Assembly (NCBI GenBank): GCA_964599375.1
Contig: CAZREW010000015.1
Location: forward strand, 10,028-74,027
DNA: 64,000 nucleotides
Reading direction: 5' to 3'
DNA from: an uncultured bacterium
GTDB lineage: Bacteria > Krumholzibacteriota > Krumholzibacteriia > Krumholzibacteriales > Krumholzibacteriaceae
Notes under the pieces: generated by a model
The model's database searches: none
Told to the model about the DNA's origin: nothing
Seen by the model: only the letters and a program-made list of their open reading frames with translations
Translations under genes and position numbers: made by a program
Part shown: positions 1 through 64,000 of the stretch, piece after piece
Position numbering within the stretch: the first letter of the stretch is position 1
How the letters are laid out: every line of letters starts with the position of its first letter

Positions 1-87
1 GGGCATATAAATGCGTGATGCGAAATGCCGTCAGTGCACCTGAGTTAAAATATGAATGTCGGGGAGTAAATTCAAGCGATTTCTGGT

Positions 88-123
88 AAAAGGGGTGCCG
101 CGGCCCGTCGGCCGCGGCACCCC
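88..123 (-). terminator. Intrinsic terminator downstream of groEL
   Basis: Perfect 14-bp inverted repeat GGGGTGCCGCGGCC (92-105) / GGCCGCGGCACCCC (110-123) with a 4-nt loop, followed on the minus strand by TTTT; ~25 nt after the groEL stop. Confidence 0.85.
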
Positions 124-146
124 GTAGAAAGCGGGTCGGCGGAGAC

Positions 147-2097
<1,951 letters not shown>

Positions 2098-2149
2098 CTC
2101 GACCTCCTTTTTCCCTGGGTTAAGTTGTTACTTATTGATTTGCTTGCCG

Positions 2150-2176
2150 TTAGCACTCATATTCCACGAGTGCCAG
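2150..2176 (-). promoter_or_regulatory. CIRCE element (HrcA operator)
   Basis: TTAGCACTC-N9-GAGTGCCAG on +, matching consensus TTAGCACTC-N9-GAGTGCTAA with two mismatches in one arm; lies between the promoter and groES. Confidence 0.92.
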
Positions 2177-2189
2177 ATTCAGCAGGGAA

Positions 2190-2218
2190 AATATAATCCG
2201 GGAAGGACTTCATTTCAA
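2190..2218 (-). promoter_or_regulatory. sigma70-type promoter of groESL
   Basis: Minus strand TTGAAA (2218-2213), 17-nt spacer, TATATT (2195-2190), just upstream of CIRCE. Confidence 0.65.
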
Positions 2219-2268
2219 GTAAAATCGAAAAAAAATTCCGGGATTCTTGATAGGATATGGCGCGTTTT

Positions 2269-3003
2269 TTAGAACTGCCTGTAGTAAAGGCAGTTAAGGC
2301 CGTCAAAGACGAGGTCGGGATAGAGCTGTGGGGAGGGAGAGATCGAACCGGCCAGCAACCCGGCGTCTCCTCCTGTCAGGAATACGGGAGGTGTCTCGGC
2401 GAACCTGCCCGCCGAGAGTTCCAGGAGCCTCTGCGTACCCCCGATGAAGGCTCCGAGTACGCCTGCCCTGATCGCCGCCGCCGTGTCGCGCCCGGGAGGG
2501 ACATCGTCCCCGGCCGGGCCGACCACGATCCGTGGCAGGGCCGAGGTCCTCTCGCTCAGTGACCCGAGCATCATGCCGAGGCCGGGCATTATCGCGCCTC
2601 CGGCGAACCTGCCGCCGGTCAGGAGGTCTACCGTGACGGCCGTGCCTGCGTCTATTATCACGGCATCAGTCAGGCCGAGGCAGGCGACGGCCGCGGCCGC
2701 GCAGAGCCGGTCGGGGCCTATCGTCCCGGGGCTGTCGATATCGAGAGCGAAAGGCCATGGGGAATCGTGGGAGGCGAAGATGACGTTCGCTACGCCCGCG
2801 CTCCTGAGCGCGGACCCGCAGAGCTCGTTCCAGGCACGCACTACGCTCGAGACCGCCGCTCCTTCCGGCCGGGCCTCGAGAATCCACTCCCCGATCTCCG
2901 CCTCCCCATTGCCCGCCTTCCAGCGGGTCACGATCGTGCCGTCATCGATCAGCGCTCCCTTGACCGAGCTGTTGCCCCTGTCTATCGCGAGCACCCTGCT
3001 CAT
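2269..3003 (-). CDS. coaX: Type III pantothenate kinase
   Basis: IDRGNSSVK, GPDR, IDAGTAVTVD, GGAIMPG, VFLTGGDA motifs. Start reassigned to the ATG at 3003, which overlaps the birA stop (ATGA). Confidence 0.9.
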   Translation of the reverse strand: MSRVLAIDRGNSSVKGALIDDGTIVTRWKAGNGEAEIGEWILEARPEGAAVSSVVRAWNELCGSALRSAGVANVIFASHDSPWPFALDIDSPGTIGPDRLCAAAAVACLGLTDAVIIDAGTAVTVDLLTGGRFAGGAIMPGLGMMLGSLSERTSALPRIVVGPAGDDVPPGRDTAAAIRAGVLGAFIGGTQRLLELSAGRFAETPPVFLTGGDAGLLAGSISPSPQLYPDLVFDGLNCLYYRQF

Positions 3004-3797
3004 CTCTCCGCTCCCTTCCTCAGCGAGACGTCGCCCGATGAGTATACCCTCTCCCCCTCCGGTGTTTCCAGCCTGAGATACCCGTTGGCGGTGATTCCGG
3101 AAAGGACTCCCGGGACTGTCTCCGCTCCGGCGTCGAGAAGGACCGGCGAGCCTTTCCAGAGCAGGCGCCTCTCCATCTCGAAGCTCATCGGCCCGAACCC
3201 GTCCCTCTCCCATATCTCGTACTCATCCGAGAAGATCCCGAGAAGGGAGGCGAGAAGCTCTCCCCTGTCGAGCTTCCTCCCCGTGACGATCCTAAGGGAA
3301 ACGGCCGTCTCTTCAAGGTCCGGGGGAAAGGAGCCCGCCTCGTCGTTCACGTCTATTCCCATGCCGAGCACGACGCTCTCGCCCCTCGACTCGGCGAGTA
3401 TGCCGGCGACCTTCCTTTCGCCTATCCAGATGTCGTTCGGCCACTTGATCATCGCGCCGGCGCAGAGGCCGTCGAGCGCCCTGAGGGCCGAGAGAGCGAG
3501 CAGGGCGGTCAGCGTCTCGCCGCTTCGCGCAGGCCTGAGGACCAGCGAGAAGAGAAGGGAGCCGCCGGCGCTCGAGTACCACTCGCGGCCTTTCCTGCCC
3601 CGGCCCGCTGTCTGCCTGGCCGCCACGACTACCATGCCCTCCGGAGCTCCTGCAGAGGCCATCAGCGCCGCGGCCTCGTTGGTCGATCCGACCGATTCGA
3701 GGCAGACCACCGTATGGCCGGCCCTCGCGCCGCCGCAGAGGCGCGCGATGGAGGCTGGATGGAGGTCCCTGACGCCTTTCATTCGCGGTCCTTCCAT
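3000..3797 (-). CDS. birA: Biotin--protein ligase (no N-terminal HTH)
   Basis: [28 protein letters not shown] motifs. No winged-helix extension, so probably not a repressor. Confidence 0.93.
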   Translation of the reverse strand: MEGPRMKGVRDLHPASIARLCGGARAGHTVVCLESVGSTNEAAALMASAGAPEGMVVVAARQTAGRGRKGREWYSSAGGSLLFSLVLRPARSGETLTALLALSALRALDGLCAGAMIKWPNDIWIGERKVAGILAESRGESVVLGMGIDVNDEAGSFPPDLEETAVSLRIVTGRKLDRGELLASLLGIFSDEYEIWERDGFGPMSFEMERRLLWKGSPVLLDAGAETVPGVLSGITANGYLRLETPEGERVYSSGDVSLRKGAER

Positions 3798-3803
3798 GTC
3801 ACG

Positions 3804-4640
3804 TCATTCCACCAGGAGCGAAAGGTCGAGCGAGGGGGCCGACGCGGTCAGCGCGCCGACCGATATGAAGTCCACTCCATCTATCGCGTAGCTGCCGATG
3901 TTCTCGAGCGTGATCCCTCCCGAGACCTCTATCTCTGGGACCCGCTTCCATGAGCGGATCATCTCAACCGCCTCGCCGATAAGCGCCGGCGTGAAATTGT
4001 CCAGCATGACCCTGCCGGGCGGCGTCTCCGAGAGAGCCTGGAGCTCTCCAAGCTCGCATACTTCTATCTCACAACCGGAGAGAAACTCGCCGAGCCTCTC
4101 GAGCGCGGCGCCGACCCCGCCCGCCGAGGCGATGTGGTTCTCCTTGACGAGTATGTACGAGGCGAGGTCTTGCCTGTGGTTCGTACCGCCCCCGTCGGCT
4201 ACGGCCTTCTTCTCGACGGCGCGCAGCCCCGGCGTCGTCTTCCTCGTATCGAGGATTCGGACTCCAGTGCCCTGGACCTTCGCGACGAAGGCTGCCGTCA
4301 GCGTGGCCACGCCGGAGAGATGGCAGAGGAAGTTCAGCGCAGTGCGCTCGCCCGAGAGGATCCGGCCGAGCGGCCCCTCGAGGCGGGCGATGAGCGCGCC
4401 TGGAACGACGGCGGCGCCGTCAGGTTCGACCGCCTCGTACTCCACATCCCCGCCGAGCTGCCGGAACACCTCGGCCGCGCATTCCTGGCCGGATATCACG
4501 CCTGATGCCCGCGATATGATGCCCGCCCTTCCCTCGAGGGCGCCGGGGACGAGAAGCCTCGTCGTCACGTCCGCCGAAGACTCGTCCTCGGCCAGGGCGG
4601 CGGCGACGCAGCGCTCTATCTCTCCGCTGAGCCTGTCCAC
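3804..4640 (-). CDS. nadC: Nicotinate-nucleotide pyrophosphorylase (quinolinate phosphoribosyltransferase)
   Basis: ERTALNFL, LDTRKTTPGLR, NHR, LVKENH, MLDNF, EVSGGITL, ISVGALT motifs. Confidence 0.97.
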   Translation of the reverse strand: MDRLSGEIERCVAAALAEDESSADVTTRLLVPGALEGRAGIISRASGVISGQECAAEVFRQLGGDVEYEAVEPDGAAVVPGALIARLEGPLGRILSGERTALNFLCHLSGVATLTAAFVAKVQGTGVRILDTRKTTPGLRAVEKKAVADGGGTNHRQDLASYILVKENHIASAGGVGAALERLGEFLSGCEIEVCELGELQALSETPPGRVMLDNFTPALIGEAVEMIRSWKRVPEIEVSGGITLENIGSYAIDGVDFISVGALTASAPSLDLSLLVE

Positions 4641-4641
4641 T

Positions 4642-6642
4642 TTATCGCCTCCTGCTCGTGTACATCCTTATCTCCTCTATCCTGTCCCTGATGCTGGCCG
4701 CCTTCTCGAAGTTGAGGGCGTCGGCCTCGCGCAGCATCTCCTTCTCGAGCCCGGCGATCAGCCTCGGGTCGTCGACTCCGTCGGGTATGATCACCTCGTC
4801 TGCGGTCTCCCTTACCATCTCGGCCTTTCCCTTCGCGTCCGCGACCGACGTGGTCAGCCTGACCTCCTCGATCGACTTGACGATCGAACGCGGTGTTATG
4901 CCGTGCTCGATATTGTATTCGATCTGCTTCTCCCTGCGCCGGTTGGTCTCGTTTATGGCCCTCTCCATCGACCCCGTGACCCGGTCGGCGTAGAAGATGA
5001 CCTTGCCGTTTATGTTCCTCGCGGCCCTTCCCGCCGTCTGTATCAGGGATGTCCGCGACCTCAGGAAGCCCTCCTTGTCCGCGTCCAGGACGGCGACAAG
5101 CGTGACCTCGGGAAGGTCGAGGCCCTCCCTGAGAAGGTTTATCCCGACGAGGACGTCGAACTCGCCAAAGCGAAGGTCACGCAGTATCTCCACACGGTCG
5201 AGGGCGTCGATGTCGCTGTGCAGATACCTCACCTTGACGTCGAGCCCCGAGAGATAGGCCGTCAGGTCCTCCGACATCCTCTTTGTCAGCGTCGTCACGA
5301 GGACTCTCTCTTTCCTCTCCACAGTCGCCCTTATCTCCGCGAGAAGGTCGTCGACCTGCCCCGCGACAGGCCTTATCTCGATGGCAGGGTCTATAAGGCC
5401 GGTCGGGCGGACTATCTGCTCGACCACCTCCCCGCCGCACCTCCCGAGCTCGAAATCCCCGGGGGTGGCCGAGACGTATATGAAGGTGTCAATGATCGAC
5501 TCGAACTCGTCGTACGTCAGCGGCCTGTTGTCGAGCGCAGAGGGGAGCCTGAAGCCGTGCTCGACGAGCGTCAGCTTGCGGCTGCGGTCGCCGTTGTACA
5601 TCGCCCCGATCTGCGGCACGGTCACGTGCGACTCGTCTATGACGACTATGAAATCGCCGAGAAAATAGTCGATGAGCGTTGCCGGCCTCTCTCCGGGCTT
5701 CCTGCCGGCGAAGTATCTCGAGTAGTTCTCTATCCCCGTACAGTAACCTACCTCGCGCATCATCTCGAGGTCATATGTCGTCCTGGTCAGAAGCCTTCTG
5801 GCCTCGAGGTCGAGGCCGGCCCCCTCGAGCTCGGCTATCCTGGCCGCGAGGTCCTTCTCGATCTCGCCGATCGCGCTGTCGATCCCCTCCTGCGAGACGA
5901 CGAAATGGGACGATGGAAAGACGGTCAGCGAGGGGACCTCCCTGAGGATCTCGCCGGTGAGCGGGTGCACGACGGTTATCCTCTCGATCCCGTCGTCGAA
6001 CATCTCTATCCTTATCGCCTCCTCCATGTAGGCTGGACGCAGCTCGATTGTATCCCCCCTGACCCTGAAGGTGCCCCTGGCGAAATCGATGTCGTTGCGC
6101 GAATACCTGAGCCTTACGAGCTTTCGGAGAAGGCGGTCCCGGCCGTACTCCCCGCCCGCCTCGACGCTGAAGGTCATCCGCCGGAACTCCTCCGGCGAAC
6201 CGAGGCCGTATATACAGGATACGCTCGCGACGACGACAACGTCGCGCCTCGTCATGAGCGAGCCCGTCGCGCGCAGCCTCATCCTGTCGATGTCCTCGTT
6301 TATCGAGACGTCTTTCTCTATATAAGTGTCGGTCGACGGGATGAACGCCTCGGGCTGATAATAGTCGTAGTAACTTATGAAGTACTCGACGGCGTTATGC
6401 GGAAAGAACGACCTGAGTTCCCCGTAGAGTTGGGCGGCAAGCGTCTTGTTGTGGGAGATGATAAGCGCCGGGCGGTCGCACTCCGCGATTACGTTGGCTA
6501 TCGTGAAGGTCTTGCCCGAACCGGTCACTCCGAGAAGTGTCTGGTGCTTCGTTCCGCCCTTTACGCCCTCGACCAGCCTGCTGGCGGCCTGGGGCTGATC
6601 GCCGGTGAGATCGAACTCCGATTCGAGCTGGAAAAGAGACAT
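4642..6642 (-). CDS. uvrB: Excinuclease ABC subunit B
   Basis: [49 protein letters not shown] motifs; C-terminal UVR coiled coil. Confidence 0.99.
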
Positions 6643-6654
6643 CGCATGGCCCGG

Positions 6655-7611
6655 TCACCTGCCGCGTGATATCCTTATATCGCGTGGCAGCCTGCCCTCG
6701 ACGATCGGCACCTCGTACGGCCTCCCGTCGAGTTCTATGGTGAAGCCCTCGGTATTCCCGATCTTCTTTATGAAAAAGTACTCGTTCGAGGTGAAGGTCC
6801 TCGACTCGCCCGGCTCCAGTATGAAGTCCGTTTCCAGCGTATCGATCCCCGAGGCGGTCCGGTTGTAGACCGCCAGGTCGAACCAGGTCCTCTCCTCGGC
6901 GAGGATGCGAAGGCTCATTATCCCCGGCTCGGGACGTTCGGCCGGCGGCTCGGGTTTGACGGCGGCGGGGGCCGCCTGCCCGCTCCCGGGCTTATCCGCC
7001 TCGCCGACTTCCGTCTCGGGCTGCCCGGCGTCCATGTCGGTCCCTGGCGCTGTTTCACCCTGTTCGCCCGTCTTCGCGGCGCTTTCTCCGGCTGCCTGCC
7101 GCCCGGTCCCGGGCCGCGTCCCGGAGTCGCCCCTGTCCCCGTCATCTCCTCCGAATATCTTCCAGAGGATGATGATCACAACGACAAGTGTGATTGCGGG
7201 GATGACGAACTTTCTGAGCAGGTGCGGGGAGTCGAGTTTCTCCTCTACGACCTCTTCCTCTATCTCCCACAGGTCGCCCCTGCTCTTGTGGGTCTGCCCC
7301 GTCTGCACCTCGTACTTGTTTATGATCTGTGTCGGATCGAGGCCGAGGACCCTGGCGTAAGTCCTCAGGAAACCTGTGGCGTAGACTTTCGCCGGGATCG
7401 CCTCGAAGTTGTCGGTCTCAAGGTGCCGGAGCGTCGCGACGGGGACTTTGGTCTCCTGGCTGATCGCCTCTAGGGTCAGCCCCTTCTTCTCGCGGGCGGC
7501 CAGCAGCATCTCACCGACCGTCTCCTCGGCCCCGAGTTCCGCCTGCCCGGGCTCCGGGACAACTCCGGGCTCCTCCAGCTGCTCGCCGTTTTTCTCATTG
7601 TCTTCCGTCAA
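6655..7611 (-). CDS. rodZ: RodZ-like protein (HTH, single TM, periplasmic DUF4115-like domain)
   Basis: N-terminal XRE HTH (GEMLLAAREKKGLTLE...YATGFLRTYARVLGLD), one TM segment, low-complexity linker, C-terminal beta domain (KIGNTEGFTIELDG). Confidence 0.8.
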   Translation of the reverse strand: MTEDNEKNGEQLEEPGVVPEPGQAELGAEETVGEMLLAAREKKGLTLEAISQETKVPVATLRHLETDNFEAIPAKVYATGFLRTYARVLGLDPTQIINKYEVQTGQTHKSRGDLWEIEEEVVEEKLDSPHLLRKFVIPAITLVVVIIILWKIFGGDDGDRGDSGTRPGTGRQAAGESAAKTGEQGETAPGTDMDAGQPETEVGEADKPGSGQAAPAAVKPEPPAERPEPGIMSLRILAEERTWFDLAVYNRTASGIDTLETDFILEPGESRTFTSNEYFFIKKIGNTEGFTIELDGRPYEVPIVEGRLPRDIRISRGR

Positions 7612-10304
7612 GCGAGATCCTCCAGAATCCGTTCCAGCCTCCTCCTGCGGTCTTCCATCTCCCCGAACCTCTCCCTTTCCCTCGCCACGACATCCGCCGG
7701 AGCCCGCCGGGTGAATTTTTCATCCTCGAGCCGCTTCCCTATCTTAGCGCATTCCACCCCGAGTTTCTCTATCTCCTTGGTGAAACGCTCCCTTTCGGCG
7801 CCGAGATCGACGATCCCTCCGAGGGGCACGTAGATCTCCAGGCGGGTCAGGCCGGCCGCGGCGCTTCCCGCCGGTTTCTCCGCCCCGTCCTCCACGACGA
7901 GGTCTCCGATCCCGGCCATCCCCATGATCTGGCTCTCGAACCTTCCGATACCGGCGCAGAGGCCAGACCCCTGCTCAGTATTGATCACTACTGACAATTC
8001 CTTCTGGTAAGGGATGTTGAAGCTCTGCCTGATATTCCTTATCGCCGTGACTATCTCCATCATGAGCGATACGTCCGCGTCGAGCTCCGCGTCGCGCATA
8101 CCGGCCGGCTTCCCCCTGAAGTGGAAACCTGCCAGGAGCGGGGCCCCGGGCGAGAGCATGCTCCAGATCTCCTCGCTTATGAACGGCATGACCGGATGCA
8201 GCATCACCATCGAGGCTCCGAGGACGGTGCGCGCGGTAAGCGCGGCGCCCCCTGCCCTGTCGCCGCCGCCGCGCAGCGCCGGCTTCGAGAACTCGAGGTA
8301 CCAGTCACAGAACTCGTGCCAGAAGAACTCGTATATCGTCCTGGCGGCATCGTCGAACCTGTACGATCCGATGGCCACAGAGTATTCCTCCATCCTCGCC
8401 GCGAGCCTGCTCGCGATCCAGTGGTCCTCCCAGCCGGTTTCGAAGCTACCCGAAGGCGGAGCGCCGTAGAGTATCTCGAAGAGGCCCGTCATACAGTCCG
8501 GATCGCTCCGCAGGCCGCCTCCCGCGAAGAGGCTCTCTCCCTCCTCCTGCGAGAGGACGAACCTCGCCGCGTTCCAGATCTTGTTGGCGAAATGCTGCCC
8601 CACCTCGACCTTCTTCTCGTCAAAGAGAAGGTCCTGACCGGGGGGGGAGAGCATCATCAGGGAGAAGCGGAACGCGTCCGCCCCGTGCCTGTCGATGATA
8701 TCTATCATATCGGGGGAATTGCCGAGGGACTTGCTCATCTTGCGTCCCTGTGCGTCCCTTACGATCCCCGTGATATAGACGTCGGAGAAAGGGATCTCTT
8801 CCATGAACTCTATCGATGCCATGATCATCCTGGCGACCCAGAAGAATATTATGTCCCCGCCGGTGACGAGCACGTCGGTGGGATGGAACTTCCGCAGCTC
8901 CGCAGTCTGATCCGGCCACCCCATCGGGGAGAAGGTCCAGAGCCAGGAGGAGAACCAGGTGTCGAGGACGTCCTCGTCCTGCCTTAAATCCTTCGATCCG
9001 CAGGCTGCGCACTCCGACGGGTCCTCGCGGGCCACCATCTCGACGCCGCAGGCACCGCAGTACCAGACCGGTATCCTGTGGCCCCACCAGAGCTGTCGCG
9101 ATATGCACCAGTCCCTGATACCCTCCATCCAGCTCAGGTAGATGTTCCTCCACCTCTCGGGGAAGAAGACCGTCTCGCCTTCCTTCACAGAGGCTATCGC
9201 CGGGGCGGCGAGGCTCTCCATCCTGAGGAACCACTGCTTCGAGACGTACGGCTCGATCACATTGCCGCACCGGTCGTGATGCCCGACCGCGTGGCGATAG
9301 TCCTCGGTCTTTCTGAGCAGCCCCTGTTTTTCCAGCTCGCCGAGAACGGCTTTCCTCGCGGCGGATATGTCCATGCCGGTGAAATCACCGGCCTGTTCGT
9401 TCATCATCCCGTCCGAGCCGATCACGACGAACGGGTCGAGGCCGTGCCTCAGCCCGATCTCGAAATCGGTTGCGTCATGGGCGGGCGTGACCTTGAGGAA
9501 ACCGGTCCCGAACTCGGGATCGACCGCCTCGTCGAGTATGACCGGTATCTCGCGCCCCGTGAGCGGCAGGCGCACCATCCTGCCCTCGAGCCCCTTCGCC
9601 CTTTCGTGCAGCGGGCTCATAGCGACCGCCACGTCGCCGAGCATCGTCTCGGGCCTCGTCGTCCCGACGACTACCTCCCCGGTGCCGTCCGCGAAAGGGT
9701 ACGCGATATACCAGAGCTTCGAGTCCTCCTCGCGGAACTCGACTTCCTCGTCGCTGATCGCCGTGCCGCAGCGCGGGCACCAGTTGACTATGTACCGCCC
9801 CCGGTAGATCAGGCCCTTCTCGTGAAGCCGGACGAAGACTTCGCGCACCGCCCTTGAGACTCCCGGGTCGAGCGTGAACACCTCGCGCGACCAGTCGAGC
9901 GAGGCGCCGAGGCGGCCGAGCTGCTCGACTATCCTTCCATGGTAAAGTTCCTTCCATCTCCAGCATTCCTCGAGAAACTTCTCCCTGCCCAGCTCTATCC
10001 GGGACGTCCCGCGCTCGGCGAGAGAGCGTTCGACGACGTTCTGAGTGGCGATCCCGGCATGATCGGTCCCGCTCTGCCAGAGGACCTCGTGTCCGGTCAT
10101 CCTCTTCCACCTGCACAGGATATCCTGGACGGTGGTTCCGAGAGCGTGGCCGACGGTGAGCATGCCGGTGACGTTCGGAGGAGGCAGTATTATGCAATAT
10201 CCTGGGTCGGGGGAAGCCGGGTCGGCCTTGAAGATGCCCGCGCCGGACCACGCCCCGCTCCATCTCTTCTCTATATCACCTGGTTTGTAGACCTTCTCGA
10301 GCAT
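7608..10304 (-). CDS. valS: Valine--tRNA ligase
   Basis: PPPNVTG..GH, WCISRQLWWGHRIP, DVLDTWFSS, KMSKSLGN motifs; C-terminal coiled coil. Start set at MLEKVY (10304). Confidence 0.99.
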   Translation of the reverse strand: MLEKVYKPGDIEKRWSGAWSGAGIFKADPASPDPGYCIILPPPNVTGMLTVGHALGTTVQDILCRWKRMTGHEVLWQSGTDHAGIATQNVVERSLAERGTSRIELGREKFLEECWRWKELYHGRIVEQLGRLGASLDWSREVFTLDPGVSRAVREVFVRLHEKGLIYRGRYIVNWCPRCGTAISDEEVEFREEDSKLWYIAYPFADGTGEVVVGTTRPETMLGDVAVAMSPLHERAKGLEGRMVRLPLTGREIPVILDEAVDPEFGTGFLKVTPAHDATDFEIGLRHGLDPFVVIGSDGMMNEQAGDFTGMDISAARKAVLGELEKQGLLRKTEDYRHAVGHHDRCGNVIEPYVSKQWFLRMESLAAPAIASVKEGETVFFPERWRNIYLSWMEGIRDWCISRQLWWGHRIPVWYCGACGVEMVAREDPSECAACGSKDLRQDEDVLDTWFSSWLWTFSPMGWPDQTAELRKFHPTDVLVTGGDIIFFWVARMIMASIEFMEEIPFSDVYITGIVRDAQGRKMSKSLGNSPDMIDIIDRHGADAFRFSLMMLSPPGQDLLFDEKKVEVGQHFANKIWNAARFVLSQEEGESLFAGGGLRSDPDCMTGLFEILYGAPPSGSFETGWEDHWIASRLAARMEEYSVAIGSYRFDDAARTIYEFFWHEFCDWYLEFSKPALRGGGDRAGGAALTARTVLGASMVMLHPVMPFISEEIWSMLSPGAPLLAGFHFRGKPAGMRDAELDADVSLMMEIVTAIRNIRQSFNIPYQKELSVVINTEQGSGLCAGIGRFESQIMGMAGIGDLVVEDGAEKPAGSAAAGLTRLEIYVPLGGIVDLGAERERFTKEIEKLGVECAKIGKRLEDEKFTRRAPADVVARERERFGEMEDRRRRLERILEDLA

Positions 10305-10378
10305 CCCTTCTCCTCGCCGCTTGGCCTGCTGTCCTCGGGAATATATCAATCTAACACAGCTTACGGCACCGGTCAATA

Positions 10379-11200
10379 TCAGCCCCGGAGGGAGAACCAT
10401 ATAAAGGCCACCGTGCCCGCCGGGATAAGATACCAGGAGAACCGGTAGAACCTTCCCCTCTGGAGTATCCAGACGAGCAGCCTCAGGGCCGCGTATCCGC
10501 TCGCGAACGCCACTATCGCTGAGACGGCCATGACCGCCACCTCGCCCCCCGCCATCCCCGGCCCCTCCGATACCGTCTCCAGCAGGAGGGCGCCCAGGAT
10601 CGCCGGGATGGAGAGCAGGAACGAGAATTCGGCCGCAGCCGAGAAACCGAGGCCGCAGACCATCGCAGCCGTTATCGTAAACCCGCTTCTAGAGCAGCCC
10701 GGGAGGATCGCCACAGCCTGCGCCAGACCGATGACCACGGCCGTCTTCCACCCCATGCCCCAGGCGCCGCTCCTTCCCCTTGCGAGCAGGAGGAAGAGCC
10801 CGGTGGCCACAAGGCAGGCCGAGGCGAGCAGCGGCGACCCGAACGCTTCGGTCACCAGCCCTCGGAGGCCGAGCCCTACGGCCGCGGCCGGTATCGATCC
10901 GAGCGCGAGATATCCGATGTAGGTCATATCGTCCCCGACCGGACCCGCGGCCCTGAACCCGGAGCCGGCCCACGCGAATGTCGACCTGGCCAGGGAGGCG
11001 ATGCGGCTGCGGTAGTAGAGGATGACCGCGCCCAGTGTGCCGGCGTGCACCGCCGTCTCGAAGATGACGTCTTCTCCCGTGTTTCCGACACCGAGAAGGG
11101 CACCGCCGATTACAAGGTGCCCCGATGAGCTGACCGGCAGGAACTCCGTTATCCCCTGCACGATCGCCAGTATGAGCATTGATACCAGTCCGCCATGCAT
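10379..11200 (-). CDS. uppP: Undecaprenyl-diphosphate phosphatase (BacA/UppP)
   Basis: QGITEFLPVSSSGH, AQAVAILPGCSRSG, AAEFSFLLSIPA motifs. True start may be 11179. Confidence 0.95.
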   Translation of the reverse strand: MHGGLVSMLILAIVQGITEFLPVSSSGHLVIGGALLGVGNTGEDVIFETAVHAGTLGAVILYYRSRIASLARSTFAWAGSGFRAAGPVGDDMTYIGYLALGSIPAAAVGLGLRGLVTEAFGSPLLASACLVATGLFLLLARGRSGAWGMGWKTAVVIGLAQAVAILPGCSRSGFTITAAMVCGLGFSAAAEFSFLLSIPAILGALLLETVSEGPGMAGGEVAVMAVSAIVAFASGYAALRLLVWILQRGRFYRFSWYLIPAGTVAFIWFSLRG

Positions 11201-11221
11201 ATGTAATATCCCTTCCCTCTC

Positions 11222-12052
11222 TCACCCTGCCTTGATAGAGCCGAGGTAGAACGCAGCCACTCCGAAAAACATGCCTATCTTGAGAAGAAGGCTCGCCAGT
11301 CCGGGCGACCTCCGCCCGAGGCACAGCGCGCATGATACGACAAGGACCGGGAGGACGGAAAGCAGCATCACGAGCAGATACGCCTTCCCGTATATCCCCA
11401 GGATCCAGGGGACGGGGATCGCCGCCGCGAGCAGAGCGAAGATCACTGCCGCCGCCGAAAGGGCTGCGCCTGGGCCCGAGACCACCGGGACGGTCCTCGC
11501 CCCGAACTGGCGGTCTCCCGCCAGGTCCTCGGTATCCTTCACGAGTTCCCTGCCCAGCACGAAGAAGAAGGTGAACGCGGCAGGGACCGTTCCCGCCGGC
11601 GCGTTCCCCGCCGCGTACGCCCCCAGCAGGAAGGCGCTCGAGACGACAGATGCGACCAGAAGGTTGCCCGCCAGGTATACCCTCTTCGCCTTCCACGAAT
11701 AGAGATGCAGCAGGGCCGCCCATGCGGCGATCCAGACGGCCTGATGCGCCGGCAGGCGCGCCGCGCAGGCGGCCAGCGCCATCAGAAGCGCGATGTAGAG
11801 CACCATGGCCGCGCGGGGCCTGACGCCGCCCGACGGTATCGGCCGCCGCGGCTTGTTGACCGCGTCTATGTCGCGGTCGAACCAGTCGTTTATCACGTTG
11901 CCCGCGGCGGTAGCGAGCGTCGTCGCGAGCAGCAGGCGCAGGGGCAGGCGGCCACCTCCGCCGGCCATCGAAAAGCCGGCCGCGACGGACAGTACCGCGG
12001 CCGCTATGTTGTGAGGCCTGATAATGAGGAATGTCTTCAGAAGGGTCAGCAT
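11222..12052 (-). CDS. UbiA-family prenyltransferase, DGGGP-synthase-like
   Basis: GNVINDWFDRDIDAVNKPRRPIPSG, LYSWKAKRVYLAGNLLVA and RELVKDTEDLAGDRQFGARTVPV motifs; multiple TM helices. Confidence 0.85.
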   Translation of the reverse strand: MLTLLKTFLIIRPHNIAAAVLSVAAGFSMAGGGGRLPLRLLLATTLATAAGNVINDWFDRDIDAVNKPRRPIPSGGVRPRAAMVLYIALLMALAACAARLPAHQAVWIAAWAALLHLYSWKAKRVYLAGNLLVASVVSSAFLLGAYAAGNAPAGTVPAAFTFFFVLGRELVKDTEDLAGDRQFGARTVPVVSGPGAALSAAAVIFALLAAAIPVPWILGIYGKAYLLVMLLSVLPVLVVSCALCLGRRSPGLASLLLKIGMFFGVAAFYLGSIKAG

Positions 12053-13587
12053 CAGAAATCCCAGACGAATGAGAGGTGACCGAATCCCTCGTCCATGTCA
12101 TCGCCGCCGCCCGAGGCGGAGGCGTATCCCGCCGCCGCCTCGATGAACGACCCGTGCCCGAGATCGACATTCAGAGCGGCGCAGAAGGTCCGCTCGTTTT
12201 TGACTTCGCCGCTCGGGAACGGAGGATCTGGATCTTCTCCCCAGTCCCATTGCCGCATGTCGCTTCCCTCACCTCTGCGTACCCACGTCCCCTCGACCGA
12301 GAGCAGCGCCCTCGGATGCAGAGGCGTGGAGACCCTCAGCGACCATCTGTCGGCGTCGGGGCCGAGCATGTCCCCGATGATCCTGCCGGCCTTCTTCCCG
12401 CCGTCCCCGGTGACGTAGGCTGTCAGGATGCTGTCCTTGTGGGAGTATGTGTAGATACCGATCCTCGTGTACGAAGCCCGCAATCCGACATCGTGCCCCC
12501 AGGGTGTCACGAGCGCGTCGGCGCCGACCGTCCAGCCGAGCTTGTCCGGCGCCGGCGGATCACTCTCGTACTGGACGTCGTCCATCAGCAGCTCGCCAGA
12601 GATGACGAGCCCCCTTGTGACCGGTACCTTGATGTCGGCCGACCAGAGGATGTTGTCGTCCTCTTTCTCGCTGTACTGGTTGGCGTAGAAAGCGCCGAAG
12701 GGGACGAGGTATGCCCAGTCGAGATCCCTGCCTGTATACAGCACTGTCTCGCTTATCCCCGCGTATATCCTCGCCGGCAGCCTGATCTCGAGCCTGTGCC
12801 CGGCGAGCCTGCGCGGCGCGTACGGGTCGAGCATCGCCTGGAACATCCTCAGCGTGAACCTTCCCATCGATATGTCGAAGGCGATATGGTCGTGCGAACC
12901 GGAGGTCGACGACATGAGCAGGCCGCCTGGCCCCTGCGGGCCCCACTGGATGTAGTCCCTGCCGAGCTGCAGCCTCCACCTGCTCCCCGCGAACGCCACA
13001 TACCCGCGCTCGTATTCGAATGTCAGGCCGCGCCAGCTCCTTACCCTGTCGAGTTCCTCCTCCCTCTCCCTTTCCGGACCCGTCATCAGCACATAATCGG
13101 TCTCGAATGTGACTGCGCTCCCCATGCCGAGAAGGAATGTCGGGATAAGGAGCCCGTTCGCCTCTGCGTCGCCGTCCTCCTCGGCCCGCTTGACGAGCGA
13201 GCCGCCCGCTGCGAGGTCGATCGTGAAAAAACGCCTTCCCTCCCTCAAGGTCCAGAGCGGGCCGTCCTCCCTCTCTTCAGGTGAGTTTTCCATCCCCTGG
13301 AATTCCTCCCTGAGCCGCCCGAGGATGAACTCCTGGCGCGGCGTGAGAACCACGCACCCACCCTTCATCGACTGCATTATGCGATCGACGTACGCCTCGA
13401 CTTCCGATCTCGAGTAAGGGGACGCGGGATCGAGGGCGACCAGCCCGAGTGTCTCGAACGTCCTGAGCGCGGGATATATCCAGCTTCGCGGTGGTATCGT
13501 CTCGTCCGAGCAGAATGACGCCGAAGGCGCCAGCAGCAGGGCGGCCGCGACGAATATTGCTGCGGGGATCGATCTGCGGGGCGTCAT
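12052..13587 (-). CDS. Capsule assembly Wzi-family outer-membrane protein
   Basis: Signal peptide (MTPRRSIPAAIFVAAALLL), N-terminal helical segment (WIYPALRTFETLG), GRDYIQWG, LAGHRLE, GPDAD motifs, alternating beta strands, terminal Phe. Start at the ATGA overlap, 13587. Confidence 0.7.
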   Translation of the reverse strand: MTPRRSIPAAIFVAAALLLAPSASFCSDETIPPRSWIYPALRTFETLGLVALDPASPYSRSEVEAYVDRIMQSMKGGCVVLTPRQEFILGRLREEFQGMENSPEEREDGPLWTLREGRRFFTIDLAAGGSLVKRAEEDGDAEANGLLIPTFLLGMGSAVTFETDYVLMTGPEREREEELDRVRSWRGLTFEYERGYVAFAGSRWRLQLGRDYIQWGPQGPGGLLMSSTSGSHDHIAFDISMGRFTLRMFQAMLDPYAPRRLAGHRLEIRLPARIYAGISETVLYTGRDLDWAYLVPFGAFYANQYSEKEDDNILWSADIKVPVTRGLVISGELLMDDVQYESDPPAPDKLGWTVGADALVTPWGHDVGLRASYTRIGIYTYSHKDSILTAYVTGDGGKKAGRIIGDMLGPDADRWSLRVSTPLHPRALLSVEGTWVRRGEGSDMRQWDWGEDPDPPFPSGEVKNERTFCAALNVDLGHGSFIEAAAGYASASGGGDDMDEGFGHLSFVWDF

Positions 13588-14741
13588 TCGGCGGGCTGTC
13601 CCTGTTCCCCGGCGGTCACTTGTGATGCGCCGGCTGCCAAGCGGTAGCACTCGCTCGCCTTTCTCTTGTCGTCCTGCTTCTCGTACGAGATGCCGAGACC
13701 GAAATAGACCTTGGAGTCGTCGGGATTGATCTCGGTCACCTTCCTGAAATATTCCTGGGCCTTCTGCGGCTGCTCCAGCCTGTTGAAGCACTCGCCCACG
13801 TAGTAGAGTATCGTCGCGTTGCCTGGGTTGAGCCTGGCGGCCTGCTCGAGATGCTTGAGAGACTTGCCGTAGACTCCCTTGCGGTAATATATGAAACCGA
13901 GGTAGAAGAGAGCGTTCACGTTGTCGCCCTCCAGCTTCAGGATCTTCCTGAACTCGGCCGCCGCGTCGTCGTAGAGATTCTCGTTTATAAGCGCGAGGCC
14001 GAGGTTGTAATGTCCCTCGACCGAAGAAGGATCTATCTCCAGCCCGATCCTGAACTCCTTGATCGCCTGTTCCTTGTCGCCTTCCTCTCCATACAGCGCG
14101 CCGAGGTTGAAGTGCGCCTCGGCGTTGCGGGGGTTGTGCTGCACCGCCTTGCGGAACTGCTGAAGTGCGGCGCTGCGACGGCCCTCGAGATCAAGGATGT
14201 AGCCGAGGTTGGTATACGATTTCGAATGGGTCGGATCGGTGGCTATGGCCTGCCTGTACATCCTCTCGGCCTCGCCGTACCTGCGGCTTTTCGTATATGC
14301 CACTCCGAGCCGGTAATAGCATTCCGGATTGTCGGGCTCCCTCTCGATCGCCCTCATGTGGAACCCGATCGCCTCGTCGAACCGTCCCTGCAGCTCGAGG
14401 AGCCTGCCCATCCTGTAGAGGGGGAGAGCGTCGCCATCGCTCATCGCGTCGATCCGCCTGTAACCCTCGAGTGCCAGCTCGTACTTTCCGATCCTTTCGA
14501 ACATATTGCATGCCTCCAGGATCTCCTCTTCGTCGGCGTCCGTGCTTACTATAACGTCGCGAAGGCAGGCCTCTGCCCTCGGGCTGTTTCTCTTGCGCAG
14601 ATAGAGTTCCGCGAGCTCGAGGACTTCCTCGACATCAGCCTCGCCGAGGGAGGATTTCTTTCTCAGGCGGGCGATCTCCCTGCTCTCTTCCCGCACCTCA
14701 CCCCTGGTGAACTCGAGAAGCTTCTCCCATCGCAGGCCCAT
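13584..14741 (-). CDS. Tetratricopeptide-repeat protein
   Basis: About 9 tandem 34-aa TPR units (e.g. YYRLGVAY, AHFNLGALY, GHYNLGLAL). No signal peptide. Confidence 0.9.
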   Translation of the reverse strand: MGLRWEKLLEFTRGEVREESREIARLRKKSSLGEADVEEVLELAELYLRKRNSPRAEACLRDVIVSTDADEEEILEACNMFERIGKYELALEGYRRIDAMSDGDALPLYRMGRLLELQGRFDEAIGFHMRAIEREPDNPECYYRLGVAYTKSRRYGEAERMYRQAIATDPTHSKSYTNLGYILDLEGRRSAALQQFRKAVQHNPRNAEAHFNLGALYGEEGDKEQAIKEFRIGLEIDPSSVEGHYNLGLALINENLYDDAAAEFRKILKLEGDNVNALFYLGFIYYRKGVYGKSLKHLEQAARLNPGNATILYYVGECFNRLEQPQKAQEYFRKVTEINPDDSKVYFGLGISYEKQDDKRKASECYRLAAGASQVTAGEQGQPAE

Positions 14742-14787
14742 ACGCTACCCCCTGAAGATGATCCGGTCGTTGCATGCTCCCGGCAAC

Positions 14788-14817
14788 AGGCTAGAACAGG
14801 CCCCTGCCGCCTGTCAA
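14788..14817 (-). promoter_or_regulatory. Putative sigma70 promoter of the TPR-wzi-ubiA-uppP run
   Basis: Minus strand TTGACA (14817-14812), 18-nt spacer, TAGCCT (14793-14788). Confidence 0.5.
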
Positions 14818-14862
14818 GTATCATCGGGGCTGTATTTTACGGAAAGTCTGAAAGGCTTCGGA

Positions 14863-15333
14863 TCAGAATCCGAAGCCGCGCCTCGAATAGTAGGGGTTGA
14901 GATAGTTGCCCTGCGAGTACTGCAGCCTGACCATCAGGTTCTCGCTCGGTTTCCAGGTGACGTTTAAGTCCGGGATCATCACCTGGTAGCCGTTCATGCC
15001 ATCGCCGCCCATCATGTACGAGCCCACTCCGACATCCCAGTTTAGCGTGACGGAGCCGCCCATCTGATAGCTGAAGTGGCCCATGTAGTATCCCATGCCG
15101 ACGTCGCCGAATCCCTTCGACGAAGCGTAAGAGAATCCTACTGAGCTGTGGAAGTTCAGGCCGGGTATCCTGAGAAAGCCCGCTCCGGGGTCTACCGGAT
15201 TGAGATAGTCATCGAACACGCTCCGCTCGGGCGCGGGAGTCGTCACGGTCTGCTGCGCCACTGCGGAAGCTGCCAGCAGAGCGATGGCTGTCATCAACGC
15301 AATAGCGGATGTGATTCTTCTCATGATGCTCAC
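14863..15333 (-). CDS. Secreted beta-strand-rich hypothetical protein
   Basis: Sec signal peptide ending AVA-Q; several amphipathic Tyr/Gly-rich strands; terminal Phe. Start may be 15324. Confidence 0.7.
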   Translation of the reverse strand: MSIMRRITSAIALMTAIALLAASAVAQQTVTTPAPERSVFDDYLNPVDPGAGFLRIPGLNFHSSVGFSYASSKGFGDVGMGYYMGHFSYQMGGSVTLNWDVGVGSYMMGGDGMNGYQVMIPDLNVTWKPSENLMVRLQYSQGNYLNPYYSRRGFGF

Positions 15334-15338
15334 CCGGC

Positions 15339-15692
15339 TTACCCGCCGAGAAGTTCCCTGATCTTTTCCTTGAGGGGAGTGAGGTCCACGGACTTCACTA
15401 TATAGGCCTCGGCGGCCCAGGTCTTAAAGTTGTCCTTGAAGTCCGAATAGGCCGAATTGATTATCACCGGAAGATCCTTGCGGCGCTCGACTGTCATTAT
15501 CAGCGCGTCAATCCCGCTCTCGTCGCCGAGCTTCATGTCGAGGATCATCAGGTCCGGCGATTCCTTCTCGACGGACTCCAGCGCTTCAGCCACAGTCCCA
15601 GCCGATACCGTCTCATACCCCTCGCGACGCAACTCCTCGCTGTAGAGCTTCCTTACATTTATCTCGTCGTCTACTATAAGGATCTTTGCCAT
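15339..15692 (-). CDS. Single-domain response regulator (CheY-like receiver)
   Basis: KILIVDDE, PDLMILD (phospho-Asp), INSAY and VKS (conserved Lys); 117 aa with no output domain. Confidence 0.92.
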   Translation of the reverse strand: MAKILIVDDEINVRKLYSEELRREGYETVSAGTVAEALESVEKESPDLMILDMKLGDESGIDALIMTVERRKDLPVIINSAYSDFKDNFKTWAAEAYIVKSVDLTPLKEKIRELLGG

Positions 15693-15795
15693 CGGCTCCC
15701 CCGAATAAAAAACCGCGATTCAGCCGAATCCCGGTTCTATCATCGCCATAATTTGTACACCGGTCAAGTTCTTTTGTTCCGCCGGAGAGGTGAGA

Positions 15796-16953
15796 TCAGC
15801 CCGCATGGACCTTGATGTCGAGTATTACCTTTATAGGCACCTCGCTGCGGATCTCCTCCTCTGAAAGTTCGATCGGGACCGTGACCATCTTCGAGGGGCG
15901 TTCCTTGTTCTTCTCGGCCGAAACGGGCCCCTCGTCAGCGGCCACCTCCGGCTTTTCCTCCGGCAGATTGACGAGCGGATCGTTTATAAATCCTTCTTCT
16001 TTCTTCCCATGCGCCTCTACTACCTCCTGAGCCACAGCGACGCTGGATTTTACCTCCGCTTCCTGTCCCGCAGGTTCCCGGCCGTTGTCTCCGAGCTCGA
16101 CCATGTGCCCGTACTCCTCGTACCCTTCCCGAGCCATGCCGAGATCCTCGGCAGATTCTTTCTCACCCTCGGTCAGCACGTGATCGACAAACTCAGAGAC
16201 AGACTCGTGCTCCTCTTCTCTCTCCTCTGCGTAACCTGAAGTCTCGCTCTCGCCTGCCTCTGAGTCAATGCCCTTTGCCGCGCCCTGCGCTACTACCTCT
16301 GCGTCGACCAGTCCTTCGTCCTTGCCGCTTTTCTTACCCTCTTCCTTTCCGGCCTTGATGTCCTTGAGCTCACACCTGAGCTGCTTGAAGACCAGCTTGG
16401 CTATACCCTCGAATGTCTCGTACACCCCTCTGCCGTCGGTGGCCACGGCCTCGAACGAGGGGACTTTCCATTCGGAGTTAAGCCCCGCGTCGAGCTTCTT
16501 CCTGTCCATGCATCCCGGCACGTCCCTCTTGTTGTACTGCATCACCCAAGGGGTCCCGGAAAGTGACATCCCGATCTCATTGAGGTTCTCCTCGAGGTTA
16601 CTGAGGCTCTCGATATCGTCCTCCAGCCTGTCCGGGGAGGAATCAGCCACGAACACAAGGGCATCCACACCCTTGAGCACCAGCTTTCTGGTCGCGTTGT
16701 AATAGACCTGTCCGGGGACCGTATAAAGAAGGAACCTTACCTTGAGGCCGCCGAGTTCGCCGACCTCGATCGGAAGGAAGTCAAAAAAGAGCGTCCTGTC
16801 CGTACGCGTCTTCATCGAAACCATCTTGCCCTTGTTCTCGCGCGGGAGCTTGGAATACATGTACTCGAGGTTCGTAGTCTTACCGCTGAGCCCCGGGCCA
16901 TAATATACGATCTTAATGTTAACTTCTCCGCCTGCGTAGTTATAGACAGCCAT
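15796..16953 (-). CDS. mglA: MglA-family small Ras-like GTPase with ~190-aa acidic C-terminal extension
   Basis: KIVYYGPGLSGKTTNL, RTLFFDFLP, LYTVPGQVYYNATRKLVLKGVD, FVADS and QYNKRD motifs. Start at MAVYNY (16953) behind an AAGGAG RBS. Confidence 0.9.
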   Translation of the reverse strand: MAVYNYAGGEVNIKIVYYGPGLSGKTTNLEYMYSKLPRENKGKMVSMKTRTDRTLFFDFLPIEVGELGGLKVRFLLYTVPGQVYYNATRKLVLKGVDALVFVADSSPDRLEDDIESLSNLEENLNEIGMSLSGTPWVMQYNKRDVPGCMDRKKLDAGLNSEWKVPSFEAVATDGRGVYETFEGIAKLVFKQLRCELKDIKAGKEEGKKSGKDEGLVDAEVVAQGAAKGIDSEAGESETSGYAEEREEEHESVSEFVDHVLTEGEKESAEDLGMAREGYEEYGHMVELGDNGREPAGQEAEVKSSVAVAQEVVEAHGKKEEGFINDPLVNLPEEKPEVAADEGPVSAEKNKERPSKMVTVPIELSEEEIRSEVPIKVILDIKVHAG

Positions 16954-17198
16954 TATCAGCCACTCCTTGAAAAAGCCGGGGCGGGCTCCCGACCCGCTCA
17001 CCTGGTGCTGAAGACAAGGAAGCAGAATCCGGAGCAGGCGATACGTCACTTGAGCTAGGGTGTTCACTTCGTGATTCAAATGGAAGCGCCAACCCCGGCA
17101 GAGGGACAGAACCGCAAGTAACGTGCCACTGAAACATTATCAGCAGCATTTTTAACCCACTGTGAAAACGATGTTTAGGAAGGGTTACGCGATGTATG

Positions 17199-17231
17199 AA
17201 AAAAGTCCTCTCCCTGAAAATGAGAGAGGAC
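17199..17231 (-). terminator. Intrinsic terminator after the lipoprotein gene
   Basis: GTCCTCTC (17205-17212) / GAGAGGAC (17224-17231) stem, followed by T6 on the minus strand. Confidence 0.75.
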
Positions 17232-17275
17232 GACGTAAACTGCAAGTTACACTTTGCTGCCGTCGGCTGGAGACG

Positions 17276-17620
17276 TCAATCCGAACATTCGTGGCCGTCG
17301 CAGCTGTAAGTAAGGCTTTTCGTGCTGCCGTCAGAGACGGTCACCTGATCCGTCCAGCAGAAATATGCATTGCCGATCTTGGCGTTGCTGGCCATATAAA
17401 GATCATATGTCCCTGCCGCCAGCGGGAAGAAAGCGGGCTCCTCGGAAGAAGCGAGGCCCTGGTACTCGCCATCGACGAAGACCCACACGCCGAAGGAAAG
17501 GCAATCCGTGTAATTGAGCCTTATGCCCGTGGGTGCGACTTCGGTGCTGTTGTCTGAGCATCCTGCCAGCAGCACCGGCATCAGGGCCAGTACGAATATA
17601 ACGGCACCGAGCTGCCTCAT
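17276..17620 (-). CDS. Small Cys-containing lipoprotein, hypothetical
   Basis: Lipobox LLAG-C after a hydrophobic signal; short beta-sandwich (WVFVDGEYQG, GTYDLY), loosely PEGA-like; 3 further Cys. Confidence 0.7.
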   Translation of the reverse strand: MRQLGAVIFVLALMPVLLAGCSDNSTEVAPTGIRLNYTDCLSFGVWVFVDGEYQGLASSEEPAFFPLAAGTYDLYMASNAKIGNAYFCWTDQVTVSDGSTKSLTYSCDGHECSD

Positions 17621-17732
17621 CTGAACCTCCCTTTACAGTATTAAAGCCGGTCACCGGGCACTCCGGGGCCCCCGACCTGAAGGAAATCTAACAAATGAGA
17701 GGCGGAGCGACAAGTGAAAAACGGGCGGTCGG

Positions 17733-18209
17733 TCAGGCCTTCTGGAGCCTGGACCCGCACCAGGGGCAGAAATTGAACCTTTCGCTCACAGTGTGCCCGC
17801 AACCGCAGGGAACCTCCGGACCCTCGTCCTTTTCCCCTTCGGAAGAGACTGAGCTGAAGCAGTTTTTCTTGAGCTGGTCGTAGAGTTCCTGGGCCTTAGG
17901 CAGGACGAACTCGTAATCCCTTCCAGAGCAGACTATCACGCGGGGATGGAGGTCGCCTCCCTCGATGCGTACGTCATCGACAGTCGCGAGGTCGATCGAT
18001 ACACCTCTCATCCCGAAGGACGAATCGAGATGGGACACCTGGAAGTTAAGCCGGCAGTCGGTCATCTCGAGAACGCCCCGGGCTGCGATCAGGCGGCTGA
18101 CGTAGTATATCGCTTTTTGCATGAAAAGAGTCTTTTCCGTGCATACCTGCAACGTTTTACCTCCATCGATAGTATGTGCCTGATCTTTGCCAGAACCGTG
18201 CCATTTCAA
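17733..18209 (-). CDS. Hypothetical protein: PH/GRAM-like domain plus C-terminal zinc ribbon
   Basis: GVLEMTDCRLNF...SIDLATVDDV resembles a PH/GRAM fold; C-terminal CGCG...FNFCPWCGSRL zinc ribbon. Start uncertain. Confidence 0.6.
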   Translation of the reverse strand: MKWHGSGKDQAHTIDGGKTLQVCTEKTLFMQKAIYYVSRLIAARGVLEMTDCRLNFQVSHLDSSFGMRGVSIDLATVDDVRIEGGDLHPRVIVCSGRDYEFVLPKAQELYDQLKKNCFSSVSSEGEKDEGPEVPCGCGHTVSERFNFCPWCGSRLQKA

Positions 18210-18213
18210 AGGC

Positions 18214-18243
18214 TTGACAGCCCGCTGAACCGGGGAATATCCT
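18214..18243 (+). promoter_or_regulatory. Putative sigma70 promoter of the acyltransferase-GT4-MFS operon
   Basis: TTGACA (18214-18219), 18-nt spacer, TATCCT (18238-18243), just before the start codon. Confidence 0.55.
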
Positions 18244-18253
18244 CTTTGATGTT

Positions 18254-19105
18254 GTGAAAATGACGGGGAATACAGTATTCAGGTTCACGGCAGCCGTCCT
18301 TGACACGCTTCCCGGACGGATCCGAAGTATCGCCGCCGACGTCTCGGCCCTGGGTTGTTTCTGCCTCTCCCCGGGCAAGAGACGCAATGTGCGTCGCAAT
18401 CTCTCCATAGTGGGCGCTCCGCGCTCCCGAGGCGAAGTGCTGAGCGTCTTCAGGATTCATTCGATGAACATGATCGAGATGTTCGCCTCTTCGAGATGGG
18501 AAGAGGAGGAGATAACCGGCCGCATCGATTTCCCTCAGAGGCGCATGCTCGACGAAGCGCTCGCCGCCGGCAGGGGGGCTATCCTCGCAACGGCCCATAT
18601 CGGCAACTGGGAGCTTCCCGCTCTTCTTCTCGGCTCGCAGGGGTACCGGCTCAGCGTAGTGGCAGGCGAACAGATGAACTCCATCCTCACCGGCTCCCTG
18701 AAACGCGCCAAGGAAGCCAGGGGGATAGAGGTCATCGGCCCCGATCAGCCCTACAGGAGACTCTACCGGATCCTCAGGGACGGCGGCATAGTAGCCCTGC
18801 TCCTGGACGGGGACATCTTCGAGGGCGGTATCCCGATCGAGCTCTTCGGAAGGCAGGTCAACCTTCCGCGGGGGGCCGCGAGGCTCGCCATGAGCACCGG
18901 CGCGCCGGTGCTCGGCGCGTTTTGCAGGAGGATCAGCGACGACAGGTCGAGGATCACAATGGAGACGCTCCTGGGACCCACAGAGGCCGGGCGCATAGGC
19001 GAGACCGCTTCCCAGGACAGGATATTCCCGGCGATCGAGAGGTACATCCGCGAAAACGCTGACCAGTGGTGCATATTCAGGAGCTTCTGGGAGGGCGTCG
19101 CATGA
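18254..19105 (+). CDS. LpxL/PatA-family lysophospholipid acyltransferase
   Basis: ATAHIGNWEL acyltransferase motif; VALLLDGD, FGR..LPRGAARLAMSTGAPV and PDQW-like (ADQWCIF) C-terminus. Confidence 0.85.
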   Translation: MKMTGNTVFRFTAAVLDTLPGRIRSIAADVSALGCFCLSPGKRRNVRRNLSIVGAPRSRGEVLSVFRIHSMNMIEMFASSRWEEEEITGRIDFPQRRMLDEALAAGRGAILATAHIGNWELPALLLGSQGYRLSVVAGEQMNSILTGSLKRAKEARGIEVIGPDQPYRRLYRILRDGGIVALLLDGDIFEGGIPIELFGRQVNLPRGAARLAMSTGAPVLGAFCRRISDDRSRITMETLLGPTEAGRIGETASQDRIFPAIERYIRENADQWCIFRSFWEGVA

Positions 19106-20265
19106 AGATAGGGATCGTGACGCAGTCGTATTACCCCAAACCCGGCGGGGTCACCGAGGTCGTGCATCATACGGCCGCCGAGCTGCGTCGGCTGGGGCAT
19201 GATGTCACGATCATCACGACGAGGTACGGTCCCGGCAGGCAGAAGGAGCCCGGAGTAATAAGGATCGGGCGGAATGTCCTCTTTCCGGCAAACGGAGCAT
19301 GGACCAACGTGACGGCTGGCTGGAGGCTCCGCCACCAGCTCGAGGAGATATTCCGCAGGGAGAGTTTCGACATAATCCAGACCCACTGCCCTCTCGTGCC
19401 CACGCTTCCGGCCCTTACCCTTCTCGCCGACAGGCATGGAGCGAGACTCGTCGGCACCTTCCATGCCGCGGCCGACAGTAACTTCCTGTACGCACTCCTG
19501 CGCCCGCTGATCGAGTGGGGAGCCCGGAACCTCGACCACAGGATAGCGGTCTCAGGGCCCTGCAGGGATTTCAACGCAAAATACTTTCCGGGTTTTTACG
19601 AGATAATCCCGAACGGGATAGACTCTAAGCGGTTCCGTCCCGGCATCCCCCCGATCGAGGGACTCCGAGACGGAAAGCTCAACATCCTTTTCGTCGGAAG
19701 GATGGACAGACGCAAGGGCCTGCCCTACCTCTTCAAGGCACTGCCTCTGATCCAGCGATCGATCCCGCGCCTTGTCAGGCTGATCCTGGTCGGCGAGGGA
19801 AACCTGCGACGCAAAGTGATGCCGAGACCTATAAGCCTCGGCGGCGCGGAGATAATGGCCGTAGGGCGTGTCGACGCCGGGCTGCTGCCGAGCTACTACG
19901 CCTCTTCCGATATCTTCTGCGCTCCCGCCACGGGCAGAGAGAGCTTCGGAATAGTCCTTCTTGAGGCGATGGCCGCCGGCGTCCCCATAGTCGCCTCGGA
20001 CATCCCCGGTTTCAGCAAGGTGATCACGAGGGGAAAAGACGGCATTCTCACCGCCCCCGGGTCCCCCGCGGAATTGGCCGACGCGGTCGCCAGGATAGCC
20101 TCCGATCCCGGGATGGCGGCGAGGATGTCAGCCCTGGGGCGCCAGAAGGCCATATCCTACGACTGGGGATCGATCACCGCCAGGCTGGAAGAGAGCTTCC
20201 TGAGGGTCCTCACGGAAGGACCGGGGACGGCCGCACAGAGCAGGGAAAAGGCGGAGGTCCGATGA
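19102..20265 (+). CDS. GT4 glycosyltransferase, PimA-like
   Basis: MKIGIV..PGGV, FVGRMDRRKGL and APATGRESFGIVLLEAMAAGVPIVASDIPGF motifs. ATG at 19102 overlaps the upstream stop. Confidence 0.88.
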   Translation: MKIGIVTQSYYPKPGGVTEVVHHTAAELRRLGHDVTIITTRYGPGRQKEPGVIRIGRNVLFPANGAWTNVTAGWRLRHQLEEIFRRESFDIIQTHCPLVPTLPALTLLADRHGARLVGTFHAAADSNFLYALLRPLIEWGARNLDHRIAVSGPCRDFNAKYFPGFYEIIPNGIDSKRFRPGIPPIEGLRDGKLNILFVGRMDRRKGLPYLFKALPLIQRSIPRLVRLILVGEGNLRRKVMPRPISLGGAEIMAVGRVDAGLLPSYYASSDIFCAPATGRESFGIVLLEAMAAGVPIVASDIPGFSKVITRGKDGILTAPGSPAELADAVARIASDPGMAARMSALGRQKAISYDWGSITARLEESFLRVLTEGPGTAAQSREKAEVR

Positions 20266-21542
20266 AGGACCGAGGAGCCGGGAAGGAACGAAACGGCGAG
20301 GCGGCGGCAGTGGCGATATCGGGCGCCCTGCTTTCAGCGTTCTGGGCCGCACAGGCTGTATCGCTGTTCGGTGACAGGCTCAACAACTTCTCCCTCGTGG
20401 CTCTGGTGAACAGGTTCTCGAAAGATCCATCGCTTCAGCTCTCGGGTATATACGCGGCGATGTATCTGCCCGTCTTCCTTCTCGCCCCGGCGGCTGGAGT
20501 AGTCGTAGACAGATTGAACAAGAGATGGGTGCTTGCCGCGACTGACCTGGCGCGTGGTCTCCTCGTGCTGCTCATACCGGCGGCGTTCGCCGCGACCGGG
20601 AGCTTCATCCCTGTCATGGCGGTCGTCTTCCTCGTCGCATCCGGCAATCTTCTTTTCCTTCCAGCAAAATCCGGCTTCCTCCCCGAGATCGTCCCGCCCG
20701 AAAAGCTGGTCCGCGTGAACTCGATACTCTGGATCGCGGGGATCGCCGGAGTCATCGGAGGGTTCCTCGGCGGTGGTATCATCTTCGACTATTTTTCTTG
20801 GAAGGCATGCTTCTATCTCGACGGGGCTACCTATCTCATCTCCGCCTCGCTGCTGACTGCCATCGCGCTGCGGCTCCCACGCGGGCCGCAGCCCGCGCCA
20901 CGGGCGGGCCCGGCCGGGGAGTCCGCGCTCGCTGGATTCTGGCGCTCCGCCGCCGAGGGCCTTGCCGAGATAAGGGGCAACCGTTCTCTTGCCGCCCCGC
21001 TGGTCGTGCAGTCGCTGATATTTTTCGGCGCCGGCGGGTTCTCTGTCCTCGCGGTGGTCATGATCGGAGGAGTCTCGAAAGAGGGCAGTTCGATGGGGCT
21101 CGCCGCCGCTGGACTTTCGGCCGGGGCAGGGATGGCCGCCGGGTCCCTGCTCGCGCACCGCCTGGGCCGGAACGCGGGGCGGCCGGCCGAGGGCGCGCTT
21201 TTTCTCCTGTTCGCCCCCGCGGCTGCGGCCGTAGCCCTCTCCTCCTCGCTCGCGCCGGTGTGCGTAGGGATGTTCACGGCCGGACTCGCGGCCACGCCGC
21301 TCTTCGTGATCTCGGAGTCCCAACTCCAGGAGAGGATACCGGAAGGCCTTCGGGGCCGGGTCTTCGCGCTCAGGGAGGTGCTGACCCGCAGCCTCTTCCT
21401 CGCATCCTCCTTTCTCATGAGTTTTCTTGGCAGAGCGACAGGTAAAGGAGCCCTGCTCATACTGCTTGGCCTTTTTCTTGCAATCTCAGGATTGATCCGT
21501 GTCTTTTTATCCGGGTCCACCGATACCGATAACGATAACTGA
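20262..21542 (+). CDS. MFS transporter (12 TM)
   Basis: MFS motif A (GVVVDRLNKRWVL), LQERIPEGLRGRVFA; translationally coupled to the GT4 gene. Confidence 0.88.
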   Translation: MKDRGAGKERNGEAAAVAISGALLSAFWAAQAVSLFGDRLNNFSLVALVNRFSKDPSLQLSGIYAAMYLPVFLLAPAAGVVVDRLNKRWVLAATDLARGLLVLLIPAAFAATGSFIPVMAVVFLVASGNLLFLPAKSGFLPEIVPPEKLVRVNSILWIAGIAGVIGGFLGGGIIFDYFSWKACFYLDGATYLISASLLTAIALRLPRGPQPAPRAGPAGESALAGFWRSAAEGLAEIRGNRSLAAPLVVQSLIFFGAGGFSVLAVVMIGGVSKEGSSMGLAAAGLSAGAGMAAGSLLAHRLGRNAGRPAEGALFLLFAPAAAAVALSSSLAPVCVGMFTAGLAATPLFVISESQLQERIPEGLRGRVFALREVLTRSLFLASSFLMSFLGRATGKGALLILLGLFLAISGLIRVFLSGSTDTDNDN

Positions 21543-21553
21543 CGGGAGTCGCA

Positions 21554-21994
21554 ATGGAGATCACCGAGAAGATCCTCAGGGAAGTCTTTCACCGCCTGGT
21601 CAACATGGAGCCCGAAGACGAAGTATTCGAGAGGCTCAACGGCGTGATAAACGGGATGATGGATAAGTTCCAGGACACATTCGATCTTGACACGGTGCAG
21701 AGACAGAACACGTTCCGGGCGATCATATGCTCGATGTTCGTGCACGGGTGGGGTATCGGGATGCATCCGTTCAACAATCCCGACAGGAACCTCGACGAGA
21801 GGCCGATCGAGGTCCGCGTCAGCAAGGATATCCTCATCCCGATGGAGAACATCAAGGCCCTTCGCTACGTCAAGAAGGACCAGGATGGCCGGGTCAAGAA
21901 GGTCCTCTTCGAACCTGACCAGAACGAGCGCATCCGGGGACAGATAGACAATCTGCTCGACAAGATAGCCGGCGAGAAGTGGGGCGAGAAATGA
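21554..21994 (+). CDS. Hypothetical soluble protein
   Basis: 146-aa ORF with a GGGAG RBS and normal codon pattern, filling the gap before the converging gene. No recognisable motif. Confidence 0.7.
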   Translation: MEITEKILREVFHRLVNMEPEDEVFERLNGVINGMMDKFQDTFDLDTVQRQNTFRAIICSMFVHGWGIGMHPFNNPDRNLDERPIEVRVSKDILIPMENIKALRYVKKDQDGRVKKVLFEPDQNERIRGQIDNLLDKIAGEKWGEK

Positions 21995-21996
21995 CC

Positions 21997-22815
21997 TTAT
22001 GAGTCATTGAGCTTCTCGAGCTCGATGAGCCTGCCGCCGTTCCTGAACTCGACCAGATCCATCAGTTCCTTAATCAGGTAGATCCCCCTGCCCGAGCCCT
22101 TGTAGATGTTCTCCTGCTCGGTGGGATCGGAGATCTCCTCCGGGATGAACCCCTCCCCCTCGTCCTCGATCTGGATGCGTATGCGGCTGCTGCTGATATA
22201 TACGCGGACCCTCACCTTGAGCTTCTCGTCAGACCTGTTGCCATGCACTATGGCGTTACTGAGCGCCTCGTCCACGACCATCGGCAGGTTGACTCTGCTC
22301 TCCTCGGGAGGGAACCCGAACTCGGCGGAAAGAAACGAGATGAGGCGGTTGACCCCGAGTATCCGGGACAGCTTGCTCGGAACGACGAAATCAAGCCTCA
22401 CGTGTCCTTCCCTTATCAGCTCGTTGTTTCTCGGGAACGGGATGCCGCGGTCGGCGGCGTGGCGAAGGACGCCCTGCGCGTCCGCCCTGCTGAAAGGCGG
22501 TGTGATTATACCGTCGATCCCCATCGATATGTACGTCAGGTAGGCCCTCTCGTCGCACTCGCCGGTCACGATATACAGCGGCGATTCGATCATCGACAGC
22601 CTGAGCTGCCTCGTCTTGCCAGGATCGAGCTTTCCGGAGGGTAGAAAGAGGAGCAGGTTGGGACAGCAGTCTCCCGCCGACTGCAGCGCCTTGAGGAACC
22701 TCGGGAATGTCTTGTACGCCTTTACCTCGACATCCTCCGGGAGGCGTGCCTCGGCAAAGAACTGGTCATGCAGCGCAGGCTGCAGATTGAGTATATACAA
22801 TGAAAGTCTGTTCAC
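21997..22815 (-). CDS. Pseudo-receiver fused to an RsbW-like anti-sigma/Ser kinase (HATPase_c_2) domain
   Basis: C-terminal VDEALSNAIVHGN, IEDEGEGF and GSGRGIYLIKELMD boxes. N-terminal alpha/beta receiver-like pattern without the acidic residues. Confidence 0.8.
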   Translation of the reverse strand: MNRLSLYILNLQPALHDQFFAEARLPEDVEVKAYKTFPRFLKALQSAGDCCPNLLLFLPSGKLDPGKTRQLRLSMIESPLYIVTGECDERAYLTYISMGIDGIITPPFSRADAQGVLRHAADRGIPFPRNNELIREGHVRLDFVVPSKLSRILGVNRLISFLSAEFGFPPEESRVNLPMVVDEALSNAIVHGNRSDEKLKVRVRVYISSSRIRIQIEDEGEGFIPEEISDPTEQENIYKGSGRGIYLIKELMDLVEFRNGGRLIELEKLNDS

Positions 22816-22831
22816 ATCCGCCCGGGTATCG

Positions 22832-23431
22832 TCAGAATACCTGCTGCCCGTCTGCGAGTATCTCGTTAAGCGCTGTACGGAAATACTCGCTCGATTCGGT
22901 CACTTCGGAACCGATCTTCTCCTTGTAAGCCTCCCAGGCCTTCTTTATCTCGGGGCCCAGCAAGGTCATCAGGTCACCGTTGGCGAGTCCGCGGTCGCGC
23001 TTCTCCTGGTTATACACCAGGATGTCGCTCACGAAGACACGGGCGAGCCTTTTCGCCCTCTCGCGTTTCTTCCTGATCTCGGGCGTCTCGACTACCGTCT
23101 CCACGACAGCCGGCTTCGCCTCGAAAGCCGCGTCGTTCCCGGAGATCTCAGCCTCTTCCTCTAAGATCGCGGATTCAGGCTGCGTCATCACAGCGGCCGC
23201 CCTGTGCTGCTCGGGAGCTCCCCATCCCCCGCTCACCTGAGCCTCGGCCAGCGGAACGCCCGTGGCGTACTCGTTGGTCGTGATCTCGATCCCGGCATCC
23301 AGAGCCGCCGGAGGCGGAGTGAGTCTCCATATGAACCGGCACTTAGGGCATCTGACCCTGATCCCCGCGGAGGGGACCTTCTCATCCCCGAGCATGTATT
23401 TCGTCTGGCATCCGTCACAGGTGACGATCAT
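22832..23431 (-). CDS. MJ0042-type zinc-ribbon protein with a C-terminal RomX-like domain
   Basis: N-terminal MIVTCDGCQTKY...KVP..GIRVRCPKC; Ala/Glu/Pro linker; C-terminal AKRLARVFVSDILVYNQEK...YFRTALNEIL helical domain. GGAGG RBS before 23431. Confidence 0.75.
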   Translation of the reverse strand: MIVTCDGCQTKYMLGDEKVPSAGIRVRCPKCRFIWRLTPPPAALDAGIEITTNEYATGVPLAEAQVSGGWGAPEQHRAAAVMTQPESAILEEEAEISGNDAAFEAKPAVVETVVETPEIRKKRERAKRLARVFVSDILVYNQEKRDRGLANGDLMTLLGPEIKKAWEAYKEKIGSEVTESSEYFRTALNEILADGQQVF

Positions 23432-23479
23432 TTCGACCGATCCTCCATCCTGCACCGAGCCGGCCGTTCGATCGGTCCT

Positions 23480-24028
23480 TCAGAGTCCGAGTTCCTCTGA
23501 TATCGACCTCATCGCATCGAGCGATATCTCGAGAAATTCGTGCAGATCAAGACCCAGCTCGCTACAACTTGCAATCGCCTCACGGTTTGCGCCCGCGGCA
23601 AACCTCTTTTCCTTGAAACGCTTCCCCACGAATTCAGCGTCAGTTTCCGCCAGTTTCTTCGAAGGGTGCATCAGGGCTGAAGCAACAATCAAGCCAGTAA
23701 CGGGGTCGGCGGCGTATATCGCCCTGTCCATGTCGGTGTCCAGCCCCGCCCTGTCGCAGTGCGCGAGTATTGCGTGACGGACCTCCTCCGGGACGTCCAC
23801 TCCCTCGATCAGGTCCATCGTCACGCATCCATGCCTTTCCGGTTCCTCGAAGGTGCTCTCGTAGTCGAGGTCGTGAAGGAGGCCGGCCATGCCCCAGACG
23901 TCAGGGTCGCCGCCGTAACGCTTAGCCAAAGCTCGCATTATGGCTTCTACTGCAAGGACATGCTTGACGAGGTTCTTCTTCCTGAGGTGGGTGTTGACCA
24001 GCCCCAGTGCTTCTTCGCGCGTTATCAA
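23480..24028 (-). CDS. HD/HDIG-family metal-dependent phosphohydrolase
   Basis: KHVLAVE, GLLHDLD, H..AILAH, AADPVTGLI, KRFKEKRFAAG motifs. Confidence 0.88.
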   Translation of the reverse strand: MITREEALGLVNTHLRKKNLVKHVLAVEAIMRALAKRYGGDPDVWGMAGLLHDLDYESTFEEPERHGCVTMDLIEGVDVPEEVRHAILAHCDRAGLDTDMDRAIYAADPVTGLIVASALMHPSKKLAETDAEFVGKRFKEKRFAAGANREAIASCSELGLDLHEFLEISLDAMRSISEELGL

Positions 24029-24058
24029 ACCGTCTCCTTTCCCGCGGCGGCATACCGT

Positions 24059-26158
24059 TCAGCCGATATCTGCCAGTCCCATCCTGCCCCTATAATACTG
24101 CCGGAAATAATCGGCAACAACCCTGTTTTCCGGCTTGTCCAGCCCCGGGTCGCCGGCGAGAAGATCGCCGCTCTCCCTCCATGACCGTTGGACAAGGTCA
24201 CTGTCGCTGAGGGGATTTATCAGCCTGAACGCCGGATATCCCGACTGTCTCGTGCCCCAGACCTCCCCAGGACCGCGCATCTCGAGATCGATCTCCGCCA
24301 CCCGGAACCCGTCCGTAGTGGAGGCGAACATCTCAAGGCGCCGCGCCGATGCCCCTGACGCGTCCTCGTCGACCAGGAGGTAGCATACGCCCCCGCTGCC
24401 ACCTCTGCCGATCCTCCCGCGGAGCTGGTGGAGTTGAGCGAGCCCGAACCGCTCCGGATGATTTATAAGCAGGAAGGAGGCATTAGGAATATCCACCCCT
24501 ACCTCTATCACGGTCGTCGTGACCAAGCCGAGGATCTCCCCGGCGCGGAACATCGATATCGCGCGCATCTTCTCTTCGAAACTCATCCTGCCGTGCAGAA
24601 GGCCTATCGGGAGACCGGAGAACTCTTCCGCCGAGAGGCGCTCGAACTCCTCGGTCGCGGCCTTCAGCTCGAGCCCCTCGCTCTCCTCGACCAGGGGGTA
24701 AAGGATGAAGGCCTGCCGCCCCTCCCTCATACCGTCCCGGACCGTCGCATAGGCAGATTCCGCTTCGCCGGCCAGCACGATCTCGGTCCTCACGTCCCTG
24801 CTACCGAAGGGCATCTCGTCTATCACTGAGAGGTCGAGGTCTCCGTATACGGTCTGCGCGAGGCTGCGGGGTATCGGCGTCGCTGTCATCACGAGAAAAT
24901 GCGGAAGCAGGTCCCCGGAGCCGAGCGTCGCCCTCTGCCGCACGCCGAAACGGTGCTGCTCGTCTATGACCGCGAGGCCAAGCTGCCTGAACGATATCGA
25001 TTCCTGTATAAGCGCGTGCGTGCCTACGACCAGGTCGATCTCTCCCGAGGCGAGCCTCCTGTGGACATCCCTCTTCTGGGCCTGTCTCATCGAACCGAGG
25101 AGCAGGGCGGTCGTGACCCCGAGCCCCTCGAGATACTCCTCCATCCTCATCGCGTGCTGCTGGGCGAGGATCTCGGTCGGTGCCATCATCGCGGCCTGAT
25201 GCCCCGCGCCGACAGCGAGGAGCATGGACGCGAGCCCGACGACGGTCTTGCCCGAGCCGACGTCTCCCTGCAGGAGCCTCGAGAGGCCTTTCTCGCTCTC
25301 TACGTCAGCCCTTATCTCCCCCAGCACCCTCTTCTGGGCCCCTGTCAGGGAGAAGGGAAGGTTCTCCAGGAAGCGGCGCGCCAGTCTGTGGGGAGGAGCT
25401 ATCACGGGACGCTTCCTCCCCTCGCGTACGAGTATCGACTTCTCCCTGATAAGGAGGTGGAGGAAGAATACCTCCTCGAACTTCAGCCTCCTGACGGCCG
25501 TCTCGAGAGCGGGCTCGTCATCGGGATAGTGGATCTGGAAAAGAGCTTGCTCCCTACCCGGAAAGCCCATGCCGCGGAGCAGCCCGCCGGGCAGGTTCTC
25601 CGGGATCATGCCCCGGGCGCGGTCGAGTGCCGCCTTTACTATCCTGCGCATCATCCTCTGCGAGATCCCAGCGGTCAGCGGATAGACCGGCACTATCCTT
25701 CCGGCGTTGAGGAGCTGCTCGTCCTCCCCGCCGCCGGTCATCTCCCACTCCGGTCCGACCATCTGCTTGCGGTCCCTGTACAGCTTGACGCGGCCGCTTG
25801 CGATGACTCTCGATCCCTTGCGGAAATACTTGTCCAGGTAGGACTGGTTGAAGAAGACGAGCTGGAGCGCCCCGGTGCCGTCATCGATGGCGACTGTAAG
25901 CATGCTCCTGCGGGAGCCCAGCCTTCGAGAATGCGCGGTCAGCACCTCACCGCTCACCGTCACCGTCTCCCCGACGGGGGCCGACCCGATCGACACGAGG
26001 CTGGTGCGGTCGTAGTAAGCTCTCGGGTAATGCCTGATAAGGTCGTCGACCGTCTCTATCCCGAGCCGTGAAAGGAGCTTCTGGCGCGCCGGGCCTACGC
26101 CCCTGACGAACTGGCTGCTCGTCCCGAGTATCTTTTCTTCTGCCTTTTCACTGACCAT
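24059..26158 (-). CDS. recG: ATP-dependent DNA helicase RecG
   Basis: Wedge OB fold; LLQGDVGSGKT, DEQHRFGV, MTATPIPR, ERFGLAQLHQLRGRIGRG and DLEMRGPGE motifs. Confidence 0.98.
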   Translation of the reverse strand: MVSEKAEEKILGTSSQFVRGVGPARQKLLSRLGIETVDDLIRHYPRAYYDRTSLVSIGSAPVGETVTVSGEVLTAHSRRLGSRRSMLTVAIDDGTGALQLVFFNQSYLDKYFRKGSRVIASGRVKLYRDRKQMVGPEWEMTGGGEDEQLLNAGRIVPVYPLTAGISQRMMRRIVKAALDRARGMIPENLPGGLLRGMGFPGREQALFQIHYPDDEPALETAVRRLKFEEVFFLHLLIREKSILVREGRKRPVIAPPHRLARRFLENLPFSLTGAQKRVLGEIRADVESEKGLSRLLQGDVGSGKTVVGLASMLLAVGAGHQAAMMAPTEILAQQHAMRMEEYLEGLGVTTALLLGSMRQAQKRDVHRRLASGEIDLVVGTHALIQESISFRQLGLAVIDEQHRFGVRQRATLGSGDLLPHFLVMTATPIPRSLAQTVYGDLDLSVIDEMPFGSRDVRTEIVLAGEAESAYATVRDGMREGRQAFILYPLVEESEGLELKAATEEFERLSAEEFSGLPIGLLHGRMSFEEKMRAISMFRAGEILGLVTTTVIEVGVDIPNASFLLINHPERFGLAQLHQLRGRIGRGGSGGVCYLLVDEDASGASARRLEMFASTTDGFRVAEIDLEMRGPGEVWGTRQSGYPAFRLINPLSDSDLVQRSWRESGDLLAGDPGLDKPENRVVADYFRQYYRGRMGLADIG

Positions 26159-26165
26159 AAATCGC

Positions 26166-26194
26166 TTGCGTTCGAGGGGTTTATCGTCTAAATT
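26166..26194 (+). promoter_or_regulatory. Putative sigma70 promoter of rpmB
   Basis: TTGCGT (26166-26171), 17-nt spacer, TAAATT (26189-26194); GGAGG RBS at 26216-26220. Confidence 0.5.
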
Positions 26195-26226
26195 ATACTC
26201 TCGCTTACATGAAGCGGAGGAGAATC

Positions 26227-26418
26227 ATGAGCAGAGTCTGCGCTATATGCGGAAAAAAGCCGATAACGGGACACAACGTCAGCCACGCCCATAATCTTAC
26301 CAACCGCCGCTGGCTGCCGAATCTCCAGAAGATCCGTGTCGAGATAGACGGCAAACCGAAAAGGGCCTACGTCTGCACGCAGTGCATCAGGAGCGGGGCT
26401 GCCAGGAAAATAGTCTAG
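26227..26418 (+). CDS. rpmB: 50S ribosomal protein L28 (zinc-binding form)
   Basis: [10 protein letters not shown]...GHNVSHA...RRWLPNLQ...VCTQC motifs; both CxxC pairs intact. Confidence 0.97.
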
Positions 26419-26460
26419 GATAGCGGCACCTTCCGACGCGGGTCTGTTTCAATCGATATC

Positions 26461-26493
26461 AACTGGCCGGGAAGACCTCTTTCCCGGCCAGTT
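26461..26493. terminator. Inverted repeat between convergent rpmB and radical SAM genes (probable bidirectional terminator)
   Basis: Perfect 13-bp stem AACTGGCCGGGAA / TTCCCGGCCAGTT with a 7-nt loop. No long U-tract. Confidence 0.6.
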
Positions 26494-26621
26494 ATCGTAT
26501 TCCGGGGCCTTTCCCATATCTTCTTTTCCCATGACCACTTCGGGATCTCTTTTTCTATCCTGCAGGGATTATATATGTACCGCCCGGTCCGCTCAACAGA
26601 ATTGATGGGATATGGATGATC

Positions 26622-28142
26622 TCACCTTAGCAGGGCACGGTATCGTCTCAGCAGAGCGTCCCTGCCGCCGTCACCCGAGGACTTTTCCCACGGCAGTGGA
26701 TCATCGAGCCCCCTCTCGGCGTGAATGAAATCGGGGTCGACGCCCTCGTCCCTGAGCGCTCTCTTCCACGATGTGCCGCCCGCGGCGTACCTCACTGCGG
26801 CCCTTCCGACCTCCTCGCCGCCGAGCGCTATCCTGGCCTGGTTCATCGATGATCTCTGTCCCTTCGCGGAGATCCTGACCCCAGCGGACCTGCACACCGC
26901 CGCCATCGAATCGACCGAAGCTTTTATCTCCGTGCGGCCTGGCATCGCCATGAACTGAAGCGGGGTCCGCGGCTTGGGCACTAGTACGTTGAGGTTGACC
27001 TCTACGCGGGCGCCTCCCGCCGCCTTTGAGAATGCTGAGAGAAACCGCTCCGAATCCACGAACGTCCCTGCATCCTCGCCGGGGAGCCCCGCGAGCATGT
27101 AGAGGGTGAACCGAGACACTCCCGCTCCGCGCAGCAGTCGGGCCGCGCCGAGATATTCCTGGTCGGGAGACCTCTTGCCGAGCCTGACCCTCATGCTCTC
27201 GCTCCCCGACTCGGGAGCGAGGCTGACACTCCTTATGCCGGCCCTGCCTATCGCCTCCGCCCTTTCAGCGTCGATATCCCCGGCCCGCAGCGAGCTGAGC
27301 CCGACCCTTCCCCCCCTCGCCTCGACCGCTCTCATCAAGCCGGTGAAATCGGGATGCGCAGCCGCCGCCGTGCTGACAAGGCCGACGTTCAGTGGAGCCG
27401 AGCCCGCGGCCCCGCGGGCCTCATCGAGGATCGACTCGAACCTCTCCAGAGGCATCGTCCTGAACGGCCTGTAGATCGAGGTCGCCATGCAGAACGCGCA
27501 AGCTCCGGGACACCCCCTCGAGACCTCGACCAGAAACATGTCCGGGAACGCCGTGCCGTGCGCGATTATGGCGGAATGTTGAAAGAGCTCGGGAGCCGCC
27601 GGCCCCGCGGGGGCAGCCGTCTCGTGACGACCGGGCAGTATGATGCCTCCGGCGCCGGAAAGCCTCGCGGCGATCGTGTCCATGTCCTGCCACTCGCCGG
27701 CGACTGCATCTATTATCCTCGGCATCACCGGCTCTCCCTCGCCGGCGGCAAGCACATCCGCCAGGGGGAAGAAAGGCACAGGATTGGACGAGACTACGGG
27801 GCCACCCGCGATCACCAGGGGGCCGCCGGCCCTTCTTTCCCTCAGCGGGTCGATACCGAGTGAGACAAGTATCCTCACCAGATTGAGCAGGTCCTCCTCA
27901 TATGAGACGGTGAAGAAGACAGCGGCGGGCGCCTCGCGGCCGGGAGGATCGCCGAGAAAACACCTGCCGATCCTGAACCTGCCGCTTCTCGAAAGGGATG
28001 AATAGATGAAATGGTATCCGAGATTCGACATCCCGGTGGCGTATCTGTTCGGGTAGGCCACTATCACCAGAGGCGCCCCTGACGGGGGCACGGGATAGGT
28101 CTCAAGAACTGTCTCGCCGGCGTATCTCGGGGGATCGGTCAC
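26622..28142 (-). CDS. Radical SAM protein with N-terminal B12-binding-like domain, uncharacterised family
   Basis: YPNRYATGMSNLG, IAGGP, GEGE, EVSRGCPGACAFC (CxxxCxxC), SLAPESGS, LYMLAGLPGE and VPKPRTPLQ motifs. Confidence 0.88.
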   Translation of the reverse strand: MTDPPRYAGETVLETYPVPPSGAPLVIVAYPNRYATGMSNLGYHFIYSSLSRSGRFRIGRCFLGDPPGREAPAAVFFTVSYEEDLLNLVRILVSLGIDPLRERRAGGPLVIAGGPVVSSNPVPFFPLADVLAAGEGEPVMPRIIDAVAGEWQDMDTIAARLSGAGGIILPGRHETAAPAGPAAPELFQHSAIIAHGTAFPDMFLVEVSRGCPGACAFCMATSIYRPFRTMPLERFESILDEARGAAGSAPLNVGLVSTAAAAHPDFTGLMRAVEARGGRVGLSSLRAGDIDAERAEAIGRAGIRSVSLAPESGSESMRVRLGKRSPDQEYLGAARLLRGAGVSRFTLYMLAGLPGEDAGTFVDSERFLSAFSKAAGGARVEVNLNVLVPKPRTPLQFMAMPGRTEIKASVDSMAAVCRSAGVRISAKGQRSSMNQARIALGGEEVGRAAVRYAAGGTSWKRALRDEGVDPDFIHAERGLDDPLPWEKSSGDGGRDALLRRYRALLR

Positions 28143-28160
28143 TGGAACGCTCCGGTATCT

Positions 28161-29798
28161 TTACGGCTCGAGATCGAGCGGCCCGCGTCCGACAAGATTG
28201 CGGGCAAGGACGTTCTCAGGCTCGAACTCGAGTATCTTGTCGAGCAGTTTCCCCGCCTCCTCCTCATGGCCCTTCTTGCGCAGTGTAAGAGCCAGCGAGA
28301 TCACCGCTTCGCTGTACTCCGAGTTGACGTCGAGGCTCTTTCGGTAGAGGTCCTCCGCTTCATCCAGATCGCCCCGGTAGTACTTGATGTCACCCATTAT
28401 CTTGTAGATGTCGGCGAAATCCTCGCCGTTCTTGCCAAGGATCTCCTCGGCCCCAGCGTAATCCTCCCTTCGGACGAGCAGCACGGCGAGCTTCTCCCGC
28501 GCGCGGAGGAACACGGGGTTGATCTCGAGAGAACGCCTGAAGAGCTCTTCCGCCTCGACGGGACGGTCCATCCTCATGTAGACCTCGCCGAGGAAATAGA
28601 GGACGTCCGCGCTCTCGCCGCCGGCGTCGAGCACCTCCTTGAGGACGTGCATCGCCTCCTCCAGGTTCCCCTCCTTCAGATAGACGAGCGCGAGGTTTAT
28701 GCTTGCCGAGCCTGGACGCTCCATCTCCGGTATCCCCCCTGAAAGGTATTCCACCGCATCCTTCTTCTCGCCCAGGGCGTACAGCAGAAGCCCGTAATAG
28801 TAGCGGGCCTTAGGGTAGCCCGGGGAGAGCTCGAGGGCCCGTTCAAGTACTGAGCGCGCCTTTTTGAGCTCCCCTGTATAGAAATACGTCGATCCCAGGT
28901 AACAGTGGAGGTCAGCGTAGTCCGGCTTCTCGAGGACGGCCCGCTCGAAGTGGGGCAGCGCTTCCCTGTACAGCTTCATATCGAGATATGAGACTCCAAG
29001 GTAGAAGCGGGCTTCCGTGTAGTGCTCGTTTATCTTCAGGGCCTCGAGCAGCTGGACGCGGGCATTCTCGTGGTCGCCGCCGCGGAGCATCGACAGGCCC
29101 AGCTTGAAACGTACGTCGGCATAATCGGGATGTACCACGGCGGCCTCGCTGAAGAGCCCGGTGGCCCTTTCGTAATGGCCGGTGTTGTACGACTCCACTC
29201 CCTCCCGCATCAGGGAATCGAAATCCGTATCGGTATACATGATCTCCCTGAGTCTGGCCAGCGGCGGGATCTCGGTCGCCCTTCCGGCTATGTGGTCGCT
29301 GAGAAACTTGCTTATCGGACCGGGATTGTCCGCTCCAAGCTCCAATGCCCGCTTGAACACCGCGTCGGCGTCATCCTTCATTCCCTTCTCGTACAGGACG
29401 ATCCCGAGAAAGCACACTGCCTCGAAGTAAGCCTTGTTCAGGCTGATCGCCCTGCCCAACATCCCGAGTGACTCGTCGAGTTCTCCGCGCTCATGGTGGA
29501 TGACACCCATCCTGTAGTAGAGGTCGGGGTACGTGGGGTTCTCCTTTACCGCGACAGAGAAATGATCGAACGCGGCGTCGAGCTCCCCCGCGTGAAAACG
29601 CGCCGTTCCCAGGTGCACGTGCGACTCGGCGGCATAGAACATCCCGAGGGCATAGGTCGGGTCGCCCGGCCCGAGGGACGCGATCGCCTTCTCGAGCGCC
29701 TCGACTGCCTCCGCATACCGGCCCTCATTGAAGTACCTGATGCCGAGCTCGTACTCGGGGTTCTTCTCCACTCCGAATATTCTTCCCCAGAACGACAA
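28161..29798 (-). CDS. Long tetratricopeptide-repeat protein
   Basis: About 13 TPR units with recurring P(T/D)Y(P/A)D(L/V) caps; directly downstream of ftsZ. Confidence 0.9.
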   Translation of the reverse strand: MSFWGRIFGVEKNPEYELGIRYFNEGRYAEAVEALEKAIASLGPGDPTYALGMFYAAESHVHLGTARFHAGELDAAFDHFSVAVKENPTYPDLYYRMGVIHHERGELDESLGMLGRAISLNKAYFEAVCFLGIVLYEKGMKDDADAVFKRALELGADNPGPISKFLSDHIAGRATEIPPLARLREIMYTDTDFDSLMREGVESYNTGHYERATGLFSEAAVVHPDYADVRFKLGLSMLRGGDHENARVQLLEALKINEHYTEARFYLGVSYLDMKLYREALPHFERAVLEKPDYADLHCYLGSTYFYTGELKKARSVLERALELSPGYPKARYYYGLLLYALGEKKDAVEYLSGGIPEMERPGSASINLALVYLKEGNLEEAMHVLKEVLDAGGESADVLYFLGEVYMRMDRPVEAEELFRRSLEINPVFLRAREKLAVLLVRREDYAGAEEILGKNGEDFADIYKIMGDIKYYRGDLDEAEDLYRKSLDVNSEYSEAVISLALTLRKKGHEEEAGKLLDKILEFEPENVLARNLVGRGPLDLEP

Positions 29799-29822
29799 TA
29801 CTGTCCTCCAGCTCTTTCCCTC

Positions 29823-31028
29823 TCAGTCGAGCTGCTTACGCAGAAAGGTCGGTATGTCGAGGTTCAGCTCGTGAGCCACCGTAGTCACGCCGGCCGCCAC
29901 AAAGTCTACCTCCGGCCTGTCGGCCGCCTCGGGCTCTCTCTGCCTCGAGGCGAACACCGCCTGTTCTACCGTGACCGGTTCCATCACGGGGGCCGCGGTC
30001 GCGGCTACCGGCTGCCTCGCGGGCTCCGATACGCGCCTTCTCGCCTCGTAATCGGGGTATATCTCGCGCTCGGAATGCTCGAAACCAGTCGCTATCACGG
30101 TCACATGCATCGCGTCGGTATTACCGCTGCTGACGACGGCTCCGAAGATGACGTTCGCGTCCTCACCGGCCTCTTCACTGATTATCGCGGTGGCCTGTGA
30201 GACTTCGTGCAACGTCATCTTCTCATCGCCCGTGATATTGACCAGGACACCCTTGGCGCCCCTGATCGAGATGTCGTCGAGAAGCGGGCTGCTCAGCGCC
30301 ATGCGCGCGGCCTCGACCGCCCTGTTCTCGCCCTCGGCGACGCCGGTACCCATAAGCGCGTCGCCCATTCCGCTCATGATAGAGCGGACGTCGGCGAAGT
30401 CAAGGTTTATGAGCCCGGGGATCATTATCAGGTCGGATATCCCTTTTGTCGCGTGATGAAGGATGCCGTCGGCCTTGGAGAACGCGGCGGACAGCGGCGT
30501 ATCGGCGCCGACGATCGATAGAAGCCTGTCGTTCTGGATCACGATCAGGGTGTCGACTTCCCTTTTCAGCTCCTCGATACCGGCGAGCGCCTGGTTCTCC
30601 CTGCGCTTTCCCTCGAAGGAGAAGGGCCTGGTTATGATGCCTACTGTAAGCGCGCCGAGCTCACGGGCCGTCCTCGCGACCGTCGGGCTGGCGCCAGTGC
30701 CGGTGCCTCCGCCCATGCCGGCCGTTACGAATACCATGTCGGCTCCATCGATCGTCTCGCGTATCAGGTCGATGTCTTCCTCGATCGCCTTTCTTCCGAC
30801 ATCGGGATTTCCCCCCGAGCCGAGTCCCTTAGTAAGCCTTCCACCTATCTGGATCTTCTTGTGAGCCTGTGACAGCTCGAGCACCTGCGCGTCGGTGTTC
30901 ACCGCGACAAACTCGACCCCCTGCAGTCCGGCTGCGATCATACGGTTGACGGCATTGCCTCCGGCGCCGCCGACGCCGATGACCTTCAGAGCGGCCAGCT
31001 CGCCGAAGTCATCGAATTCAAATCTCAT
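29823..31028 (-). CDS. ftsZ: Cell division protein FtsZ
   Basis: [29 protein letters not shown] motifs; C-terminal [10 protein letters not shown] peptide. Start at MRFEF (31028). Confidence 0.99.
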
Positions 31029-31047
31029 GTCCTGCCCCCTTTTCAAG

Positions 31048-32271
31048 TTAGAACATACTCGCAAGTCTTTTAAGGTTACCCATCATCTTTCCGAAGCGCC
31101 CACGGCCCCTGATCTCTTGCTCCTCGCGTTCGAGCCTGTCCTTCTCATAGAGGAGCAGTCCGACCGCCGCGCTCCAGCTTTCGTTCGAGACGATCTCCGA
31201 GAGACCGCCGAGCCCCCAGGGACGTCCGGTCCTGACAGGCCTGCCGAAGACCTGGCCGGCGACCCCCGCAAGCCCTTCTATCTTCGATCCGCCCCCGGTC
31301 AGGACTACCGTGCTCCCGGCCGCCTGAAAGTGCGGGGCGTTCGATACCGCCGACTTGATCATGCTGAAGATCTCCTCGCATCTCGGCTCGATGATCGCGG
31401 CGATTATCTGTCTTCTTATCTCTCCCTCGCCGTTCCCGGTCCCCGGCATGGTGACGATCTCTTCATCCGACGCCATAGACGCCAGCGCCAGCCCCCAGCG
31501 CAACTTGACCTCATCGGCCGTGCCTTTAGGGATCCTCAACCCGACGGCGAGGTCGTTGGTCACATTCTCGCCCCCGGCGCCGAGGACACCGCTAGATCGG
31601 ATACTTCCCTTGCCGTAAAGGGCGAATGAGCTGGAACAGGCTCCCATGTCAATCAACAGGCATCCCGCGTCGATCTCCTCTTCGAGAAGCACAGCGTGGG
31701 CCGCCGCGAGGGGGTTGAAGACCACGTTAACGACCTCGAACCCCGCCTTTTCAATGACCTTGACGGCGTTCTCGACGTGCACGGCCAGCACCGAGACGAG
31801 ATGCACCTCGGTGCCGAGCCTCGAGGCTGTCATGCCGACCGGGTCGCTGATACCCCTGTGGGCGTCCACGACATAGTCCTGCGGAACCGAATGAAGGATC
31901 TCCATCTCGGAAGGAAGTGTTATGTCGCACGCTATCGTGTTGACGTGCTCGACGTCTGCGGCGGTTATTTCCCTGCGCTCTTTCGGGATCGAGATCATCC
32001 CCCTGCTGTTGAAGCTCCTTATGTGAGGAACGCTTATGCCGACGCAGACACAGTCGATCTCGACTCCAGCCATCCGCGCGGCATGACCGGCCGTCTCGCG
32101 GACACACTCGGCCGCTTCCTCCATATCGACGACAGCGCCTTTCCTTATCCCGGATGACGGCCTCGATGAGGCGCCGATGATCCGCAGGGTGCCGTCTGAC
32201 ACTATTTCGCCTACGAGAACGGCCGTTCTCTCCGATCCGAGATCGATGCTTACTATGAATTCCGGTAGCAT
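31048..32271 (-). CDS. ftsA: Cell division protein FtsA
   Basis: Actin-like fold, [12 protein letters not shown]2 1C insert, [15 protein letters not shown]-terminal amphipathic helix; lies between ftsQ and ftsZ. Confidence 0.95.
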
Positions 32272-32302
32272 GCCGGCCGATTCACCTCCCGAGCGGCTGG
32301 AA

Positions 32303-33070
32303 TCACCGCACTATTACCTGTCTGTCGAACCTCAGGTCTATCTGGGCGGGCAGCCCTCCCTGCTCGCGGAGCGAGTGGTAGACCGCCCTGAACTTCCTGA
32401 TCCTTTCCTCGAACCCGTCCCTTCCGACACGCACGAGCGTCCCTGAATTCATCCACACGAGAACGACCTCGTCGCCGTCGATATTGATCTCCGAGAGCTG
32501 CTCCGCGGGCGAGAACCCGAACTCTTTGAGAAGCCCGAGCACCTCGAGCGCCTTGCCGACGTCCCGCTTCCCCGATTCATCACCGAGATCCCTGCCGGCC
32601 AGTCCCGTGATCACGGGAAGATCTATCTCAGTCGACCTGCCGCTCGAGGGGATTACGACGCCTTCGGCGTCGACCTCGGCCATATTCTCCAGGTTGAGCA
32701 GAGCTACCGGCTCCCTCCCGCGCAGGTAACAGTCGAGCCTGTGCGGAAGCTTGCGCCGGAATGTGACCGAGCCGACCGAAGGATCGCTCTTGAGGATCTC
32801 CCTGATCTTAGAGAGCGGGACCGTGAAGGCGTTCGCGCCCACCCATGTCTCGGCCTTCCGGCTCAGCGTCTCGACGGGCAAGTCCCTGCCGCCGTGGACG
32901 CGGATCTCGCGCAGGTCGAAAAGCCCGGTCAGGAAGACGGTGCATAAGAGAACCGCGAGCGCCACGGCGGCCGCGGCCGGCATGAGCCAGACTCGGCGGC
33001 TGACCTTCTTCTTCTCCCTGAGGCGCCGGGCCATCGGCGGCGGTACCATCCTGCTTCTTTTTGTCCTCAT
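32303..33070 (-). CDS. ftsQ: Cell division protein FtsQ/DivIB
   Basis: Basic N-terminus, one TM, POTRA domain (FRRKLPHRL..EPVA), C-terminal IDLRFDRQVIVR; canonical position. Confidence 0.88.
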   Translation of the reverse strand: MRTKRSRMVPPPMARRLREKKKVSRRVWLMPAAAAVALAVLLCTVFLTGLFDLREIRVHGGRDLPVETLSRKAETWVGANAFTVPLSKIREILKSDPSVGSVTFRRKLPHRLDCYLRGREPVALLNLENMAEVDAEGVVIPSSGRSTEIDLPVITGLAGRDLGDESGKRDVGKALEVLGLLKEFGFSPAEQLSEINIDGDEVVLVWMNSGTLVRVGRDGFEERIRKFRAVYHSLREQGGLPAQIDLRFDRQVIVR

Positions 33071-34461
33071 CGGCCTTTCCTGATCCTTTCAAGCAGCTCA
33101 TCGCCGGACTTCCATATGTCGCCGGCCCCTAGCGTCAGCACGAGGTCCCCGCTCCTGACCGTCGACGCGAGGGCGTCGAGCAGATCGGAGCGGTCCGGAA
33201 TATACACCGCATTCTTCGCGCCGCCTCCGAGAGCGGCCCTGTAGATGAGCTCTCCAGTGATCCCCGGTATGGGCGCCTCTGAGGCGCCGTATATGTCGGT
33301 GATGAAAACGAGGTCAGCGTCGAGAAAGCACCTGTCGAAGCTCTCGTGCAGATCCCTCGTCCTCGTGAACCTGTGCGGCTGGAAGACCACGACCACGCGC
33401 CTGTCGAAGCTTCTTCTCGCGGTCTCGACCGCCGCCCTTATCTCCGTGGGATGGTGTCCGTAATCGTCGATGACCAGCACGCCGCCCTCCTCGCCCCTGC
33501 GCTCGAACCTGCGCCCTACTCCACCGAAGTTTTCCAGCGCCCGCCTGACCGCCCCTATCTCGATATCGAGCTCGAGCGCAAGGGCGCAGACCGCGACGGC
33601 GTTCGTGACGTTATGCCTGCCGGGGAGCGGGAGCCTTATCGTCCCGAGGTCACTGCCGCGGGCGTGGAGCCTGAAGACAGAGCCCGCCCCGTCCTCCTCC
33701 TCGATCACGCCTCTTACGTCCGCGTCGGGACCGAGTCCGTATGTCGTGATCTTTCTCTCTATCGACTTCATTATCGCCCGTACATTCGCGTCGTCTACGC
33801 AGCAGATGACCTCGCCGTGGAAGGGCACCCTCGAGGCGAATCTCAGGAACGCCTCCTGTACCTTCTCGAGCCCGCCGTAGAAATCGAGGTGCTCGGCGTC
33901 GATATTGGTGATTATCGCTATCGACGGCGTGAGCCTGACGAAATTACCGTCGCTCTCGTCGACCTCTGCCACGAGATACTGCCCCCGCCCGAGCATCGCG
34001 TTCGCGCCGAGACTCTTGACCTTCCCGCCGACGACTATGGTCGGGTCGAGTCCCGCCTCCTGCAGAACGACTGCGGCGAGGGAAGTCGTGGTGGTCTTGC
34101 CGTGCGCCCCGGCGATCGCTATGCCGGTCCTTATCCTCATCAGTTCGCCGAGCATGTCGGACCGCGGTATCAGCGGTATCCCCGCCTCGGCAGCCGCCTT
34201 CACCTCGGGATTGTCGTGTCTTATCGCGGAGGAGAGTACGACGATGTCGGCGCCTCTGACGTTCTCCCCGCTGTGTCCCTTCGAGATCACGGCGCCGAGG
34301 GAGGCGAGATGGCCGGTGATCGCTGTCGTCTCCACGTCAGACCCGCTGACCTCGAAGCCAAGATTGATCAGGACCTCCGCTATCCCGCTCATGCCGATAC
34401 CGCCTATACCGACGAAATGGATGTGCCTGGCCTTGACGAGCAGCTCGCTGCCTTTTACCAT
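33067..34461 (-). CDS. murC: UDP-N-acetylmuramate--L-alanine ligase
   Basis: HFVGIGGIGMSG, GAHGKTTTTS, EVDESDG and DDYGHHPTEI motifs. Confidence 0.98.
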   Translation of the reverse strand: MVKGSELLVKARHIHFVGIGGIGMSGIAEVLINLGFEVSGSDVETTAITGHLASLGAVISKGHSGENVRGADIVVLSSAIRHDNPEVKAAAEAGIPLIPRSDMLGELMRIRTGIAIAGAHGKTTTTSLAAVVLQEAGLDPTIVVGGKVKSLGANAMLGRGQYLVAEVDESDGNFVRLTPSIAIITNIDAEHLDFYGGLEKVQEAFLRFASRVPFHGEVICCVDDANVRAIMKSIERKITTYGLGPDADVRGVIEEEDGAGSVFRLHARGSDLGTIRLPLPGRHNVTNAVAVCALALELDIEIGAVRRALENFGGVGRRFERRGEEGGVLVIDDYGHHPTEIRAAVETARRSFDRRVVVVFQPHRFTRTRDLHESFDRCFLDADLVFITDIYGASEAPIPGITGELIYRAALGGGAKNAVYIPDRSDLLDALASTVRSGDLVLTLGAGDIWKSGDELLERIRKGR

Positions 34462-35549
34462 TCAGCACCTCCCGCCAATATTTCCATGTCGTCCGCTATG
34501 ACGGCCGCGGCGCGATGACCCTGGAAGGGCTTGAGCGCCGCCCGCATCCCGCCGAGGAGACCGGGGTCGTCCAGCATCGGGTCGATCTCAGCGGACAGCG
34601 AGTCGCTGTCGAGCCTGCCGTCTTCTATCATCCGGGCCCCTCCAGCCTCTACCAGCACGGACGCGTTGTGTCTCTGATGGTCGTCGGCGCAATGAGGATA
34701 GGGCACGAGGACCGATGGTAGTCCCGCAGCGGCAAGCTCGGAGACGCTGAGCGCCCCGGCCCTCGCCAGCGCGAGATCGGCGGCCGCGTAGGCCCTGTCG
34801 ATCTTTTCTATATATGGAGAGACGAAGATCCTCCCCGACTCCCCGGAGAGCATCCCCCGTATCTCGTCGTATCCATTCTCTCCGGTCTGGATCATCGCCT
34901 GGACGCCTGGGCGCCGTAGCAGGTACCCGGCGGCCGCACGGCTCAGCGTCATCGCGCCCTGGCTCCCTCCGAAGACGAGCAGTACGGGCCCGTCCCCGGA
35001 AAGACCGAAGTCCTTTCGCGCGCTTCTGTCCGGTCCAGGCCTGATCGCCCCGCGCAGCGGATTGCCCGTGACCATCACCGGCGCGCCCTTTCTGAAGTAA
35101 CCGCGGGCCTTTTCAAACCCCAGGTACAGCCTTCTGGCCATCGGGGCCAGCGTCCTGTTGGCGAGCCCCGGTATCGAGTTCTGTTCCTGGAGCACGACGG
35201 GCTTTCTCATAAGCCACGCGGCGCAGACCGCGGCGACGCTGGCGTAGCCTCCCGAGCCGAAGACCAGATCGGGCCGAAACCTCCTGATTATCCCCATCGC
35301 CTGCAGAGTGCCCGCCGCGAGCATCGCCCCTGTGACGGCCTTTCCGGCCGCGCCCTTGCCCCGCGCTCCGCGGGATGATATGAGCTCGAGGCCGTACCCC
35401 GAGGCGGGGATCACCCTTGACTCGATCCCGCGGCTTGTTCCGACGAACAGCGCCTCGAACCCGGCACGCCTCGACGACAGCTCCTCGGCGACTGCCAGGG
35501 CGGGGTAGAGATGGCCTCCAGTGCCTCCTCCGGCGAAGATCACCCTCAT
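34455..35549 (-). CDS. murG: Lipid II GlcNAc transferase MurG
   Basis: GGGTGGHLYP, GSGGY, EQNSIPG, TGNP, GGSQGA, ARAGA and DDHQ..NA motifs. Confidence 0.98.
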   Translation of the reverse strand: MRVIFAGGGTGGHLYPALAVAEELSSRRAGFEALFVGTSRGIESRVIPASGYGLELISSRGARGKGAAGKAVTGAMLAAGTLQAMGIIRRFRPDLVFGSGGYASVAAVCAAWLMRKPVVLQEQNSIPGLANRTLAPMARRLYLGFEKARGYFRKGAPVMVTGNPLRGAIRPGPDRSARKDFGLSGDGPVLLVFGGSQGAMTLSRAAAGYLLRRPGVQAMIQTGENGYDEIRGMLSGESGRIFVSPYIEKIDRAYAAADLALARAGALSVSELAAAGLPSVLVPYPHCADDHQRHNASVLVEAGGARMIEDGRLDSDSLSAEIDPMLDDPGLLGGMRAALKPFQGHRAAAVIADDMEILAGGAEW

Positions 35550-36739
35550 CACCGTTTCCTTCCATCCGCGATCCGCGCGGCCGTGGTGCGCCTCGCGTAA
35601 TCCGCGTTTCTCATGCTCCGAGTCCTGCCCCTTCCGGCGGGAGGTTCAGGATCCCTCCCGTAAGTGGAGATATTGAGCAGTATCCCCGCCGCGGCCATGG
35701 ATGTGATCAGCGACGACCCCCCGTAACTGACGAACGGGAGGGGCAGTCCGGCTGTCGGCAGGAGCCCGGTCGTCATGGCCATGTTGATCACGGCCGTGGA
35801 GAATATCGTCAGCCCGATACCTATCGCGAGAAACCTCCCGAACTCGTTCGGCGCTCTCCTCGAGATCCGCATGGCCCGCCTGAAGATCAGCGCGAAGAGC
35901 AGCAGAACGATCGCCGCTCCCACGAAACCCAGCTCCTCTCCGACGATCGAGTAGATGAAATCGGTGTGAGCGTCGGGGAGAAACAGGTATTTCTGGTGTC
36001 CCCTCCCGGGGCCGCACCCGAATATGAAGCCGGAGCCGAACGCTATCAGGGACTGCCTCGTCTGCCATCCTATGCCGCTCACATCGGTCGACGGGCTGAA
36101 CAGGACCGTCAGCCTCTGGCGGATGTGCTCCATCCGGTAAAGCAGCGGGACCGCGACTATCGCTGCCGCGCCGGCGAAGGCGCCGAGATGCCTTAGCCTG
36201 CATCCGCCGATGAAGAGCAGCGTCACGGTAAGCATCGAGATCAGGATGGCGTTGCTGATATTTGGCTGGAGCCCCACCATCACGGCCATCGCGACCGCGG
36301 CACCGACCAGAGGCAGAAAGCCCTTCTCAAGGTCGGAGAGCTTCTTGCGCCCCTCGGCGAGGCGGGCGGCCAGGAATATCACGAGTGAATACTTGGCCGC
36401 CTCGACCGGCTGGATGGTGAACATGAATATCCTCAGCCACCTCTCCGCGCCACGGACACTGTTGCCCCAGATAAATATCGAAGCGAGCATCAGAAGCGCC
36501 GCGGCGAGGATCCAGAAGTTGAACCTCCTGTAGATCCCGTAAGGTATCTTCATGAAGACGTAGAGGAAGAAGAGGCCCAGCCCAACTCTTATCGCGTGCC
36601 TCTGGAAGAAGAAGAACGGAGAGGAGAACTGTTCGCCAGCTATGACCCTGCTCGCGGAGAAGACCATGACCAGGCCGAGGGCCACGAGCGATATCACCGC
36701 GCAGAACAGCTTCAGATCGTATACGGGTTTTTTACTCAT
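35549..36739 (-). CDS. ftsW: SEDS peptidoglycan polymerase FtsW
   Basis: GAERWL, QPVE, FLPDAHTDFIYS and LPLPFVSYGGSS motifs; ~10 TM. Confidence 0.97.
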   Translation of the reverse strand: MSKKPVYDLKLFCAVISLVALGLVMVFSASRVIAGEQFSSPFFFFQRHAIRVGLGLFFLYVFMKIPYGIYRRFNFWILAAALLMLASIFIWGNSVRGAERWLRIFMFTIQPVEAAKYSLVIFLAARLAEGRKKLSDLEKGFLPLVGAAVAMAVMVGLQPNISNAILISMLTVTLLFIGGCRLRHLGAFAGAAAIVAVPLLYRMEHIRQRLTVLFSPSTDVSGIGWQTRQSLIAFGSGFIFGCGPGRGHQKYLFLPDAHTDFIYSIVGEELGFVGAAIVLLLFALIFRRAMRISRRAPNEFGRFLAIGIGLTIFSTAVINMAMTTGLLPTAGLPLPFVSYGGSSLITSMAAAGILLNISTYGRDPEPPAGRGRTRSMRNADYARRTTAARIADGRKR

Positions 36740-38101
36740 CTATTCCCCCGCACCTCTCTCCCTGACCAATCCCATGACGCTGTCTCGGAACACCCTGCCC
36801 CTGTGCTCGAAATCGTCGAACATGTCGAAGCTGGCGCACGCAGGAGACAGCACTACGAACCATCCTTCCCGGGCGCGCTCGGCGGCCATCCTTACCGCCT
36901 CCTCCATCGAGCCCGCCCTGGCGCACGGTATCCTCCCCCCGGAAGCTCCCTCGATAAGCCCGGCCGCCTCGCCGATCGTGATGATAGAGCGCACCACATC
37001 GGTCAGTTCGAACAGCTTCGAAAAATCCCCGCCCTTGTCGTGCCCGCCGGCGATCAGGACGACCGGCGCGCCGAGACCCTTCAGGGACTTGACCGCCGCC
37101 TCCACATTTGTCGCCTTTGAGTCATTGAAGAACGATACTCCCGCGTGGCGGGCAACGAACTCCATCCTGTGAGGAAGACCGGTAAAGCCGGCCAGGGCTC
37201 TTCTGCACGAATCAGCTGCAACCCTGAAGGGAGTGACCGCCGCGATCGCGGCAAGCGCGTTCTCGACATTGTGTATCCCGACCGCCCTGATTTCGCGGCG
37301 GTCGCAGACTATCTCCTCAGTCCCGTCGGCGCTCTCCCTTATGAGGAATCCCCCGTCGAGATAGACCCCGCCCGGGATCCTGCCAGACGAAGAGAACGGC
37401 ACCTTGACCGCCTCGGTCCTCTCTGCCAGAGCTGCGCAGAGCGGATCATCGGCGTTGTAGAAGAAATGATCGTCAGGCGCTATATTCTCGAGCAGCCGTT
37501 CCTTGGCTTCGAAATAATCCTGCAGCGACCTGTACCTGTCGAGGTGGTCCGGTGTAAGATTGAGCATACCGGCGCACACGGGATGGAACCTGTCGACCGT
37601 CTCGAGCTGAAACGAGCTGACCTCTATGACGAATATCCCGTCCTCGCCTATGTCTCCCGTGACCGAGCTGAACGGAGTGCCGGTATTGCCCGCCACTACC
37701 GCGTTCCATCCGTCCTCCCGCAGCATCGCTCCCGTCATCTCGACCGTAGTCGACTTGCCGTTCGTACCCGTGATCGCGATGACCGGGGCCGACGCGAATC
37801 TGAAGGCCAGCTCCAGCTCCCCTATCACCTGTATCTTCCGTCTCGAGGCGGCCTCGAACAGGGGATGGCTGTCGGGAACCCCGGGGCTGACGATTATCAG
37901 GTCGACTTCTTCGATGATCTCCTCGCGAAAATGGCCCAGGTGCGTCTCGATGGCCGTCAGGTCGGGCGGTATCTGGACCTTTTCGTTTTCGTCGGCGCCG
38001 CACACCCTGGCGCCTGCCCCGAGCAGAAGGCGCATGGCGGCGAAGCCGCTCCTTGCCAGCCCGAAAACGAGTATGTGCCTGCCCATGTACTCTTCCATCA
38101 T
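36740..38101 (-). CDS. murD: UDP-MurNAc-L-Ala--D-glutamate ligase
   Basis: FGLARSG, VSPGVP, ITGTNGKST, EVSSFQL, LNLTPDHLDRY, NDSKATN and SPACASFD motifs. Confidence 0.98.
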   Translation of the reverse strand: MMEEYMGRHILVFGLARSGFAAMRLLLGAGARVCGADENEKVQIPPDLTAIETHLGHFREEIIEEVDLIIVSPGVPDSHPLFEAASRRKIQVIGELELAFRFASAPVIAITGTNGKSTTVEMTGAMLREDGWNAVVAGNTGTPFSSVTGDIGEDGIFVIEVSSFQLETVDRFHPVCAGMLNLTPDHLDRYRSLQDYFEAKERLLENIAPDDHFFYNADDPLCAALAERTEAVKVPFSSSGRIPGGVYLDGGFLIRESADGTEEIVCDRREIRAVGIHNVENALAAIAAVTPFRVAADSCRRALAGFTGLPHRMEFVARHAGVSFFNDSKATNVEAAVKSLKGLGAPVVLIAGGHDKGGDFSKLFELTDVVRSIITIGEAAGLIEGASGGRIPCARAGSMEEAVRMAAERAREGWFVVLSPACASFDMFDDFEHRGRVFRDSVMGLVRERGAGE

Positions 38102-38144
38102 ATTGCCCCGGGGCGGCCGGAACCATGCCCTCCGGCCTTCCCAA

Positions 38145-39224
38145 CTAGCGCAGCTTCAATGTGCTCATGCCCAGCAGCAGAAGCAACGCGGCCACTATCC
38201 AGAATCTCACCACTATCTGGCTCTCCGACCACCCCTTCAGCTCGAAGTGGTGGTGAAGGGGAGCCATCTTGAATATCCTTTTACCACGCAGGCGGAACGA
38301 ACCGACCTGCAGTATCACCGATACGGTCTCGGCGACGAAGACCCCGCCTATTATAAGAAGAAGAAGCTCGGACTTGAGCAGTACGGCGACGGTGCCGAGC
38401 GCTCCCCCGAGGGCCAGCGAACCTGTGTCTCCCATGAAGATCCTGGCGGGGTGCGTGTTGAACCACAGGAAGCCGAGCGCCGCCCCGACGACCGACATGC
38501 AGTAGATCGTCAGCTCGCCCGCTCCCGGCAGATAGAATATCTGGAGGTAGTCCGCGAAGACGGCGTTACCGCTCAGGTAAGCTATCAGAGCGAAGGCGAG
38601 GAAGCAGAAGGCCGATATCCCCGTCGCCAGGCCGTCGAGGCCGTCGGTGAGGTTCACCGCGTTGGAAGTGCCGGTGATTATTATCATCACCAGAGGGATA
38701 TAGAAGACCCCCCATTCTATGTAAAGGTGCTTGAAGAACGGCACGACCGTCCTCGTCCCATCGGGAGACATCGGGTTCATGTACAGATATATGCCCAGTG
38801 CGAGGCCGAAGACGAGCTGGCCGATCAGCTTATACCTTCCGACGAGCCCCTTGTCCCTTTTCTTTATCACACCGAGGTAATCGTCGATGAATCCGATAGC
38901 GCCGGTCCATACCGTCACAACGAGCGCGAGCTGGATATAGGGATTGTTCAGGTCGGCCCACAGGAGCGTAGGGATGACGATGGCGCATATCATCAGCATC
39001 CCGCCCATCGAAGGAGTCCCCGCCTTCCCGCTGTGCCTTTCGGGCACGTCTATCCTCACCTTGCCGATCTGCAGCGAAGAAAGCCACCTGATCATCTTCG
39101 GGCCGAAGATGAAGCATATCAGCAGGGCCGTCACGGTGGCGTAAGCCGAGCGGAAGGTGATGTACCTGAAAACGTTGAATCCGAAAAAGTAATCCCTCAG
39201 AGGATAGAGGAGGTGGTACAGCAT
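38145..39224 (-). CDS. mraY: Phospho-MurNAc-pentapeptide transferase
   Basis: KAGTPSMGG, GFIDDY, SNAVNLTDGLDGL, FMGDTGS and MAPLHHHFE motifs. Confidence 0.99.
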   Translation of the reverse strand: MLYHLLYPLRDYFFGFNVFRYITFRSAYATVTALLICFIFGPKMIRWLSSLQIGKVRIDVPERHSGKAGTPSMGGMLMICAIVIPTLLWADLNNPYIQLALVVTVWTGAIGFIDDYLGVIKKRDKGLVGRYKLIGQLVFGLALGIYLYMNPMSPDGTRTVVPFFKHLYIEWGVFYIPLVMIIITGTSNAVNLTDGLDGLATGISAFCFLAFALIAYLSGNAVFADYLQIFYLPGAGELTIYCMSVVGAALGFLWFNTHPARIFMGDTGSLALGGALGTVAVLLKSELLLLIIGGVFVAETVSVILQVGSFRLRGKRIFKMAPLHHHFELKGWSESQIVVRFWIVAALLLLLGMSTLKLR

Positions 39225-40663
39225 CAGCCGGGCCTCCTTCTCTGCGAGCCGCGACTCTTCTCGATCTCCGTGATCACCGTCTCCATCCTCATCCCCCGCG
39301 AACCCTTCAGGAGCACTCCGTCGCCCTCCTCCAGGAGGCCGTCGAGATAGGAGGCCAGGTTCACCGCGTCGAGGAAGTGGCTGATTATCTCCGGCGCTCT
39401 TCGCTGGACGGACGCAACCCTGTTGAGTTCGACGGTCGCGTCTCCGAGAGTGATGATCCCGTCGACGCCTGCCTTGCCGCAGTAGGCCCCCGCCTCCTCG
39501 TGCAACTCTCCCGCGGACTCTCCAAGTTCGAGCATATCGCCGAGGACGAGCCAGCGTTTCCCTTCCAGAGGCATCTCCATGAACGCTCCCACGGCCGCCC
39601 GCAGGGACGCAGGGTTGGAGTTGTAAGTCTCGTCTACGATCGTTATGCCCGCCACGTCGTAGACGGCGCCGCGGCCGTCGAACGCCGCGGCTCCGGCGAT
39701 GGCCGCCGCCGTCTCCGCCTGCGGTACTCCCAGCAGCCCGGCGACGGCGGCGGCGGCTCCCGCATTCAGAAGGTTATGCCTTCCAAATCGCCGAATCTCC
39801 ATGCCCGCTCCGCCGATCGCGAAGGTATACCCTCCGCCTTCCCTGCTTTCGATATCCTCTATCCTCACGTCGGCCTTCTCCGAGAACCCGAAGGATACGA
39901 CTCCCGCTTTCGTCCTTTCGGAGAGAAACTCGAAGAAATCGTCGTCGGCCGGAAGGACTGCGGTCCCTTCCTCGCCGAGAGACTCCACGAGCTCCGCTTT
40001 CGCCCTGGCCACGCCCTTCAGCGTGCCGAAGAACTCAAGGTGGCCCGGGCCGATATTCGTCACCACTCCTATATCGGGGCGGGCGATGGCGCAAAGAGCC
40101 GCGATCTCGCCCCTGTGATTGGCTCCCATCTCTGTGACGAGCACCTCGGTCCCTTCCGGCATCGACAGTATCGTCAGGGGGACCCCGATATGGTTGTTGA
40201 GGTTCCCCGAGGTCGCGTGGACCGTGTACTTCCGCTCCAGGACCGCCGCGGTCATCTCCTTGACTGTCGTCTTTCCGCTGCTGCCTGTGATCGCCACTAC
40301 TTTCGGGCCGACCCTGTCCCTCCATGCCGCGGCTAGCGCCTGCAGTCCCTTGAGCGTGTCCCTCACCTCGAACACGGGAAGCCCAGGGGCGGCCTTCCTG
40401 GCCTCGTCCCCCCGGCCCCGCTCGACGAGAAAAGCCGATGCTCCACCAGCGGCCGCGTCGACGATGTAGTCGTGTCCGTCCGCCGTTCCGCCTTTCAAGG
40501 CGACGAACAGCTTCCCTTCAGCGCCGGTACGCGAATCGGTCGTCACTCCCTCGACGACCGTTTTCTCGACTTTATTTCCCCCGAAGCCCGCCGCTTCGAG
40601 CGCGCCCTCTATCCAATCGCTGTCGACTCTGATGTCGGCCCTCCAGACGTCACTGCGTCCCAT
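39224..40663 (-). CDS. murF: UDP-MurNAc-tripeptide--D-Ala-D-Ala ligase
   Basis: TDSR, TGSSGKTTVKE, NNHIGVP, EMGANH, DETYNSNP, GDMLELG and KGSRGMRM motifs. Start set at 40663. Confidence 0.96.
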   Translation of the reverse strand: MGRSDVWRADIRVDSDWIEGALEAAGFGGNKVEKTVVEGVTTDSRTGAEGKLFVALKGGTADGHDYIVDAAAGGASAFLVERGRGDEARKAAPGLPVFEVRDTLKGLQALAAAWRDRVGPKVVAITGSSGKTTVKEMTAAVLERKYTVHATSGNLNNHIGVPLTILSMPEGTEVLVTEMGANHRGEIAALCAIARPDIGVVTNIGPGHLEFFGTLKGVARAKAELVESLGEEGTAVLPADDDFFEFLSERTKAGVVSFGFSEKADVRIEDIESREGGGYTFAIGGAGMEIRRFGRHNLLNAGAAAAVAGLLGVPQAETAAAIAGAAAFDGRGAVYDVAGITIVDETYNSNPASLRAAVGAFMEMPLEGKRWLVLGDMLELGESAGELHEEAGAYCGKAGVDGIITLGDATVELNRVASVQRRAPEIISHFLDAVNLASYLDGLLEEGDGVLLKGSRGMRMETVITEIEKSRGSQRRRPG

Positions 40664-40664
40664 T

Positions 40665-42143
40665 CTATTTTCGACTCGCCGCGCCGACGAGTGCCTTCTC
40701 CGCTTCCTCGATATCGCTGAAATGTATCTTCCCGCCGGCAAGGACCTGGTAGTCCTCGTGCCCCTTGCCGGCCAGCACTACCATCTCCTTATCGGCCGCC
40801 AGACCTATCGCTGTCCTTATCGCCACCGCCCTGTCCGATATGACCTCGATCGGGGTGCCAGAACCAGACATCCCCTCGAGTATGTCCCGTATGATCGCGT
40901 CCGGGTCCTCCGATCTCGGATTGTCGCTCGTCACATAGACCATGTCGCTGAGATCAGCAGCCACCTTTCCCATCATCGGCCGCTTTCCCTTGTCGCGGTC
41001 GCCTCCGGCCCCGAACACGGTCACCAGCTTCGCCGGCGAGAGCTCGCGGCAGAAGAGAAGCAGTTTCTCGAGAGCGTCCGGCGTGTGCGCGTAGTCCACT
41101 ATCACGGTCGGACCGCCGCCAGACCTGATGAGATGGAACCTCCCCGGGATCTCTTCCATATCTGACAGGCCCGCAGCGATCGCGTCCGGGCCCGCCCCGG
41201 AGACGCGGGCCGCCGCCGCAGCTCCCAGCGCGTTCAGCGCGGAGAATCTGCCGAGCAGGCGCATATCTACGCGGAGATCGAGATCCGGGGCGGCGATGGT
41301 GAACCTCGTCCCCGAGAGATCAGCGGCAAGGTCTTCACATCTGAAAACGGCTTCTCTGGAGGTTCCGAACGATATCTTCGGCCCGGAGTATCTCGAGCCG
41401 ACTTCTGCCACGTTAGCGTCATCGATGTTGTACACAAGTGTCCCGGCACCCTTGGCCCTGCCGGGAGCCGACAGGGACCGGACAAAGGTCTCCTTGGCCT
41501 CTATATATCTTCCCAGGGTACCGTGATAATCCATGTGGTCCCTCGAGATGTTCGTAAAGACGCCTATGTCGAACTCGAGCCCGCCTGTCCTGCCCTGGGC
41601 GGCGGCGTGCGAGCTGACCTCCATCACCACCGACCTGCAGCCGCTGCCGACGAAACCGGCGATTATCCTGTTAATATCCGAAGACGAGGGGGTCGTGTTG
41701 GCCGACGCACTCAGCTTTCCGCCCGTCCCGAATCCTACCGTCCCGATGATGCCGGCCGGTCCATTCGACCTCTGCAGTATCGATTGGAGCATGAAAGCAG
41801 TAGAGGTCTTGCCGTTCGTGCCGGTGATACCGACGAGCAGGACCTTCGATGAAGGGTCTCCGAAAAAAACGCGGGCGAGCGACGCCTCGGCCGCCGAAGT
41901 ATTATCAACGACGACAACGGGAATGTCAGCTTCGACCGGACTTTCGACGACAAGCGCCGCCGCGCCCGCATTTACCGCATGATCCACATAATCGTGGCCG
42001 TCCGCCTCATGTCCCCTGACTGCCACGAAAAGTTCTCCCTCTGATATCGACCTGGAGTCGGTCGATATCCCTTTTATCTCGACATCGCGCCATCCGTGGC
42101 GCGATATGACGTCAATGTCCCTGAGCAGTTCCTCGAGCTTCAC
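40665..42143 (-). CDS. murE: UDP-MurNAc-dipeptide--meso-DAP ligase
   Basis: GITGTNGKT, MEVSSH, FTNISRDHMDYH, VDYAHTPDAL, DNPR (meso-DAP specificity) and AGKGHE motifs. GTG start overlaps the ftsI stop. Confidence 0.97.
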   Translation of the reverse strand: MKLEELLRDIDVISRHGWRDVEIKGISTDSRSISEGELFVAVRGHEADGHDYVDHAVNAGAAALVVESPVEADIPVVVVDNTSAAEASLARVFFGDPSSKVLLVGITGTNGKTSTAFMLQSILQRSNGPAGIIGTVGFGTGGKLSASANTTPSSSDINRIIAGFVGSGCRSVVMEVSSHAAAQGRTGGLEFDIGVFTNISRDHMDYHGTLGRYIEAKETFVRSLSAPGRAKGAGTLVYNIDDANVAEVGSRYSGPKISFGTSREAVFRCEDLAADLSGTRFTIAAPDLDLRVDMRLLGRFSALNALGAAAAARVSGAGPDAIAAGLSDMEEIPGRFHLIRSGGGPTVIVDYAHTPDALEKLLLFCRELSPAKLVTVFGAGGDRDKGKRPMMGKVAADLSDMVYVTSDNPRSEDPDAIIRDILEGMSGSGTPIEVISDRAVAIRTAIGLAADKEMVVLAGKGHEDYQVLAGGKIHFSDIEEAEKALVGAASRK

Positions 42144-44266
42144 CTTGCCGCCCCTCCGGCGAGCGCCAGTTCGCTGCCTTCGTTGTTTTTCGCCGCGCTG
42201 CACCTGATCGATACGGTGGTCCCCTTCGACACCTTTCTTCCCGGAGGCGGGTCCTGCTTCTGCACTCTCCCCGAACCGGCGATCCTGCTCCTGAGGCCCG
42301 ATTCGATCAGCATACGCCTTGCCTGTCTTATCGAAAGCCCCCGGAGGTCAGGGACCATCACACCAGCCTCTTTAGCGCCGCCCTCCGATATGAACGACAG
42401 GGAGACCTTCCCGCCTTTCTGCACGAGTGTGCCAGGACCGGGGACCTGCGAATAGACTTCCCCCTCGCCGCTCGTGTACGCGAGATACAGGTCGCAGTCG
42501 CTTGCCAGCTGCTCAGCCTCGGCACACCTGAGCCTGAAGAAACTCGGTACTGCGATCATGTCCTTCGCCCGCTGTCCCGGATCGACGGCGATCTCAGCCT
42601 CGGGAGCGAAAAGATCGGAAGCGAGGTTTATACCCTCCACTATCTCGCTGAAGACCAGGGCCGAGGACGACCCGCCATAGTGCCATCTGTAATCGGGCTC
42701 TTTGAGAACGACCATGCAGACCAGCTTTGGATCGTCCGCCGGAGCAAACCCGGCAAAGCTCGCGATCCAGGTATTCTCAAGGTACCTCGAACCGTCGGCC
42801 ACCTGGGCCGTGCCGGTCTTGCCCGCCGTCTCGATACCGTCGACCGCCGCGTTGACGCCGGTCCCGTCGACCACCACTTCGCGGCAGAACCCCCTGAGCT
42901 TCCTGGCCGTTTCAGGAGAGAGCACCTTTCTGACCCTTACTGGATCGAACTTTCTGACAAGCCCGCCTTCGGGGTCCCTGACTTCCCGCGCTATCCTCGG
43001 CACCATCAGGTCCCCTCCGTTCGCGACCGCGCAGTAGGCCATGGCCATCTGGACAACCGTCACGCCTATCTCCTGCCCGATCGCCATGCTCGGCAGCGAC
43101 CTCGCCGACCAGTCTTCCGGTCTGCGGAGCGCTCCCGCTGACTCGGCGGGCAGGTCGATACCGGTCCTGCTGCCGAAACCGAACCGCAGAAGGAACGCAT
43201 AAAAATCATCCCTGTCGGTGTCCATGACCGCTTTGATCGTGCATATATTGCTCGATTTCTTGAAAGCCTCCTTGAATGTCAACCACCCGAACTTGTGGTC
43301 GTCATTGAAGGTCCCGAACCAGAAATCGGCCCTTCCTTCCTCACCGTAGAACACATCGTAAGGATCGACCTCCCCCTGCTCGAGCAGGTAGGCGGCGGTG
43401 ACCAGCTTGAACGTCGATCCGGGCTCGTAGATGCAGCCGGTCGAATACAGCCCGTTGCCCGTCTTTATCTTTCCCGCTTTCGAGCCTTCCTTTTCGGCCA
43501 GAGCGTATATCTCGCCCGTCCACGGGTCGACGACGACGGCAGCGCCCGAAGCGGCACCATATCTCGAGACGGCCTGCTCGAGCTCGAAATCGACTATCGC
43601 CTGGATCCTTGAGTCGATCGTGAGATAGAGATCGTGGCCGTTCTCCGGTCTGCGTCCGGGCGCGTCCGTGCGTCGATAAAGTCTTCCTCTAGCATCTCTT
43701 ATCATCAGCTTCCATCCGTCGGTACCCCTGAGATAGTCGTCGAACATCAGCTCGAGACCTCCCTTGCCCGCGTTGTCGTCACCGACAGAGCCTAGAAGCA
43801 GTGGAGCCATGCAGTGGAACGGGTTTATCCGTTCAGGGTCCGGGTCGAGCCTGACTCCCTGCATCGATGAAAGCTTTTCCTCCTGCTGGCAGGAGAGCGA
43901 GACCTTCCTGGCGAGGCGTATGTAGTCGTCTTTCCGGTTCAGGAGACGGCGGATAAACGACCTGTTAATCGAGGCGGCGTCGGAGAGAACCTCGAGCTCA
44001 TCGTCATCGCCAGGAAGGTCCCGGGGGGTGACGCCAAGAACATAAGTCCTGTGTGAAACGGCCAGGGGAAGGCCGTTGCGGTCGAAGATGCTGCCGCGGC
44101 TGGCGAGCCAGGAGACCCTCTTCTCGCTGTTGAGGTGCGCATCTTCGATGATCTCGTCATGATCTATTATCTGTACGTCGACTATCCGGAGAAAGATCGC
44201 GCAGACGGCGGCAAGCGAAAGCACATCGACCGTTATCATCCGCCAGTTTTTTAGACGCGACGTCAT
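42140..44266 (-). CDS. ftsI: Class B PBP FtsI with two C-terminal PASTA domains
   Basis: EPGSTFK (SxxK), SSN (SxN) and GKTGTAQ (KTG) motifs; two PASTA repeats (VPSFFRL..., VPDLRGL...). Start at MTSRL (44266). Confidence 0.95.
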   Translation of the reverse strand: MTSRLKNWRMITVDVLSLAAVCAIFLRIVDVQIIDHDEIIEDAHLNSEKRVSWLASRGSIFDRNGLPLAVSHRTYVLGVTPRDLPGDDDELEVLSDAASINRSFIRRLLNRKDDYIRLARKVSLSCQQEEKLSSMQGVRLDPDPERINPFHCMAPLLLGSVGDDNAGKGGLELMFDDYLRGTDGWKLMIRDARGRLYRRTDAPGRRPENGHDLYLTIDSRIQAIVDFELEQAVSRYGAASGAAVVVDPWTGEIYALAEKEGSKAGKIKTGNGLYSTGCIYEPGSTFKLVTAAYLLEQGEVDPYDVFYGEEGRADFWFGTFNDDHKFGWLTFKEAFKKSSNICTIKAVMDTDRDDFYAFLLRFGFGSRTGIDLPAESAGALRRPEDWSARSLPSMAIGQEIGVTVVQMAMAYCAVANGGDLMVPRIAREVRDPEGGLVRKFDPVRVRKVLSPETARKLRGFCREVVVDGTGVNAAVDGIETAGKTGTAQVADGSRYLENTWIASFAGFAPADDPKLVCMVVLKEPDYRWHYGGSSSALVFSEIVEGINLASDLFAPEAEIAVDPGQRAKDMIAVPSFFRLRCAEAEQLASDCDLYLAYTSGEGEVYSQVPGPGTLVQKGGKVSLSFISEGGAKEAGVMVPDLRGLSIRQARRMLIESGLRSRIAGSGRVQKQDPPPGRKVSKGTTVSIRCSAAKNNEGSELALAGGAAR

Positions 44267-44691
44267 CTGCTCTCCGGAACATCCGCCGGGGTGGAGGGGA
44301 GACTTCCCTCTCCACCCCTTGCGGCCCAACGGGCTCTTTCTTCGTCAGTGATATCACCAGGTTCGCAGTAGGCGATCCTGTGTATCTGGTCCGGCGCTCC
44401 CGGCTTCATACCCGCCGCTTCCGCCAGGGGGATGATCCGTTCGGCCGATGCCAGTTCGTTTCTGCGCGTCATGAGGCAGATCCTCTCATCCTTGAGAGCC
44501 TGCCTGAGCCTCGTCCCCTCCTCGATCCTCTTGGAGATCCCGTCCAGGTGCACGTGCAGGGAGATATAGAGGAGCACGAGGCTGGAGAAGAAGCCCAGGA
44601 TGATCAGGAAATTGAACGGCCCCATCCTTCCTTCGAGGGCCCTTTTCACTATCATCGACAGGTGATCGAAATATCTCTGTCCCGTGTTCAT
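44263..44691 (-). CDS. ftsL: Cell division protein FtsL
   Basis: One TM followed by a coiled coil ending LASAERIIPLAEAAGM; lies between rsmH and ftsI. Confidence 0.75.
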   Translation of the reverse strand: MNTGQRYFDHLSMIVKRALEGRMGPFNFLIILGFFSSLVLLYISLHVHLDGISKRIEEGTRLRQALKDERICLMTRRNELASAERIIPLAEAAGMKPGAPDQIHRIAYCEPGDITDEERARWAARGGEGSLPSTPADVPESR

Positions 44692-44719
44692 TCCTGATCC
44701 TCTCCTTGTGTCGGGCCGG

Positions 44720-45631
44720 TCAGGCCAGCCGCTCGGCAGCTCTCAGCCTGGCGCTTCGCGCCCTCGGGTTTTCGGATATCTCCTCTTCGCCGGGTACCAC
44801 CGGGCGCCTTGTCAGGACCTTCAGCCGCGGCTGCCTGCCGCAGGCGCATTCCGGGAAATCGGAAGGACAGATGCATCCCTTCTCCTCGGCCTGGAAAAAT
44901 CTCTTTACTGTCCTGTCCTCGAGCGAGTGATAGCTGATCAGGACAAGTCTCCCACCCGGAACACACAGCTCAAGAGAGGCCGGCAGAAATGCGGCCAGTG
45001 CCTCGAGTTCCCTGTTTGCCCATATTCTCAGCGCCTGAAAGACCCTCGCCAGCGTGGAGATCATATCCCTGGCGGGAGCGGCCTTTTCAACAGCGGCCCT
45101 GAGCCTCGCCGTGCTCTCGATCCGCCCTGCTGAGCGTTCCCTGCAGATCTCGCGGGCGACCGCCCTGCTCCGGCGCTCTTCCCCGTATTCGCGGATGATT
45201 CGGGCGAGTTCCCGTTCTGAGGCTGTATTGATAAGCTCTTTGACATCGCCGCCGCCGGGCCCCATCGCCATATCGAGCGGGCCGTCGGCGAGATAGCTGA
45301 ATCCCCGTTCCCTGTCGGCTATCTGAAGCGATGAGAGGCCCAGGTCGAGAAGGATCCCCTCACACTTCCCGCCGGAAAGATGCTGTGATATCTCGGAGAA
45401 ATCGCCTCGGACGAGCGTAACACGGTCGCCGAACCGCCTGAGCCTGTCAGAGGCTGCGTCAAGCGCTTTCGGATCGCGGTCGATCCCGATGAGCCTGACC
45501 TTTTCGCCGCCTGCCTCGAGAATAGCCTCGGCGTGCCCGCCCATCCCAACCGTTCCGTCGATGTATTTCCCTTCCCTTCCTGTCATCAGAAACCTCACGA
45601 CCTCATCGACCAGGACAGGCGTATGTATCAC
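44720..45631 (-). CDS. rsmH: 16S rRNA m4C1402 methyltransferase RsmH (MraW)
   Basis: HTPVL, DGTVGMGGH, DLGLSSLQ, GPLDM, FQALRI, ISYHSLEDR and NPRARSARLR motifs. GTG start at 45631 overlaps the upstream stop. Confidence 0.97.
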   Translation of the reverse strand: MIHTPVLVDEVVRFLMTGREGKYIDGTVGMGGHAEAILEAGGEKVRLIGIDRDPKALDAASDRLRRFGDRVTLVRGDFSEISQHLSGGKCEGILLDLGLSSLQIADRERGFSYLADGPLDMAMGPGGGDVKELINTASERELARIIREYGEERRSRAVAREICRERSAGRIESTARLRAAVEKAAPARDMISTLARVFQALRIWANRELEALAAFLPASLELCVPGGRLVLISYHSLEDRTVKRFFQAEEKGCICPSDFPECACGRQPRLKVLTRRPVVPGEEEISENPRARSARLRAAERLA

Positions 45632-46029
45632 CTGCCGTCCACCTCCAGCGGGCAGCCCGCCGCCTCCCCTTTTCCGGAGGCGTACGCGCCCATTTTCCCT
45701 CTTTCGACCTTCAGATACCTGAAGGCCTTCCTCCAGTCTGAAAAAACGGGGGTCATCTTCGTTCTGCTTACGAAAGCGAAGATACTGAGGAGATAATCGT
45801 TGAATCCGCTGAAGATGACCCCGGGGCTCGTTCCGATCAACCTGTCGAGCGACTGAAACACCCTGTAATCGGCGTGACGGACTCCGGCGAAATCGAGGAT
45901 GCAGCAGCCTCCGGACACAGCGGGCGCGCACCCGATGTGGCTCGCGAGCATCTCGGCGTCACTGTCGTCGATGACGCCTGAGATCCTCAGGACCTCGATG
46001 CCGTCCCGGTCTGTGCGATGGACCCTCAT
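45628..46029 (-). CDS. STAS-domain (anti-anti-sigma-like) protein inside the dcw operon
   Basis: VLRISGVID, ILDFAGVRHAD, SGFNDYLLSIF and VFSDWRKAF follow the STAS pattern; GGAG RBS; TGA overlaps the rsmH start. Confidence 0.72.
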   Translation of the reverse strand: MRVHRTDRDGIEVLRISGVIDDSDAEMLASHIGCAPAVSGGCCILDFAGVRHADYRVFQSLDRLIGTSPGVIFSGFNDYLLSIFAFVSRTKMTPVFSDWRKAFRYLKVERGKMGAYASGKGEAAGCPLEVDGR

Positions 46030-46046
46030 CCCTGCTCCCTGCCGGA

Positions 46047-46481
46047 CTAGTATTCCCACTCGCCGTCGAGGAAAGTGTCGTCAGCTTCGTGGCTGACCTT
46101 CTCGTAGTCCTCGATCGACCAGATCTCGATATAGTTGAGGACCCCGACTACCATTACCTTCTTAGGCCCGCCCAGAGCCTCGAGCATCGCCGGAGGGATC
46201 GCGATCCTTCCCGACTTGTCGAGGTTGAGCGTCCGTGATTTGCTGCTGTAGAACCTGATGTAGTTCCTCTTCTTCGGGCCCGGAGGAAGCTTGTGCAGCT
46301 CGCTGACGACGACCTCGTTCCACTCGTTGAGCGGGTAGAGGTTGAGGCATCGCTCCTTGCCCATCGATATGACGTACATCGCGGCTGATACTTCCGGGAC
46401 AAGATGCCTGAACTTCGCGGGAACCATCAGGCGTCCCTTCGCGTCGATCGTGCATTCGAAATTTCCAAGGAAGTTCTGCAT
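46047..46481 (-). CDS. mraZ: Division/cell-wall cluster transcriptional repressor MraZ
   Basis: FLGNFECTIDAKGRLMVPAKFR, CLNLYP, LDKSGRIAIP and GVLNYIEIWS motifs (two SpoVT/AbrB repeats). Confidence 0.97.
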   Translation of the reverse strand: MQNFLGNFECTIDAKGRLMVPAKFRHLVPEVSAAMYVISMGKERCLNLYPLNEWNEVVVSELHKLPPGPKKRNYIRFYSSKSRTLNLDKSGRIAIPPAMLEALGGPKKVMVVGVLNYIEIWSIEDYEKVSHEADDTFLDGEWEY

Positions 46482-46588
46482 CTTTCCGGCCTTTCAGAGG
46501 TCCTCCCCATCCTACCTCACGGCCGGAATATCGGTCGGCGCCGGCAGTGACGATCTTTACATTTTGGGGACTAACCTCTCCATTTCGA

Positions 46589-46613
46589 CCCACTTTATCC
46601 CACTCTCTCCCAC
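46589..46613 (-). promoter_or_regulatory. MraZ operator: three GTGGG direct repeats at 10-bp period
   Basis: CCCAC at 46589, 46599 and 46609 on + (GTGGGAGAGAGTGGGATAAAGTGGG on -). Confidence 0.85.
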
Positions 46614-46621
46614 AGTGTCAA
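46592..46621 (-). promoter_or_regulatory. sigma70 promoter of the dcw operon (Pmra)
   Basis: TTGACA (46621-46616), 18-nt spacer, TAAAGT (46597-46592); overlaps the MraZ repeats. Confidence 0.7.
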
Positions 46622-46789
46622 GGGAAAATATCGTAACATGCCCTTAATTCTCATATTTTACTGTGTTGTATAATAAAGAGTTAGCGGATACAGGAAAAAA
46701 AATCCACAGGGTTCCGTGTTTTCCCCGATCTACCACCGGTTCCCACCTGTCCAAAGGGCCCGGTCATCCTGAAATGGAAGGATCTGCCT

Positions 46790-47653
46790 TTAGCTGGCGT
46801 CGGCCGGCCGATCCGGGGGGATGCCCGGCCTGACAGCGGCGAGGACCAGGGTCGATGCGAGGAGCGAAATGGGAGGGGTCCTCTCCATGACGGCCTCAAG
46901 CCCCCTGGCCAGCGGGAAGACCGGATCCGGCAGGTTCTTCAGAACGAAGATGATCCTCTGCGAACCCGTTACCTCGAACCCCTCATCCTCGAGCATCGAC
47001 CTGATCTCCCCCTCAGGAGAGGGCCTGTGGTATCTGTACGGATGGTAGTCGGACCGCTCGATCTCACCTACGGGATAGCACATCCCGGGGAGCGCCCTCT
47101 TGAGGAACGGCAGCCTGTTGGCGACCCGCTTCCCTGTCTCGACGAACGAGTAGTAGTTTGGAGTGGAAAGGACGAGGGCGCCCCCCGGCTCGAGAACGCG
47201 CCACGCCTCACGGACAGCTGACCGGCGGTCGGGGTGAAAGACATGCTCGAATGTCTCAACCGCCGTGACCGCGGCAAAGGTACCGTCGCCGAAGGGAAGA
47301 GCGCTCATGTCGGCGCAGCTGAGCCTTGACTGCGTGCCGTTCGCAGCCGCGATCATCGATGCCGCCGCGAAATCGTTCTGCACAATGTCTATCCCGTACG
47401 GGGCGTAGCCGCGAAGCCCTAGAAGAAAGAGGTTGTATCCCCACCCGCAACCGACGTCGAGTGCCCGGCGCCCCATCCCGGCCGGGAGCATCCCGGTCAC
47501 CGCCACGAAGCGCCTGCGGCTGAGCCACCTCTTCGCCTTCGAGCCGAGAAACCAGTTCTCTAAAAGGCTCGGCATCCGATCCGCCTGTATCCCCACCGGG
47601 ATAACAGGCTCGGGAAGGTCTTTCATCTCCAGGCCGGGCCGATCCGTATTCAT
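46790..47653 (-). CDS. Class I SAM-dependent methyltransferase
   Basis: ALDVGCGWG, ADMSALPFGDGTF, ETFEHV and LEPGGALVLSTPN motifs; last gene of the glycan operon. Confidence 0.9.
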   Translation of the reverse strand: MNTDRPGLEMKDLPEPVIPVGIQADRMPSLLENWFLGSKAKRWLSRRRFVAVTGMLPAGMGRRALDVGCGWGYNLFLLGLRGYAPYGIDIVQNDFAAASMIAAANGTQSRLSCADMSALPFGDGTFAAVTAVETFEHVFHPDRRSAVREAWRVLEPGGALVLSTPNYYSFVETGKRVANRLPFLKRALPGMCYPVGEIERSDYHPYRYHRPSPEGEIRSMLEDEGFEVTGSQRIIFVLKNLPDPVFPLARGLEAVMERTPPISLLASTLVLAAVRPGIPPDRPADAS

Positions 47654-49179
47654 CGCGCTTCCCCCTCACCCGCGGGATCGATCCTGTAAAGCGTGTACGT
47701 GACCGGCTCCGGCTTGCGGATCCCGAGATTCGAGACTGTACCCTCCCTCACCGCGGTAAAGCGGAAGCCCCTTATGACCGATCCGTCGAAGCGGCGCGGC
47801 TCAGGGTGCCGGTCGACGAGATAATCCGCGCCGAGGTCGAGATAGAGCCCCTCGTCGATGATACGCTGCACATCTATCCTTCTGCGCATATCGTTGATCT
47901 CCGGTGTGACGAGCCCTCCGAGGTCGAGCACCCTGCGCCCGGAGAAATACCCGATGGCCCCGATGTCCGGTGTCGCGACTACCGACCCCGGCGGCGAATT
48001 CTCCGCCAGCCAGATCCCCATCGGCACGAGAACCTCCCGCAGGCCTCTCGAGAATTCCCTCGTCGGGCGCACCGCTACCGCGAAATAGAATGTGAGGCTC
48101 TGCAGCATCGTCAGGACGGCCATCGCAGCGATCAGTCTTCGCGCCGTCCCCGTGGAGACGCCCCGCAGCAGCCTGGCCGCTCCTGTGAAACCCACGGCTA
48201 TCAGAGCGGGGAAGACCGGCAACAGGTATCTGGACAGAACGTGAAAATCGAATATCACATATACCGCCGGAAGCAGGAAGGCCCAGATAAGAAGGAGAAA
48301 AAACCCCCCGCGCGATACACCGGCGGCCGGCTCGAAGAGTCGCCCGCGGCGGAATATCCCGGCGACCGTGAATGCCGCCGCGACCGCAGCCGGCAGAAGA
48401 AGGGTCGCGCCTATCACCTTGATCGGGACGAGCGCGGACGCGAGCATCGCTGCGCCGAAGGCCGGCCTCCCCTGTTTGGCTCCGGCGGTCAGGGGAAGGA
48501 ATGTGCCTGTATGAGCTCGTACGGCGATGAGCCAGCACGCCATCAGGGCCGAGAAGACGAGGAGCCAGAGGAATCGTCTTTTCAGCGGGGTGTGCCGTTC
48601 GGCCGCCGCGAACGCGACGAAGGCCGCCGGGACCATCAGGCCCGCTTCCGGCCTCGCGAGACAGGCGAGGAAGAGGAGCAGGCCGAAGACGGCGCTCCTT
48701 GAGGCCGAGCGCGTTGCCGTCAGCGCCGCGAAGAGGCATACCAGGACGGCTAGCATCGCGAAAGAGGATTCCATGCCTGTGGCGCTCCACCTGAGCAGCC
48801 AGGCCTCGCATGCCAGCACCGCCGCCGCGGCCGCGGCGACCATCCTGGTCCCGTCGAGCTTCCTGACGAAGAAATAGATCGTGATTATCGAAATGGCTCC
48901 TGCCGCCCATGAGAACACACGGATCCAGACCGCGAGATCGCCGCCGGCCAGATACGTCAGGGCGAGCAGACCGACCCACAGCGGGCTGGTGGCGCCGTAC
49001 GAAGGGTCCCCCCTGTTGAACGCGAGCTCCCCCGTCTCGGCAAGGTTACGCGCGTACTGCATATGTATATAAGTATCGTCGGTCATCGATCCGGCCAGAG
49101 GGATGCTGGCGGCCGCGAAGAGAGCGACGCAGGCCGCGACCACGGCGATATCTGTTTTATTCACATGGCCTGCCATCAC
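47650..49179 (-). CDS. Polytopic membrane protein, putative GT-C glycosyltransferase
   Basis: Periplasmic DDTYIHMQYARNL...GATSPLW loop, GMES, LARPEA, RYLLP and DIGAIGYF motifs; ~11-13 TM. Confidence 0.7.
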   Translation of the reverse strand: MMAGHVNKTDIAVVAACVALFAAASIPLAGSMTDDTYIHMQYARNLAETGELAFNRGDPSYGATSPLWVGLLALTYLAGGDLAVWIRVFSWAAGAISIITIYFFVRKLDGTRMVAAAAAAVLACEAWLLRWSATGMESSFAMLAVLVCLFAALTATRSASRSAVFGLLLFLACLARPEAGLMVPAAFVAFAAAERHTPLKRRFLWLLVFSALMACWLIAVRAHTGTFLPLTAGAKQGRPAFGAAMLASALVPIKVIGATLLLPAAVAAAFTVAGIFRRGRLFEPAAGVSRGGFFLLLIWAFLLPAVYVIFDFHVLSRYLLPVFPALIAVGFTGAARLLRGVSTGTARRLIAAMAVLTMLQSLTFYFAVAVRPTREFSRGLREVLVPMGIWLAENSPPGSVVATPDIGAIGYFSGRRVLDLGGLVTPEINDMRRRIDVQRIIDEGLYLDLGADYLVDRHPEPRRFDGSVIRGFRFTAVREGTVSNLGIRKPEPVTYTLYRIDPAGEGEAR

Positions 49180-50468
49180 GCGTCCCTCCTCCTGCCGGCT
49201 ATCAGCTCGAGCTCGCGGGCCAGACTCTCGGCTGCGGCCCTTCTCGAAAACTCCGGTCTCGGCGACAGATCGTAGGCCGACTCGAGCGTCCCGTCCCTGT
49301 ACGCCGAATATATCCGCCTCAGCGCTGTCGCGACTTCGCCGGCGTCACCCGGCCCGGCGACCTCGCCCCTGCGCAGATTCCTGACAAGATCGGCCGCCTC
49401 CCCCGGCGGAGCCAGGGCAAGAACGGGCCTGCGGGCGCCTATGTACTCGTAGAGCTTGCCCGGAACGAGCCCGTTGTATCTCGGGTCGTCGTGCTTGATC
49501 AGCAGGAGCACGTGGCTCCTGCGCTCCCGTTCGATGCACTCGGTGTGCGGCATGTTATCCTCGAACACTACGCACTTCCCGATCCCGTCGAACCCCTCGA
49601 GATCCTCGTTCGCCGATTCCCTGGCCCCGATGAATTCGACCCTGATCCTTCCATTCGCCTCAGGCACCGCTGTGAGAAACCGCGAAAATCCTTCGAGAAA
49701 GACACGTGACCTGCGGCCAAGCGTCAGCATCCCGCAGTGCGTAATCAGCAGGGGGCCGCCGGGAGGCCGTTGCGGCTCCGAGGTGAAATCCTCCTCGTCG
49801 TACCCGTTCGGTATCCTCACGACATTGCATGAAGGGACGCTCCGCGACAATTCGTCCTGCTGCCACCTTGTAGTTACAACTATGGTATCAGCGCCGTGCT
49901 CGACCCGCCTTTCCATGCCCTCGAGGATAGACCTGTGAACTGCGGAGACCGGATCGCGGAGGTAGAGAGATATCCATGGATCCCTGAAATCGGCGAGCCA
50001 CGGCAACCCCGTCCTCCTGGCGACCTTCAGCGCGGCCAGATGAGTGGAGTCGGGCGGGCTTGTCGAGTAGAGAGCGTCGAACCTCTCATTGCGGCAGAGC
50101 CTGAGAGCCTCGCTTACGGCGAACGGCCTCCATCCCGTATAGGTGTCGGGCAGAAGGAATGATTCCCCGGCCCTTCTCATCAATTCGAAACCGCCGGAAG
50201 ACCTCGCGCCGGCCCGTCGGCCCCTCAGATTGCCGAGGATCCTCGACGCCGACAGTGAACCTGTCCTGATGACGCGGACGCCCGCCGGAATCTGCCTTTC
50301 CAGAGAAGGGTCGTTGATCCAGAACTCGCCGGGCTTCGGCGTGACCACGGTGATACCCCAGCCCGTCCTCGAGAGATACTTTACAAAAGAAAGCGGCCGG
50401 TACACCCCTCCCCCGCCTGCGGGCGGGAAGAAGTTGATCATCATCAGCAGCTTTCGAGAAGACATCAT
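49176..50468 (-). CDS. GT4-family glycosyltransferase
   Basis: FFPPAGGGGVYR, STSPP..HL, DFRDPW, IPNGYD and PGKLYEYIGARRPVL motifs. Confidence 0.88.
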   Translation of the reverse strand: MMSSRKLLMMINFFPPAGGGGVYRPLSFVKYLSRTGWGITVVTPKPGEFWINDPSLERQIPAGVRVIRTGSLSASRILGNLRGRRAGARSSGGFELMRRAGESFLLPDTYTGWRPFAVSEALRLCRNERFDALYSTSPPDSTHLAALKVARRTGLPWLADFRDPWISLYLRDPVSAVHRSILEGMERRVEHGADTIVVTTRWQQDELSRSVPSCNVVRIPNGYDEEDFTSEPQRPPGGPLLITHCGMLTLGRRSRVFLEGFSRFLTAVPEANGRIRVEFIGARESANEDLEGFDGIGKCVVFEDNMPHTECIERERRSHVLLLIKHDDPRYNGLVPGKLYEYIGARRPVLALAPPGEAADLVRNLRRGEVAGPGDAGEVATALRRIYSAYRDGTLESAYDLSPRPEFSRRAAAESLARELELIAGRRRDA

Positions 50469-52009
50469 CCCTCCAGTGATAGCACCCAGCGTACCAGCCC
50501 CGCGCCGGGACGGCCGGCTATCATCGCCGCCAGCGTCTCCGATTCACCGTGGTCGAGCAGGAACAGCTTCCTGACCGCCAGACGCAGAAGGAAGGGGGAC
50601 AGCAGGATGCATGCCGCGGCGGCGGAAACCCCCCAGGCAGCGCACGCTACTGCTCCGGCGACCGCGAATATCAGCGAGGCGCCGGCGGCCCTGAGCATGG
50701 CGGAACCGCCCGTGCCGGGAAAGAGCCCTTCCCTCCTGGCGAGCCATACGGCGACGGCGGCCTGGACGGCAGACGCTGTCAGCTGGGCAACTGCCGTGCC
50801 TGTCAGCCCGACATGCGGGACTATGATGAAGAGGCCGGAGAAGTAGACGGCCATCCAGGACAGGTCGCAAACCACCGCCCATTTCATGTAATGCAGCCCC
50901 TTCATGGCCGCGGTAAGGGGCGCTATGAAGGCGGCAACCGGCACCGTCGGCAGTAGCATGAGCAGAAGCCTGTACGTGCCATGGTATCCCGGACCGCTTA
51001 TCAGGCTGATCATCACCCCTCCGATGGCGGCTGCGACGGCCGATATCGCCAGGGCCGCCGTTACGCTCGCCTTTGTGAAAAGGCCGATTCGGCCGGAGAG
51101 GTCGTCCCACCTTCCCTCCTCATATATCCTGGTAAGCTCCGGCTGGAGCGCGACGACGGGGAATCCGAGGAATCTCTTTATCAGCTGGTTTATTCTCGAA
51201 GCGACGTGATACACAGATATCGCTGCGACGGGAAGCAGGGATGACATCATGAACCTGTCCACGTCAGAGAAAGCCAGCGCAGCATAGCTGAGCGCAAGCG
51301 CGCTTCCCCAGTAACCGGCCAGCGGAGGAAGGACCACGCCTCCCGAGGCGCCTGAACCGCCGTGAGAGAAATTCCATCTCATGATCAGAAGGTACGCGGG
51401 TATTCCCGCCACCCAGGTCAGGGCGTTGAGGACGAACATCGCCTTGAAAAGGACCTCCACATCGAGACGGTCACGCCAGATCAGGACAAAGGCCGTAAGG
51501 AGGACCTGGAAAGCGAGCTCGAATATCATCTGCATCCGCATCTCCCGGAGCCCGTTGAACCCGCCGTACAGGACGAGCTTGAGGCCGAGCGCAGCCGACG
51601 CCAGTATCATCCATTTCAGAGTTCCGCCCGGTACGGAGAGGCTTTTCGGCATAAGGCCCACCCAGTGTGGAGCGGAAAAAAGCAGGATAGCCCCGAGCAC
51701 GATCACGGCGGCTGAAAAGAGGAGGAACCAGGCGGCGGCGCTGCCGCGCTTCCCTCTCCTCTGGAATGAGGGAAGGTAACGGACAAGGACCTGTGGGAAT
51801 CCGACGATGATGACCGTGGTGAGCAGGAGAGCGAAGCCCCTCAGCGCGACATACAGGCCAAAGCGCTCCCCGCCGAGATGCCTGCTCAGCATGCTGAGCT
51901 GCACAAGCGTGAAGATCATCTGCAGAGCGCCGGCGACCGCGAGGGCGACCGTATTCTCCGCTATCCTCGACCGGCCTCTCTCTACCGTCTCTTCAGCCAC
52001 TCGATCCAT
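50465..52009 (-). CDS. Wzx-like oligosaccharide flippase (MOP family)
   Basis: About 13-14 TM; LSRHLGGERFGLY, DVDRFMMSSLL..ISVYHVA and LISGPGY patterns. Confidence 0.82.
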   Translation of the reverse strand: MDRVAEETVERGRSRIAENTVALAVAGALQMIFTLVQLSMLSRHLGGERFGLYVALRGFALLLTTVIIVGFPQVLVRYLPSFQRRGKRGSAAAWFLLFSAAVIVLGAILLFSAPHWVGLMPKSLSVPGGTLKWMILASAALGLKLVLYGGFNGLREMRMQMIFELAFQVLLTAFVLIWRDRLDVEVLFKAMFVLNALTWVAGIPAYLLIMRWNFSHGGSGASGGVVLPPLAGYWGSALALSYAALAFSDVDRFMMSSLLPVAAISVYHVASRINQLIKRFLGFPVVALQPELTRIYEEGRWDDLSGRIGLFTKASVTAALAISAVAAAIGGVMISLISGPGYHGTYRLLLMLLPTVPVAAFIAPLTAAMKGLHYMKWAVVCDLSWMAVYFSGLFIIVPHVGLTGTAVAQLTASAVQAAVAVWLARREGLFPGTGGSAMLRAAGASLIFAVAGAVACAAWGVSAAAACILLSPFLLRLAVRKLFLLDHGESETLAAMIAGRPGAGLVRWVLSLEG

Positions 52010-52950
52010 CTCCTCTTCTTCTCAAGGACAGGATAGAGATATTCCGTGCCGCCCATCGATTCCTTGAAGAAGATCATGCCTGCGTCCCCGCCACTGCTGC
52101 CCAGATTGAAGACGGAAGTGCCCCTGCCGATCGCCTCACGCACTGCGACCATTACGAGATAGGCCGCGGCGTCGTACTCGCTCGCCAGAGGAGCCACACC
52201 CGCCTGCCAGGCCTGGGCCGTCCTGCCGAAATAGAAATCAACGTGGGCGGCAAGCAGGGAGTCCCCGAGAAACGCTCCCCAGAAACATACACCCTCGCTA
52301 CCCCGGCGCAGCAGGCTCCTGAAGAATTCCATGGGGTACGGATGGACCCCTCCCCATCCTGTGGCTCCGTGGAGATATATATCGTAGAACAGCCCGAAAT
52401 CGTCCTCGCCCTCGAGCCTTCTGGCGATGATCCCCTCGCGTTCGCACCTGTTGCACAGCTGGCGCCTTTTACGGCTCATCCCCCTGCTCCTGTACTCCTC
52501 GAACGAACCGGGAAGCGTGATGATCCTGCACTCCTCCATCCTGCGTCTCCAGCCCCTGGGGTTCTCCCACTCTTCCACGAACCCTATCAGATTGGCGCCG
52601 GCGCGGGCGCATCTGGGAGAGGAAGCGATCTCGCAGAACCTGTCCAGGACCGCCCTTCGGACATCCGGATCGGAAGAGAGCGGATCGCCGTATGTGCCGA
52701 ATGGAAGCGAATGCAACATGAAGGCAGGGCCCTTGGTCACCCTGACCACAGGCATCAGGCCCTTCAGGCTACCGCCCCTGCGGGCGGCGAGCCAGCCACA
52801 CTCGAAACGCGGAAAGGCCTCCGCAAGTATCTCCAGCCATGTGGGGGAATGGAAGAATGTGGCGCCCTCGAAGGCCGAGACGAACTCGAGGACCTCCTCG
52901 CGGGAAAGATCAGTCTCGAAGCGGATCTCCACGGGCCCTCCGTTGATCAC
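51982..52950 (-). CDS. GNAT/FemAB-like acyltransferase
   Basis: TFFHSPTW, SLPFGTYG, SRKRRQ, PYP..FF and FNLGSSGG...FKESMGG motifs. Confidence 0.8.
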   Translation of the reverse strand: MINGGPVEIRFETDLSREEVLEFVSAFEGATFFHSPTWLEILAEAFPRFECGWLAARRGGSLKGLMPVVRVTKGPAFMLHSLPFGTYGDPLSSDPDVRRAVLDRFCEIASSPRCARAGANLIGFVEEWENPRGWRRRMEECRIITLPGSFEEYRSRGMSRKRRQLCNRCEREGIIARRLEGEDDFGLFYDIYLHGATGWGGVHPYPMEFFRSLLRRGSEGVCFWGAFLGDSLLAAHVDFYFGRTAQAWQAGVAPLASEYDAAAYLVMVAVREAIGRGTSVFNLGSSGGDAGMIFFKESMGGTEYLYPVLEKKRRWIEWLKRR

Positions 52951-54389
52951 GAGCTTCGTCCCGGGTCATCTCCGAAGCCGGGGATCAGCTCCGACATCAT
53001 CCGGAGAACGCCGTCCCTGTCCCCTTTCTCTGCCGCTTTGATGAGCCTGTCAACACCGGCCCCGAAATCTTTGCCCACAGCAGCGGGCGATCTGGCGAGC
53101 ATGATCTTTTCTCCGGAAACTGGCGGCTCCAGGATCTCGTCCTCTCCGATGAGGACTTCGTGGAGCTTCTCACCCTCCCTGAGCCCGGAAAATTCTATCG
53201 GTATCTCTTCATCCGGATCGTGCCCGGTAAGCATGATGATGTCCCTGGCCATCTCGAGGATGTTGAGCGCCTCGCCCATATCGAGTATGTACGTCTCCCC
53301 GCCTTTGCCGGACACCGATGCCTGTATCACGAGGAGCGTTGCCTCCCTGACCGTCATGAAGAACCTGGTGGCTCCGGGATGGCTGACAGTGACCGGCCCT
53401 CCCCTCGCGATCTGGTCCACGAAAAGCGGGACGACACTGCCTGTGCTGCCGATGACGTTTCCGAACCGGACGGTGATGAACCTGCAGGCGCTTTCCGGAT
53501 CGATCCCGCGCAGGTACATCTCGACCAGCCGCTTTGTGGCGCCCATCACTCCTTTGGGATCTGCCGCCTTGTCGGTCGATATGAACACAAACCGCTCAGC
53601 GCCGCATTTTTCGACCGCTTTCACGAGGTTTATGGTAGCCGCGACGTTGTTCAGCACGGCCTCTTCGGGATCACGTTCCATGTAGTGCACGTGCTTGTGC
53701 GCTGCGGTGTGATATACCACGTCCGGGGCAAGCCTCTTCATCAACTTCAGGAGCCTTTCGGGCTCGCGCAGATCGTTGATGACGGTGACTATCTCGAACC
53801 CAGGATTGTCGGCTCTTATCTCCTGCTCGATCGCGAAGATCCTGTTCTCGCCGCGGCCCAACATGATCAACGCCGCGGGCTTGACGCGGGCAAGCTGCCT
53901 GCACAGCTCGCTGCCGATCGTGCCGCCTGCTCCGGTGACAAGTATCCTCTTGCCTGCCAGGCTTCTGGCGGCCGATTCGAGATCGAAGCTTACCGTCTCC
54001 CTGCCGAGGAGATCCTCCACTCTCACTTCGCGGATCTGGTCGATGTGGACCGTCCCGCGGATGATCTCCATGAGGCCCGGCACGATCTTGTACTCAACAC
54101 CGGCCCTGCGGCACCGCCTGACGATGTCGCGTACAAACCTGCCCGGGGCGGTCGGAATCGATATGATGACCTCGTCTATGCCGCGATCCGCGACGACCGA
54201 TTCGAGCTCGGTCGTCCTGCCAAGCACGGGCGCGCCCTCGATCTCCGCCCCGGCCAGGGTCACGTCGTCATCGAGAAAACCCTCTATCGTCGCGTTGATC
54301 TCGGCAGAACAGCTGATCTCCGAGGCGATCATACGCGCGGCCTCGCCCGCGCCGACTATCAGTACCCTCCTGCACCTGTCACCGATCAC
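52947..54389 (-). CDS. CapD/PglF/WbpM-type UDP-HexNAc 4,6-dehydratase, without N-terminal TM region
   Basis: LIVGAGEA (CoA-binding-like domain), EDLLGR, TGAGGTIGSEL, AAHKHV, STDKA, MGATK, RFGNVIGS and TRFFMT motifs. Confidence 0.92.
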   Translation of the reverse strand: MIGDRCRRVLIVGAGEAARMIASEISCSAEINATIEGFLDDDVTLAGAEIEGAPVLGRTTELESVVADRGIDEVIISIPTAPGRFVRDIVRRCRRAGVEYKIVPGLMEIIRGTVHIDQIREVRVEDLLGRETVSFDLESAARSLAGKRILVTGAGGTIGSELCRQLARVKPAALIMLGRGENRIFAIEQEIRADNPGFEIVTVINDLREPERLLKLMKRLAPDVVYHTAAHKHVHYMERDPEEAVLNNVAATINLVKAVEKCGAERFVFISTDKAADPKGVMGATKRLVEMYLRGIDPESACRFITVRFGNVIGSTGSVVPLFVDQIARGGPVTVSHPGATRFFMTVREATLLVIQASVSGKGGETYILDMGEALNILEMARDIIMLTGHDPDEEIPIEFSGLREGEKLHEVLIGEDEILEPPVSGEKIMLARSPAAVGKDFGAGVDRLIKAAEKGDRDGVLRMMSELIPGFGDDPGRSS

Positions 54390-56716
54390 CTTACCACCGC
54401 GACCTTTCTCATGGACGTTCCCCCGGTTCCTTTCACGAATACTATGTAGATCCCCGAAGCGGCCTGATAACCGTTCATCGTCAGGAGGTCCCAGGCCACC
54501 TCGCCCTCGGCCACTCCTGCCACTTCATGGACCAGTTCGCCCTCCAGCGTGTAGACACGTATATCGACCAGGCCGCTTATCCGGGATATCCGCAGCTCGC
54601 TGTCCCCCCTGGCGGCATGGACTGGATTCGGGAAGAGGATCATCTCCGACATCGGCGTTATCACTTCCACCGGCTCGTTCGCGTCGAACCTGGCCAGCCC
54701 GTTATCCGTTCCGATCCACATGAATCCTCCCGCCGGATCGTAGACCAGCGCCCTGCAGATATGATCGGGAAGCGGGGATATGACGTCTTCAGCCTTGTAG
54801 ATCAGGTTGAGCTCGTTCTGCCACTCGAGTGCGGTGGTATACGCCTCGGCGATGTTCCCGTCCCCCTCGATCCTGTTCATGCCTCTGTTCGTGGCGACCC
54901 ACAGCCCGCCGCGCCCGTCGAACTCGATATCATATACCGTGCCTCCTATCAGGCCCTCGTCGCGGTCCCGGGTCTTTTCGGTAAATGAATGGATCGTTCC
55001 CTGAGAATACCTGACGAGCCCCGCCGAAGTCCCTGCCCATATGCTGCCGTCAGGTCCCCGCTCCACCGCCCACAGCTCCGTGCTGGGAAGCTGGCCGGAG
55101 CCTATGACGGTGATCCAGTAGTCGCCCGAGTTCGAGGTCAGGGTCGGCCAGTCGAAACCTCCCGTGTGCCAGTACATCACTCCGTAACCTCTGATGGCGA
55201 TATACGCCCCCTGGTCATCGAAGGCGCAGTCGAATATACTGCCGCCTTCCATCTGGGGATAGCTCTCAGGATCGACCGACAACCAGTCGTCCCCGGCCCT
55301 GCTGGCTATGTTGATCCCCCACATCCCGCTCTCGAATCCGACGTCGTCGGACATGAACCACCTGTTGCCGCCCGGATCCTCACGGGCTTTGACAAACCTG
55401 TCAGACGTTATCGTCCCGGTGCCGACCGCGAAATGCGCCCAGATATCATCGTCCTTGTCGAGCGGATCCCCGATCTCGATCCTGTCGAGATCGTAGTCCA
55501 GGGAGTTGCACCAGAGAAAACCCTGTGAATCATTCAGCAGGGCAAGGTTGTTTATAAAATAGGAAAGCGCGTCGTCGTTACCAACGTCGCTCCTTATCTT
55601 TGTGTAAGCCACCCACCGGTCGCCGGTAGAACGCAGCGAGATCCCGTACCTCCCCGTGCTCGCCCAGACATTCCCCGCCTGATCGCAGTCGAGGGCTACT
55701 ATCATGTTCTGGCTGAGTCCCTCGGGCCGGAAAGATGTCCACCCCACCCCGCTTGATCCGAAGAGGTAGATCCCCCTGGCGCCCTCCTCATAGAAACCGC
55801 CTGTCCACGGCGTTCCTCCGCCGTCGACCGCGAGAGCTCCGAGGATATTCTGGCTCCAGCCGATCCTGTACTCCTGAAGCTGCAGGTTCTTGAGCTCGAC
55901 GGCGGCCTGAAGGGCCCAGTAGGCGCCGTTCCACATGTATACCTGTTCAAGGGTCACACAGCACAGATTCCCTCCCCCTGAGGCGACAGCCACCGGGGCC
56001 ATGTGCAGGCCCCCGCCGAGCACCGGCCATGATCCGTCACCGAGGTGAAGGATATCGGGACCCGACACGCAGTAGACATCTCCTTCATGCACACAGACCG
56101 ACAAGACTTCTCCGACATCATAGAAGGTATATGCGAAGGTCTCGCGATCGTAACTCGCTATCCCTTTTTCGCAGGCTACCCACAAAAGACCGCTGGAAGG
56201 GTCCCAGGCGAGGTCGTACACAGTCCTTCCCTCCATGCTGTCGGTAAGGACAGGCTCTGTAGCCGGTGTATTCTCGTAGAACTTCGCCACTCCCCCGGTT
56301 CCGCCATAGTAGATATCGTCATCGACCGTCAGGAGGCACATCACGCTGTCGCTCAGTATGCCATCGAGCGTCTCGGTATATTCCTTCACGACGCGACCAC
56401 CGTCCGGGTCGTCTATCCGTGCTACACCGGCGACCCTCATCGCCGCCCATATGCTCCCTCTCCCGTCGACAGTCACAGCTGTGATATCGTTCGATCTGAG
56501 ATCGAGCCCGTCGAGGTATTTCGTAAAAGTCGAGTCCCGGAGGTCAAAGAGGAGGATCCCTCCCCTAGTCCCGCACCAGAGGCTGTCTCCCAGAGCCGTG
56601 ACCCTGTTGATCGCGCTGGCATCCATATATACGTTCCAGTCTCCCGGCGCCCCGTCGGCACTCGCGCCGGCACAGACGATCAGCGCCGCGAACAGGATAA
56701 ATCTGATCGTTTTCAA
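54386..56716 (-). CDS. PorZ-like secreted beta-propeller protein with T9SS type-A C-terminal domain
   Basis: Signal peptide; many propeller blades (AVTVDGRGSIW, DIEFDGRGGLWVAT, WIGTDNGLARF); C-terminal FPNP...RVYTLEGELV...WD...ASGIY...KVAVVR. TTG start at 56716 overlaps the upstream stop; 776 aa. Confidence 0.75.
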   Translation of the reverse strand: MKTIRFILFAALIVCAGASADGAPGDWNVYMDASAINRVTALGDSLWCGTRGGILLFDLRDSTFTKYLDGLDLRSNDITAVTVDGRGSIWAAMRVAGVARIDDPDGGRVVKEYTETLDGILSDSVMCLLTVDDDIYYGGTGGVAKFYENTPATEPVLTDSMEGRTVYDLAWDPSSGLLWVACEKGIASYDRETFAYTFYDVGEVLSVCVHEGDVYCVSGPDILHLGDGSWPVLGGGLHMAPVAVASGGGNLCCVTLEQVYMWNGAYWALQAAVELKNLQLQEYRIGWSQNILGALAVDGGGTPWTGGFYEEGARGIYLFGSSGVGWTSFRPEGLSQNMIVALDCDQAGNVWASTGRYGISLRSTGDRWVAYTKIRSDVGNDDALSYFINNLALLNDSQGFLWCNSLDYDLDRIEIGDPLDKDDDIWAHFAVGTGTITSDRFVKAREDPGGNRWFMSDDVGFESGMWGINIASRAGDDWLSVDPESYPQMEGGSIFDCAFDDQGAYIAIRGYGVMYWHTGGFDWPTLTSNSGDYWITVIGSGQLPSTELWAVERGPDGSIWAGTSAGLVRYSQGTIHSFTEKTRDRDEGLIGGTVYDIEFDGRGGLWVATNRGMNRIEGDGNIAEAYTTALEWQNELNLIYKAEDVISPLPDHICRALVYDPAGGFMWIGTDNGLARFDANEPVEVITPMSEMILFPNPVHAARGDSELRISRISGLVDIRVYTLEGELVHEVAGVAEGEVAWDLLTMNGYQAASGIYIVFVKGTGGTSMRKVAVVR

Positions 56717-58773
56717 CGGCCGACCCCCTTGCTGTAAAACCATTCCGGATATCTGCCGGCCAGACAGGGGATGACCGACCGGACCATGAGCAGGATTCTT
56801 CCCGCAAAAGTCTGATTGTTCAACATCAATATTTCGTCTTCCACCGCTTCGGACGGTCCGGCGGCCGGCCGGAGGCGCCACTCGCCCGATACGCCCGGCC
56901 TTAAAACGGATCTTCCCCCGGGGATCTCCACGGGCAGGGCGGGGGGTCCGATAAGAGAGAGCCGGCCCGTCAAGAGATGAAGCGCGAGCAGCGGCTTGAC
57001 CGCATCAGACGCCTCGCGTCCGGACCTTAGAACCGCTCTCGGCCAGCGCAGGTCACTGCGCGCCCCCCTCCTCTTCTCAGTGAAGATCCTGACCCCTCCG
57101 AAGGTCCTGCCAATCGCCGCGAAGGGGAGCCAGCATAAGGCGCAGACGGGGAGGAGGAGCAGGCCTGCCGCAAGATCTATCAGCCTCTGCATCCAGCGGG
57201 TCAGGAGGAAAGACGTCCCTCTTTCAATGGTGAACATGTAAACGCCGCCAAGATTCTCCGAGCGTGTGTCGCGTCCCGTGACCCTGGCCGCGGGAGATAT
57301 GATGTTTATCCTTATCGACCTCGATACAGGGCCTGTCATTATCTTCACTATCCCGTCGTCCTTTGCCGCAGACGGCAGAATAACCATTTCCTGGACCCTG
57401 AACCTGTCTACGATCGATTGAAGGTCCTCCGGACCGCCGAGCGACCCTTCGCCCGCGCCGACCCTCCCGATTATATCGATGCCGGCCTCAGGGTGCTCCA
57501 GGGCGTTGGCCGCGAAATCGGCCGCTTCCTCCGCGTCCCCAGCGAGAAGCACCCTGCGCAGATCGAAACTAGCCATGACGAGGGCCCTGTGGGACCGCCG
57601 TATCAGCCTCCTCAGAGCCGTCACGAGGACGGCGGAAAAGACCGCGTGCCCGAGGATGACCGCGCGGGAGAAGATCCTCACCTTGGTCAGGTAAGACGCG
57701 GTCAGGAGCACTGCGAAGACTATGAGCACCGCTCTTGCGACGGCGGAGAACTCCTCGGCTGCTCCCGTGCCCCTTCGTATCCTGTAAAGCCCCGTCGAGG
57801 CAAAAGTCAGCAGGAAAAGGAAATTGTACAGTATTATGAATATCGAGTACCAGTCGAGCGGGTACAGGCGGTTCACGAACATCGGCTGAAGTGAGTTCCG
57901 CAGAAAGTACGCAGCGATGAAGCTCGCGTTGACCGCAATAAGGTCGCTCGCGACGAAGGCGAGCGATTTTATCGTCCCCCTGTTCCGCCTCAGGAAATGG
58001 AACACCGTGTTCCATTTCTCGTAATACCTCATCAGGCTGAGCATGTGCAGGAGAAACGGCCTGCTCAACACCGACTTCGCGCTGGAGCGCTCGTACAGGT
58101 GGACCATCACGGAGCCGGGATCGTACCAGACTTCCCAGCCGTGCTGCTTCATCCTGTAGCACCAGTCGGTATCCTCGAAGTACAGGAAGAACCTCTCGTC
58201 CATCAGCCCGACCTCGGCGACCGCATCACGGCGGACGATCATGCAGGCTCCTATGACCCAGTCGACCTGCCTCGCCTCGGCATGGTCGTAATCGCGCATC
58301 AGGTGCTGCCGCAGCGCCTTCGCCCGGGGAAAGATCCTGCCCAGGAACGTACGCCTGAGAAAGAGGGCCGTGATCGTATAGAACGACCTGCAGGATGGCT
58401 GAAGGGAGCCGTCAGGGAATACGAGCTTCGAGCCGGCGATTCCCGCGCCCGGCCTGTCGTCCATGAAACGCACCAGGGCGTCTATCGAGTCCTCATCGAC
58501 GATGATGTCAGGGTTCAGGATCAGGAAGTACCTTCCCGAAGAGGCGAGGAAAGCCTGGTTCACGCCCTTTGAATATCCCCTGTTGTCGTCGTTCGCGATC
58601 AGCCTTACCGACGGGAACGATCCGCGGATCATCTCGGGGGTCCCGTCGCCGCTCGCGTTGTCGACCACCAGGACTTCGTACTCGCAGCCCGGAGGATACT
58701 GCTCGAGGGAACGGAGGCATTTCCCCACCGGGGAAAGGCTGTTATGGGTGACGATGACAATAGATAGATCCAT
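56713..58773 (-). CDS. GT2 glycosyltransferase fused to 4 TM, a CoA-binding-like domain and a degenerate WcaJ-type phosphoglycosyltransferase domain
   Basis: N-terminal VVDNAS, LNPD, DWVIGACM and FLYFEDTDWC motifs. C-terminal QRLIDL...GRLSLIGP...RPGVSG lacks KFRSM and DELPQ. Confidence 0.8.
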   Translation of the reverse strand: MDLSIVIVTHNSLSPVGKCLRSLEQYPPGCEYEVLVVDNASGDGTPEMIRGSFPSVRLIANDDNRGYSKGVNQAFLASSGRYFLILNPDIIVDEDSIDALVRFMDDRPGAGIAGSKLVFPDGSLQPSCRSFYTITALFLRRTFLGRIFPRAKALRQHLMRDYDHAEARQVDWVIGACMIVRRDAVAEVGLMDERFFLYFEDTDWCYRMKQHGWEVWYDPGSVMVHLYERSSAKSVLSRPFLLHMLSLMRYYEKWNTVFHFLRRNRGTIKSLAFVASDLIAVNASFIAAYFLRNSLQPMFVNRLYPLDWYSIFIILYNFLFLLTFASTGLYRIRRGTGAAEEFSAVARAVLIVFAVLLTASYLTKVRIFSRAVILGHAVFSAVLVTALRRLIRRSHRALVMASFDLRRVLLAGDAEEAADFAANALEHPEAGIDIIGRVGAGEGSLGGPEDLQSIVDRFRVQEMVILPSAAKDDGIVKIMTGPVSRSIRINIISPAARVTGRDTRSENLGGVYMFTIERGTSFLLTRWMQRLIDLAAGLLLLPVCALCWLPFAAIGRTFGGVRIFTEKRRGARSDLRWPRAVLRSGREASDAVKPLLALHLLTGRLSLIGPPALPVEIPGGRSVLRPGVSGEWRLRPAAGPSEAVEDEILMLNNQTFAGRILLMVRSVIPCLAGRYPEWFYSKGVGR

Positions 58774-58791
58774 ACTGCTTCGATCGAGGGG

Positions 58792-59508
58792 TTATTTCCA
58801 TCGCCTGGGATTCATGAACCTCAGTCTCCAGACCATGAACATCGCTTCCCAGATGATCTTGCGCGACATCTTCGAGATGCCTACCCGCCTGTCGGTAAAG
58901 ATGATCGGTATCTCGACCATACGGAATCCCTTTTTCCAGGCGAAGAAATTCATCTCTATCTGGAACGAGTATCCGTCGCTCCTGATCGTATCGAGGGGCA
59001 GCTTTTCGAGTGTCCCGCGTCTGAAACACTTGAAGCCCCCCGTAGAGTCCTTCAGGGGAAGGCCGGTGATGATATGCGTATAGACGTTCGCCCCGTAACT
59101 GAGTATCAACCTGCTGAGAGGCCAGTTGATCACCGTTATTCCGTGAAGATACCTCGAGCCGATCACGAGGTCCCGGTCCTTCGCCGCTTCGAGAAATTCA
59201 GGGATCGCGCCCGGGTCGTGGGAGAAATCGGCGTCCATCTCGAAGATGAACTGCGCGTCGGTATTTGCCAGAGCCCATTTGAATCCAGCTATATAAGCGG
59301 ATCCCAGCCCCAGCTTTCCTTCACGGTGGATCACGTGCACTCGCGGCTCTGATCCGGCGAGCCTGTCGACGATCTCCCCTGTGCCGTCTGGAGAATTATC
59401 ATCGACGATCAGGACCTCGATACCTTCGCCCTGCGCAAGGACGGCATCGATGATATTCTCGATATTTTCCTTCTCGTTGTATGTAGGTACGACTATCAGG
59501 GCTTTCAA
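58792..59508 (-). CDS. Polyprenol-monophosphomannose synthase (Dpm1/Ppm1-like GT2)
   Basis: VPTYNEKENI, VDDNSPDGT, GLGSAY, MDADFSHDP, GSRY, DSTGGFKCFR, GYSFQIEM and FTDRRVGISKMS motifs. Confidence 0.92.
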   Translation of the reverse strand: MKALIVVPTYNEKENIENIIDAVLAQGEGIEVLIVDDNSPDGTGEIVDRLAGSEPRVHVIHREGKLGLGSAYIAGFKWALANTDAQFIFEMDADFSHDPGAIPEFLEAAKDRDLVIGSRYLHGITVINWPLSRLILSYGANVYTHIITGLPLKDSTGGFKCFRRGTLEKLPLDTIRSDGYSFQIEMNFFAWKKGFRMVEIPIIFTDRRVGISKMSRKIIWEAMFMVWRLRFMNPRRWK

Positions 59509-59512
59509 ATCT

Positions 59513-61981
59513 CTATGCCTTTCTTACAGCGGATAATGAGGCGATCACAGCCAGCGCGGCGGCGAAGACCAGTGAGGTGATCGACAGGACAAGAGACTTC
59601 CTGATCACCGGGGACCTGTATTCGAACGTTATCTCATGGTCCCCCGCCTCGAGAGGTATGGCCCTGAGGCAGTAGTTCGCCGTCAGGATCTCCCTCTCCT
59701 CCTTTCCGACAGTGGCGATCCAGTCCGGATAGTAGATCTCGCTGAGCACCATGATGCACGGTCTCTCCACATGAGCCTTTATCCCTATCGAGTTCAACCT
59801 GAATGAGACGATCTCGGCCGAGCTTCCCTCGGCCGACACCGGGACGATCCGCGGCTCCTTCTCGAGCAGCGTCACCGAGGCCGGATCGAAATCCTGCCTG
59901 CTCATCTCGGCCAGGGCCTCACTGTGCCCCATGACCCTGAAACCGCCCGTCATGTATACTCTCGGAAGCGCGTAGGGATTCTCGTAGACGTAGCTGTTTT
60001 CCGCCTGGAAGACCAGGGGGAACGGCGAATCCTCCCTGAAGAGTGGGAACATCGAATGGAAATATCTCGCGTTGAGCATGTCGAGCACGGGAAGCGGCAT
60101 GCCCCCGCCGTTGAAGACGCCGAACATGGCGTCCATCACGTCCTGGTAGTTCTTCAGCTTGGCCGCGTGGTACCCGCCCAGGGAAAACACGCCCGCCATC
60201 ATGTAGCTGTTGTCGCTGAAGGGGAAGACGTTGTGGCTCCACCCGCCCGGCCTCGCGGCTGGAACGGGAAATACCCTGAAGTAACCCTCCCTGCCGGAGA
60301 GCCACTCGATCGTCTCGGTCGGCCTGGTCAGTCCTTCCTTCTCTGAAAGAGGCTTGATAAGCCTGTAGCTGGAGGACCGCCACGTCTTCTCCGGCCTGAC
60401 GACCGACTGGTCGACAGTCATCAGGTCCGCAATACCGATCAGGGCCACCGCCCCGATGATGAGCCCGGACTTTGTCCTGCCGCGCGCCGCGAGGAATATC
60501 GCACCGACGGTCATCAGAAGGAAGGTGAATGTCCGGGCAAGGTCGCTCGCGTACCTGCCGGCGGCGAACGTTGCCCAGTCGCCCTTCACCCTCGCCCTGA
60601 CCGCCGCGTCCGCCGAGATGCCCGAGCGTATCGAGCCGCCGGCCGCGAGGACGATCAACAGAGCGGCGGCACAGGCTACCAGGACCCACCTGACTCTGCT
60701 GGGCCCGAGATATCCCGGAAGGGAGCCGTTCTCCGCCCTGCGCAGCAGCTCCTCGATGCCCATGGCCGCCAGTACGACCATCGTGAGCTGCTGGACGATC
60801 AGGACCATCACCGGCACGCGGAACTTGTCGAACCAGGGCATGAACCTGAACATGGGGCCGTAAAGCAGAGGGAAATGCCTTCCGAAGCTTATCAGCACGG
60901 CAAGCACCGCCGCCGTCAGCAGGAACCATTTCGCGCGACCTTTCACGATCAGCGCCCCTATGAGCGCGAAAAGAGCGGTCACCTGCCCGATATAGTTTGG
61001 ATAATCGGTGAACGGCATGCTTCCCCAGTATGTCGCCTTGCCGAACCCGAACGACCACGGGAACAGGAAGGTGATGATCTCCTTCGGGGCCAGGCTCCAC
61101 CCGGTGGCGTAATCATAGTCGAGCCCCCCGCCGCTTCCACCGCGGATCGACCAGTGGGCGTAGTCGCGCACCGGGAATACGAGCACGGCGGCTATCCCGA
61201 CGGCCAGTACGAAGGAGGCCGCAAGCAGGGCAGTCCCCGCGGCCGCTTCCCGTCCCCTGCCCTCCCTGAGATTCCCTGCTGTCTCGAAGACGTAATAAAG
61301 ACCGATCAGAAGGAAGGTATAATAGGAGATCTGTATGTGCCCTCGGAGCATCTGCATGCCTAGGACTATGGCGAGAAGCGCTACCGAGCTGATCCTGTCC
61401 CTGCCGCCGAGCACCCTTCTGGCGAAGAGGAGGGCCAGGGGCATCCATGCGACAGCCCCCGCCTGGGACCCGTGGCCGTTGGCGCCGGCCGCAATATAAT
61501 TGGGCATTATCATGAACAGCGCGCCCGCCATCAGGGAGATAGAAGGGCGGACGCCGAAAGACCTGGCCAGCAGATACATACCGACCCCGGCCAGGAGGTA
61601 GTGAAGCAGGAGCCAGGTCATCGCGGGGAACCCGGCGTACGTATAGAGCAGGTGCGTCAGGAAGGCTACGGGGTAGACGTACGGCGTGTAGGCAAGGCTC
61701 GAGAAACTCGGCATGCCGCAGAATATATAAGGGTTCCAGAGTGGGTAGGTCCCCTCCTCGAGGCTCGCCCTGCCGACCGTCCTGAAGCTCATCGGGGCCT
61801 TCGTGTCGGGGGCGATGAAGACGTCGTCGAGAAAGACCAGCTCGGGCACGAGGATAGCCAGCACGGCCACGAGGATCACGGCCGCCGCGATACCCCTTTT
61901 CCACCCCTTCATGGAATCGAAGCCGCCGACGGGATCGAACGCTCTACGGACCGGCCCGGCCGGCTTGCTCTTTCCAGCCAA
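59513..61981 (-). CDS. YfhO-family GT-C membrane protein
   Basis: PLWNPYIFCGMP, many TMs, RVP; C-terminal LSEIYYPDWIATV...ANYCLRAIPLEAGDHEITFEY domain. Confidence 0.85.
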   Translation of the reverse strand: MAGKSKPAGPVRRAFDPVGGFDSMKGWKRGIAAAVILVAVLAILVPELVFLDDVFIAPDTKAPMSFRTVGRASLEEGTYPLWNPYIFCGMPSFSSLAYTPYVYPVAFLTHLLYTYAGFPAMTWLLLHYLLAGVGMYLLARSFGVRPSISLMAGALFMIMPNYIAAGANGHGSQAGAVAWMPLALLFARRVLGGRDRISSVALLAIVLGMQMLRGHIQISYYTFLLIGLYYVFETAGNLREGRGREAAAGTALLAASFVLAVGIAAVLVFPVRDYAHWSIRGGSGGGLDYDYATGWSLAPKEIITFLFPWSFGFGKATYWGSMPFTDYPNYIGQVTALFALIGALIVKGRAKWFLLTAAVLAVLISFGRHFPLLYGPMFRFMPWFDKFRVPVMVLIVQQLTMVVLAAMGIEELLRRAENGSLPGYLGPSRVRWVLVACAAALLIVLAAGGSIRSGISADAAVRARVKGDWATFAAGRYASDLARTFTFLLMTVGAIFLAARGRTKSGLIIGAVALIGIADLMTVDQSVVRPEKTWRSSSYRLIKPLSEKEGLTRPTETIEWLSGREGYFRVFPVPAARPGGWSHNVFPFSDNSYMMAGVFSLGGYHAAKLKNYQDVMDAMFGVFNGGGMPLPVLDMLNARYFHSMFPLFREDSPFPLVFQAENSYVYENPYALPRVYMTGGFRVMGHSEALAEMSRQDFDPASVTLLEKEPRIVPVSAEGSSAEIVSFRLNSIGIKAHVERPCIMVLSEIYYPDWIATVGKEEREILTANYCLRAIPLEAGDHEITFEYRSPVIRKSLVLSITSLVFAAALAVIASLSAVRKA

Positions 61982-62054
61982 TAAACTCTCCTCTATCGAT
62001 ACAGGGGCATGCTACCTTACTGATTGTATCATTATCACATCAGCCCATAAAAGG

Positions 62055-62963
62055 TCAAAATCCGCTCTCCCGCTCATCCTTCCGCGCCCCGAGAACCCTG
62101 GCCGCCCCCCTCATCGCCGCGGCGAGGAGCCTCCATCTCCCGGTCAGAAGAAGCCCCAGCGCCAGCCCCAGGAATCCCACCGCGTGGACCGGCAGCAGGA
62201 TGACCCTCCACCACAGCGGCCTGTGCCTGACCAGCAGCTTCCACGTGCTCGCTATCCTGTTTTCCAGCTTGAAGGGAGTCATCCCGCCTCCGCTGCTGGA
62301 ACTGACTTTGTGCCATACCTTTGCGGCCGGAACATACTTCAGCGTCCAGCCCGCTTCAGCCGCCCTGAGACAGAGATCGACGTCCTCGCAATAGATCCTG
62401 TACGAGGGATCAAGGCCCCCCGTCTGCTCGAAGACCTCCCGCCTGGCCATCAGCGCGCATCCTGTCACCCAGCCTGTCGGCCCCGGCTTCTCTTCGAACG
62501 AACCCTCGATCCTGCGCAGGCCGCGGTGAAAGGGCACGCCCGTGAGCCAGTTAAACCCGCCTCCGCCGTACCAGATCCTCTCCGGATCGTCGTAATAGAA
62601 TATCTTCGGACCAGCTATCCCGGTCCGCGGGTCATCGAAGGCTCCGAGCATCTCTGCCACGAACCGGGGATCGACCTCAGTATCGTTGTTCAGCAGGAGG
62701 ATGAACTCAGCGCCCCTCTCGAGGGCAGCCCTAATGCCGACGTTGTTCCCGGCGGCGAAGAGGAGGTTCCTGCCGTTCTCTATAAGCTCGACTCCCTTAA
62801 ACTCACGCCGGACCGTCTCAGGCGAGGAATCTGTAGAACCGTTATCGACTACTATTATCTCTAAGGCGGGCTCGCTGACGCGCGAGAGGGATTCGAGGCA
62901 GGGCTTGAGCACCGCTTCGCCGTTCCAGTTGAGTATGATGACGAATATCCTTCCAGGGTCCAT
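62055..62963 (-). CDS. GT2 glycosyltransferase (WbbL/RfbF-like)
   Basis: ILNWNG, VDNGSTD, LLLNND, WVTGCALM, YCEDVDLC and KVWHKVS motifs. Start set at MDPGR (62963). Confidence 0.9.
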   Translation of the reverse strand: MDPGRIFVIILNWNGEAVLKPCLESLSRVSEPALEIIVVDNGSTDSSPETVRREFKGVELIENGRNLLFAAGNNVGIRAALERGAEFILLLNNDTEVDPRFVAEMLGAFDDPRTGIAGPKIFYYDDPERIWYGGGGFNWLTGVPFHRGLRRIEGSFEEKPGPTGWVTGCALMARREVFEQTGGLDPSYRIYCEDVDLCLRAAEAGWTLKYVPAAKVWHKVSSSSGGGMTPFKLENRIASTWKLLVRHRPLWWRVILLPVHAVGFLGLALGLLLTGRWRLLAAAMRGAARVLGARKDERESGF

Positions 62964-62964
62964 C

Positions 62965-64000
62965 TCAATCTCTCCGGGAGGCTGCCGTGTAAAGGTCAAC
63001 GACTGTGTCAGCGAGGGATGACCAGGAGAAACGCTTCTTCTCCTCTTCGAACATGGGAGCCATCCTCTCTCCCCATCCCTCTTCGAAGAACTTCGCCACG
63101 GCGCCCGCCATCGCCGCTGGATCGGCTGGAGGGACCAGGAATCCCGTCCTGCCCTCCGAGACGACCTCGGGCAGTCCTCCCACCCGGGTCGCTATCATGG
63201 GCCGGTCGAACGCCACCGCTACCTGGGCGATCGCGCTCTGCGTCGCGGAGATATAAGGGAGCATGACCAGGTCTGCGGCATTGAAGTAGTCGGCGACCTC
63301 CTCGTTTGCCACGTACCTGTCGATGAACACGATCATGTCGGAGACTCCCAGTTCGCGCGCCAGGTCGAAGTAAGGCGTGCTGTCCTCGTAGAACTCGCCG
63401 ACGACCAGGAGCCTCGCTCCCGTCCGCTTCACGATCTCCGGCATCGCCTCTATGAGGTAGGCTAGCCCCTTGTAAGGGCGTATCAGGCCGAAAAAGAGCA
63501 GGAGCGGGCCCGCGCCCTCTCCGATCCTGGAGCGCGCCTGTTCCCCGGTCATCTCCACGCTCCTGAAAAAATCGAAGATCGGAAGCGGATGCGAAGCGAC
63601 ATTCGCCTTCTTCCTTATCCTCAGCAGGTTGGTCCTGTCCTCGTCAGACTGTACGACGAACGCGTGCGGCGCGAGAAAAGCGATCGATGACAGGGCCCTG
63701 TCGACCGGCGACGTCTCGTGCGGAACGACGTTGTGACAGATAAAGATGATCTTCGTGCGGCTCAGCAGCCTCAGAAGAGCGCATATCGTCACAAGCGCCG
63801 GCGCGAAGTAGGGGTGCCACCACTGCACGACCGTGATGTCCGGCTTCATCCTTGCGATCCTGAATCCCGCTCTTATCCAGGAGAACGGGTTTATCGAGTC
63901 GATCAACCTCGCGGACTCGACCCTGTGCTCCGAACCGCTCTCATCGTACTGGGTCTTTCCCGGGAACAGGAAACCTGGATAGAGCCTCGAATAATTTACG
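62965..64000 (-). CDS. GT4 glycosyltransferase, 5'-truncated by the window edge
   Basis: Frame is open to position 64000 (…NYSRLYPGFLFPGKTQ…DSINP); FFGLIRPYKGL, PYISATQS and ATRVGGLPE motifs. Confidence 0.9.
   Translation of the reverse strand, partial: VNYSRLYPGFLFPGKTQYDESGSEHRVESARLIDSINPFSWIRAGFRIARMKPDITVVQWWHPYFAPALVTICALLRLLSRTKIIFICHNVVPHETSPVDRALSSIAFLAPHAFVVQSDEDRTNLLRIRKKANVASHPLPIFDFFRSVEMTGEQARSRIGEGAGPLLLFFGLIRPYKGLAYLIEAMPEIVKRTGARLLVVGEFYEDSTPYFDLARELGVSDMIVFIDRYVANEEVADYFNAADLVMLPYISATQSAIAQVAVAFDRPMIATRVGGLPEVVSEGRTGFLVPPADPAAMAGAVAKFFEEGWGERMAPMFEEEKKRFSWSSLADTVVDLYTAASRRD

Follow-up and report, generated by a model that had tools for sequence, protein, structure and literature searches.

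The window, a 64-kb stretch of DNA from Candidatus Krumholzibacteria, contains minus-strand genes for a ZnR-RomX-like protein, a kinase, a tailed MglA GTPase, a stand-alone receiver and a TPR protein (Table 1). All genes named in an earlier note on this DNA were found in place and on the minus strand. Its parts list was correct, but it overlooked Unk146, which we call the most conserved partner. ZnR-RomX and mglA are parted by 5.9 kb of unrelated genes. The acyltransferase, GT4 and MFS genes among them, a plus-strand unit closed by Unk146, are absent from more compact loci (see below), and hence they are probably unrelated cargo. A terminator-like hairpin upstream of mglA suggests that this gene starts its own transcript.

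Table 1. Features of the 64-kb window, listed from high to low position.
Feature	Position	Strand	Remarks
ZnR-RomX-like protein	22832..23431	-	199 aa; homologues begin MIVTCDGC
Zinc ribbon of ZnR-RomX	residues 1-40, about 23312-23431	-	MJ0042-type
Disordered acidic linker of ZnR-RomX	residues 44-112	-	
RomX-like helical bundle of ZnR-RomX	residues 117-199, 22835-23083	-	
Putative pseudo-receiver + RsbW/SpoIIAB-type (HATPase_c_2) kinase	21997..22815	-	272 aa
Unk146, conserved 146-aa protein	21554..21994	+	convergent with kinase gene
Acyltransferase, GT4 glycosyltransferase, MFS transporter	18254..21542	+	between kinase/Unk146 and mglA
Lineage-specific 138-aa protein, C-terminal zinc ribbon	17733-18149	-	upstream of mglA
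Lineage-specific lipoprotein gene	17276-17620	-	upstream of mglA
Terminator-like hairpin	17205..17231	-	5' of mglA; 10-bp stem and T run; consensus scan only
Tailed MglA	15796..16953	-	385 aa from MAVYNY; 55% identity to solved MglAs
MglA G domain	16369-16953	-	
MglA acidic tail	15796-16368	-	190 aa; conserved short motifs
MglA tail C-terminal element	about 15808-15888	-	
Intact stand-alone receiver	15339..15692	-	117 aa; Pfam Response_reg E=1e-19
Secreted 156-aa protein	14863..15333	-	signal peptide read from sequence
TPR protein (TPR385)	13584..14741	-	385 aa; generic TPR matches only

The N-terminus of ZnR-RomX matches Zn_ribbon_4 in Pfam (E=4e-13) and the zinc ribbon (ZnR) of GltJ (7zok; E=4e-6), and its C-terminal 72 residues match RomX (PDB 8zna; E=6.5e-9, 32% identity). 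AlphaFold2 models residues 117-198 as a helical bundle (pLDDT >90), whose best fold match in the PDB is again RomX (TM 0.73 on target, rmsd 2.1 Å). The RomX-like assignment of the earlier note is thus borne out by sequence and by predicted fold. Residues R128, R131 and D136 are invariant in 24 ZnR-RomX homologues; they correspond to R11, R14 and D19 of RomX, whose equivalents are near-invariant across the whole RomX-like family and which M. xanthus RomX needs for MglA-GTP binding or exchange activity (10.1101/2024.02.20.581209). The domain stops about 6 residues past RomX position 76. It lacks an equivalent of W87, which in RomX inserts into the interface with the RomR receiver, and a contact between the RomX-like domain and the pseudo-receiver is proposed by analogy only.

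Residues 1-193 of the GTPase match MglA of T. thermophilus (3t12; E=1e-68) and of M. xanthus (6hjh; E=7e-67), with the P-loop GPGLSGKTT, R53, T78 and Q82 retained. Judged by its sequence, the protein is a bona fide MglA. In the acidic patch modelled to contact RomX (E108, E111, E115), D108 and E115 are invariant and position 111 varies. The C-terminal element of the tail (x-V-P-V ... [IL][KR][IV].L[ED][IV].[IV]) is present in 48 of the 57 complete GTPases of the cluster, degenerate ones included.

The kinase gene begins 16 nt downstream of ZnR-RomX. Its product matches HATPase_c_2 (E=7e-21) and RsbW (6m36; E=1e-7), and the N-box (DEALSNAIVHGN), G1 (EDEGEGF) and G2 (GSGRGIYLI) boxes are all intact. 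The N-terminal domain aligned with a CheY/REC profile at E=0.007 (hhalign), and the phospho-acceptor Asp and the Lys109 equivalent are missing; the evidence that this domain is receiver-like is weak to moderate. The nearest solved two-domain relative is PDB 9qih, 'SenB' (E=2e-7), for which a literature search found no paper. The stand-alone receiver has D8, D9, D52, S80 and K99 intact, as read from its sequence, and ends 5 nt before the translationally coupled gene of the secreted 156-aa protein. Unk146 has 223 homologues, with 71-97% identity within Krumholzibacteria and the invariant motifs QNTFRAL.CSM..HGWG.GMHP and LRYVKKD..GRV.K.LFEPDQN; searches against Pfam, NCBIfam, PDB and by fold gave no match.

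Our survey took in 80 loci at species level, labelled as Krumholzibacteriota, Latescibacterota, Fibrobacteraceae (Fibrobacterota), Chitinivibrionia and Eisenbacteria, which belong to the FCB group superphylum. These loci make the functional link stronger than the earlier note had assumed. Within 7.5 kb downstream of ZnR-RomX, 49 of the 50 evaluable loci have an MglA-like gene on its strand, and MglA is in turn followed by a TPR385 orthologue in 47 of 48. These orthologues matched TPR385 with E values of 1e-26 to 1e-172, compared with 1e-4 to 1e-22 for the same ORFs against the window's other TPR protein. Furthermore, the zinc ribbon is fused to the RomX-like domain in all 72 evaluable loci, and Unk146 was found in 62 of 67. 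In compact loci (e.g. L065, L073, L076, L078, L083), ZnR-RomX, Unk146 on the opposite strand, the GTPase and the TPR gene follow each other with no gene between.

The kinase and the receiver are missing from many loci. In 48 of 69 loci the kinase gene comes immediately after ZnR-RomX, and wherever it is present its ORF starts inside or adjoining the end of ZnR-RomX. Compact and Eisenbacteria-type loci lack it and keep ZnR-RomX, MglA and TPR; hence, the kinase is a frequent but optional accessory rather than part of the core. Only 17 of 53 loci, all of them in the window-like clade, have the receiver after MglA, and it is a lineage-specific accessory. The gene of the secreted 156-aa protein was likewise seen in window-like loci only. 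The shared function proposed earlier is supported for ZnR-RomX, MglA and the TPR protein, given the cross-phylum cluster, the domain fusions and the kept MglA-binding residues; the receiver is not part of the core.

These results lead us to favour, with moderate confidence, the view that the region carries a conserved MglA module of four genes, which is shared by candidate phyla of the FCB group and has been elaborated in this lineage. As the gene set is found as a unit in several poorly known phyla, it probably represents a version of the Myxococcus polarity switch without an MglB or RomR gene nearby. In line with the earlier note, neither was found in the 64-kb window: the major ORFs gave no Roadblock or other relevant Pfam match, and verified M. 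xanthus MglB as query (phmmer --max) gave no match. The gene set is only in part as undescribed as that note had held. Chakraborty & Gayathri (bioRxiv 10.1101/2024.02.20.581209) reported the RomX fold in combination with receiver domains and with 'zinc finger/thioredoxin putative' domains, and a 2014 paper (PMC4316618) listed group 1 MglA in Fibrobacteres as well as 59 'orphan' MglAs uncoupled from MglB.

The core would consist of the ZnR-RomX-like adaptor, Unk146, the tailed MglA and the TPR protein. MglA, with its catalytic residues and P-loop intact, would cycle between GDP and GTP, and MglA-GTP would be bound by the Arg-x-x-Arg...Asp face of helix 1 of the RomX-like domain, as M. xanthus RomX mutagenesis suggests. 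That RomR-RomX is the MglA GEF, which the earlier note took as established, is now contested, since RomRX was reported to be an effector of MglA-GTP and not a GEF (Dinet et al. 2026, PMC13408092). By comparison with GltJ and ZitP, the zinc ribbon and conserved linker motifs may anchor the complex to a further partner or site. A candidate MglA effector or scaffold is the TPR protein, whose gene comes right after mglA in the core; it may bind to the short conserved motifs in the tail of MglA. The RomX-like domain would, in Krumholzibacteria, Latescibacterota and some Fibrobacterota, pair with the translationally coupled pseudo-receiver/RsbW-like kinase as a counterpart of the contact between RomX and the RomR receiver, with phosphorylation or sequestration as a possible output, and in the window's clade the intact receiver may add a two-component input. 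As there is no MglB nearby, GAP activity must have another source, which we speculate to be elsewhere in the genome, Unk146, or the MglA tail in cis. The cellular output could lie in specifying pole or site identity, be it for motility, envelope or division; the present results do not show the polarity or pilus/secretion output put forward earlier, and no motility, pilus, Glt or secretion genes were found within the 64-kb window.

Conserved synteny without shared function would offer another explanation, in which ZnR-RomX has a role unrelated to MglA and both belong to an ancient, slowly rearranging block (dcw cluster, ftsZ, recG ... Wzi-like gene). RecG lies upstream of ZnR-RomX in 44 of 46 loci and FtsZ/TPR545 in most, so deep synteny accounts for part of the co-localisation, and the distance between ZnR-RomX and mglA in the window fits this explanation too. 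However, MFS, GT4, acyltransferase, HD and rSAM genes come and go among loci, whereas the four core genes are retained and end up side by side. Moreover, MglA is joined to RomX-like domains in at least 36 protein clusters, and the MglA-binding residues are kept. In addition, the R11-equivalent position is R in 45/45 loci with canonical MglA and M in 12/12 loci with a degenerate GKR P-loop GTPase, a covariation that probably reflects one clade and thus one evolutionary event. We regard synteny as a quite improbable sole explanation.

It also seems unlikely that ZnR-RomX and the kinase form mainly a partner-switching or anti-sigma transcription module with MglA as an input at most, in which the RsbW-like protein sequesters a sigma factor or phosphorylates a STAS protein encoded elsewhere. 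The HATPase_c_2 and RsbW/SpoIIAB matches, the intact ATP-binding boxes and the frequent translational coupling to ZnR-RomX fit such a module, but ZnR-RomX, MglA and TPR persist in loci without the kinase, and no STAS, PP2C or sigma factor gene was found in the window or seen in the surveyed loci. Of the partner-switching link in the earlier note, only the RsbW-like kinase therefore stands. A true MglA switch that places cell-division or envelope machinery instead of motility machinery is rather unlikely. In most loci, ftsZ and the dcw cluster occupy one flank, and a Wzi-like outer-membrane protein, glycolipid and polysaccharide genes the other, and the window has no pilus or Glt genes; yet adjacency to a housekeeping cluster is weak evidence, and characterised group 1 MglAs are all known to act on motility or invasion poles (see also PMC4316618).

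The preferred reading, an elaborated four-gene MglA module, can be compared with several known systems. With the M. xanthus polarity module (MglA, MglB, RomR-RomX) the window shares a group 1-type MglA with R53, T78 and Q82, the helix-1 residues of the RomX fold for MglA-GTP binding, a receiver-like domain encoded beside the RomX-like gene, and a TPR protein as likely effector (cf. SgmX). In contrast to M. xanthus, it has no MglB or RomR nearby, the putative receiver-like partner is a pseudo-receiver joined to a kinase of the RsbW type, MglA has a tail of 190 aa whose C-terminal element is conserved, Unk146 is added, and the hosts are uncultured FCB-group phyla. Moreover, M. xanthus RomX is a free 89-aa protein, whereas the window's RomX is the C-terminus of a zinc-ribbon protein and lacks the W87 region. 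Milner and colleagues reportedly described in 2014 an orphan MglA of Bdellovibrio bacteriovorus with the TPR protein Bd2492 and RomR. As in the window, this MglA has a TPR partner and no coupled MglB, but it is untailed and RomR is kept. Its P-loop reportedly carries a substitution that may lock the protein in the GTP-bound state, in contrast to the window MglA, where G21 is retained; neither a ZnR-RomX fusion nor Unk146 is known from Bdellovibrio. The orphan status of Bdellovibrio MglA is on record (PMC4316618).

Like the N-terminal switch of GltJ in the M. xanthus gliding machinery (ZnR, linker, GYF), ZnR-RomX has an MJ0042-type zinc ribbon followed by a flexible linker and would read MglA-GTP. 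The part of GltJ that binds MglA-GTP is its linker, and MglB is recruited by the ZnR (PMC11135422), whereas in the window the likely reader is the RomX-like domain, and GYF domain, membrane anchor and MglB are lacking. The kinase shares the HATPase_c_2 fold and intact boxes with RsbW/SpoIIAB partner-switching kinases, but differs in its putative N-terminal pseudo-receiver and in having no STAS antagonist, PP2C phosphatase or sigma factor nearby.

The MglA::RomX fusions have the same two domains in one polypeptide of 570-1197 aa, with a long low-complexity linker between them; 36 of the 53 long MglA-like proteins examined have 1-3 C-terminal RomX-like domains. Unlike ZnR-RomX they lack the zinc ribbon, and their neighbourhood differs from the window (PatA_N, PilZ, HEAT, a second short MglA). 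Proteins of the type ZnR+REC+5xRomX exist too. Some of the MglA::RomX fusion genes adjoin magnetosome-type genes.

The set of related loci was obtained by scanning one genome per GTDB species, which gave 416 relatives, and by probing the best 80 loci with the window proteins. All loci recovered are from metagenome-assembled genomes. The best 80 of the 416 carried the labels Krumholzibacteriota, Latescibacterota, Fibrobacteraceae, Chitinivibrionia and Eisenbacteria, and a few were evidently mis-binned. Comparison of the loci revealed a conserved gene cluster encoding ZnR-RomX (a zinc-ribbon protein ending in a RomX-like domain), MglA, the TPR protein TPR385 and the 146-aa protein Unk146. The TPR385 orthologues had much stronger scores with TPR385 than with the other TPR protein of the window, and Unk146 was missing from Eisenbacteria-type loci only. 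In compact loci, ZnR-RomX was followed by the Unk146 gene on the other strand, the GTPase and the TPR gene, with no gene between. The insertions that vary among loci consisted of acyltransferase, GT4, MFS, HD, lipoprotein, PH-like/zinc-ribbon and small secreted-protein genes. In three Krumholzibacteria contigs, with a ZnR-RomX 57-58% identical to that of the window, the gene order of the whole region was as in the window; taken by themselves, these contigs do not tell a functional link from inherited synteny. The conservation of the cluster must be read with the caveat that recG was nearby in 44 of 46 loci and that ftsZ also stayed near ZnR-RomX, so that the entire block rearranges unusually little.

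Genes of the module in the window and their occurrence among evaluable related loci
Feature	Position	Strand	Length	Description	Evaluable loci
ZnR-RomX	22832-23431	-	199 aa	MJ0042-type zinc ribbon, then linker, then RomX-like domain	zinc ribbon fused to RomX-like domain, 72/72
Kinase	21997-22815	-		16 nt downstream of ZnR-RomX	directly after ZnR-RomX, 48/69
Unk146	21554-21994	+	146 aa	most conserved member of the gene set	on opposite strand, 62/67
MglA	15796-16953	-	385 aa	length counted from MAVYNY	MglA-like gene, same strand, <=7.5 kb downstream of ZnR-RomX, 49/50
Stand-alone receiver	15339-15692	-	117 aa	PF00072, E=1e-19 over full length	after MglA, 17/53
TPR385	13584-14741	-	385 aa	generic TPR matches only	orthologue after MglA, 47/48

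The genes that the earlier note had picked out from the sequence alone (MglA, receiver, TPR protein, and ZnR-RomX with its kinase) were all recovered on the minus strand, with agreeing coordinates and Pfam and PDB matches. Its caution that the genes are not contiguous applies to the window but not to the compact loci, where the four core genes adjoin, and comparison with the latter resolves it.

Residues 1-193 of the window MglA matched solved MglA structures (3t12 of Thermus, E=1e-68; 6hjh of Myxococcus, E=7e-67; 55% identity), and its segments GPGLSGKTT, TDRTLFFDF and LYTVPGQ aligned without gaps to M. xanthus MglA. The P-loop GxxxxGKT, the Arg finger R53, T78 (Thr for Asp in DxxG) and the catalytic Q82 were present, and were invariant in three orthologues. 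Judged by G-domain similarity and signature residues, the protein can be placed in group 1 of the MglA family and this tailed MglA is catalytically intact. The G domain is followed by an acidic tail of 190 aa. The motifs EEHESVSEFVD.VL and REGYEEYGH.VEL and a C-terminal element are common to the three Krumholzibacteria orthologues, which argues that the tail is not junk. The mechanically called ORFs start too far upstream (MglA at TTG 17079 instead of ATG 16953; ZnR-RomX at GTG 23455 instead of ATG 23431), the true starts being implied by the homologues.

A canonical MglA (E <1e-60) occurred in 45 loci, with tails that extend the protein to 365-590 aa. A shorter, degenerate relative that had lost the switch motifs was found in 17 loci, with the P-loop GKR in 12 and GK(T/S)ANL in five. 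The C-terminal element of ~27 residues (x-V-P-V ... [IL][KR][IV].L[ED][IV].[IV]) was present in 48 of the 57 complete GTPases and as variants in most others; it was counted with a looser pattern, and strict regular expressions under-counted the tail motifs. The GTPases of these loci form a subfamily of their own. The residue equivalent to R11 of RomX was Arg in all 45 canonical loci, Met in all 12 GKR loci and Arg in the five GK(T/S)ANL loci; since the 12 GKR loci are probably one clade, this covariation counts as a single observation rather than as a statistic. If the two proteins touched directly, one would expect just this pairing: an Arg gained in the nucleotide pocket and an Arg lost from the helix that is predicted to lie opposite it.

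In the GKR clade, the switch I and II motifs were lost and NKxD was often altered, while the C-terminal signature and the ZnR-RomX, Unk146 and TPR neighbours were kept; its MglA relatives are probably pseudo-GTPases. These relatives, of 260-300 aa, are encoded by ORFs ~0.8-1.1 kb downstream of ZnR-RomX in the related loci L054, L065, L071-L073 and L076-L083.

The zinc ribbon of ZnR-RomX matched PF13717 (E=4e-13, above the cut-off), TIGR02098 (E=3e-10), GltJ (7zok, E=4e-6) and 2nb9 (E=2e-3). Its cysteines C5, C8, C28 and C31 (CxxC...CxxC) were invariant in the homologue alignment, and the N-terminus can be assigned to the MJ0042-type zinc ribbons as found in GltJ and ZitP. The last 72 residues matched M. 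xanthus RomX (PDB 8zna, E=6.5e-9). An AlphaFold2 model based on 24 homologues showed the ribbon at residues 1-40, a disordered linker at 44-112 and a helical bundle at 117-198 with a pLDDT >90. The top PDB match of this model in Foldseek was again 8zna (TM 0.73 on RomX, rmsd 2.1 A, probability 1.00, although E was only 1.5e-3), and the ZitP and GltJ zinc ribbons were also among the matches. The C-domain is thus modelled as the three-helix bundle of RomX, and the RomX-like fusion claimed in the earlier note is upheld by sequence and predicted fold.

Helix 1 of RomX binds MglA in its GTP form only; the R11A/R14A variant loses binding and D19A loses exchange (Chakraborty and Gayathri, 10.1101/2024.02.20.581209). 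By alignment, R11, R14 and D19 correspond to R128, R131 and D136 of ZnR-RomX, all three of which were invariant in the 24 homologues, and in the best 150 representatives of the RomX-like domain family the equivalents of R14 and D19 showed a conservation of 90% or more. This conservation indicates that the RomX-fold domain keeps the face that binds MglA-GTP. Helix 3 of RomX binds the RomR receiver through L75/R76, with W87 inserted into the interface (10.1101/2024.02.20.581209). The alignment with 8zna stops at RomX position 76, leaving the equivalents of L75/R76 ambiguous, and ZnR-RomX ends ~6 residues later (ADGQQVF); hence, the W87 region that contacts RomR is absent and an equivalent of W87 is not possible. 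RomX is a small single-domain protein that co-occurs with RomR, whereas ZnR-RomX has 199 aa and bears a zinc ribbon fused at its N-terminus. The window protein is best filed in the RomX-like domain family and not as a RomX orthologue.

We searched for this family exhaustively with the 87-residue RomX-like domain as query and clusters at 50% identity as representatives. In total, 1,791 representative proteins were found at E<=1e-3, and 625 at E<=1e-10. Among the best 150, Zn_ribbon_4 was present in 91, a receiver in 10 and an MglA G domain in one (P0223). Hence, the architecture of ZnR-RomX is the main one of a large domain family. Repeats also occur: P0121, a metagenomic protein of 968 aa, has five RomX-like repeats in tandem besides a zinc ribbon and a receiver, and several relatives of 750-990 aa have 3-5 repeats.

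In P0223, the MglA G domain is followed by three RomX-like repeats. A search with this protein showed that 36 of the 53 long MglA-like proteins examined bear one to three C-terminal RomX-like domains. These MglA::RomX fusions, 570-1197 aa long, were drawn from NCBI, JGI, ENA and Logan, and their contigs reach 233 kb; their recurrence in several sources argues against an assembly accident. They are classical fusion evidence that the two domains would act jointly. Three fusions of 691-914 aa (L084 8001-10466, L085 8001-10745 and L086 8001-10076) share a neighbourhood with PatA_N, PilZ, HEAT, HHH_5, a second short MglA-like GTPase, a coiled-coil protein and two ORFs of ~156 aa. The fusions of L086 and L084 are adjoined by magnetosome-type genes (MamI PF26391, trypsin-PDZ, cation-efflux/ZT_dimer and MreB-like_C), and modules of the L084-L086 type may be linked to magnetosome gene clusters.

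The kinase matched HATPase_c_2 (PF13581, E=7e-21, above the cut-off) and RsbW (6m36, E=1e-7), and its N, G1 and G2 boxes were conserved in the orthologues. These matches indicate a domain of the RsbW/SpoIIAB type whose ATP-binding boxes are intact; the kinase gene is translationally coupled to that of ZnR-RomX. Its N-terminal 130 residues had no Pfam match and aligned weakly with a CheY/Spo0F/REC profile in hhalign (E=0.007): T87 was kept, K109 was replaced (ITPPF) and the D57 position held no Asp. Because of this weak receiver alignment and the missing phospho-acceptor Asp and conserved Lys, 'pseudo-receiver' is a reasonable, though not proven, label. The domain also partially matched the two-domain structure 9qih ('SenB'), for which the literature yielded unrelated SenB proteins only. 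The link to partner-switching suggested in the earlier note retains its RsbW-like kinase; neither a STAS antagonist nor a sigma factor was found among the Pfam-scanned window ORFs or the annotated neighbourhoods of the related loci L001-L003, and PP2C was absent from the window ORFs. The stand-alone receiver has all five signature residues (D8, D9, D52, S80 and K99, as read from the sequence). It had been proposed as part of the module; its distribution (17 of 53 loci, confined to the window-like clade) rules it out as a core partner.

The identity of Unk146 was 71-97% among Krumholzibacteria and 53-60% between phyla, with the invariant motifs QNTFRAL.CSM..HGWG.GMHP and LRYVKKD..GRV.K.LFEPDQN. 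It had no match in Pfam, NCBIfam or PDB sequences, and Foldseek with a poor AF2 model (pLDDT 64.6) returned nothing. A divergent MglB/Roadblock protein was considered and rejected, given the lack of a database match and a modelled order of helix-helix-helix-strand-strand-helix unlike that of Roadblock. That Unk146 is the source of missing GAP or GEF control is speculation.

An MglA that works with a TPR partner is known from the orphan MglA of Bdellovibrio. The window system would work like that pair and like the Myxococcus MglA polarity module. Yet it lies outside the RomR-RomX/MglB system as defined, since the tests for MglB coupling, RomR, a small free RomX and the W87 interface were all negative. 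A coupled MglB (Roadblock) gene within four genes of MglA is typical but not obligatory (390/449), and Wuichet and Sogaard-Andersen (2014) listed 59 MglAs without one and reported group 1 MglA in Fibrobacteres (PMC4316618). No MglB was found in the window or in 83 loci: phmmer --max with verified MglB gave noise only, and the window had no Roadblock match in Pfam. A RomR-like gene (receiver with Pro-rich and Glu-rich regions) was not found in the window ORFs scanned. The Pfam scan of these ORFs likewise returned no Roadblock, RomR-type, type IV pilus, Glt, STAS or PP2C domains, in line with what the earlier note had observed for RomR and MglB.

The earlier note had also taken RomR-RomX to be the established GEF of MglA. 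This role is now disputed, as Dinet et al. (2026) describe RomRX as an MglA-GTP effector and not a GEF (PMC13408092). The zinc ribbon of GltJ does not bind MglA; it binds the adjacent linker and, once freed by MglA-GTP, recruits MglB (PMC11135422). Foldseek matches to the RomX fold often bear a receiver or a 'zinc finger/thioredoxin putative' domain, so the association of zinc ribbon and RomX fold had already been seen (10.1101/2024.02.20.581209); this association and MglA in Fibrobacteres are already known. In the literature searched, we found nothing linking MglA to Krumholzibacteria, Latescibacteria or Eisenbacteria, and no earlier account of the four-gene cluster, the signature of the tailed MglA, the Unk146 family, the kinase partner with its pseudo-receiver, the large number of MglA::RomX fusions or the covariation.

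In the mechanism we propose, the RomX-like domain would bind MglA-GTP, and the zinc ribbon and linker of ZnR-RomX would tether the complex. The TPR protein would be the effector, perhaps docked on the MglA tail motifs. The pseudo-receiver of the kinase would replace the RomR receiver as partner of RomX, and the intact receiver would supply a lineage-specific phosphorylation input. Motility polarity is the precedent for the output; the division and envelope genes next to the module leave room for others. A further-reaching interpretation, which we rate as rather unlikely, is a self-contained MglA switch without MglB and RomR that is ancestral and widespread in FCB-group candidate phyla. Here, the ZnR/RomX-like adaptor would read MglA-GTP, Unk146 (as a new fold) or the C-terminal element of the MglA tail would provide the missing GAP/GEF control, and the adjacent TPR protein would be the output.

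If such a self-contained switch exists, RomX-like domains would be general, ancient readers of MglA-GTP, with RomR-RomX as a specialisation of myxobacteria. Among the Ras-like polarity GTPases of bacteria, MglA is the best studied, and the mechanistic work comes nearly all from one organism. A RomX-like domain that travels with MglA without RomR or MglB, and that dozens of protein clusters join to MglA in one chain, suggests that RomR-independent reading of MglA-GTP is the core function of the fold. The module offers three further components: Unk146, the C-terminal signature element of MglA and the pseudo-receiver/RsbW-type kinase. Canonical and degenerate (GKR P-loop) GTPases, with the matching change in the RomX-like helix, provide a natural comparison. 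If culturable relatives (Fibrobacter, Chitinivibrio) carry the module, these ideas are directly testable.

The window is ordinary chromosome throughout its 64 kb, with a G+C content of ~61%, and close homologues of its ZnR-RomX carry the database label Candidatus Krumholzibacteria. One flank of the module contains groES/EL, birA, nadC, uvrB, valS and a Wzi-like outer-membrane protein. On the other flank are recG, genes for a radical-SAM and a TPR protein, ftsZ, ftsA and the complete dcw cluster as far as mraZ, followed by a polysaccharide cluster. This long one-strand polysaccharide/glycoconjugate cluster (46790-64000, minus strand) encodes a methyltransferase, PMT_2, GT4, a flippase, GNAT, Polysacc_synt_2, several GT2 and GT1, a YfhO-like protein and Reg_prop. 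The second TPR protein, TPR545 (545 aa, 28161-29798, minus strand), is encoded directly downstream of ftsZ, a position kept in most related loci across phyla, and may be a division-associated TPR protein.

A 138-aa protein (17733-18149, minus strand) has a C-terminal zinc ribbon, with weak DZR/Zn_ribbon matches, and its N-terminal region resembles PH/GRAM domains by eye; in the window-like clade alone, its gene and a small lipoprotein gene stand upstream of mglA. An overlapping operon on the plus strand (18254-21542) encodes an acyltransferase of the lipid A type (PF03279), a GT4 glycosyltransferase and a transporter of the MFS family; some lineages have this operon inserted in the module and others lack it. 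We take its acyltransferase/GT4 pair to resemble the actinobacterial PatA-PimA glycolipid pair.

Follow-up and report, generated by a model that had tools for sequence, protein, structure and literature searches.

The gene studied here encodes a GTPase of 385 amino acids whose residues 1-195 are, by their sequence, a bona fide group-1 MglA with the complete set of catalytic motifs. This domain is continued by an acidic C-terminal tail with conserved motifs that recur in two uncultured bacterial phyla. Apparently, the tailed MglA is a variant of a well-studied switch that has not been described before. In the literature we found no account of a tailed MglA, no characterised clade of this type, for which the initial annotation had proposed a check, and no work joining Krumholzibacteriota to MglA. 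The window, i.e. the whole stretch of DNA analysed, is 64 kb long.

The GTPase domain and its C-terminal tail

15796..16953, minus strand: tailed mglA ORF, 385 aa (ATG at 16953, stop at 15796-15798)
16963-16968, minus strand: Shine-Dalgarno sequence AAGGAG of tailed mglA
16369..16953, minus strand: G domain, aa 1-195, a group-1 MglA small GTPase by its motifs (P-loop GPGLSGKT, R53-T54, TVPGQ with Q82, NKRD)
15796..16368, minus strand: C-terminal tail, aa 196-385 plus stop; 26% D+E, net charge -28, predicted to be mostly disordered

Residues 1-193 matched the solved MglA proteins of Thermus (3t12_A, E 1.2e-68) and M. xanthus (6hjh/5ymx, E 7e-67) in phmmer searches. The AF2 model was aligned to MglA chains by Foldseek with TM-scores of 0.85-0.91 relative to the target (E 5e-23). 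The MglA identity proposed in the initial annotation was thus borne out, and all four motifs it had listed (GPGLSGKTTN, RTLFFDFLP, TVPGQ and NKRD) were found in the ORF.

All catalytic positions of the G domain were invariant among 120 homologues, including the P-loop residues G19, G21, G24, K25 and T26. In the homologue alignment this also applied to the intrinsic arginine finger R53 next to the G2 threonine T54, to T78, V79, P80, G81 and Q82 of G3 and to N141, K142 and D144 of G4. The intrinsic arginine finger has been used as a criterion of MglA group 1 (Wuichet and Sogaard-Andersen 2015, PMC4316618). Since G21, R53 and Q82 are kept, the G domain looks responsive to a GAP.

The MglA proteins of M. 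xanthus and Thermus thermophilus (PDB 5ymx, 6izw, 3t12) are about 55-60% identical over residues 1-193 and have the P-loop, the R53 finger, TVPGQ with Q82, NKRD and the fold in common with the tailed MglA. However, they are single-domain proteins of about 195 aa encoded next to mglB, whereas the tailed MglA carries 190 additional residues and has no mglB within 10 kb. With 385 aa, and 360-600 aa among family members, the tailed proteins lie outside the single-domain limit of 150-240 aa. The reference survey took GTPases of 150-240 aa and discarded sequences over 240 aa (PMC4316618), and therefore missed the tailed clade.

A longer reading of the ORF from a TTG at 17079 (427 aa) was rejected because all homologues begin with MAVYNY/MVV.N. 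The database gene call for the same contig, P0001 (417 aa), starts upstream of the ATG at 16953 as well.

The full-length tail was present in more than 120 protein clusters and in 37 species-level genomes (Krumholzibacteriota). The same order of tail motifs was found in more distant, Latescibacterota-type proteins. The tail is consequently regarded as real, and no frameshift, which the initial annotation had named as a point to check, accounts for it. That MglA was joined to a downstream ORF by an error of assembly or annotation, namely a frameshift or an overlooked stop, is a practically negligible explanation, for which nothing was found beyond the upstream start of P0001 as a single annotation oddity, whereas the architecture recurs in independent clusters and also on complete chromosomes and metatranscriptome contigs.

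A profile of the tail, searched against 1.84 billion (1.84e9) representatives, matched tailed MglAs as the sole protein type. Neither Pfam nor NCBIfam placed a known domain in the tail. Against the PDB the profile returned bS6 alone at a non-significant E of 0.25, and the tail-only AF2 model gave zero matches in Foldseek.

In the full-length AF2 model pLDDT was below 50 at residues 208-351, and the model accordingly predicts a mostly disordered tail. Among relatives the tail measured 167-400 aa with net charges of -4 to -53 and up to 18% Pro. The linkers varied in length and composition, being Pro-rich and weakly acidic in related phyla, while the order of motifs was constant in the two phyla. 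The initial description of the tail as acidic and largely disordered stands. It is not plainly Glu-rich, as had been supposed, but holds an ordered series of four to five conserved motifs separated by variable linkers.

Conserved motifs and a hairpin within the tail codons

16282..16299, minus strand: motif M1, EVVAQG, aa 219-224, conserved in Krumholzibacteriota only
16174..16263, minus strand: motif M2, SEAGESETSGYAEEREEEHESVSEFVDHVL, aa 231-260, an acidic run followed by an amphipathic helix
16191..16265, minus strand: embedded hairpin with a 14-bp stem (ACUCAGAGGCAGGC / GUCUGUCUCUGAGU) and a purine-rich loop of about 50 nt, synonymous sites conserved
16093..16131, minus strand: motif M3, REGYEEYGHMVEL (YGHxVEL), aa 275-287; G282, H283 and L287 invariant in 120 sequences
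15973..15990, minus strand: motif M4, FINDPL / EFITDP (FI(N/T)DP), aa 322-327
15805..15891, minus strand: motif M5, the C-terminal cap KMVTVPIELSEEEIRSEVPIKVILDIKVH, aa 355-383, an extended segment, a short helix and an extended segment

The helix part of M2, [ST]V[ST]xx[IV][DE]xAL[RT]E, was also kept in Latescibacterota-type relatives. Within it, AF2 predicted the acidic amphipathic helix SVSEFVDHVL as helical at 253-260 with low confidence (pLDDT about 56-64), and the presence of the G domain brought no gain over the tail-only model. The counterpart of M3 in the wider family reads VGRVVDLD. EFITDP of M4 was duplicated in the relatives P0128 and P0144; judged from sequence, this suggests the kind of duplication typical of short linear docking motifs.

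The hydrophobic C-terminal motif (VTVPIEL...IKVILDIKV) pointed out in the initial annotation is present and conserved. It belongs to the M5 cap, whose two amphipathic extended segments are conserved in both phyla. All other tail motifs had low confidence throughout the full-length AF2 model, in which the cap reached a pLDDT of 69-83. Since it attained 81-86 in the tail-only model, i.e. without the G domain, we consider the cap a separate module; it had no structural match in the PDB. Docking of the cap onto the G domain was unsupported, its confidence being independent of that domain.

The bS6 hint together with the beta-alpha-beta-beta-alpha-beta order of the motifs had raised the idea of a ferredoxin-like domain with long loops. 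This idea was rejected, as the AF2 models spoke against it and M1 is absent from the Latescibacterota-type proteins.

Codons 230-255 combined conserved synonymous sites with a stable hairpin, and no other such region was found in the gene. On codon evidence, the strongest apparent protein conservation, EEREEEHESVSE in M2, is partly a nucleic-acid constraint. It could be argued from this region that the tail is mostly spacer and that its conservation stems from embedded nucleic-acid elements. However, the constrained synonymous region is limited to these codons. M3, M4 and M5 showed low non-synonymous and normal synonymous divergence, and in the FVDxVL part of M2 the amino acids were likewise kept while synonymous sites varied freely. 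Such a pattern in M3-M5 indicates selection on the protein. Moreover, these motifs persist in the Latescibacterota-type proteins, where the hairpin sequence is absent. The spacer explanation thus appears very unlikely and, as far as codon analysis can tell, is already largely refuted.

No second copy of the hairpin arm was found in the 64-kb window. A long-range duplex joining the 5' leader to the intragenic element was rejected as well, its energy being no better than that of other CDS windows.

Promoter, leader and neighbouring genes

17276-17620: upstream 114-aa lipoprotein-like ORF
17205..17231, minus strand: intrinsic-terminator-like hairpin and T-run, ending the upstream gene
17114..17128, minus strand: sigma-54 type promoter TGGCACgttacTTGC with -24/-12 elements
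16954..17099, minus strand: conserved, covarying structured 5' leader
17092-17099 with 16975-16982, minus strand: leader helix P1
17032-17037 with 16994-16999, minus strand: leader helix P2
17052-17065, minus strand: leader box ACACCCUAGCUC
17015-17022, minus strand: anti-SD-like leader element CUUCCUUG
15339..15692, minus strand: stand-alone CheY-like receiver, 117 aa, with D8, D9, D52, S80 and K99 present; 103 nt downstream of mglA
13584..14741, minus strand: cytoplasmic TPR protein, 385 aa, without signal peptide

The gap upstream of tailed mglA comprises 322 nt, the upstream gene ending at 17276. The initial annotation had described it as about 320 nt of non-coding DNA with a terminator. 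A terminator-like hairpin with a T-run lies at 17231-17205, but the gap is not plain non-coding DNA, as it also holds the promoter and the structured leader. The sigma-54 pattern had a single match in 64 kb, its TGGCA and TTGC columns were invariant in 27 loci, and a promoter of this type was found in Latescibacterota-type loci too. For the leader and the embedded hairpin (15600-17800) Rfam 15 gave no relevant match at E <= 1, and the leader box had no other copy in the 64-kb window.

Two neighbouring genes, which the initial annotation had passed over, are candidates for conserved partners on the basis of gene order, namely the TPR protein in both phyla and the CheY-like receiver in Krumholzibacteriota only. 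The receiver followed mglA in every Krumholzibacteriota locus that extends far enough (L020, being cut, is too short) and was 69-92% identical across these loci, but it was absent from the Latescibacterota-type loci. That it is an orthologue of RomR was rejected, since the PDB chains closest to it were generic stand-alone receivers such as 3a0r_B and no RomR-named chain appeared at E <= 1e-8.

In both phyla a TPR orthologue was located downstream of tailed mglA, and in the Latescibacterota-type loci it was the immediate neighbour. In three loci the receiver-OMP pair was separated from the TPR gene by insertions. Because synteny spans many housekeeping genes, from RecG to ValRS, the TPR gene may adjoin mglA because the gene order was inherited and not for a functional reason.

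No Roadblock/LC7 domain (Robl_LC7) was detected by Pfam among about 36 window proteins, all of them outside the dcw-cluster ORFs (~31-46 kb). tblastn with M. xanthus MglB (identical to PDB 6h5b_B) spanned the whole 64-kb window and 43 related loci, each at most 21 kb long, and gave no match (best E 1.2-1.3). In 43 of 43 loci no MglB-like gene was present within 10 kb, and at these loci mglB was not found within four genes of mglA, the distance that defines a coupled module. The small Pfam-less ORFs (138-aa Zn-ribbon, 114-aa lipoprotein-like, 156-aa OMP-like and 146-aa) were considered as divergent MglB and rejected for want of Pfam support; the Zn-ribbon and 146-aa ORFs matched nothing among PDB sequences. 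The missing adjacent MglB of the initial annotation is hence in agreement with our data. The term orphan used there holds for the neighbourhood (+/-10 kb, 43 loci), and in the whole-genome sense it goes beyond that scope.

Possible roles of the tail

The reading that we tentatively prefer is that of a catalytically complete MglA switch joined to a disordered, motif-bearing tether with an autonomous cap, in which the tail acts as a built-in adaptor. The tail would hold the GTPase physically to its partners, to a cellular address, or to both. Its likeliest partners would be the cytoplasmic TPR protein, whose gene lies downstream in each genome, and, in Krumholzibacteriota, the adjacent receiver. 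The best candidate for a contact is the acidic amphipathic helix of M2, which might bind to the receiver, to the TPR protein, or back onto the alpha5/beta2-beta3 pocket of MglA. Expression would proceed from the sigma-54 promoter through the structured leader. We infer each of these binding steps, and likewise the role of the tailed MglA in polarity or motility.

In Myxococcus these tasks fall, in trans, to the output region of RomR and to TPR effectors. In RomR a REC domain is combined with a long disordered region and a conserved C-terminal tail, which the protein requires to localise at the pole (bioRxiv 10.1101/2024.02.20.581209). The tail of MglA resembles this Pro-rich/Glu-rich output region in its length, negative charge and predicted disorder, in the high Pro content seen among relatives, in its short conserved C-terminal module and in its association with a receiver and MglA, and the layout of low-confidence residues followed by a confident, conserved cap is the same. 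In RomR, however, the output region is fused to the receiver, whereas here it is part of the GTPase and the receiver, where present, is a separate gene. The comparison is an analogy only, since sequence homology of the tail profile to RomR or any other protein was undetectable.

SgmX is a TPR effector of MglA (PMC7519303, PMC7668184). The orphan MglA of Bdellovibrio bacteriovorus, whose genome lacks mglB, binds the cytoplasmic TPR protein Bd2492 (PMC3983030). The tailed loci are similar in having an MglA without neighbouring mglB and a TPR partner candidate of about 350-385 aa near outer-membrane-related genes. On the other hand, the Bdellovibrio MglA is tail-less and its TPR gene is unlinked to mglA, and the tailed MglA retains G21.

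SofG of M. xanthus carries terminal extensions. It is an orphan group-1 GTPase of the MglA family that is not stimulated by MglB (PMC4316618). In contrast to the tailed MglA, SofG is a second GTPase beside a canonical MglA/MglB pair; at the tailed loci no canonical pair was identified.

A possible, though rather unlikely, alternative is that the MglA cycle is an ordinary one and that another part of the genome encodes a canonical MglB and perhaps factors of the RomX/RomY type. The sole task of the tail would then be to place MglA at the pole or close to the membrane, or to let it oligomerise by way of the cap. The GAP-responsive appearance of the G domain is consistent with this, as are the autonomy of the cap with its two amphipathic segments and the function of the RomR output region as a polar-targeting determinant. 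MglAs that are orphans by neighbourhood are also known (59/449 in the survey of Wuichet and Sogaard-Andersen, PMC4316618). However, four separately conserved motifs exceed the needs of a simple address tag.

We consider it unlikely that the tail is an allosteric regulator in cis, in which the helix EEHESVSEFVDHVL would dock onto the protein's own alpha5/beta2-beta3 pocket and tune exchange or hydrolysis, so that MglB is unneeded. Such a helix would imitate two known ones, the D/E-rich helix at the C-terminus of MglB and the Glu-rich helix in RomR. Baranwal et al. showed that the MglB helix binds a pocket of MglA (K181, K185, L64, I67) and speeds exchange, that the RomR helix can stand in for it, and that basic alpha5 residues co-occur with D/E-rich helices (PMC6785124). 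The MglB helix and the one predicted in the tailed MglA are both short, acidic, amphipathic and placed at the end of a flexible linker; the former acts in trans from a Roadblock GAP, whereas the latter would lie within MglA itself, with the pocket partly conserved. In line with this proposal the pocket retains its hydrophobic residues (V/I64 and I/L67), and 77-78% of 120 sequences carry K/R at positions 186 and 190. The helix motif is shared by the two phyla, and mglB is not nearby. Against the proposal, 90% of the family have Glu at the position equivalent to K181, the helix is modelled at low confidence to which the G domain adds nothing, and M3-M5 are left unexplained. Furthermore, a later study found absent or weak binding of RomR-Ct to MglA (bioRxiv 10.1101/2024.02.20.581209).

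A more far-reaching proposal, which we regard as improbable, is that in Krumholzibacteriota and Latescibacterota the tail of MglA itself has replaced the MglB/RomR-RomX layer, giving a one-polypeptide polarity switch flipped by two-component input. The acidic helix would sit in cis on the alpha5/interswitch pocket as a built-in toggle of the Arf style, while the remaining motifs and the cap would anchor MglA to a TPR hub. The CheY-like receiver, once phosphorylated, would compete for the helix in Krumholzibacteriota. The mRNA would be controlled separately by the sigma-54 promoter, the new structured leader and the intragenic hairpin, which lies about 35 codons past the end of the G domain and might act as a translational pause.

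MglA is the model of Ras-like bacterial polarity switching. Its logic is known almost wholly from Myxococcus; there, separate proteins (MglB, RomR/RomX and TPR effectors) provide the GAP, the GEF and the anchor. The tailed proteins point to a different wiring across two candidate phyla, with a GTPase whose disordered tail displays an array of conserved motifs, which has no linked MglB and which is expressed from a sigma-54 type promoter. The tail motifs are short peptides that could be used to seek new MglA partners, and the leader and the synonymous-site-constrained hairpin are candidates for new cis-regulatory RNA elements. The tailed clade would also offer a natural setting in which to ask if the allosteric pocket at alpha5 can be acted on in cis.

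The GTPase domain and the search for MglB

The gene analyzed here is located as follows.

15796-16953, minus strand: tailed mglA ORF, 385 aa, with the ATG placed 9 nt past AAGGAG

The 385-aa form is supported by the homologues, whereas the public gene call on the same contig (database entry P0001) uses an upstream start and comprises 417 aa (window 15796-17079). Amino acids 1-193 aligned end to end with the solved MglA structures of Thermus (3t12_A, E 1.2e-68) and M. xanthus (6hjh/5ymx, E 7e-67), with an identity to solved MglA proteins of approximately 55-60%. MglA chains superposed on the AlphaFold2 (AF2) model, calculated with 120 homologues as input, with TM values of 0.85-0.91 relative to the target. 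The close relation to Myxococcus MglA noted in the initial annotation was therefore confirmed, and the motifs quoted there were all present. Many JGI homologues are labelled 'signal recognition particle receptor subunit beta' and represent mis-annotated MglA-type GTPases.

According to the published definition of group-1 MglA (PMC4316618) the protein carries every catalytic feature of this group. The P-loop GPGLSGKT including G21, the intrinsic arginine finger R53 adjoining T54, the TVPGQ motif with Q82 and the NKRD motif were invariant across 120 homologues. Judged by these features, the domain has the appearance of a functional, GAP-responsive switch.

Pfam scans identified no Roadblock/LC7 gene adjacent to mglA or among the approximately 36 window proteins, and precomputed Pfam assignments of the neighbours together with tblastn revealed none within 10 kb in 43 related loci. 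The verified M. xanthus MglB gave best E-values of only 1.2-1.3 in tblastn against the whole window and all loci. The lack of an adjacent MglB, as initially annotated, thus holds. Since the searches covered the window and the loci, the gene is proven to be an orphan in the neighbourhood sense only, i.e. within four genes as defined by Wuichet and Sogaard-Andersen (PMC4316618).

Composition and motifs of the tail

The tail (aa 196-385) contains 26% Asp and Glu and has a net charge of -28. For aa 208-351 disorder was predicted by AF2 (pLDDT below 50), in agreement with the acidic, probably disordered tail proposed from the sequence. A frameshift or missed stop as its origin was ruled out, since query coverage was 99-100% in nearly all of the top 120 clusters of the database, with lengths of 360-450 aa, and tail-only patterns matched 37 genomes, nearly all labelled Krumholzibacteriota, when one genome per species was scanned. 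With the tail alone as a profile, a search of 1.84 billion representative proteins yielded nothing but relatives or fragments of this protein, so that the tail is confined to this GTPase.

A second search, started from the distant homologue P0133, revealed a wider family of tailed MglAs of 360-600 aa, whose named members belong to Latescibacterota. Longer linkers, rich in Pro (9-18%), separate their motifs, and the acidity ranges from weak to strong (net charge -4 to -53).

Alignments resolved the tail into five conserved islands with variable linkers in between.

aa 219-224: M1, EVVAQG
aa 231-260: M2, SE..ES...YAEEREEEHESVSEFVDHVL, ending in a predicted amphipathic helix
aa 275-287: M3, REGYEEYGHxVEL
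aa 322-327: M4, FI(N/S/T)DP(L)
aa 355-383: M5, KxVxVPxxLSEEEIxxExPVKVxLDIxV, the C-terminal cap

The motif order is retained in this wider family ([ST]V[ST]xx[IV][DE]xAL[RT]E, VGRVVDLD, EFITDP, ITVPV..SRSQ.RKTIPIKL.LEIQV.DD). EFITDP is present twice in the homologues P0144 and P0128; short linear docking motifs are often duplicated. In the codon-level comparison amino-acid changes were few and synonymous divergence was normal in M3, M4, M5 and the FVDxVL portion of M2, so that selection at these sites acts on the protein in this frame.

The cap reached a pLDDT of 81-86 in a model of the tail without the G domain. Because this confidence was kept, the cap is predicted to form a module of its own instead of adding a strand to the sheet of the GTPase. 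No structural match for it was found in the PDB. Of the Glu-rich tail with a short hydrophobic cap described initially, the conserved cap remains, but the plain tail is replaced by a motif array, and in relatives the linkers are Pro-rich. M2-M3 (aa 235-290, window ~16084-16251) showed a weak, non-significant profile similarity to bS6 alpha1-beta2-beta3 (E 0.25). A single beta-alpha-beta-beta-alpha-beta fold of M1-M5 would fit the motif order but was rejected, as AF2 did not reproduce it.

Expression signals and gene neighbourhood

Four elements were located upstream of and within mglA.

17231-17205, minus strand: terminator of the upstream gene
17128-17114, minus strand: sigma-54-type promoter TGGCACgttacTTGC, by sequence pattern
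17099-17092 with 16982-16975, minus strand: closing helix of the leader, GCCGGGGU/GCCCCGGC
16189-16266 (codons 230-255), minus strand: embedded element with synonymous-site conservation and a 14-bp stem

The upstream region, initially regarded as about 320 nt of non-coding DNA with a terminator, indeed comprises 322 nt and the terminator, but is not empty: it also carries the putative promoter and a conserved leader. TGGCACgttacTTGC is the only sigma-54-type match within 64 kb, and its TGGCA and TTGC columns were invariant in 27 loci. The leader of approximately 150 nt past the promoter shows nucleotide-level conservation between genomes with no more than 55-75% protein identity. Promoter and leader together span 16954-17128; the leader was conserved in 24 of 27 aligned loci, and was shortened or different in L021, L027 and L038. 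The closing helix was paired in 97.9% of cells with double (compensatory) changes at four of eight pairs, including C-G to U-A in 6 sequences. When combined with a second helix, the closing helix scored above every one of 500 shuffles and every slid control. Both promoter and closing helix were found in the Latescibacterota-type loci as well. The leader carries an invariant anti-SD-like CUUCCUUG, complementary to the Shine-Dalgarno sequence, and had no Rfam match.

Within the gene, excess codon identity among 27 species-level loci is confined to codons 230-255. Here, AGA always encodes R245 and GAA always E246; in 25-26 of 27 loci TCT is used for S251 and S253 and GTC for V252, and GGT is also among the fixed codons. 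The ends of this stretch pair as the 14-bp stem and enclose an SD-like loop rich in purines (GAGGAGAGAGAAGAGGAG). The stem was paired in 96.7% of cells, compared to 20-48% with the partner slid, and the predicted folding energy was -35 kcal/mol (z -3.7). As double changes are few, the RNA structure is plausible rather than proven. Part of the striking conservation of EEREEEHESVSE is thus not owed to the protein. Latescibacterota-type genes are devoid of such a sequence. The element could serve in processing, in protein binding or as a translational pause approximately 35 codons past the G-domain end.

The mglA-receiver gap (15707-15767, minus strand) contains a hairpin CCGGGAUUC/GAAUCGCGG followed by UUUUUU just before the receiver start, and a weak sigma-70-like match, TTGACC-17-GATGAT. 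The receiver may be transcribed in part independently of mglA. Metatranscriptome contigs from marine and freshwater sediment, at least 80% alike, span leader, G domain, tail and receiver of relatives; they show the presence of such sequences in transcript libraries and nothing more. Window 15300-17250 was recovered almost complete in salt-marsh metagenomes (runs X1-X6 and X25-X30 cover the metagenome and metatranscriptome matches).

In Krumholzibacteriota the order is Zn-ribbon protein, small lipoprotein-like ORF, a gap of ~320-350 nt, tailed mglA, CheY-like receiver, OMP-like protein of ~150 aa, TPR, Wzi-like, UbiA and BacA. Three conserved neighbours are listed here.

17733-18209 (inner ATG 18149), minus strand: 138-aa protein with C-terminal zinc ribbon, no family assignment
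17276-17620, minus strand: lipoprotein-like ORF, 114 aa, no family assignment
14863-15333, minus strand: OMP-like protein, 156 aa, with signal peptide, Gly/Tyr-rich beta-like sequence and C-terminal ...GFGF

The receiver was present in every Krumholzibacteriota locus whose sequence reaches that far. It has all phospho-acceptor residues and, with 69-92% identity across loci, is conserved as strongly as the G domain. The 156-aa OMP-like protein, whose gene always follows the receiver in Krumholzibacteriota, had no family match. Receiver, OMP-like gene and the two small upstream genes were absent from Latescibacterota-type loci; there, an orthologue (43% identical) of the TPR protein, which has no signal peptide, directly follows the tailed mglA.

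Common to both groups (loci L001-L043) is the order RecG, HD, Zn-ribbon, HATPase_c_2 protein, 146-aa ORF, MFS, GT4, LpxL-like, mglA, TPR, Wzi-like, UbiA, BacA, ValRS, RodZ-like and UvrB. Since this order is conserved across a far longer housekeeping stretch, adjacency to mglA alone is weak evidence of function. The RsbW-like HATPase_c_2 protein with its unassigned N-terminal half (21997-22815) adjoins a Zn_ribbon_4 protein (22832-23455, both minus strand), and both phyla retain the pair at a distance of a few genes from mglA. The approximately 36 window proteins scanned included no histidine kinase and no sigma-54 activator.

Proposed role of the tail

A built-in adaptor would fit the tail best, because it combines a disordered tether, four conserved motifs of which one can be duplicated, and an autonomous cap, with no confident docking to the G domain. 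This idea is supported by precedents. In Bdellovibrio, MglA occurs without MglB and has a cytoplasmic TPR protein as binding partner (PMC3983030), and SgmX is described as a TPR effector of MglA-GTP (PMC7519303, PMC7668184). RomR consists of a receiver, a long disordered region and a conserved C-terminal tail needed for polar localisation.

The main rival is regulation in cis, by a tail helix on the allosteric pocket of MglA. This pocket, built from alpha5 and the beta2-beta3 loop, is the site of action of the D/E-rich C-terminal helix of MglB and of a Glu-rich helix of RomR (PMC6785124). Its hydrophobic residues and two basic positions of alpha5 are retained in the tailed proteins; however, 90% of the family carry Glu at the position equivalent to K181, and docking was unsupported by AF2. 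An ordinary MglA cycle, with an unlinked MglB and the tail for addressing only, may also apply.

In comparison with reference group-1 MglA the tailed protein shares the catalytic features but differs in length (385 aa instead of single-domain, 150-240 aa) and in the absence, at the neighbourhood level, of a coupled mglB. The reference survey left out GTPases >240 aa (PMC4316618). The literature searched contained neither a description of tailed MglAs nor a link of Krumholzibacteriota or Latescibacterota to MglA. Based on this combination, the tailed MglAs appear to form a well-supported, previously undescribed subfamily, while their mode of action is a proposal: as an adaptor, the tail would link the GTPase switch to partner proteins or a cellular address.

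Follow-up and report, generated by a model that had tools for sequence, protein, structure and literature searches.

A conserved four-gene operon of Krumholzibacteriota encoding a PatA-like acyltransferase, a PimA-like glycosyltransferase and an MFS transporter, with a possible role in acyl-glycolipid metabolism

What might a lipid acyltransferase, a glycosyltransferase and a transporter have in common when their genes overlap in the genome of an uncultured salt-marsh bacterium of the Krumholzibacteriota? The stretch of DNA analysed (the window, 64 kb in length) carries at 18254-21994 four tightly coupled plus-strand genes, coding for an acyltransferase of the Lip_A_acyltrans family, a GT4 glycosyltransferase, a transporter of the major facilitator superfamily (MFS), and an orphan protein termed ORF4, and these genes are flanked by minus-strand genes on both sides. 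The features are:

18214..18243, plus strand: promoter-like site (TTGACA-18 nt-TATCCT) ahead of the operon, in the divergent intergenic region
18254..19105, plus strand: PatA-like lipid acyltransferase (LPLAT / Lip_A_acyltrans family), 283 aa, Pfam PF03279
19102..20265, plus strand: PimA-like GT4 (GT-B) glycosyltransferase, 387 aa, full-length match to PimA
20262..21542, plus strand: 12-TM MFS transporter of DHA3/LplT-like type, 426 aa, Pfam MFS_1 and MFS_3
21554..21994, plus strand: ORF4, soluble orphan and last gene of the operon, 146 aa, no Pfam or NCBIfam match

An initial annotation had proposed a three-gene unit for the synthesis, acylation and flipping of a glycolipid. Its three ORFs are all present where it had placed them and the trio is real, but a fourth gene, ORF4, had been missed, although it shows the highest conservation of the four (74-97% identity where the acyltransferase shows 41-76%). 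The described overlap of the MFS gene with the GT4 stop codon reads ATGA, and the same ATGA joins the acyltransferase stop to the GT4 start. For the GT4, whose listed ORF spans 19066-20265, homologues support an ATG start at 19102 (MKIGIV...). Between the MFS stop and the ORF4 start there are 11 nt, and ORF4 is preceded by GGGAG; since ORF4 belongs to the unit, the feature should end at 21994. A putative promoter of its own had also been attributed to the unit. The site at 18214-18243 does exist and matches the consensus in 10 of 12 positions, but it constitutes weak evidence because such sites are no more common in the region than in shuffled sequence (2 found versus 1.3 expected).

The same unit is present in all ten Krumholzibacteriota species representatives found. 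The order of the four genes is identical in L008-L016, that is, in every representative with enough contig, the locus of the remaining one (L007) being cut off by its contig end and therefore outside this count. Across the representatives, the acyltransferase is conserved at 41-76% identity, the GT4 at 54-85%, the MFS at 49-81% and ORF4 at 74-97%, and the ATGA coupling of MFS and GT4 is kept across the phylum. In more distant lineages (L093, L094, and L097), where MFS identity has decreased to 36-39%, the gene order is still maintained. As the arrangement recurs in every Krumholzibacteriota representative found, it is not a chance juxtaposition, and the trio on which the initial annotation was built is syntenic across the whole phylum and beyond. 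Two exceptions exist. In one lineage (L095 and L096), the MFS gene and ORF4 occur in the same neighbourhood with both enzymes absent, and in L017 from Eisenbacteria both enzymes are encoded with no MFS match within the 0.7 kb left on the contig. ORF4 itself has 223 homologues, and the 120 listed are all at least 71% identical; the source names given are of the Krumholzibacteria type, the sole exception being one 'Patescibacteria group' label. No Pfam or NCBIfam match, signal peptide or lipobox was detected for ORF4, and its AF2 model (pLDDT 61) gave no match in a fold search.

The GT4 carries ILFVGRMDRRKG and RESFGIVLLEAMAAG and matches Pfam Glyco_transf_4 and Glycos_transf_1. Among solved structures, PimA of M. 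smegmatis is by far its best relative, aligning over residues 1-367 with 148 bits (E 2e-42) while the next structure reaches 74 bits, and for the N-terminal 178 aa, the acceptor-side domain, PimA is the sole solved match (E 9e-12). The resemblance to PimA noted initially thus holds, but 'closely' was an overstatement, the identity being 30.6%. Using a residue list for PimA (PMC9202250), we find P14-G15-G16, N63, H118, R196, R201, K202, and E274...E282 kept, and the phosphate/sugar catalytic residues among them (G15-G16, R196, K202, E274, E282, and H118) are conserved in every aligned family member. In contrast, residues reported as critical in PimA for the handling of phosphatidylinositol (PI) or inositol phosphate are changed: Y9S (with Tyr at the next position, 10), Q18T, Y62A/V, R68N, and N97L; E199 is replaced by R/K or lost by a one-residue deletion, depending on where the gap is set. 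The Krumholzibacteriota GT4s invariably have R68N and N97L, and Eisenbacteria versions have R68P. The guanine/ribose contacts by which a GDP-sugar is specified are altered as well (D253A/P, K256L/I, and R228E/D). By sequence, the GT4 is therefore PimA-like, below family-level membership. With replacements at the positions that bind PI and guanine in PimA, the canonical reaction with GDP-mannose and phosphatidylinositol seems unlikely, and since most of these contact residues are lost, the GT4 does not by itself demonstrate the chemistry of phosphatidylinositol mannosides (PIMs). No CDP-alcohol transferase motif occurs among window ORFs of at least 90 aa, as had been noticed before, and the window ORFs scanned revealed none for inositol-phosphate synthase; the clade loci retrieved lack both genes as well.

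The acyltransferase was initially recognised by an HxGNWE-type motif, which is indeed present (AHIGNWEL, with H115 inside HIGNWE) and is accompanied by a Pfam Lip_A_acyltrans match of 90 bits. The highest-scoring NCBIfam model is that for PatA (equivalog NF005919) with 107 bits, below the cut-off of 209, whereas no LpxL-type model exceeds 68 bits, their cut-offs being 248 or higher. The same order is seen in the PDB, where PatA scores 56 bits and LpxM 25 bits, so a grouping with late acyltransferases of lipid A is not what the scores indicate. Identity is about 27% to PatA and 19% to E. coli LpxL and LpxM. Relatives come closer to the PatA equivalog (137 bits for L097 and 164 bits for an Eisenbacteria fusion), all below the cut-off, with LpxL-type models at 78 bits or less. 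Following residue roles established for PatA (PMC4792965), H126 corresponds to H115, D131 to E120 and E200 to D185; this last exchange is conservative, and D185 would serve as the charge-relay acid. H115, E120, D185-G-D187, and K153 are invariant in four aligned Krumholzibacteriota homologues. Of the three PIM2-binding residues of PatA, R164 aligns to K153 and E149 to G138, with E139 adjacent; the third, H284, lies outside the aligned stretch. No TM-like N-terminal segment is apparent in the acyltransferase, the maximum hydropathy of the first 60 residues being 1.12 compared with 1.56 in LpxL and 2.0 in a Kdo-linked homologue. Membership in the LpxL/LpxM group was rejected on account of the missed cut-offs, the lacking N-terminal anchor and the absence of lipid A genes nearby. 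The enzyme is PatA-like, below family-level membership (107 versus 209 bits). Both enzymes can thus be called PimA/PatA-like, and a PIM pathway is not demonstrated, given the low identities and the replacement of most PI- and guanine-binding residues of PimA.

Farther away, relatives of the acyltransferase are encoded at about 35 loci of Omnitrophota, Planctomycetota, Verrucomicrobiota, and other members of the PVC group directly after a GT28 resembling MGDG synthase, with a GT2 nearly always next, and these loci are not among lipid A genes. Nitrospirota homologues (about 29% identity), on the other hand, directly follow kdsA-kdsD-kdsC. The deep branches do not separate, and these Kdo-linked homologues are about as close to the acyltransferase as the GT28-linked ones.

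The transporter matches Pfam MFS_1 with 90 bits and also MFS_3. Its best subfamily model is TIGR00900 (DHA3) with 137 bits, under the cut-off of 319.6, followed by the MFS domain of the acyl-ACP-phospholipid acyltransferase fusion PRK08633 (84 bits) and the LplT equivalog NF008397 (38 bits versus a cut-off of 297); a 124-aa stretch aligns to E. coli LplT itself with 29% identity (E 6e-6). Mef-type models do not exceed 46 bits (Mef(A), 46), their cut-offs being at least 675. Curated cut-offs are thus missed both for drug or macrolide exporters of the Mef/Tap type and for LplT; source names of homologues read 'DHA3 family macrolide efflux protein-like', and by similarity the transporter is an ordinary DHA3-like one. 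The AF2 model (pLDDT 85) displays a generic MFS fold. No PDB chain matched the transporter, either with the single sequence at E<=0.01 or with a 50-sequence profile at E<=1. The PDB contains a structure of LtaA; the likeness to LtaA invoked at the outset is hence not borne out by any detectable sequence relation of the MFS to LtaA or to another solved MFS protein. The named families closest to it are the DHA3 transporters and the LplT-type domain found in acyltransferase fusions, and an inward salvage like that by LplT/Aas would for this reason be as well precedented as an outward flipping.

A second line of evidence on the transporter comes from a sister phylum, Candidatus Eisenbacteria. P0359 and about 80 related clusters are proteins in which an N-terminal MFS is fused to a C-terminal Lip_A_acyltrans domain, and in each of the three loci examined a GT4 gene follows the fusion gene immediately. 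This GT4 is 40-44% identical to that of the window and 37-40% to PimA, the PatA-like versions are 32-35% identical to PatA, and the surrounding genes are not related to those around the operon in the window. The recurrence of all three functions in another setting, as an MFS::PatA-like fusion with a PimA-like GT4 behind it, ties the transporter independently to lipid enzymes. P0348 and P0355 are, like P0359, MFS::acyltransferase fusions related to the transporter; apart from proteins of the P0359 type, two of its top 150 relatives are fused to PlsC-type acyltransferases. Within the 2,247 relatives of the MFS at E<1e-10, however, the fusions lie at the background plateau of about 100-160 bits, not above it.

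We propose, with a probability of roughly one half, that the four genes, conserved as an operon in Krumholzibacteriota, serve to make and handle an acylated glycolipid of the membrane. The PimA-like GT4, as a peripheral GT-B enzyme, would attach a hexose, taken from a nucleotide sugar, to a membrane lipid's head group at the cytoplasmic leaflet. The PatA-like acyltransferase might then place a fatty acyl ester on that sugar, employing the His115/Asp185 dyad, and the coupled MFS, if its substrate is indeed a lipid, would carry the acylated glycolipid across the inner membrane, more likely outward than inward, so that it could reach the cell envelope. ORF4 could be a cytoplasmic accessory protein. 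A further-reaching and more tentative suggestion, which we consider possible but clearly less probable, is that the MFS represents an unrecognised family of glycolipid transporters paired with PatA-like acyltransferases, and that together with the PimA-like glycosyltransferase it forms a module of synthesis, acylation and translocation for a new class of acyl-glycolipids in candidate phyla of the FCB group. If true, it would provide a concrete model for the flipping of PIM-type lipids, a step to which, to our knowledge, no protein has been assigned yet in mycobacteria. For the self-contained character of the unit, claimed initially, synteny and the Eisenbacteria fusion speak in favour, but the incomplete loci L095/L096 and L017 do not.

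Among other explanations, the one to be taken most seriously, though we consider it rather improbable, assigns the MFS to lipid repair or remodelling instead of export: as in LplT/Aas, it would bring a (glyco)lipid in lyso- or de-acylated form inward from the outer leaflet, and the acyltransferase would reacylate it on the cytoplasmic face. LplT-Aas (role of LplT, PMC8866510) is the only characterised partnership of an MFS transporter and an acyltransferase, and lplT and aas overlap in E. coli. After DHA3, the second-best NCBIfam models for the MFS and its relatives are the LplT-type fusion domain and LplT, the similarity to E. coli LplT is significant, and relatives are fused to acyltransferases of both PlsC and PatA type. 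However, salvage needs no glycosyltransferase, yet a PimA-like GT4 is kept beside the pair in both phyla and at the fusion loci; moreover, the LplT equivalog score is far below its cut-off, and a PatA-type acyltransferase differs from the PlsC and acyl-ACP synthetase of Aas. Less probable still is an operon of convenience, in which the enzymes make a glycolipid or glycoconjugate and MFS and ORF4 are an unrelated, co-transcribed efflux or metabolite transporter. The affiliation to the DHA3 drug/H+ antiporters, the macrolide efflux-like names, the persistence of MFS-ORF4 without the enzymes in L095/L096 and the L017 enzymes without an MFS match would fit such a scenario, which has difficulty with the Eisenbacteria fusion and its GT4 in another neighbourhood, with the phylum-wide ATGA coupling and with the low scores of Mef-type models.

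We regard as very unlikely a true pathway for phosphatidylinositol mannosides outside Actinobacteria, with a PimA orthologue using GDP-mannose and PI, a PatA orthologue forming Ac1PIM and the genes for PI located elsewhere in the genome. PimA and PatA are indeed the best characterised relatives, their genes are adjacent in the actinobacterial order, and the Eisenbacteria versions are closer to both; but critical and ligand-contact residues of PimA are replaced in the GT4, invariantly within the family, the PatA equivalog cut-off is missed, CDP-alcohol transferase and inositol-phosphate synthase genes are absent from the window and the fetched clade loci, and inositol lipids are reportedly rare in bacteria (PMC9246714). 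An equally low probability is given to an assembly of lipid A or LPS core, with a late (secondary) acyltransferase and an inner-core GT4 acting on Kdo-lipid A. The Pfam family name ('lipid A biosynthesis acyltransferase'), the automatic JGI name of the Eisenbacteria fusions ('KDO2-lipid IV(A) lauroyltransferase'), the Nitrospirota homologues behind the kds genes and the presumably diderm host would agree with it. Against it stand the poor LpxL/LpxM scores and identities, the missing N-terminal anchor and the fact that no locus examined, whether of Krumholzibacteriota or of Eisenbacteria, has genes for Kdo or lipid A nearby; besides, the known flippase for LPS is the ABC transporter MsbA, not an MFS protein.

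The preferred reading, an operon for an acylated membrane glycolipid, shares features with several known systems. In mycobacteria, the MFS transporter Rv1410, encoded with the accessory protein LprG, has been linked to the export of acylated lipids from the inner membrane (PMC10576003); the Krumholzibacteriota MFS is likewise encoded with a possible accessory protein, but it matched no solved MFS chain, and ORF4 is not LprG-like, lacking signal peptide and lipobox. In S. aureus ypfP-ltaA, a lipid glycosyltransferase of the cytoplasmic face is also encoded together with a 12-TM MFS, and LtaA flips the glycolipid product outward (PMC8866510). In contrast to this pair, the operon described here has a GT4 instead of a GT28, an additional acylation step and an MFS with no detectable similarity to LtaA. 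With E. coli lplT-aas and PRK08633-type fusions it has in common an MFS coupled or fused to a lipid acyltransferase, and the homology of the MFS to the LplT-type domain is weak but significant (84 bits for PRK08633). However, the LplT cut-off is far off, the acyltransferase is of the PatA/LpxL type (PF03279) and not of the PlsC type, an acyl-ACP synthetase domain is lacking, and a glycosyltransferase is the obligatory neighbour. From mycobacterial pgsA1-patA-pimA, the operon is distinguished by low identities (about 31% to PimA and about 27% to PatA), by replaced PI- and guanine-contact residues, by the lack of a gene for a CDP-alcohol (PI-phosphate) synthase, by the addition of an MFS and an orphan gene, and by a host from a non-actinobacterial, presumably diderm phylum. 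Nevertheless, in both the gene for a GT4 comes directly after that for an acyltransferase, no characterised proteins score better with the two Krumholzibacteriota enzymes than PimA and PatA, and the nucleotide-phosphate and EX7E residues of PimA as well as the His/acid dyad of PatA have been kept.

The plus-strand block in which the initial annotation had placed an acyltransferase, a GT4 and an MFS transporter was found again at the locus and extends to a fourth gene, ORF4, which had been missed:

18254-21994, plus strand: operon block, flanked by minus-strand genes
18254-19105, plus strand: acyltransferase, 283 aa, with the motif AHIGNWEL
19102-20265, plus strand: GT4, with its true start at the ATG at 19102
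20262-21542, plus strand: MFS transporter, 12-TM
21554-21994, plus strand: ORF4, 146 aa, fourth gene of the operon

The acyltransferase/GT4 and GT4/MFS junctions both read ATGA, and 11 nt separate MFS from ORF4, which is preceded by GGGAG. As to the promoter of its own attributed to this block, a TTGACA-18-TATCCT site does exist upstream, but comparison with shuffled sequence shows no excess of sites of this kind, and promoter-like hexamers were therefore dropped as evidence. RNA support for co-transcription was sought in sequencing runs; only DNA runs from salt-marsh metagenomes, which hold near-identical DNA, and no RNA run were listed. The window (G+C about 61%) is a piece of chromosome with housekeeping genes elsewhere (GroEL-like, ValRS, RecG, and a dcw/mur cluster), and source names of homologs point to an uncultured Candidatus Krumholzibacteria bacterium as host.

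The acyltransferase belongs to the Lip_A_acyltrans family of Pfam, and its resemblance to mycobacterial PatA rather than to lipid A acyltransferases is upheld. Its best NCBIfam model is the PatA equivalog (107 bits, under the cut-off of 209), whereas LpxL-type models reach 68 bits at most, and in a PDB search Mycobacterium smegmatis PatA scores 56 bits versus 25 for LpxM. PatA employs a catalytic His126 with Glu200 as partner (PMC4792965), the counterparts of which, H115 and D185, are invariant among four aligned homologs. Of the PIM2-binding residues of PatA, R164 pairs with K153 and E149 with G138 (next to E139), and H284 falls beyond the aligned part. The window enzyme lacks a TM-like N-terminal anchor such as LpxL has. 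Identities in a trimmed alignment amount to 36% with the homolog at the Candidatus Eisenbacteria locus L017, 30-31% with GT28-linked homologs, 29% with Kdo-linked homologs of Nitrospirota, 27% with PatA, and 19% with E. coli LpxL and LpxM. In a first neighbor-joining tree, PatA grouped with the GT28-linked clade as sister to a clade of acyltransferases from Krumholzibacteriota plus Eisenbacteria. Bootstrapping, for which a saturating distance measure was used, supports just two groupings, the Krumholzibacteriota clade (100/100) and this clade together with L017 (99/100); the deep branching order was not robust, and for this reason no claim is made for deeper branches. At the start of contig L006 (143-1111), an acyltransferase homolog is called as 322 aa and its N-terminal part matches DAGK_cat instead of the usual N-terminus, which may reflect an assembly chimera or a rearrangement.

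Homologs of this acyltransferase occur in two other kinds of context. In Omnitrophota, Planctomycetota, Verrucomicrobiota and others of the PVC group, the gene lies immediately after an MGDG-synthase-like GT28 at about 35 loci, with a short GT2 next in nearly all of them, which is another glycolipid-type context. This triad of GT28, Lip_A_acyltrans and GT2 (about 230 aa), found in MAGs (L018:6865-9532 and about 35 other loci, L020-L073) and often followed by small unannotated genes, looks like another uncharacterized acyl-glycolipid unit. In Nitrospirota (L055:5398-9806, also L057, L062, L069, L076, and L078), the gene lies in a lipid A-type context, after kdsA-kdsD-kdsC and ahead of pgsA-like and plsY-like genes, these five names being read off translations and not taken from a family search; the true role of this homolog is probably late acylation of lipid A. 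PF03279 therefore mixes both roles. Automatic annotation is affected, as homologs in many diderm phyla named 'lipid A acyltransferase' after PF03279 adjoin glycolipid glycosyltransferases, not lipid A genes.

The closeness of GT4 to mycobacterial PimA proposed initially holds in part. PimA is its best solved match, over the full length (148 bits, E 2e-42; next solved protein 74 bits), and the N-terminal acceptor-side 178 residues match PimA alone among solved structures, but overall identity is 30.6%. According to the residue roles compiled for PimA (PMC9202250), nucleotide-phosphate and sugar residues are retained (G15-G16, R196, R201, K202, E274, E282, and H118), whereas those handling phosphatidylinositol (PI; Y9, Q18, Y62, R68, N97, and E199) and those for guanine/ribose (R228, D253, and K256) are substituted. 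R68N and N97L, the key ones among these changes, are invariant across Krumholzibacteriota, the Eisenbacteria versions having R68P. Judged from its sequence, GT4 is PimA-like in architecture and probably a lipid-head-group glycosyltransferase; because the PI- and guanine/ribose-tied residues are replaced, neither PI nor GDP-mannose should be presumed as substrate.

The best family for the MFS protein is DHA3 (TIGR00900; 137 bits, under the cut-off), followed by the LplT-type MFS domain of acyl-ACP-phospholipid acyltransferase fusions with 84 bits, while the Mef and LplT models give 46 and 38 bits, respectively, and the alignment with E. coli LplT is weak. PDB searches by sequence and by profile gave no match to any solved MFS. 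With the AF2 model (pLDDT 85), a fold search returned generic matches (VMAT, VGLUT, ferroportin, NorA, MdfA, and Spns1; TM-score 0.65-0.73) that do not discriminate by substrate. Taken by itself, the putative transporter is indistinguishable from a drug pump. In an exhaustive search, scores fall off steeply past a few relatives. Six of the 150 best relatives (P0302, P0325, P0327, P0329, P0347, and P0362) carry a fused N-terminal DUF5317 membrane domain; a scan of P0363, a seventh long relative, found no domain in the N-terminal extension.

Gene order is conserved well beyond the window. Scanning GTDB species representatives with the acyltransferase alignment revealed 10 Krumholzibacteriota species, all with acyltransferase-GT4-MFS-ORF4 in this order as far as the contig permits, and metagenomic contigs show the same order. 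The synteny of the trio thus stands, also at loci with more distant MFS relatives:

P0242 (locus L093), MFS 39% identical to that of the window: acyltransferase-GT4-MFS, then a truncated ORF4 homolog at the contig end
P0243 (L094), 40%: GT4-MFS-ORF4
P0247 (L097), 36-38%: acyltransferase-GT4-MFS
P0245 (L095 and L096), 32%: MFS-ORF4 only, the two enzymes being absent from a conserved neighborhood

In this last lineage MFS-ORF4 (L095:1350-3057; L096:1104-2811) lies between a gene for an MglA-like GTPase and HATPase/zinc-ribbon genes; since these contigs span no more than 4-5 kb, acyltransferase and GT4 may be encoded elsewhere in the genome. At L017, acyltransferase-GT4 occupies the same MglA-like-GTPase neighborhood, and no MFS match was found within the 0.7 kb remaining on the contig.

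ORF4 remains with MFS where the enzymes are absent (L095 and L096), and among Krumholzibacteriota species it is 74-97% identical where acyltransferase, GT4 and MFS show 41-85%. No family was found for it in Pfam and NCBIfam, and a structural search with its AF2 model (pLDDT 61) gave no match and hence no fold. Its 223 homologs have no known domain, and their named sources are of Krumholzibacteria type save for one 'Patescibacteria group' label. Invariant motifs of this soluble protein include QNTFRA..S.M..HGWG.G..P.N and RVSKDIL.

Beside the operon (15339-17079, minus strand) lies a gene for an MglA/Arf-like small GTPase with a long acidic C-terminal extension (427 aa). This gene also occurs in L001, L005, L017, L095, and L097, and its place next to the operon locus is kept across Krumholzibacteriota, Eisenbacteria and related lineages; in the window, L001 and L005, a response-regulator gene comes after it. 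Upstream of the operon, two small divergent genes (17276-18209, minus strand) encode what we take to be a lipoprotein (LLAGCS lipobox) and a C-terminal zinc-ribbon protein with weak, below-threshold similarity to DUF7575. The zinc-ribbon gene, which to judge by homolog lengths probably starts about 30 codons downstream of the listed TTG, recurs at the same position in most Krumholzibacteriota loci. Apart from the operon, a surface-polysaccharide cluster (46790-63906, minus strand) comprises genes for a methyltransferase, a PMT_2-type GT-C, a GT4, a Wzx-like Polysacc_synt flippase, a further GT4 fragment, two GT2s (one with a CoA_binding_3 domain), and a weak, below-threshold YfhO-like match. 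Polyprenol-linked sugars therefore have a conventional flippase of their own in this cell, separate from the operon.

Among the 150 best MFS relatives there are two fusions of an MFS with a PlsC-type acyltransferase and one, P0359, of an N-terminal MFS with a C-terminal Lip_A_acyltrans domain. The P0359 family comprises about 80 clusters (745-790 aa), the organism-naming sources of which say Candidatus Eisenbacteria, and bears the automatic names 'KDO2-lipid IV(A) lauroyltransferase' or 'MFS transporter'. At all three loci examined (L090:7001-10560, L091:7001-10508, and L092:7001-10392; fusion proteins of 747-788 aa), the fusion gene is directly followed by a PimA-like GT4 gene, in flanks unlike those of the window (OPT, EamA, DUF401, and radical SAM/SPASM). 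This GT4 is 40-44% identical to that of the window and 37-40% to PimA, and the acyltransferase domain of the fusion shares 32-35% identity with PatA and scores 164 bits on the PatA model. Being linked and partly fused at these loci, MFS, PatA-like and PimA-like functions thus recur, rearranged, in a second phylum, and no other evidence at hand speaks as strongly for action of the MFS on the lipid of the enzymes. In the standard 12-TM MFS topology both termini are cytoplasmic, which should place the fused acyltransferase at the cytoplasmic face, where PatA also works.

The most likely mechanism, to which we assign a probability of about 0.5, is that GT4 would add a sugar to a membrane lipid at the cytoplasmic leaflet, the acyltransferase would next acylate that sugar, and the MFS would carry the product across the membrane, by analogy with YpfP/LtaA, in which the MFS flips a glycolipid (PMC8866510). 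The main rival, an inward salvage resembling that of LplT/Aas, draws on the precedent of MFS-acyltransferase fusions and the weak LplT homology of the MFS, but GT4 is constantly present, and we consider salvage unlikely. That the MFS is an unrelated efflux pump would agree with its DHA3 score and seems quite improbable. Lipid A late acyltransferase identity was rejected, as scores, sequence identity, missing anchor and gene context all speak against it, and a function of the operon in lipid A or core assembly appears very improbable. The same holds for a canonical pathway to phosphatidylinositol mannosides (PIMs); PI-synthesis genes were sought in the 64-kb window and none was found. Of the self-contained acyl-glycolipid unit proposed initially, the coupling of glycolipid synthesis and acylation to an MFS rests on good grounds, the more so given the Eisenbacteria fusion, whereas PIM-like chemistry and LtaA-like outward flipping are unsupported.

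We know of nothing on the envelope lipids of Krumholzibacteriota and Eisenbacteria, and a literature search on Krumholzibacteriota lipids found nothing relevant; the operon predicts a specific acylated glycolipid. To our knowledge, bacterial glycolipid flippases are mostly unidentified, that for mycobacterial PIMs included, and the operon is a rare case in which gene context points to a lipid transporter. At which step PIMs cross the mycobacterial membrane is not conclusively established (PMC13223929). The natural fusion of an MFS with a PatA-like domain beside a PimA-like gene ties this MFS subfamily to such chemistry and offers a tractable protein for flipping assays. Operons in which a lipid glycosyltransferase and an acyltransferase are paired with an MFS lipid transporter are of a kind already known, of which the one described here is a variant.
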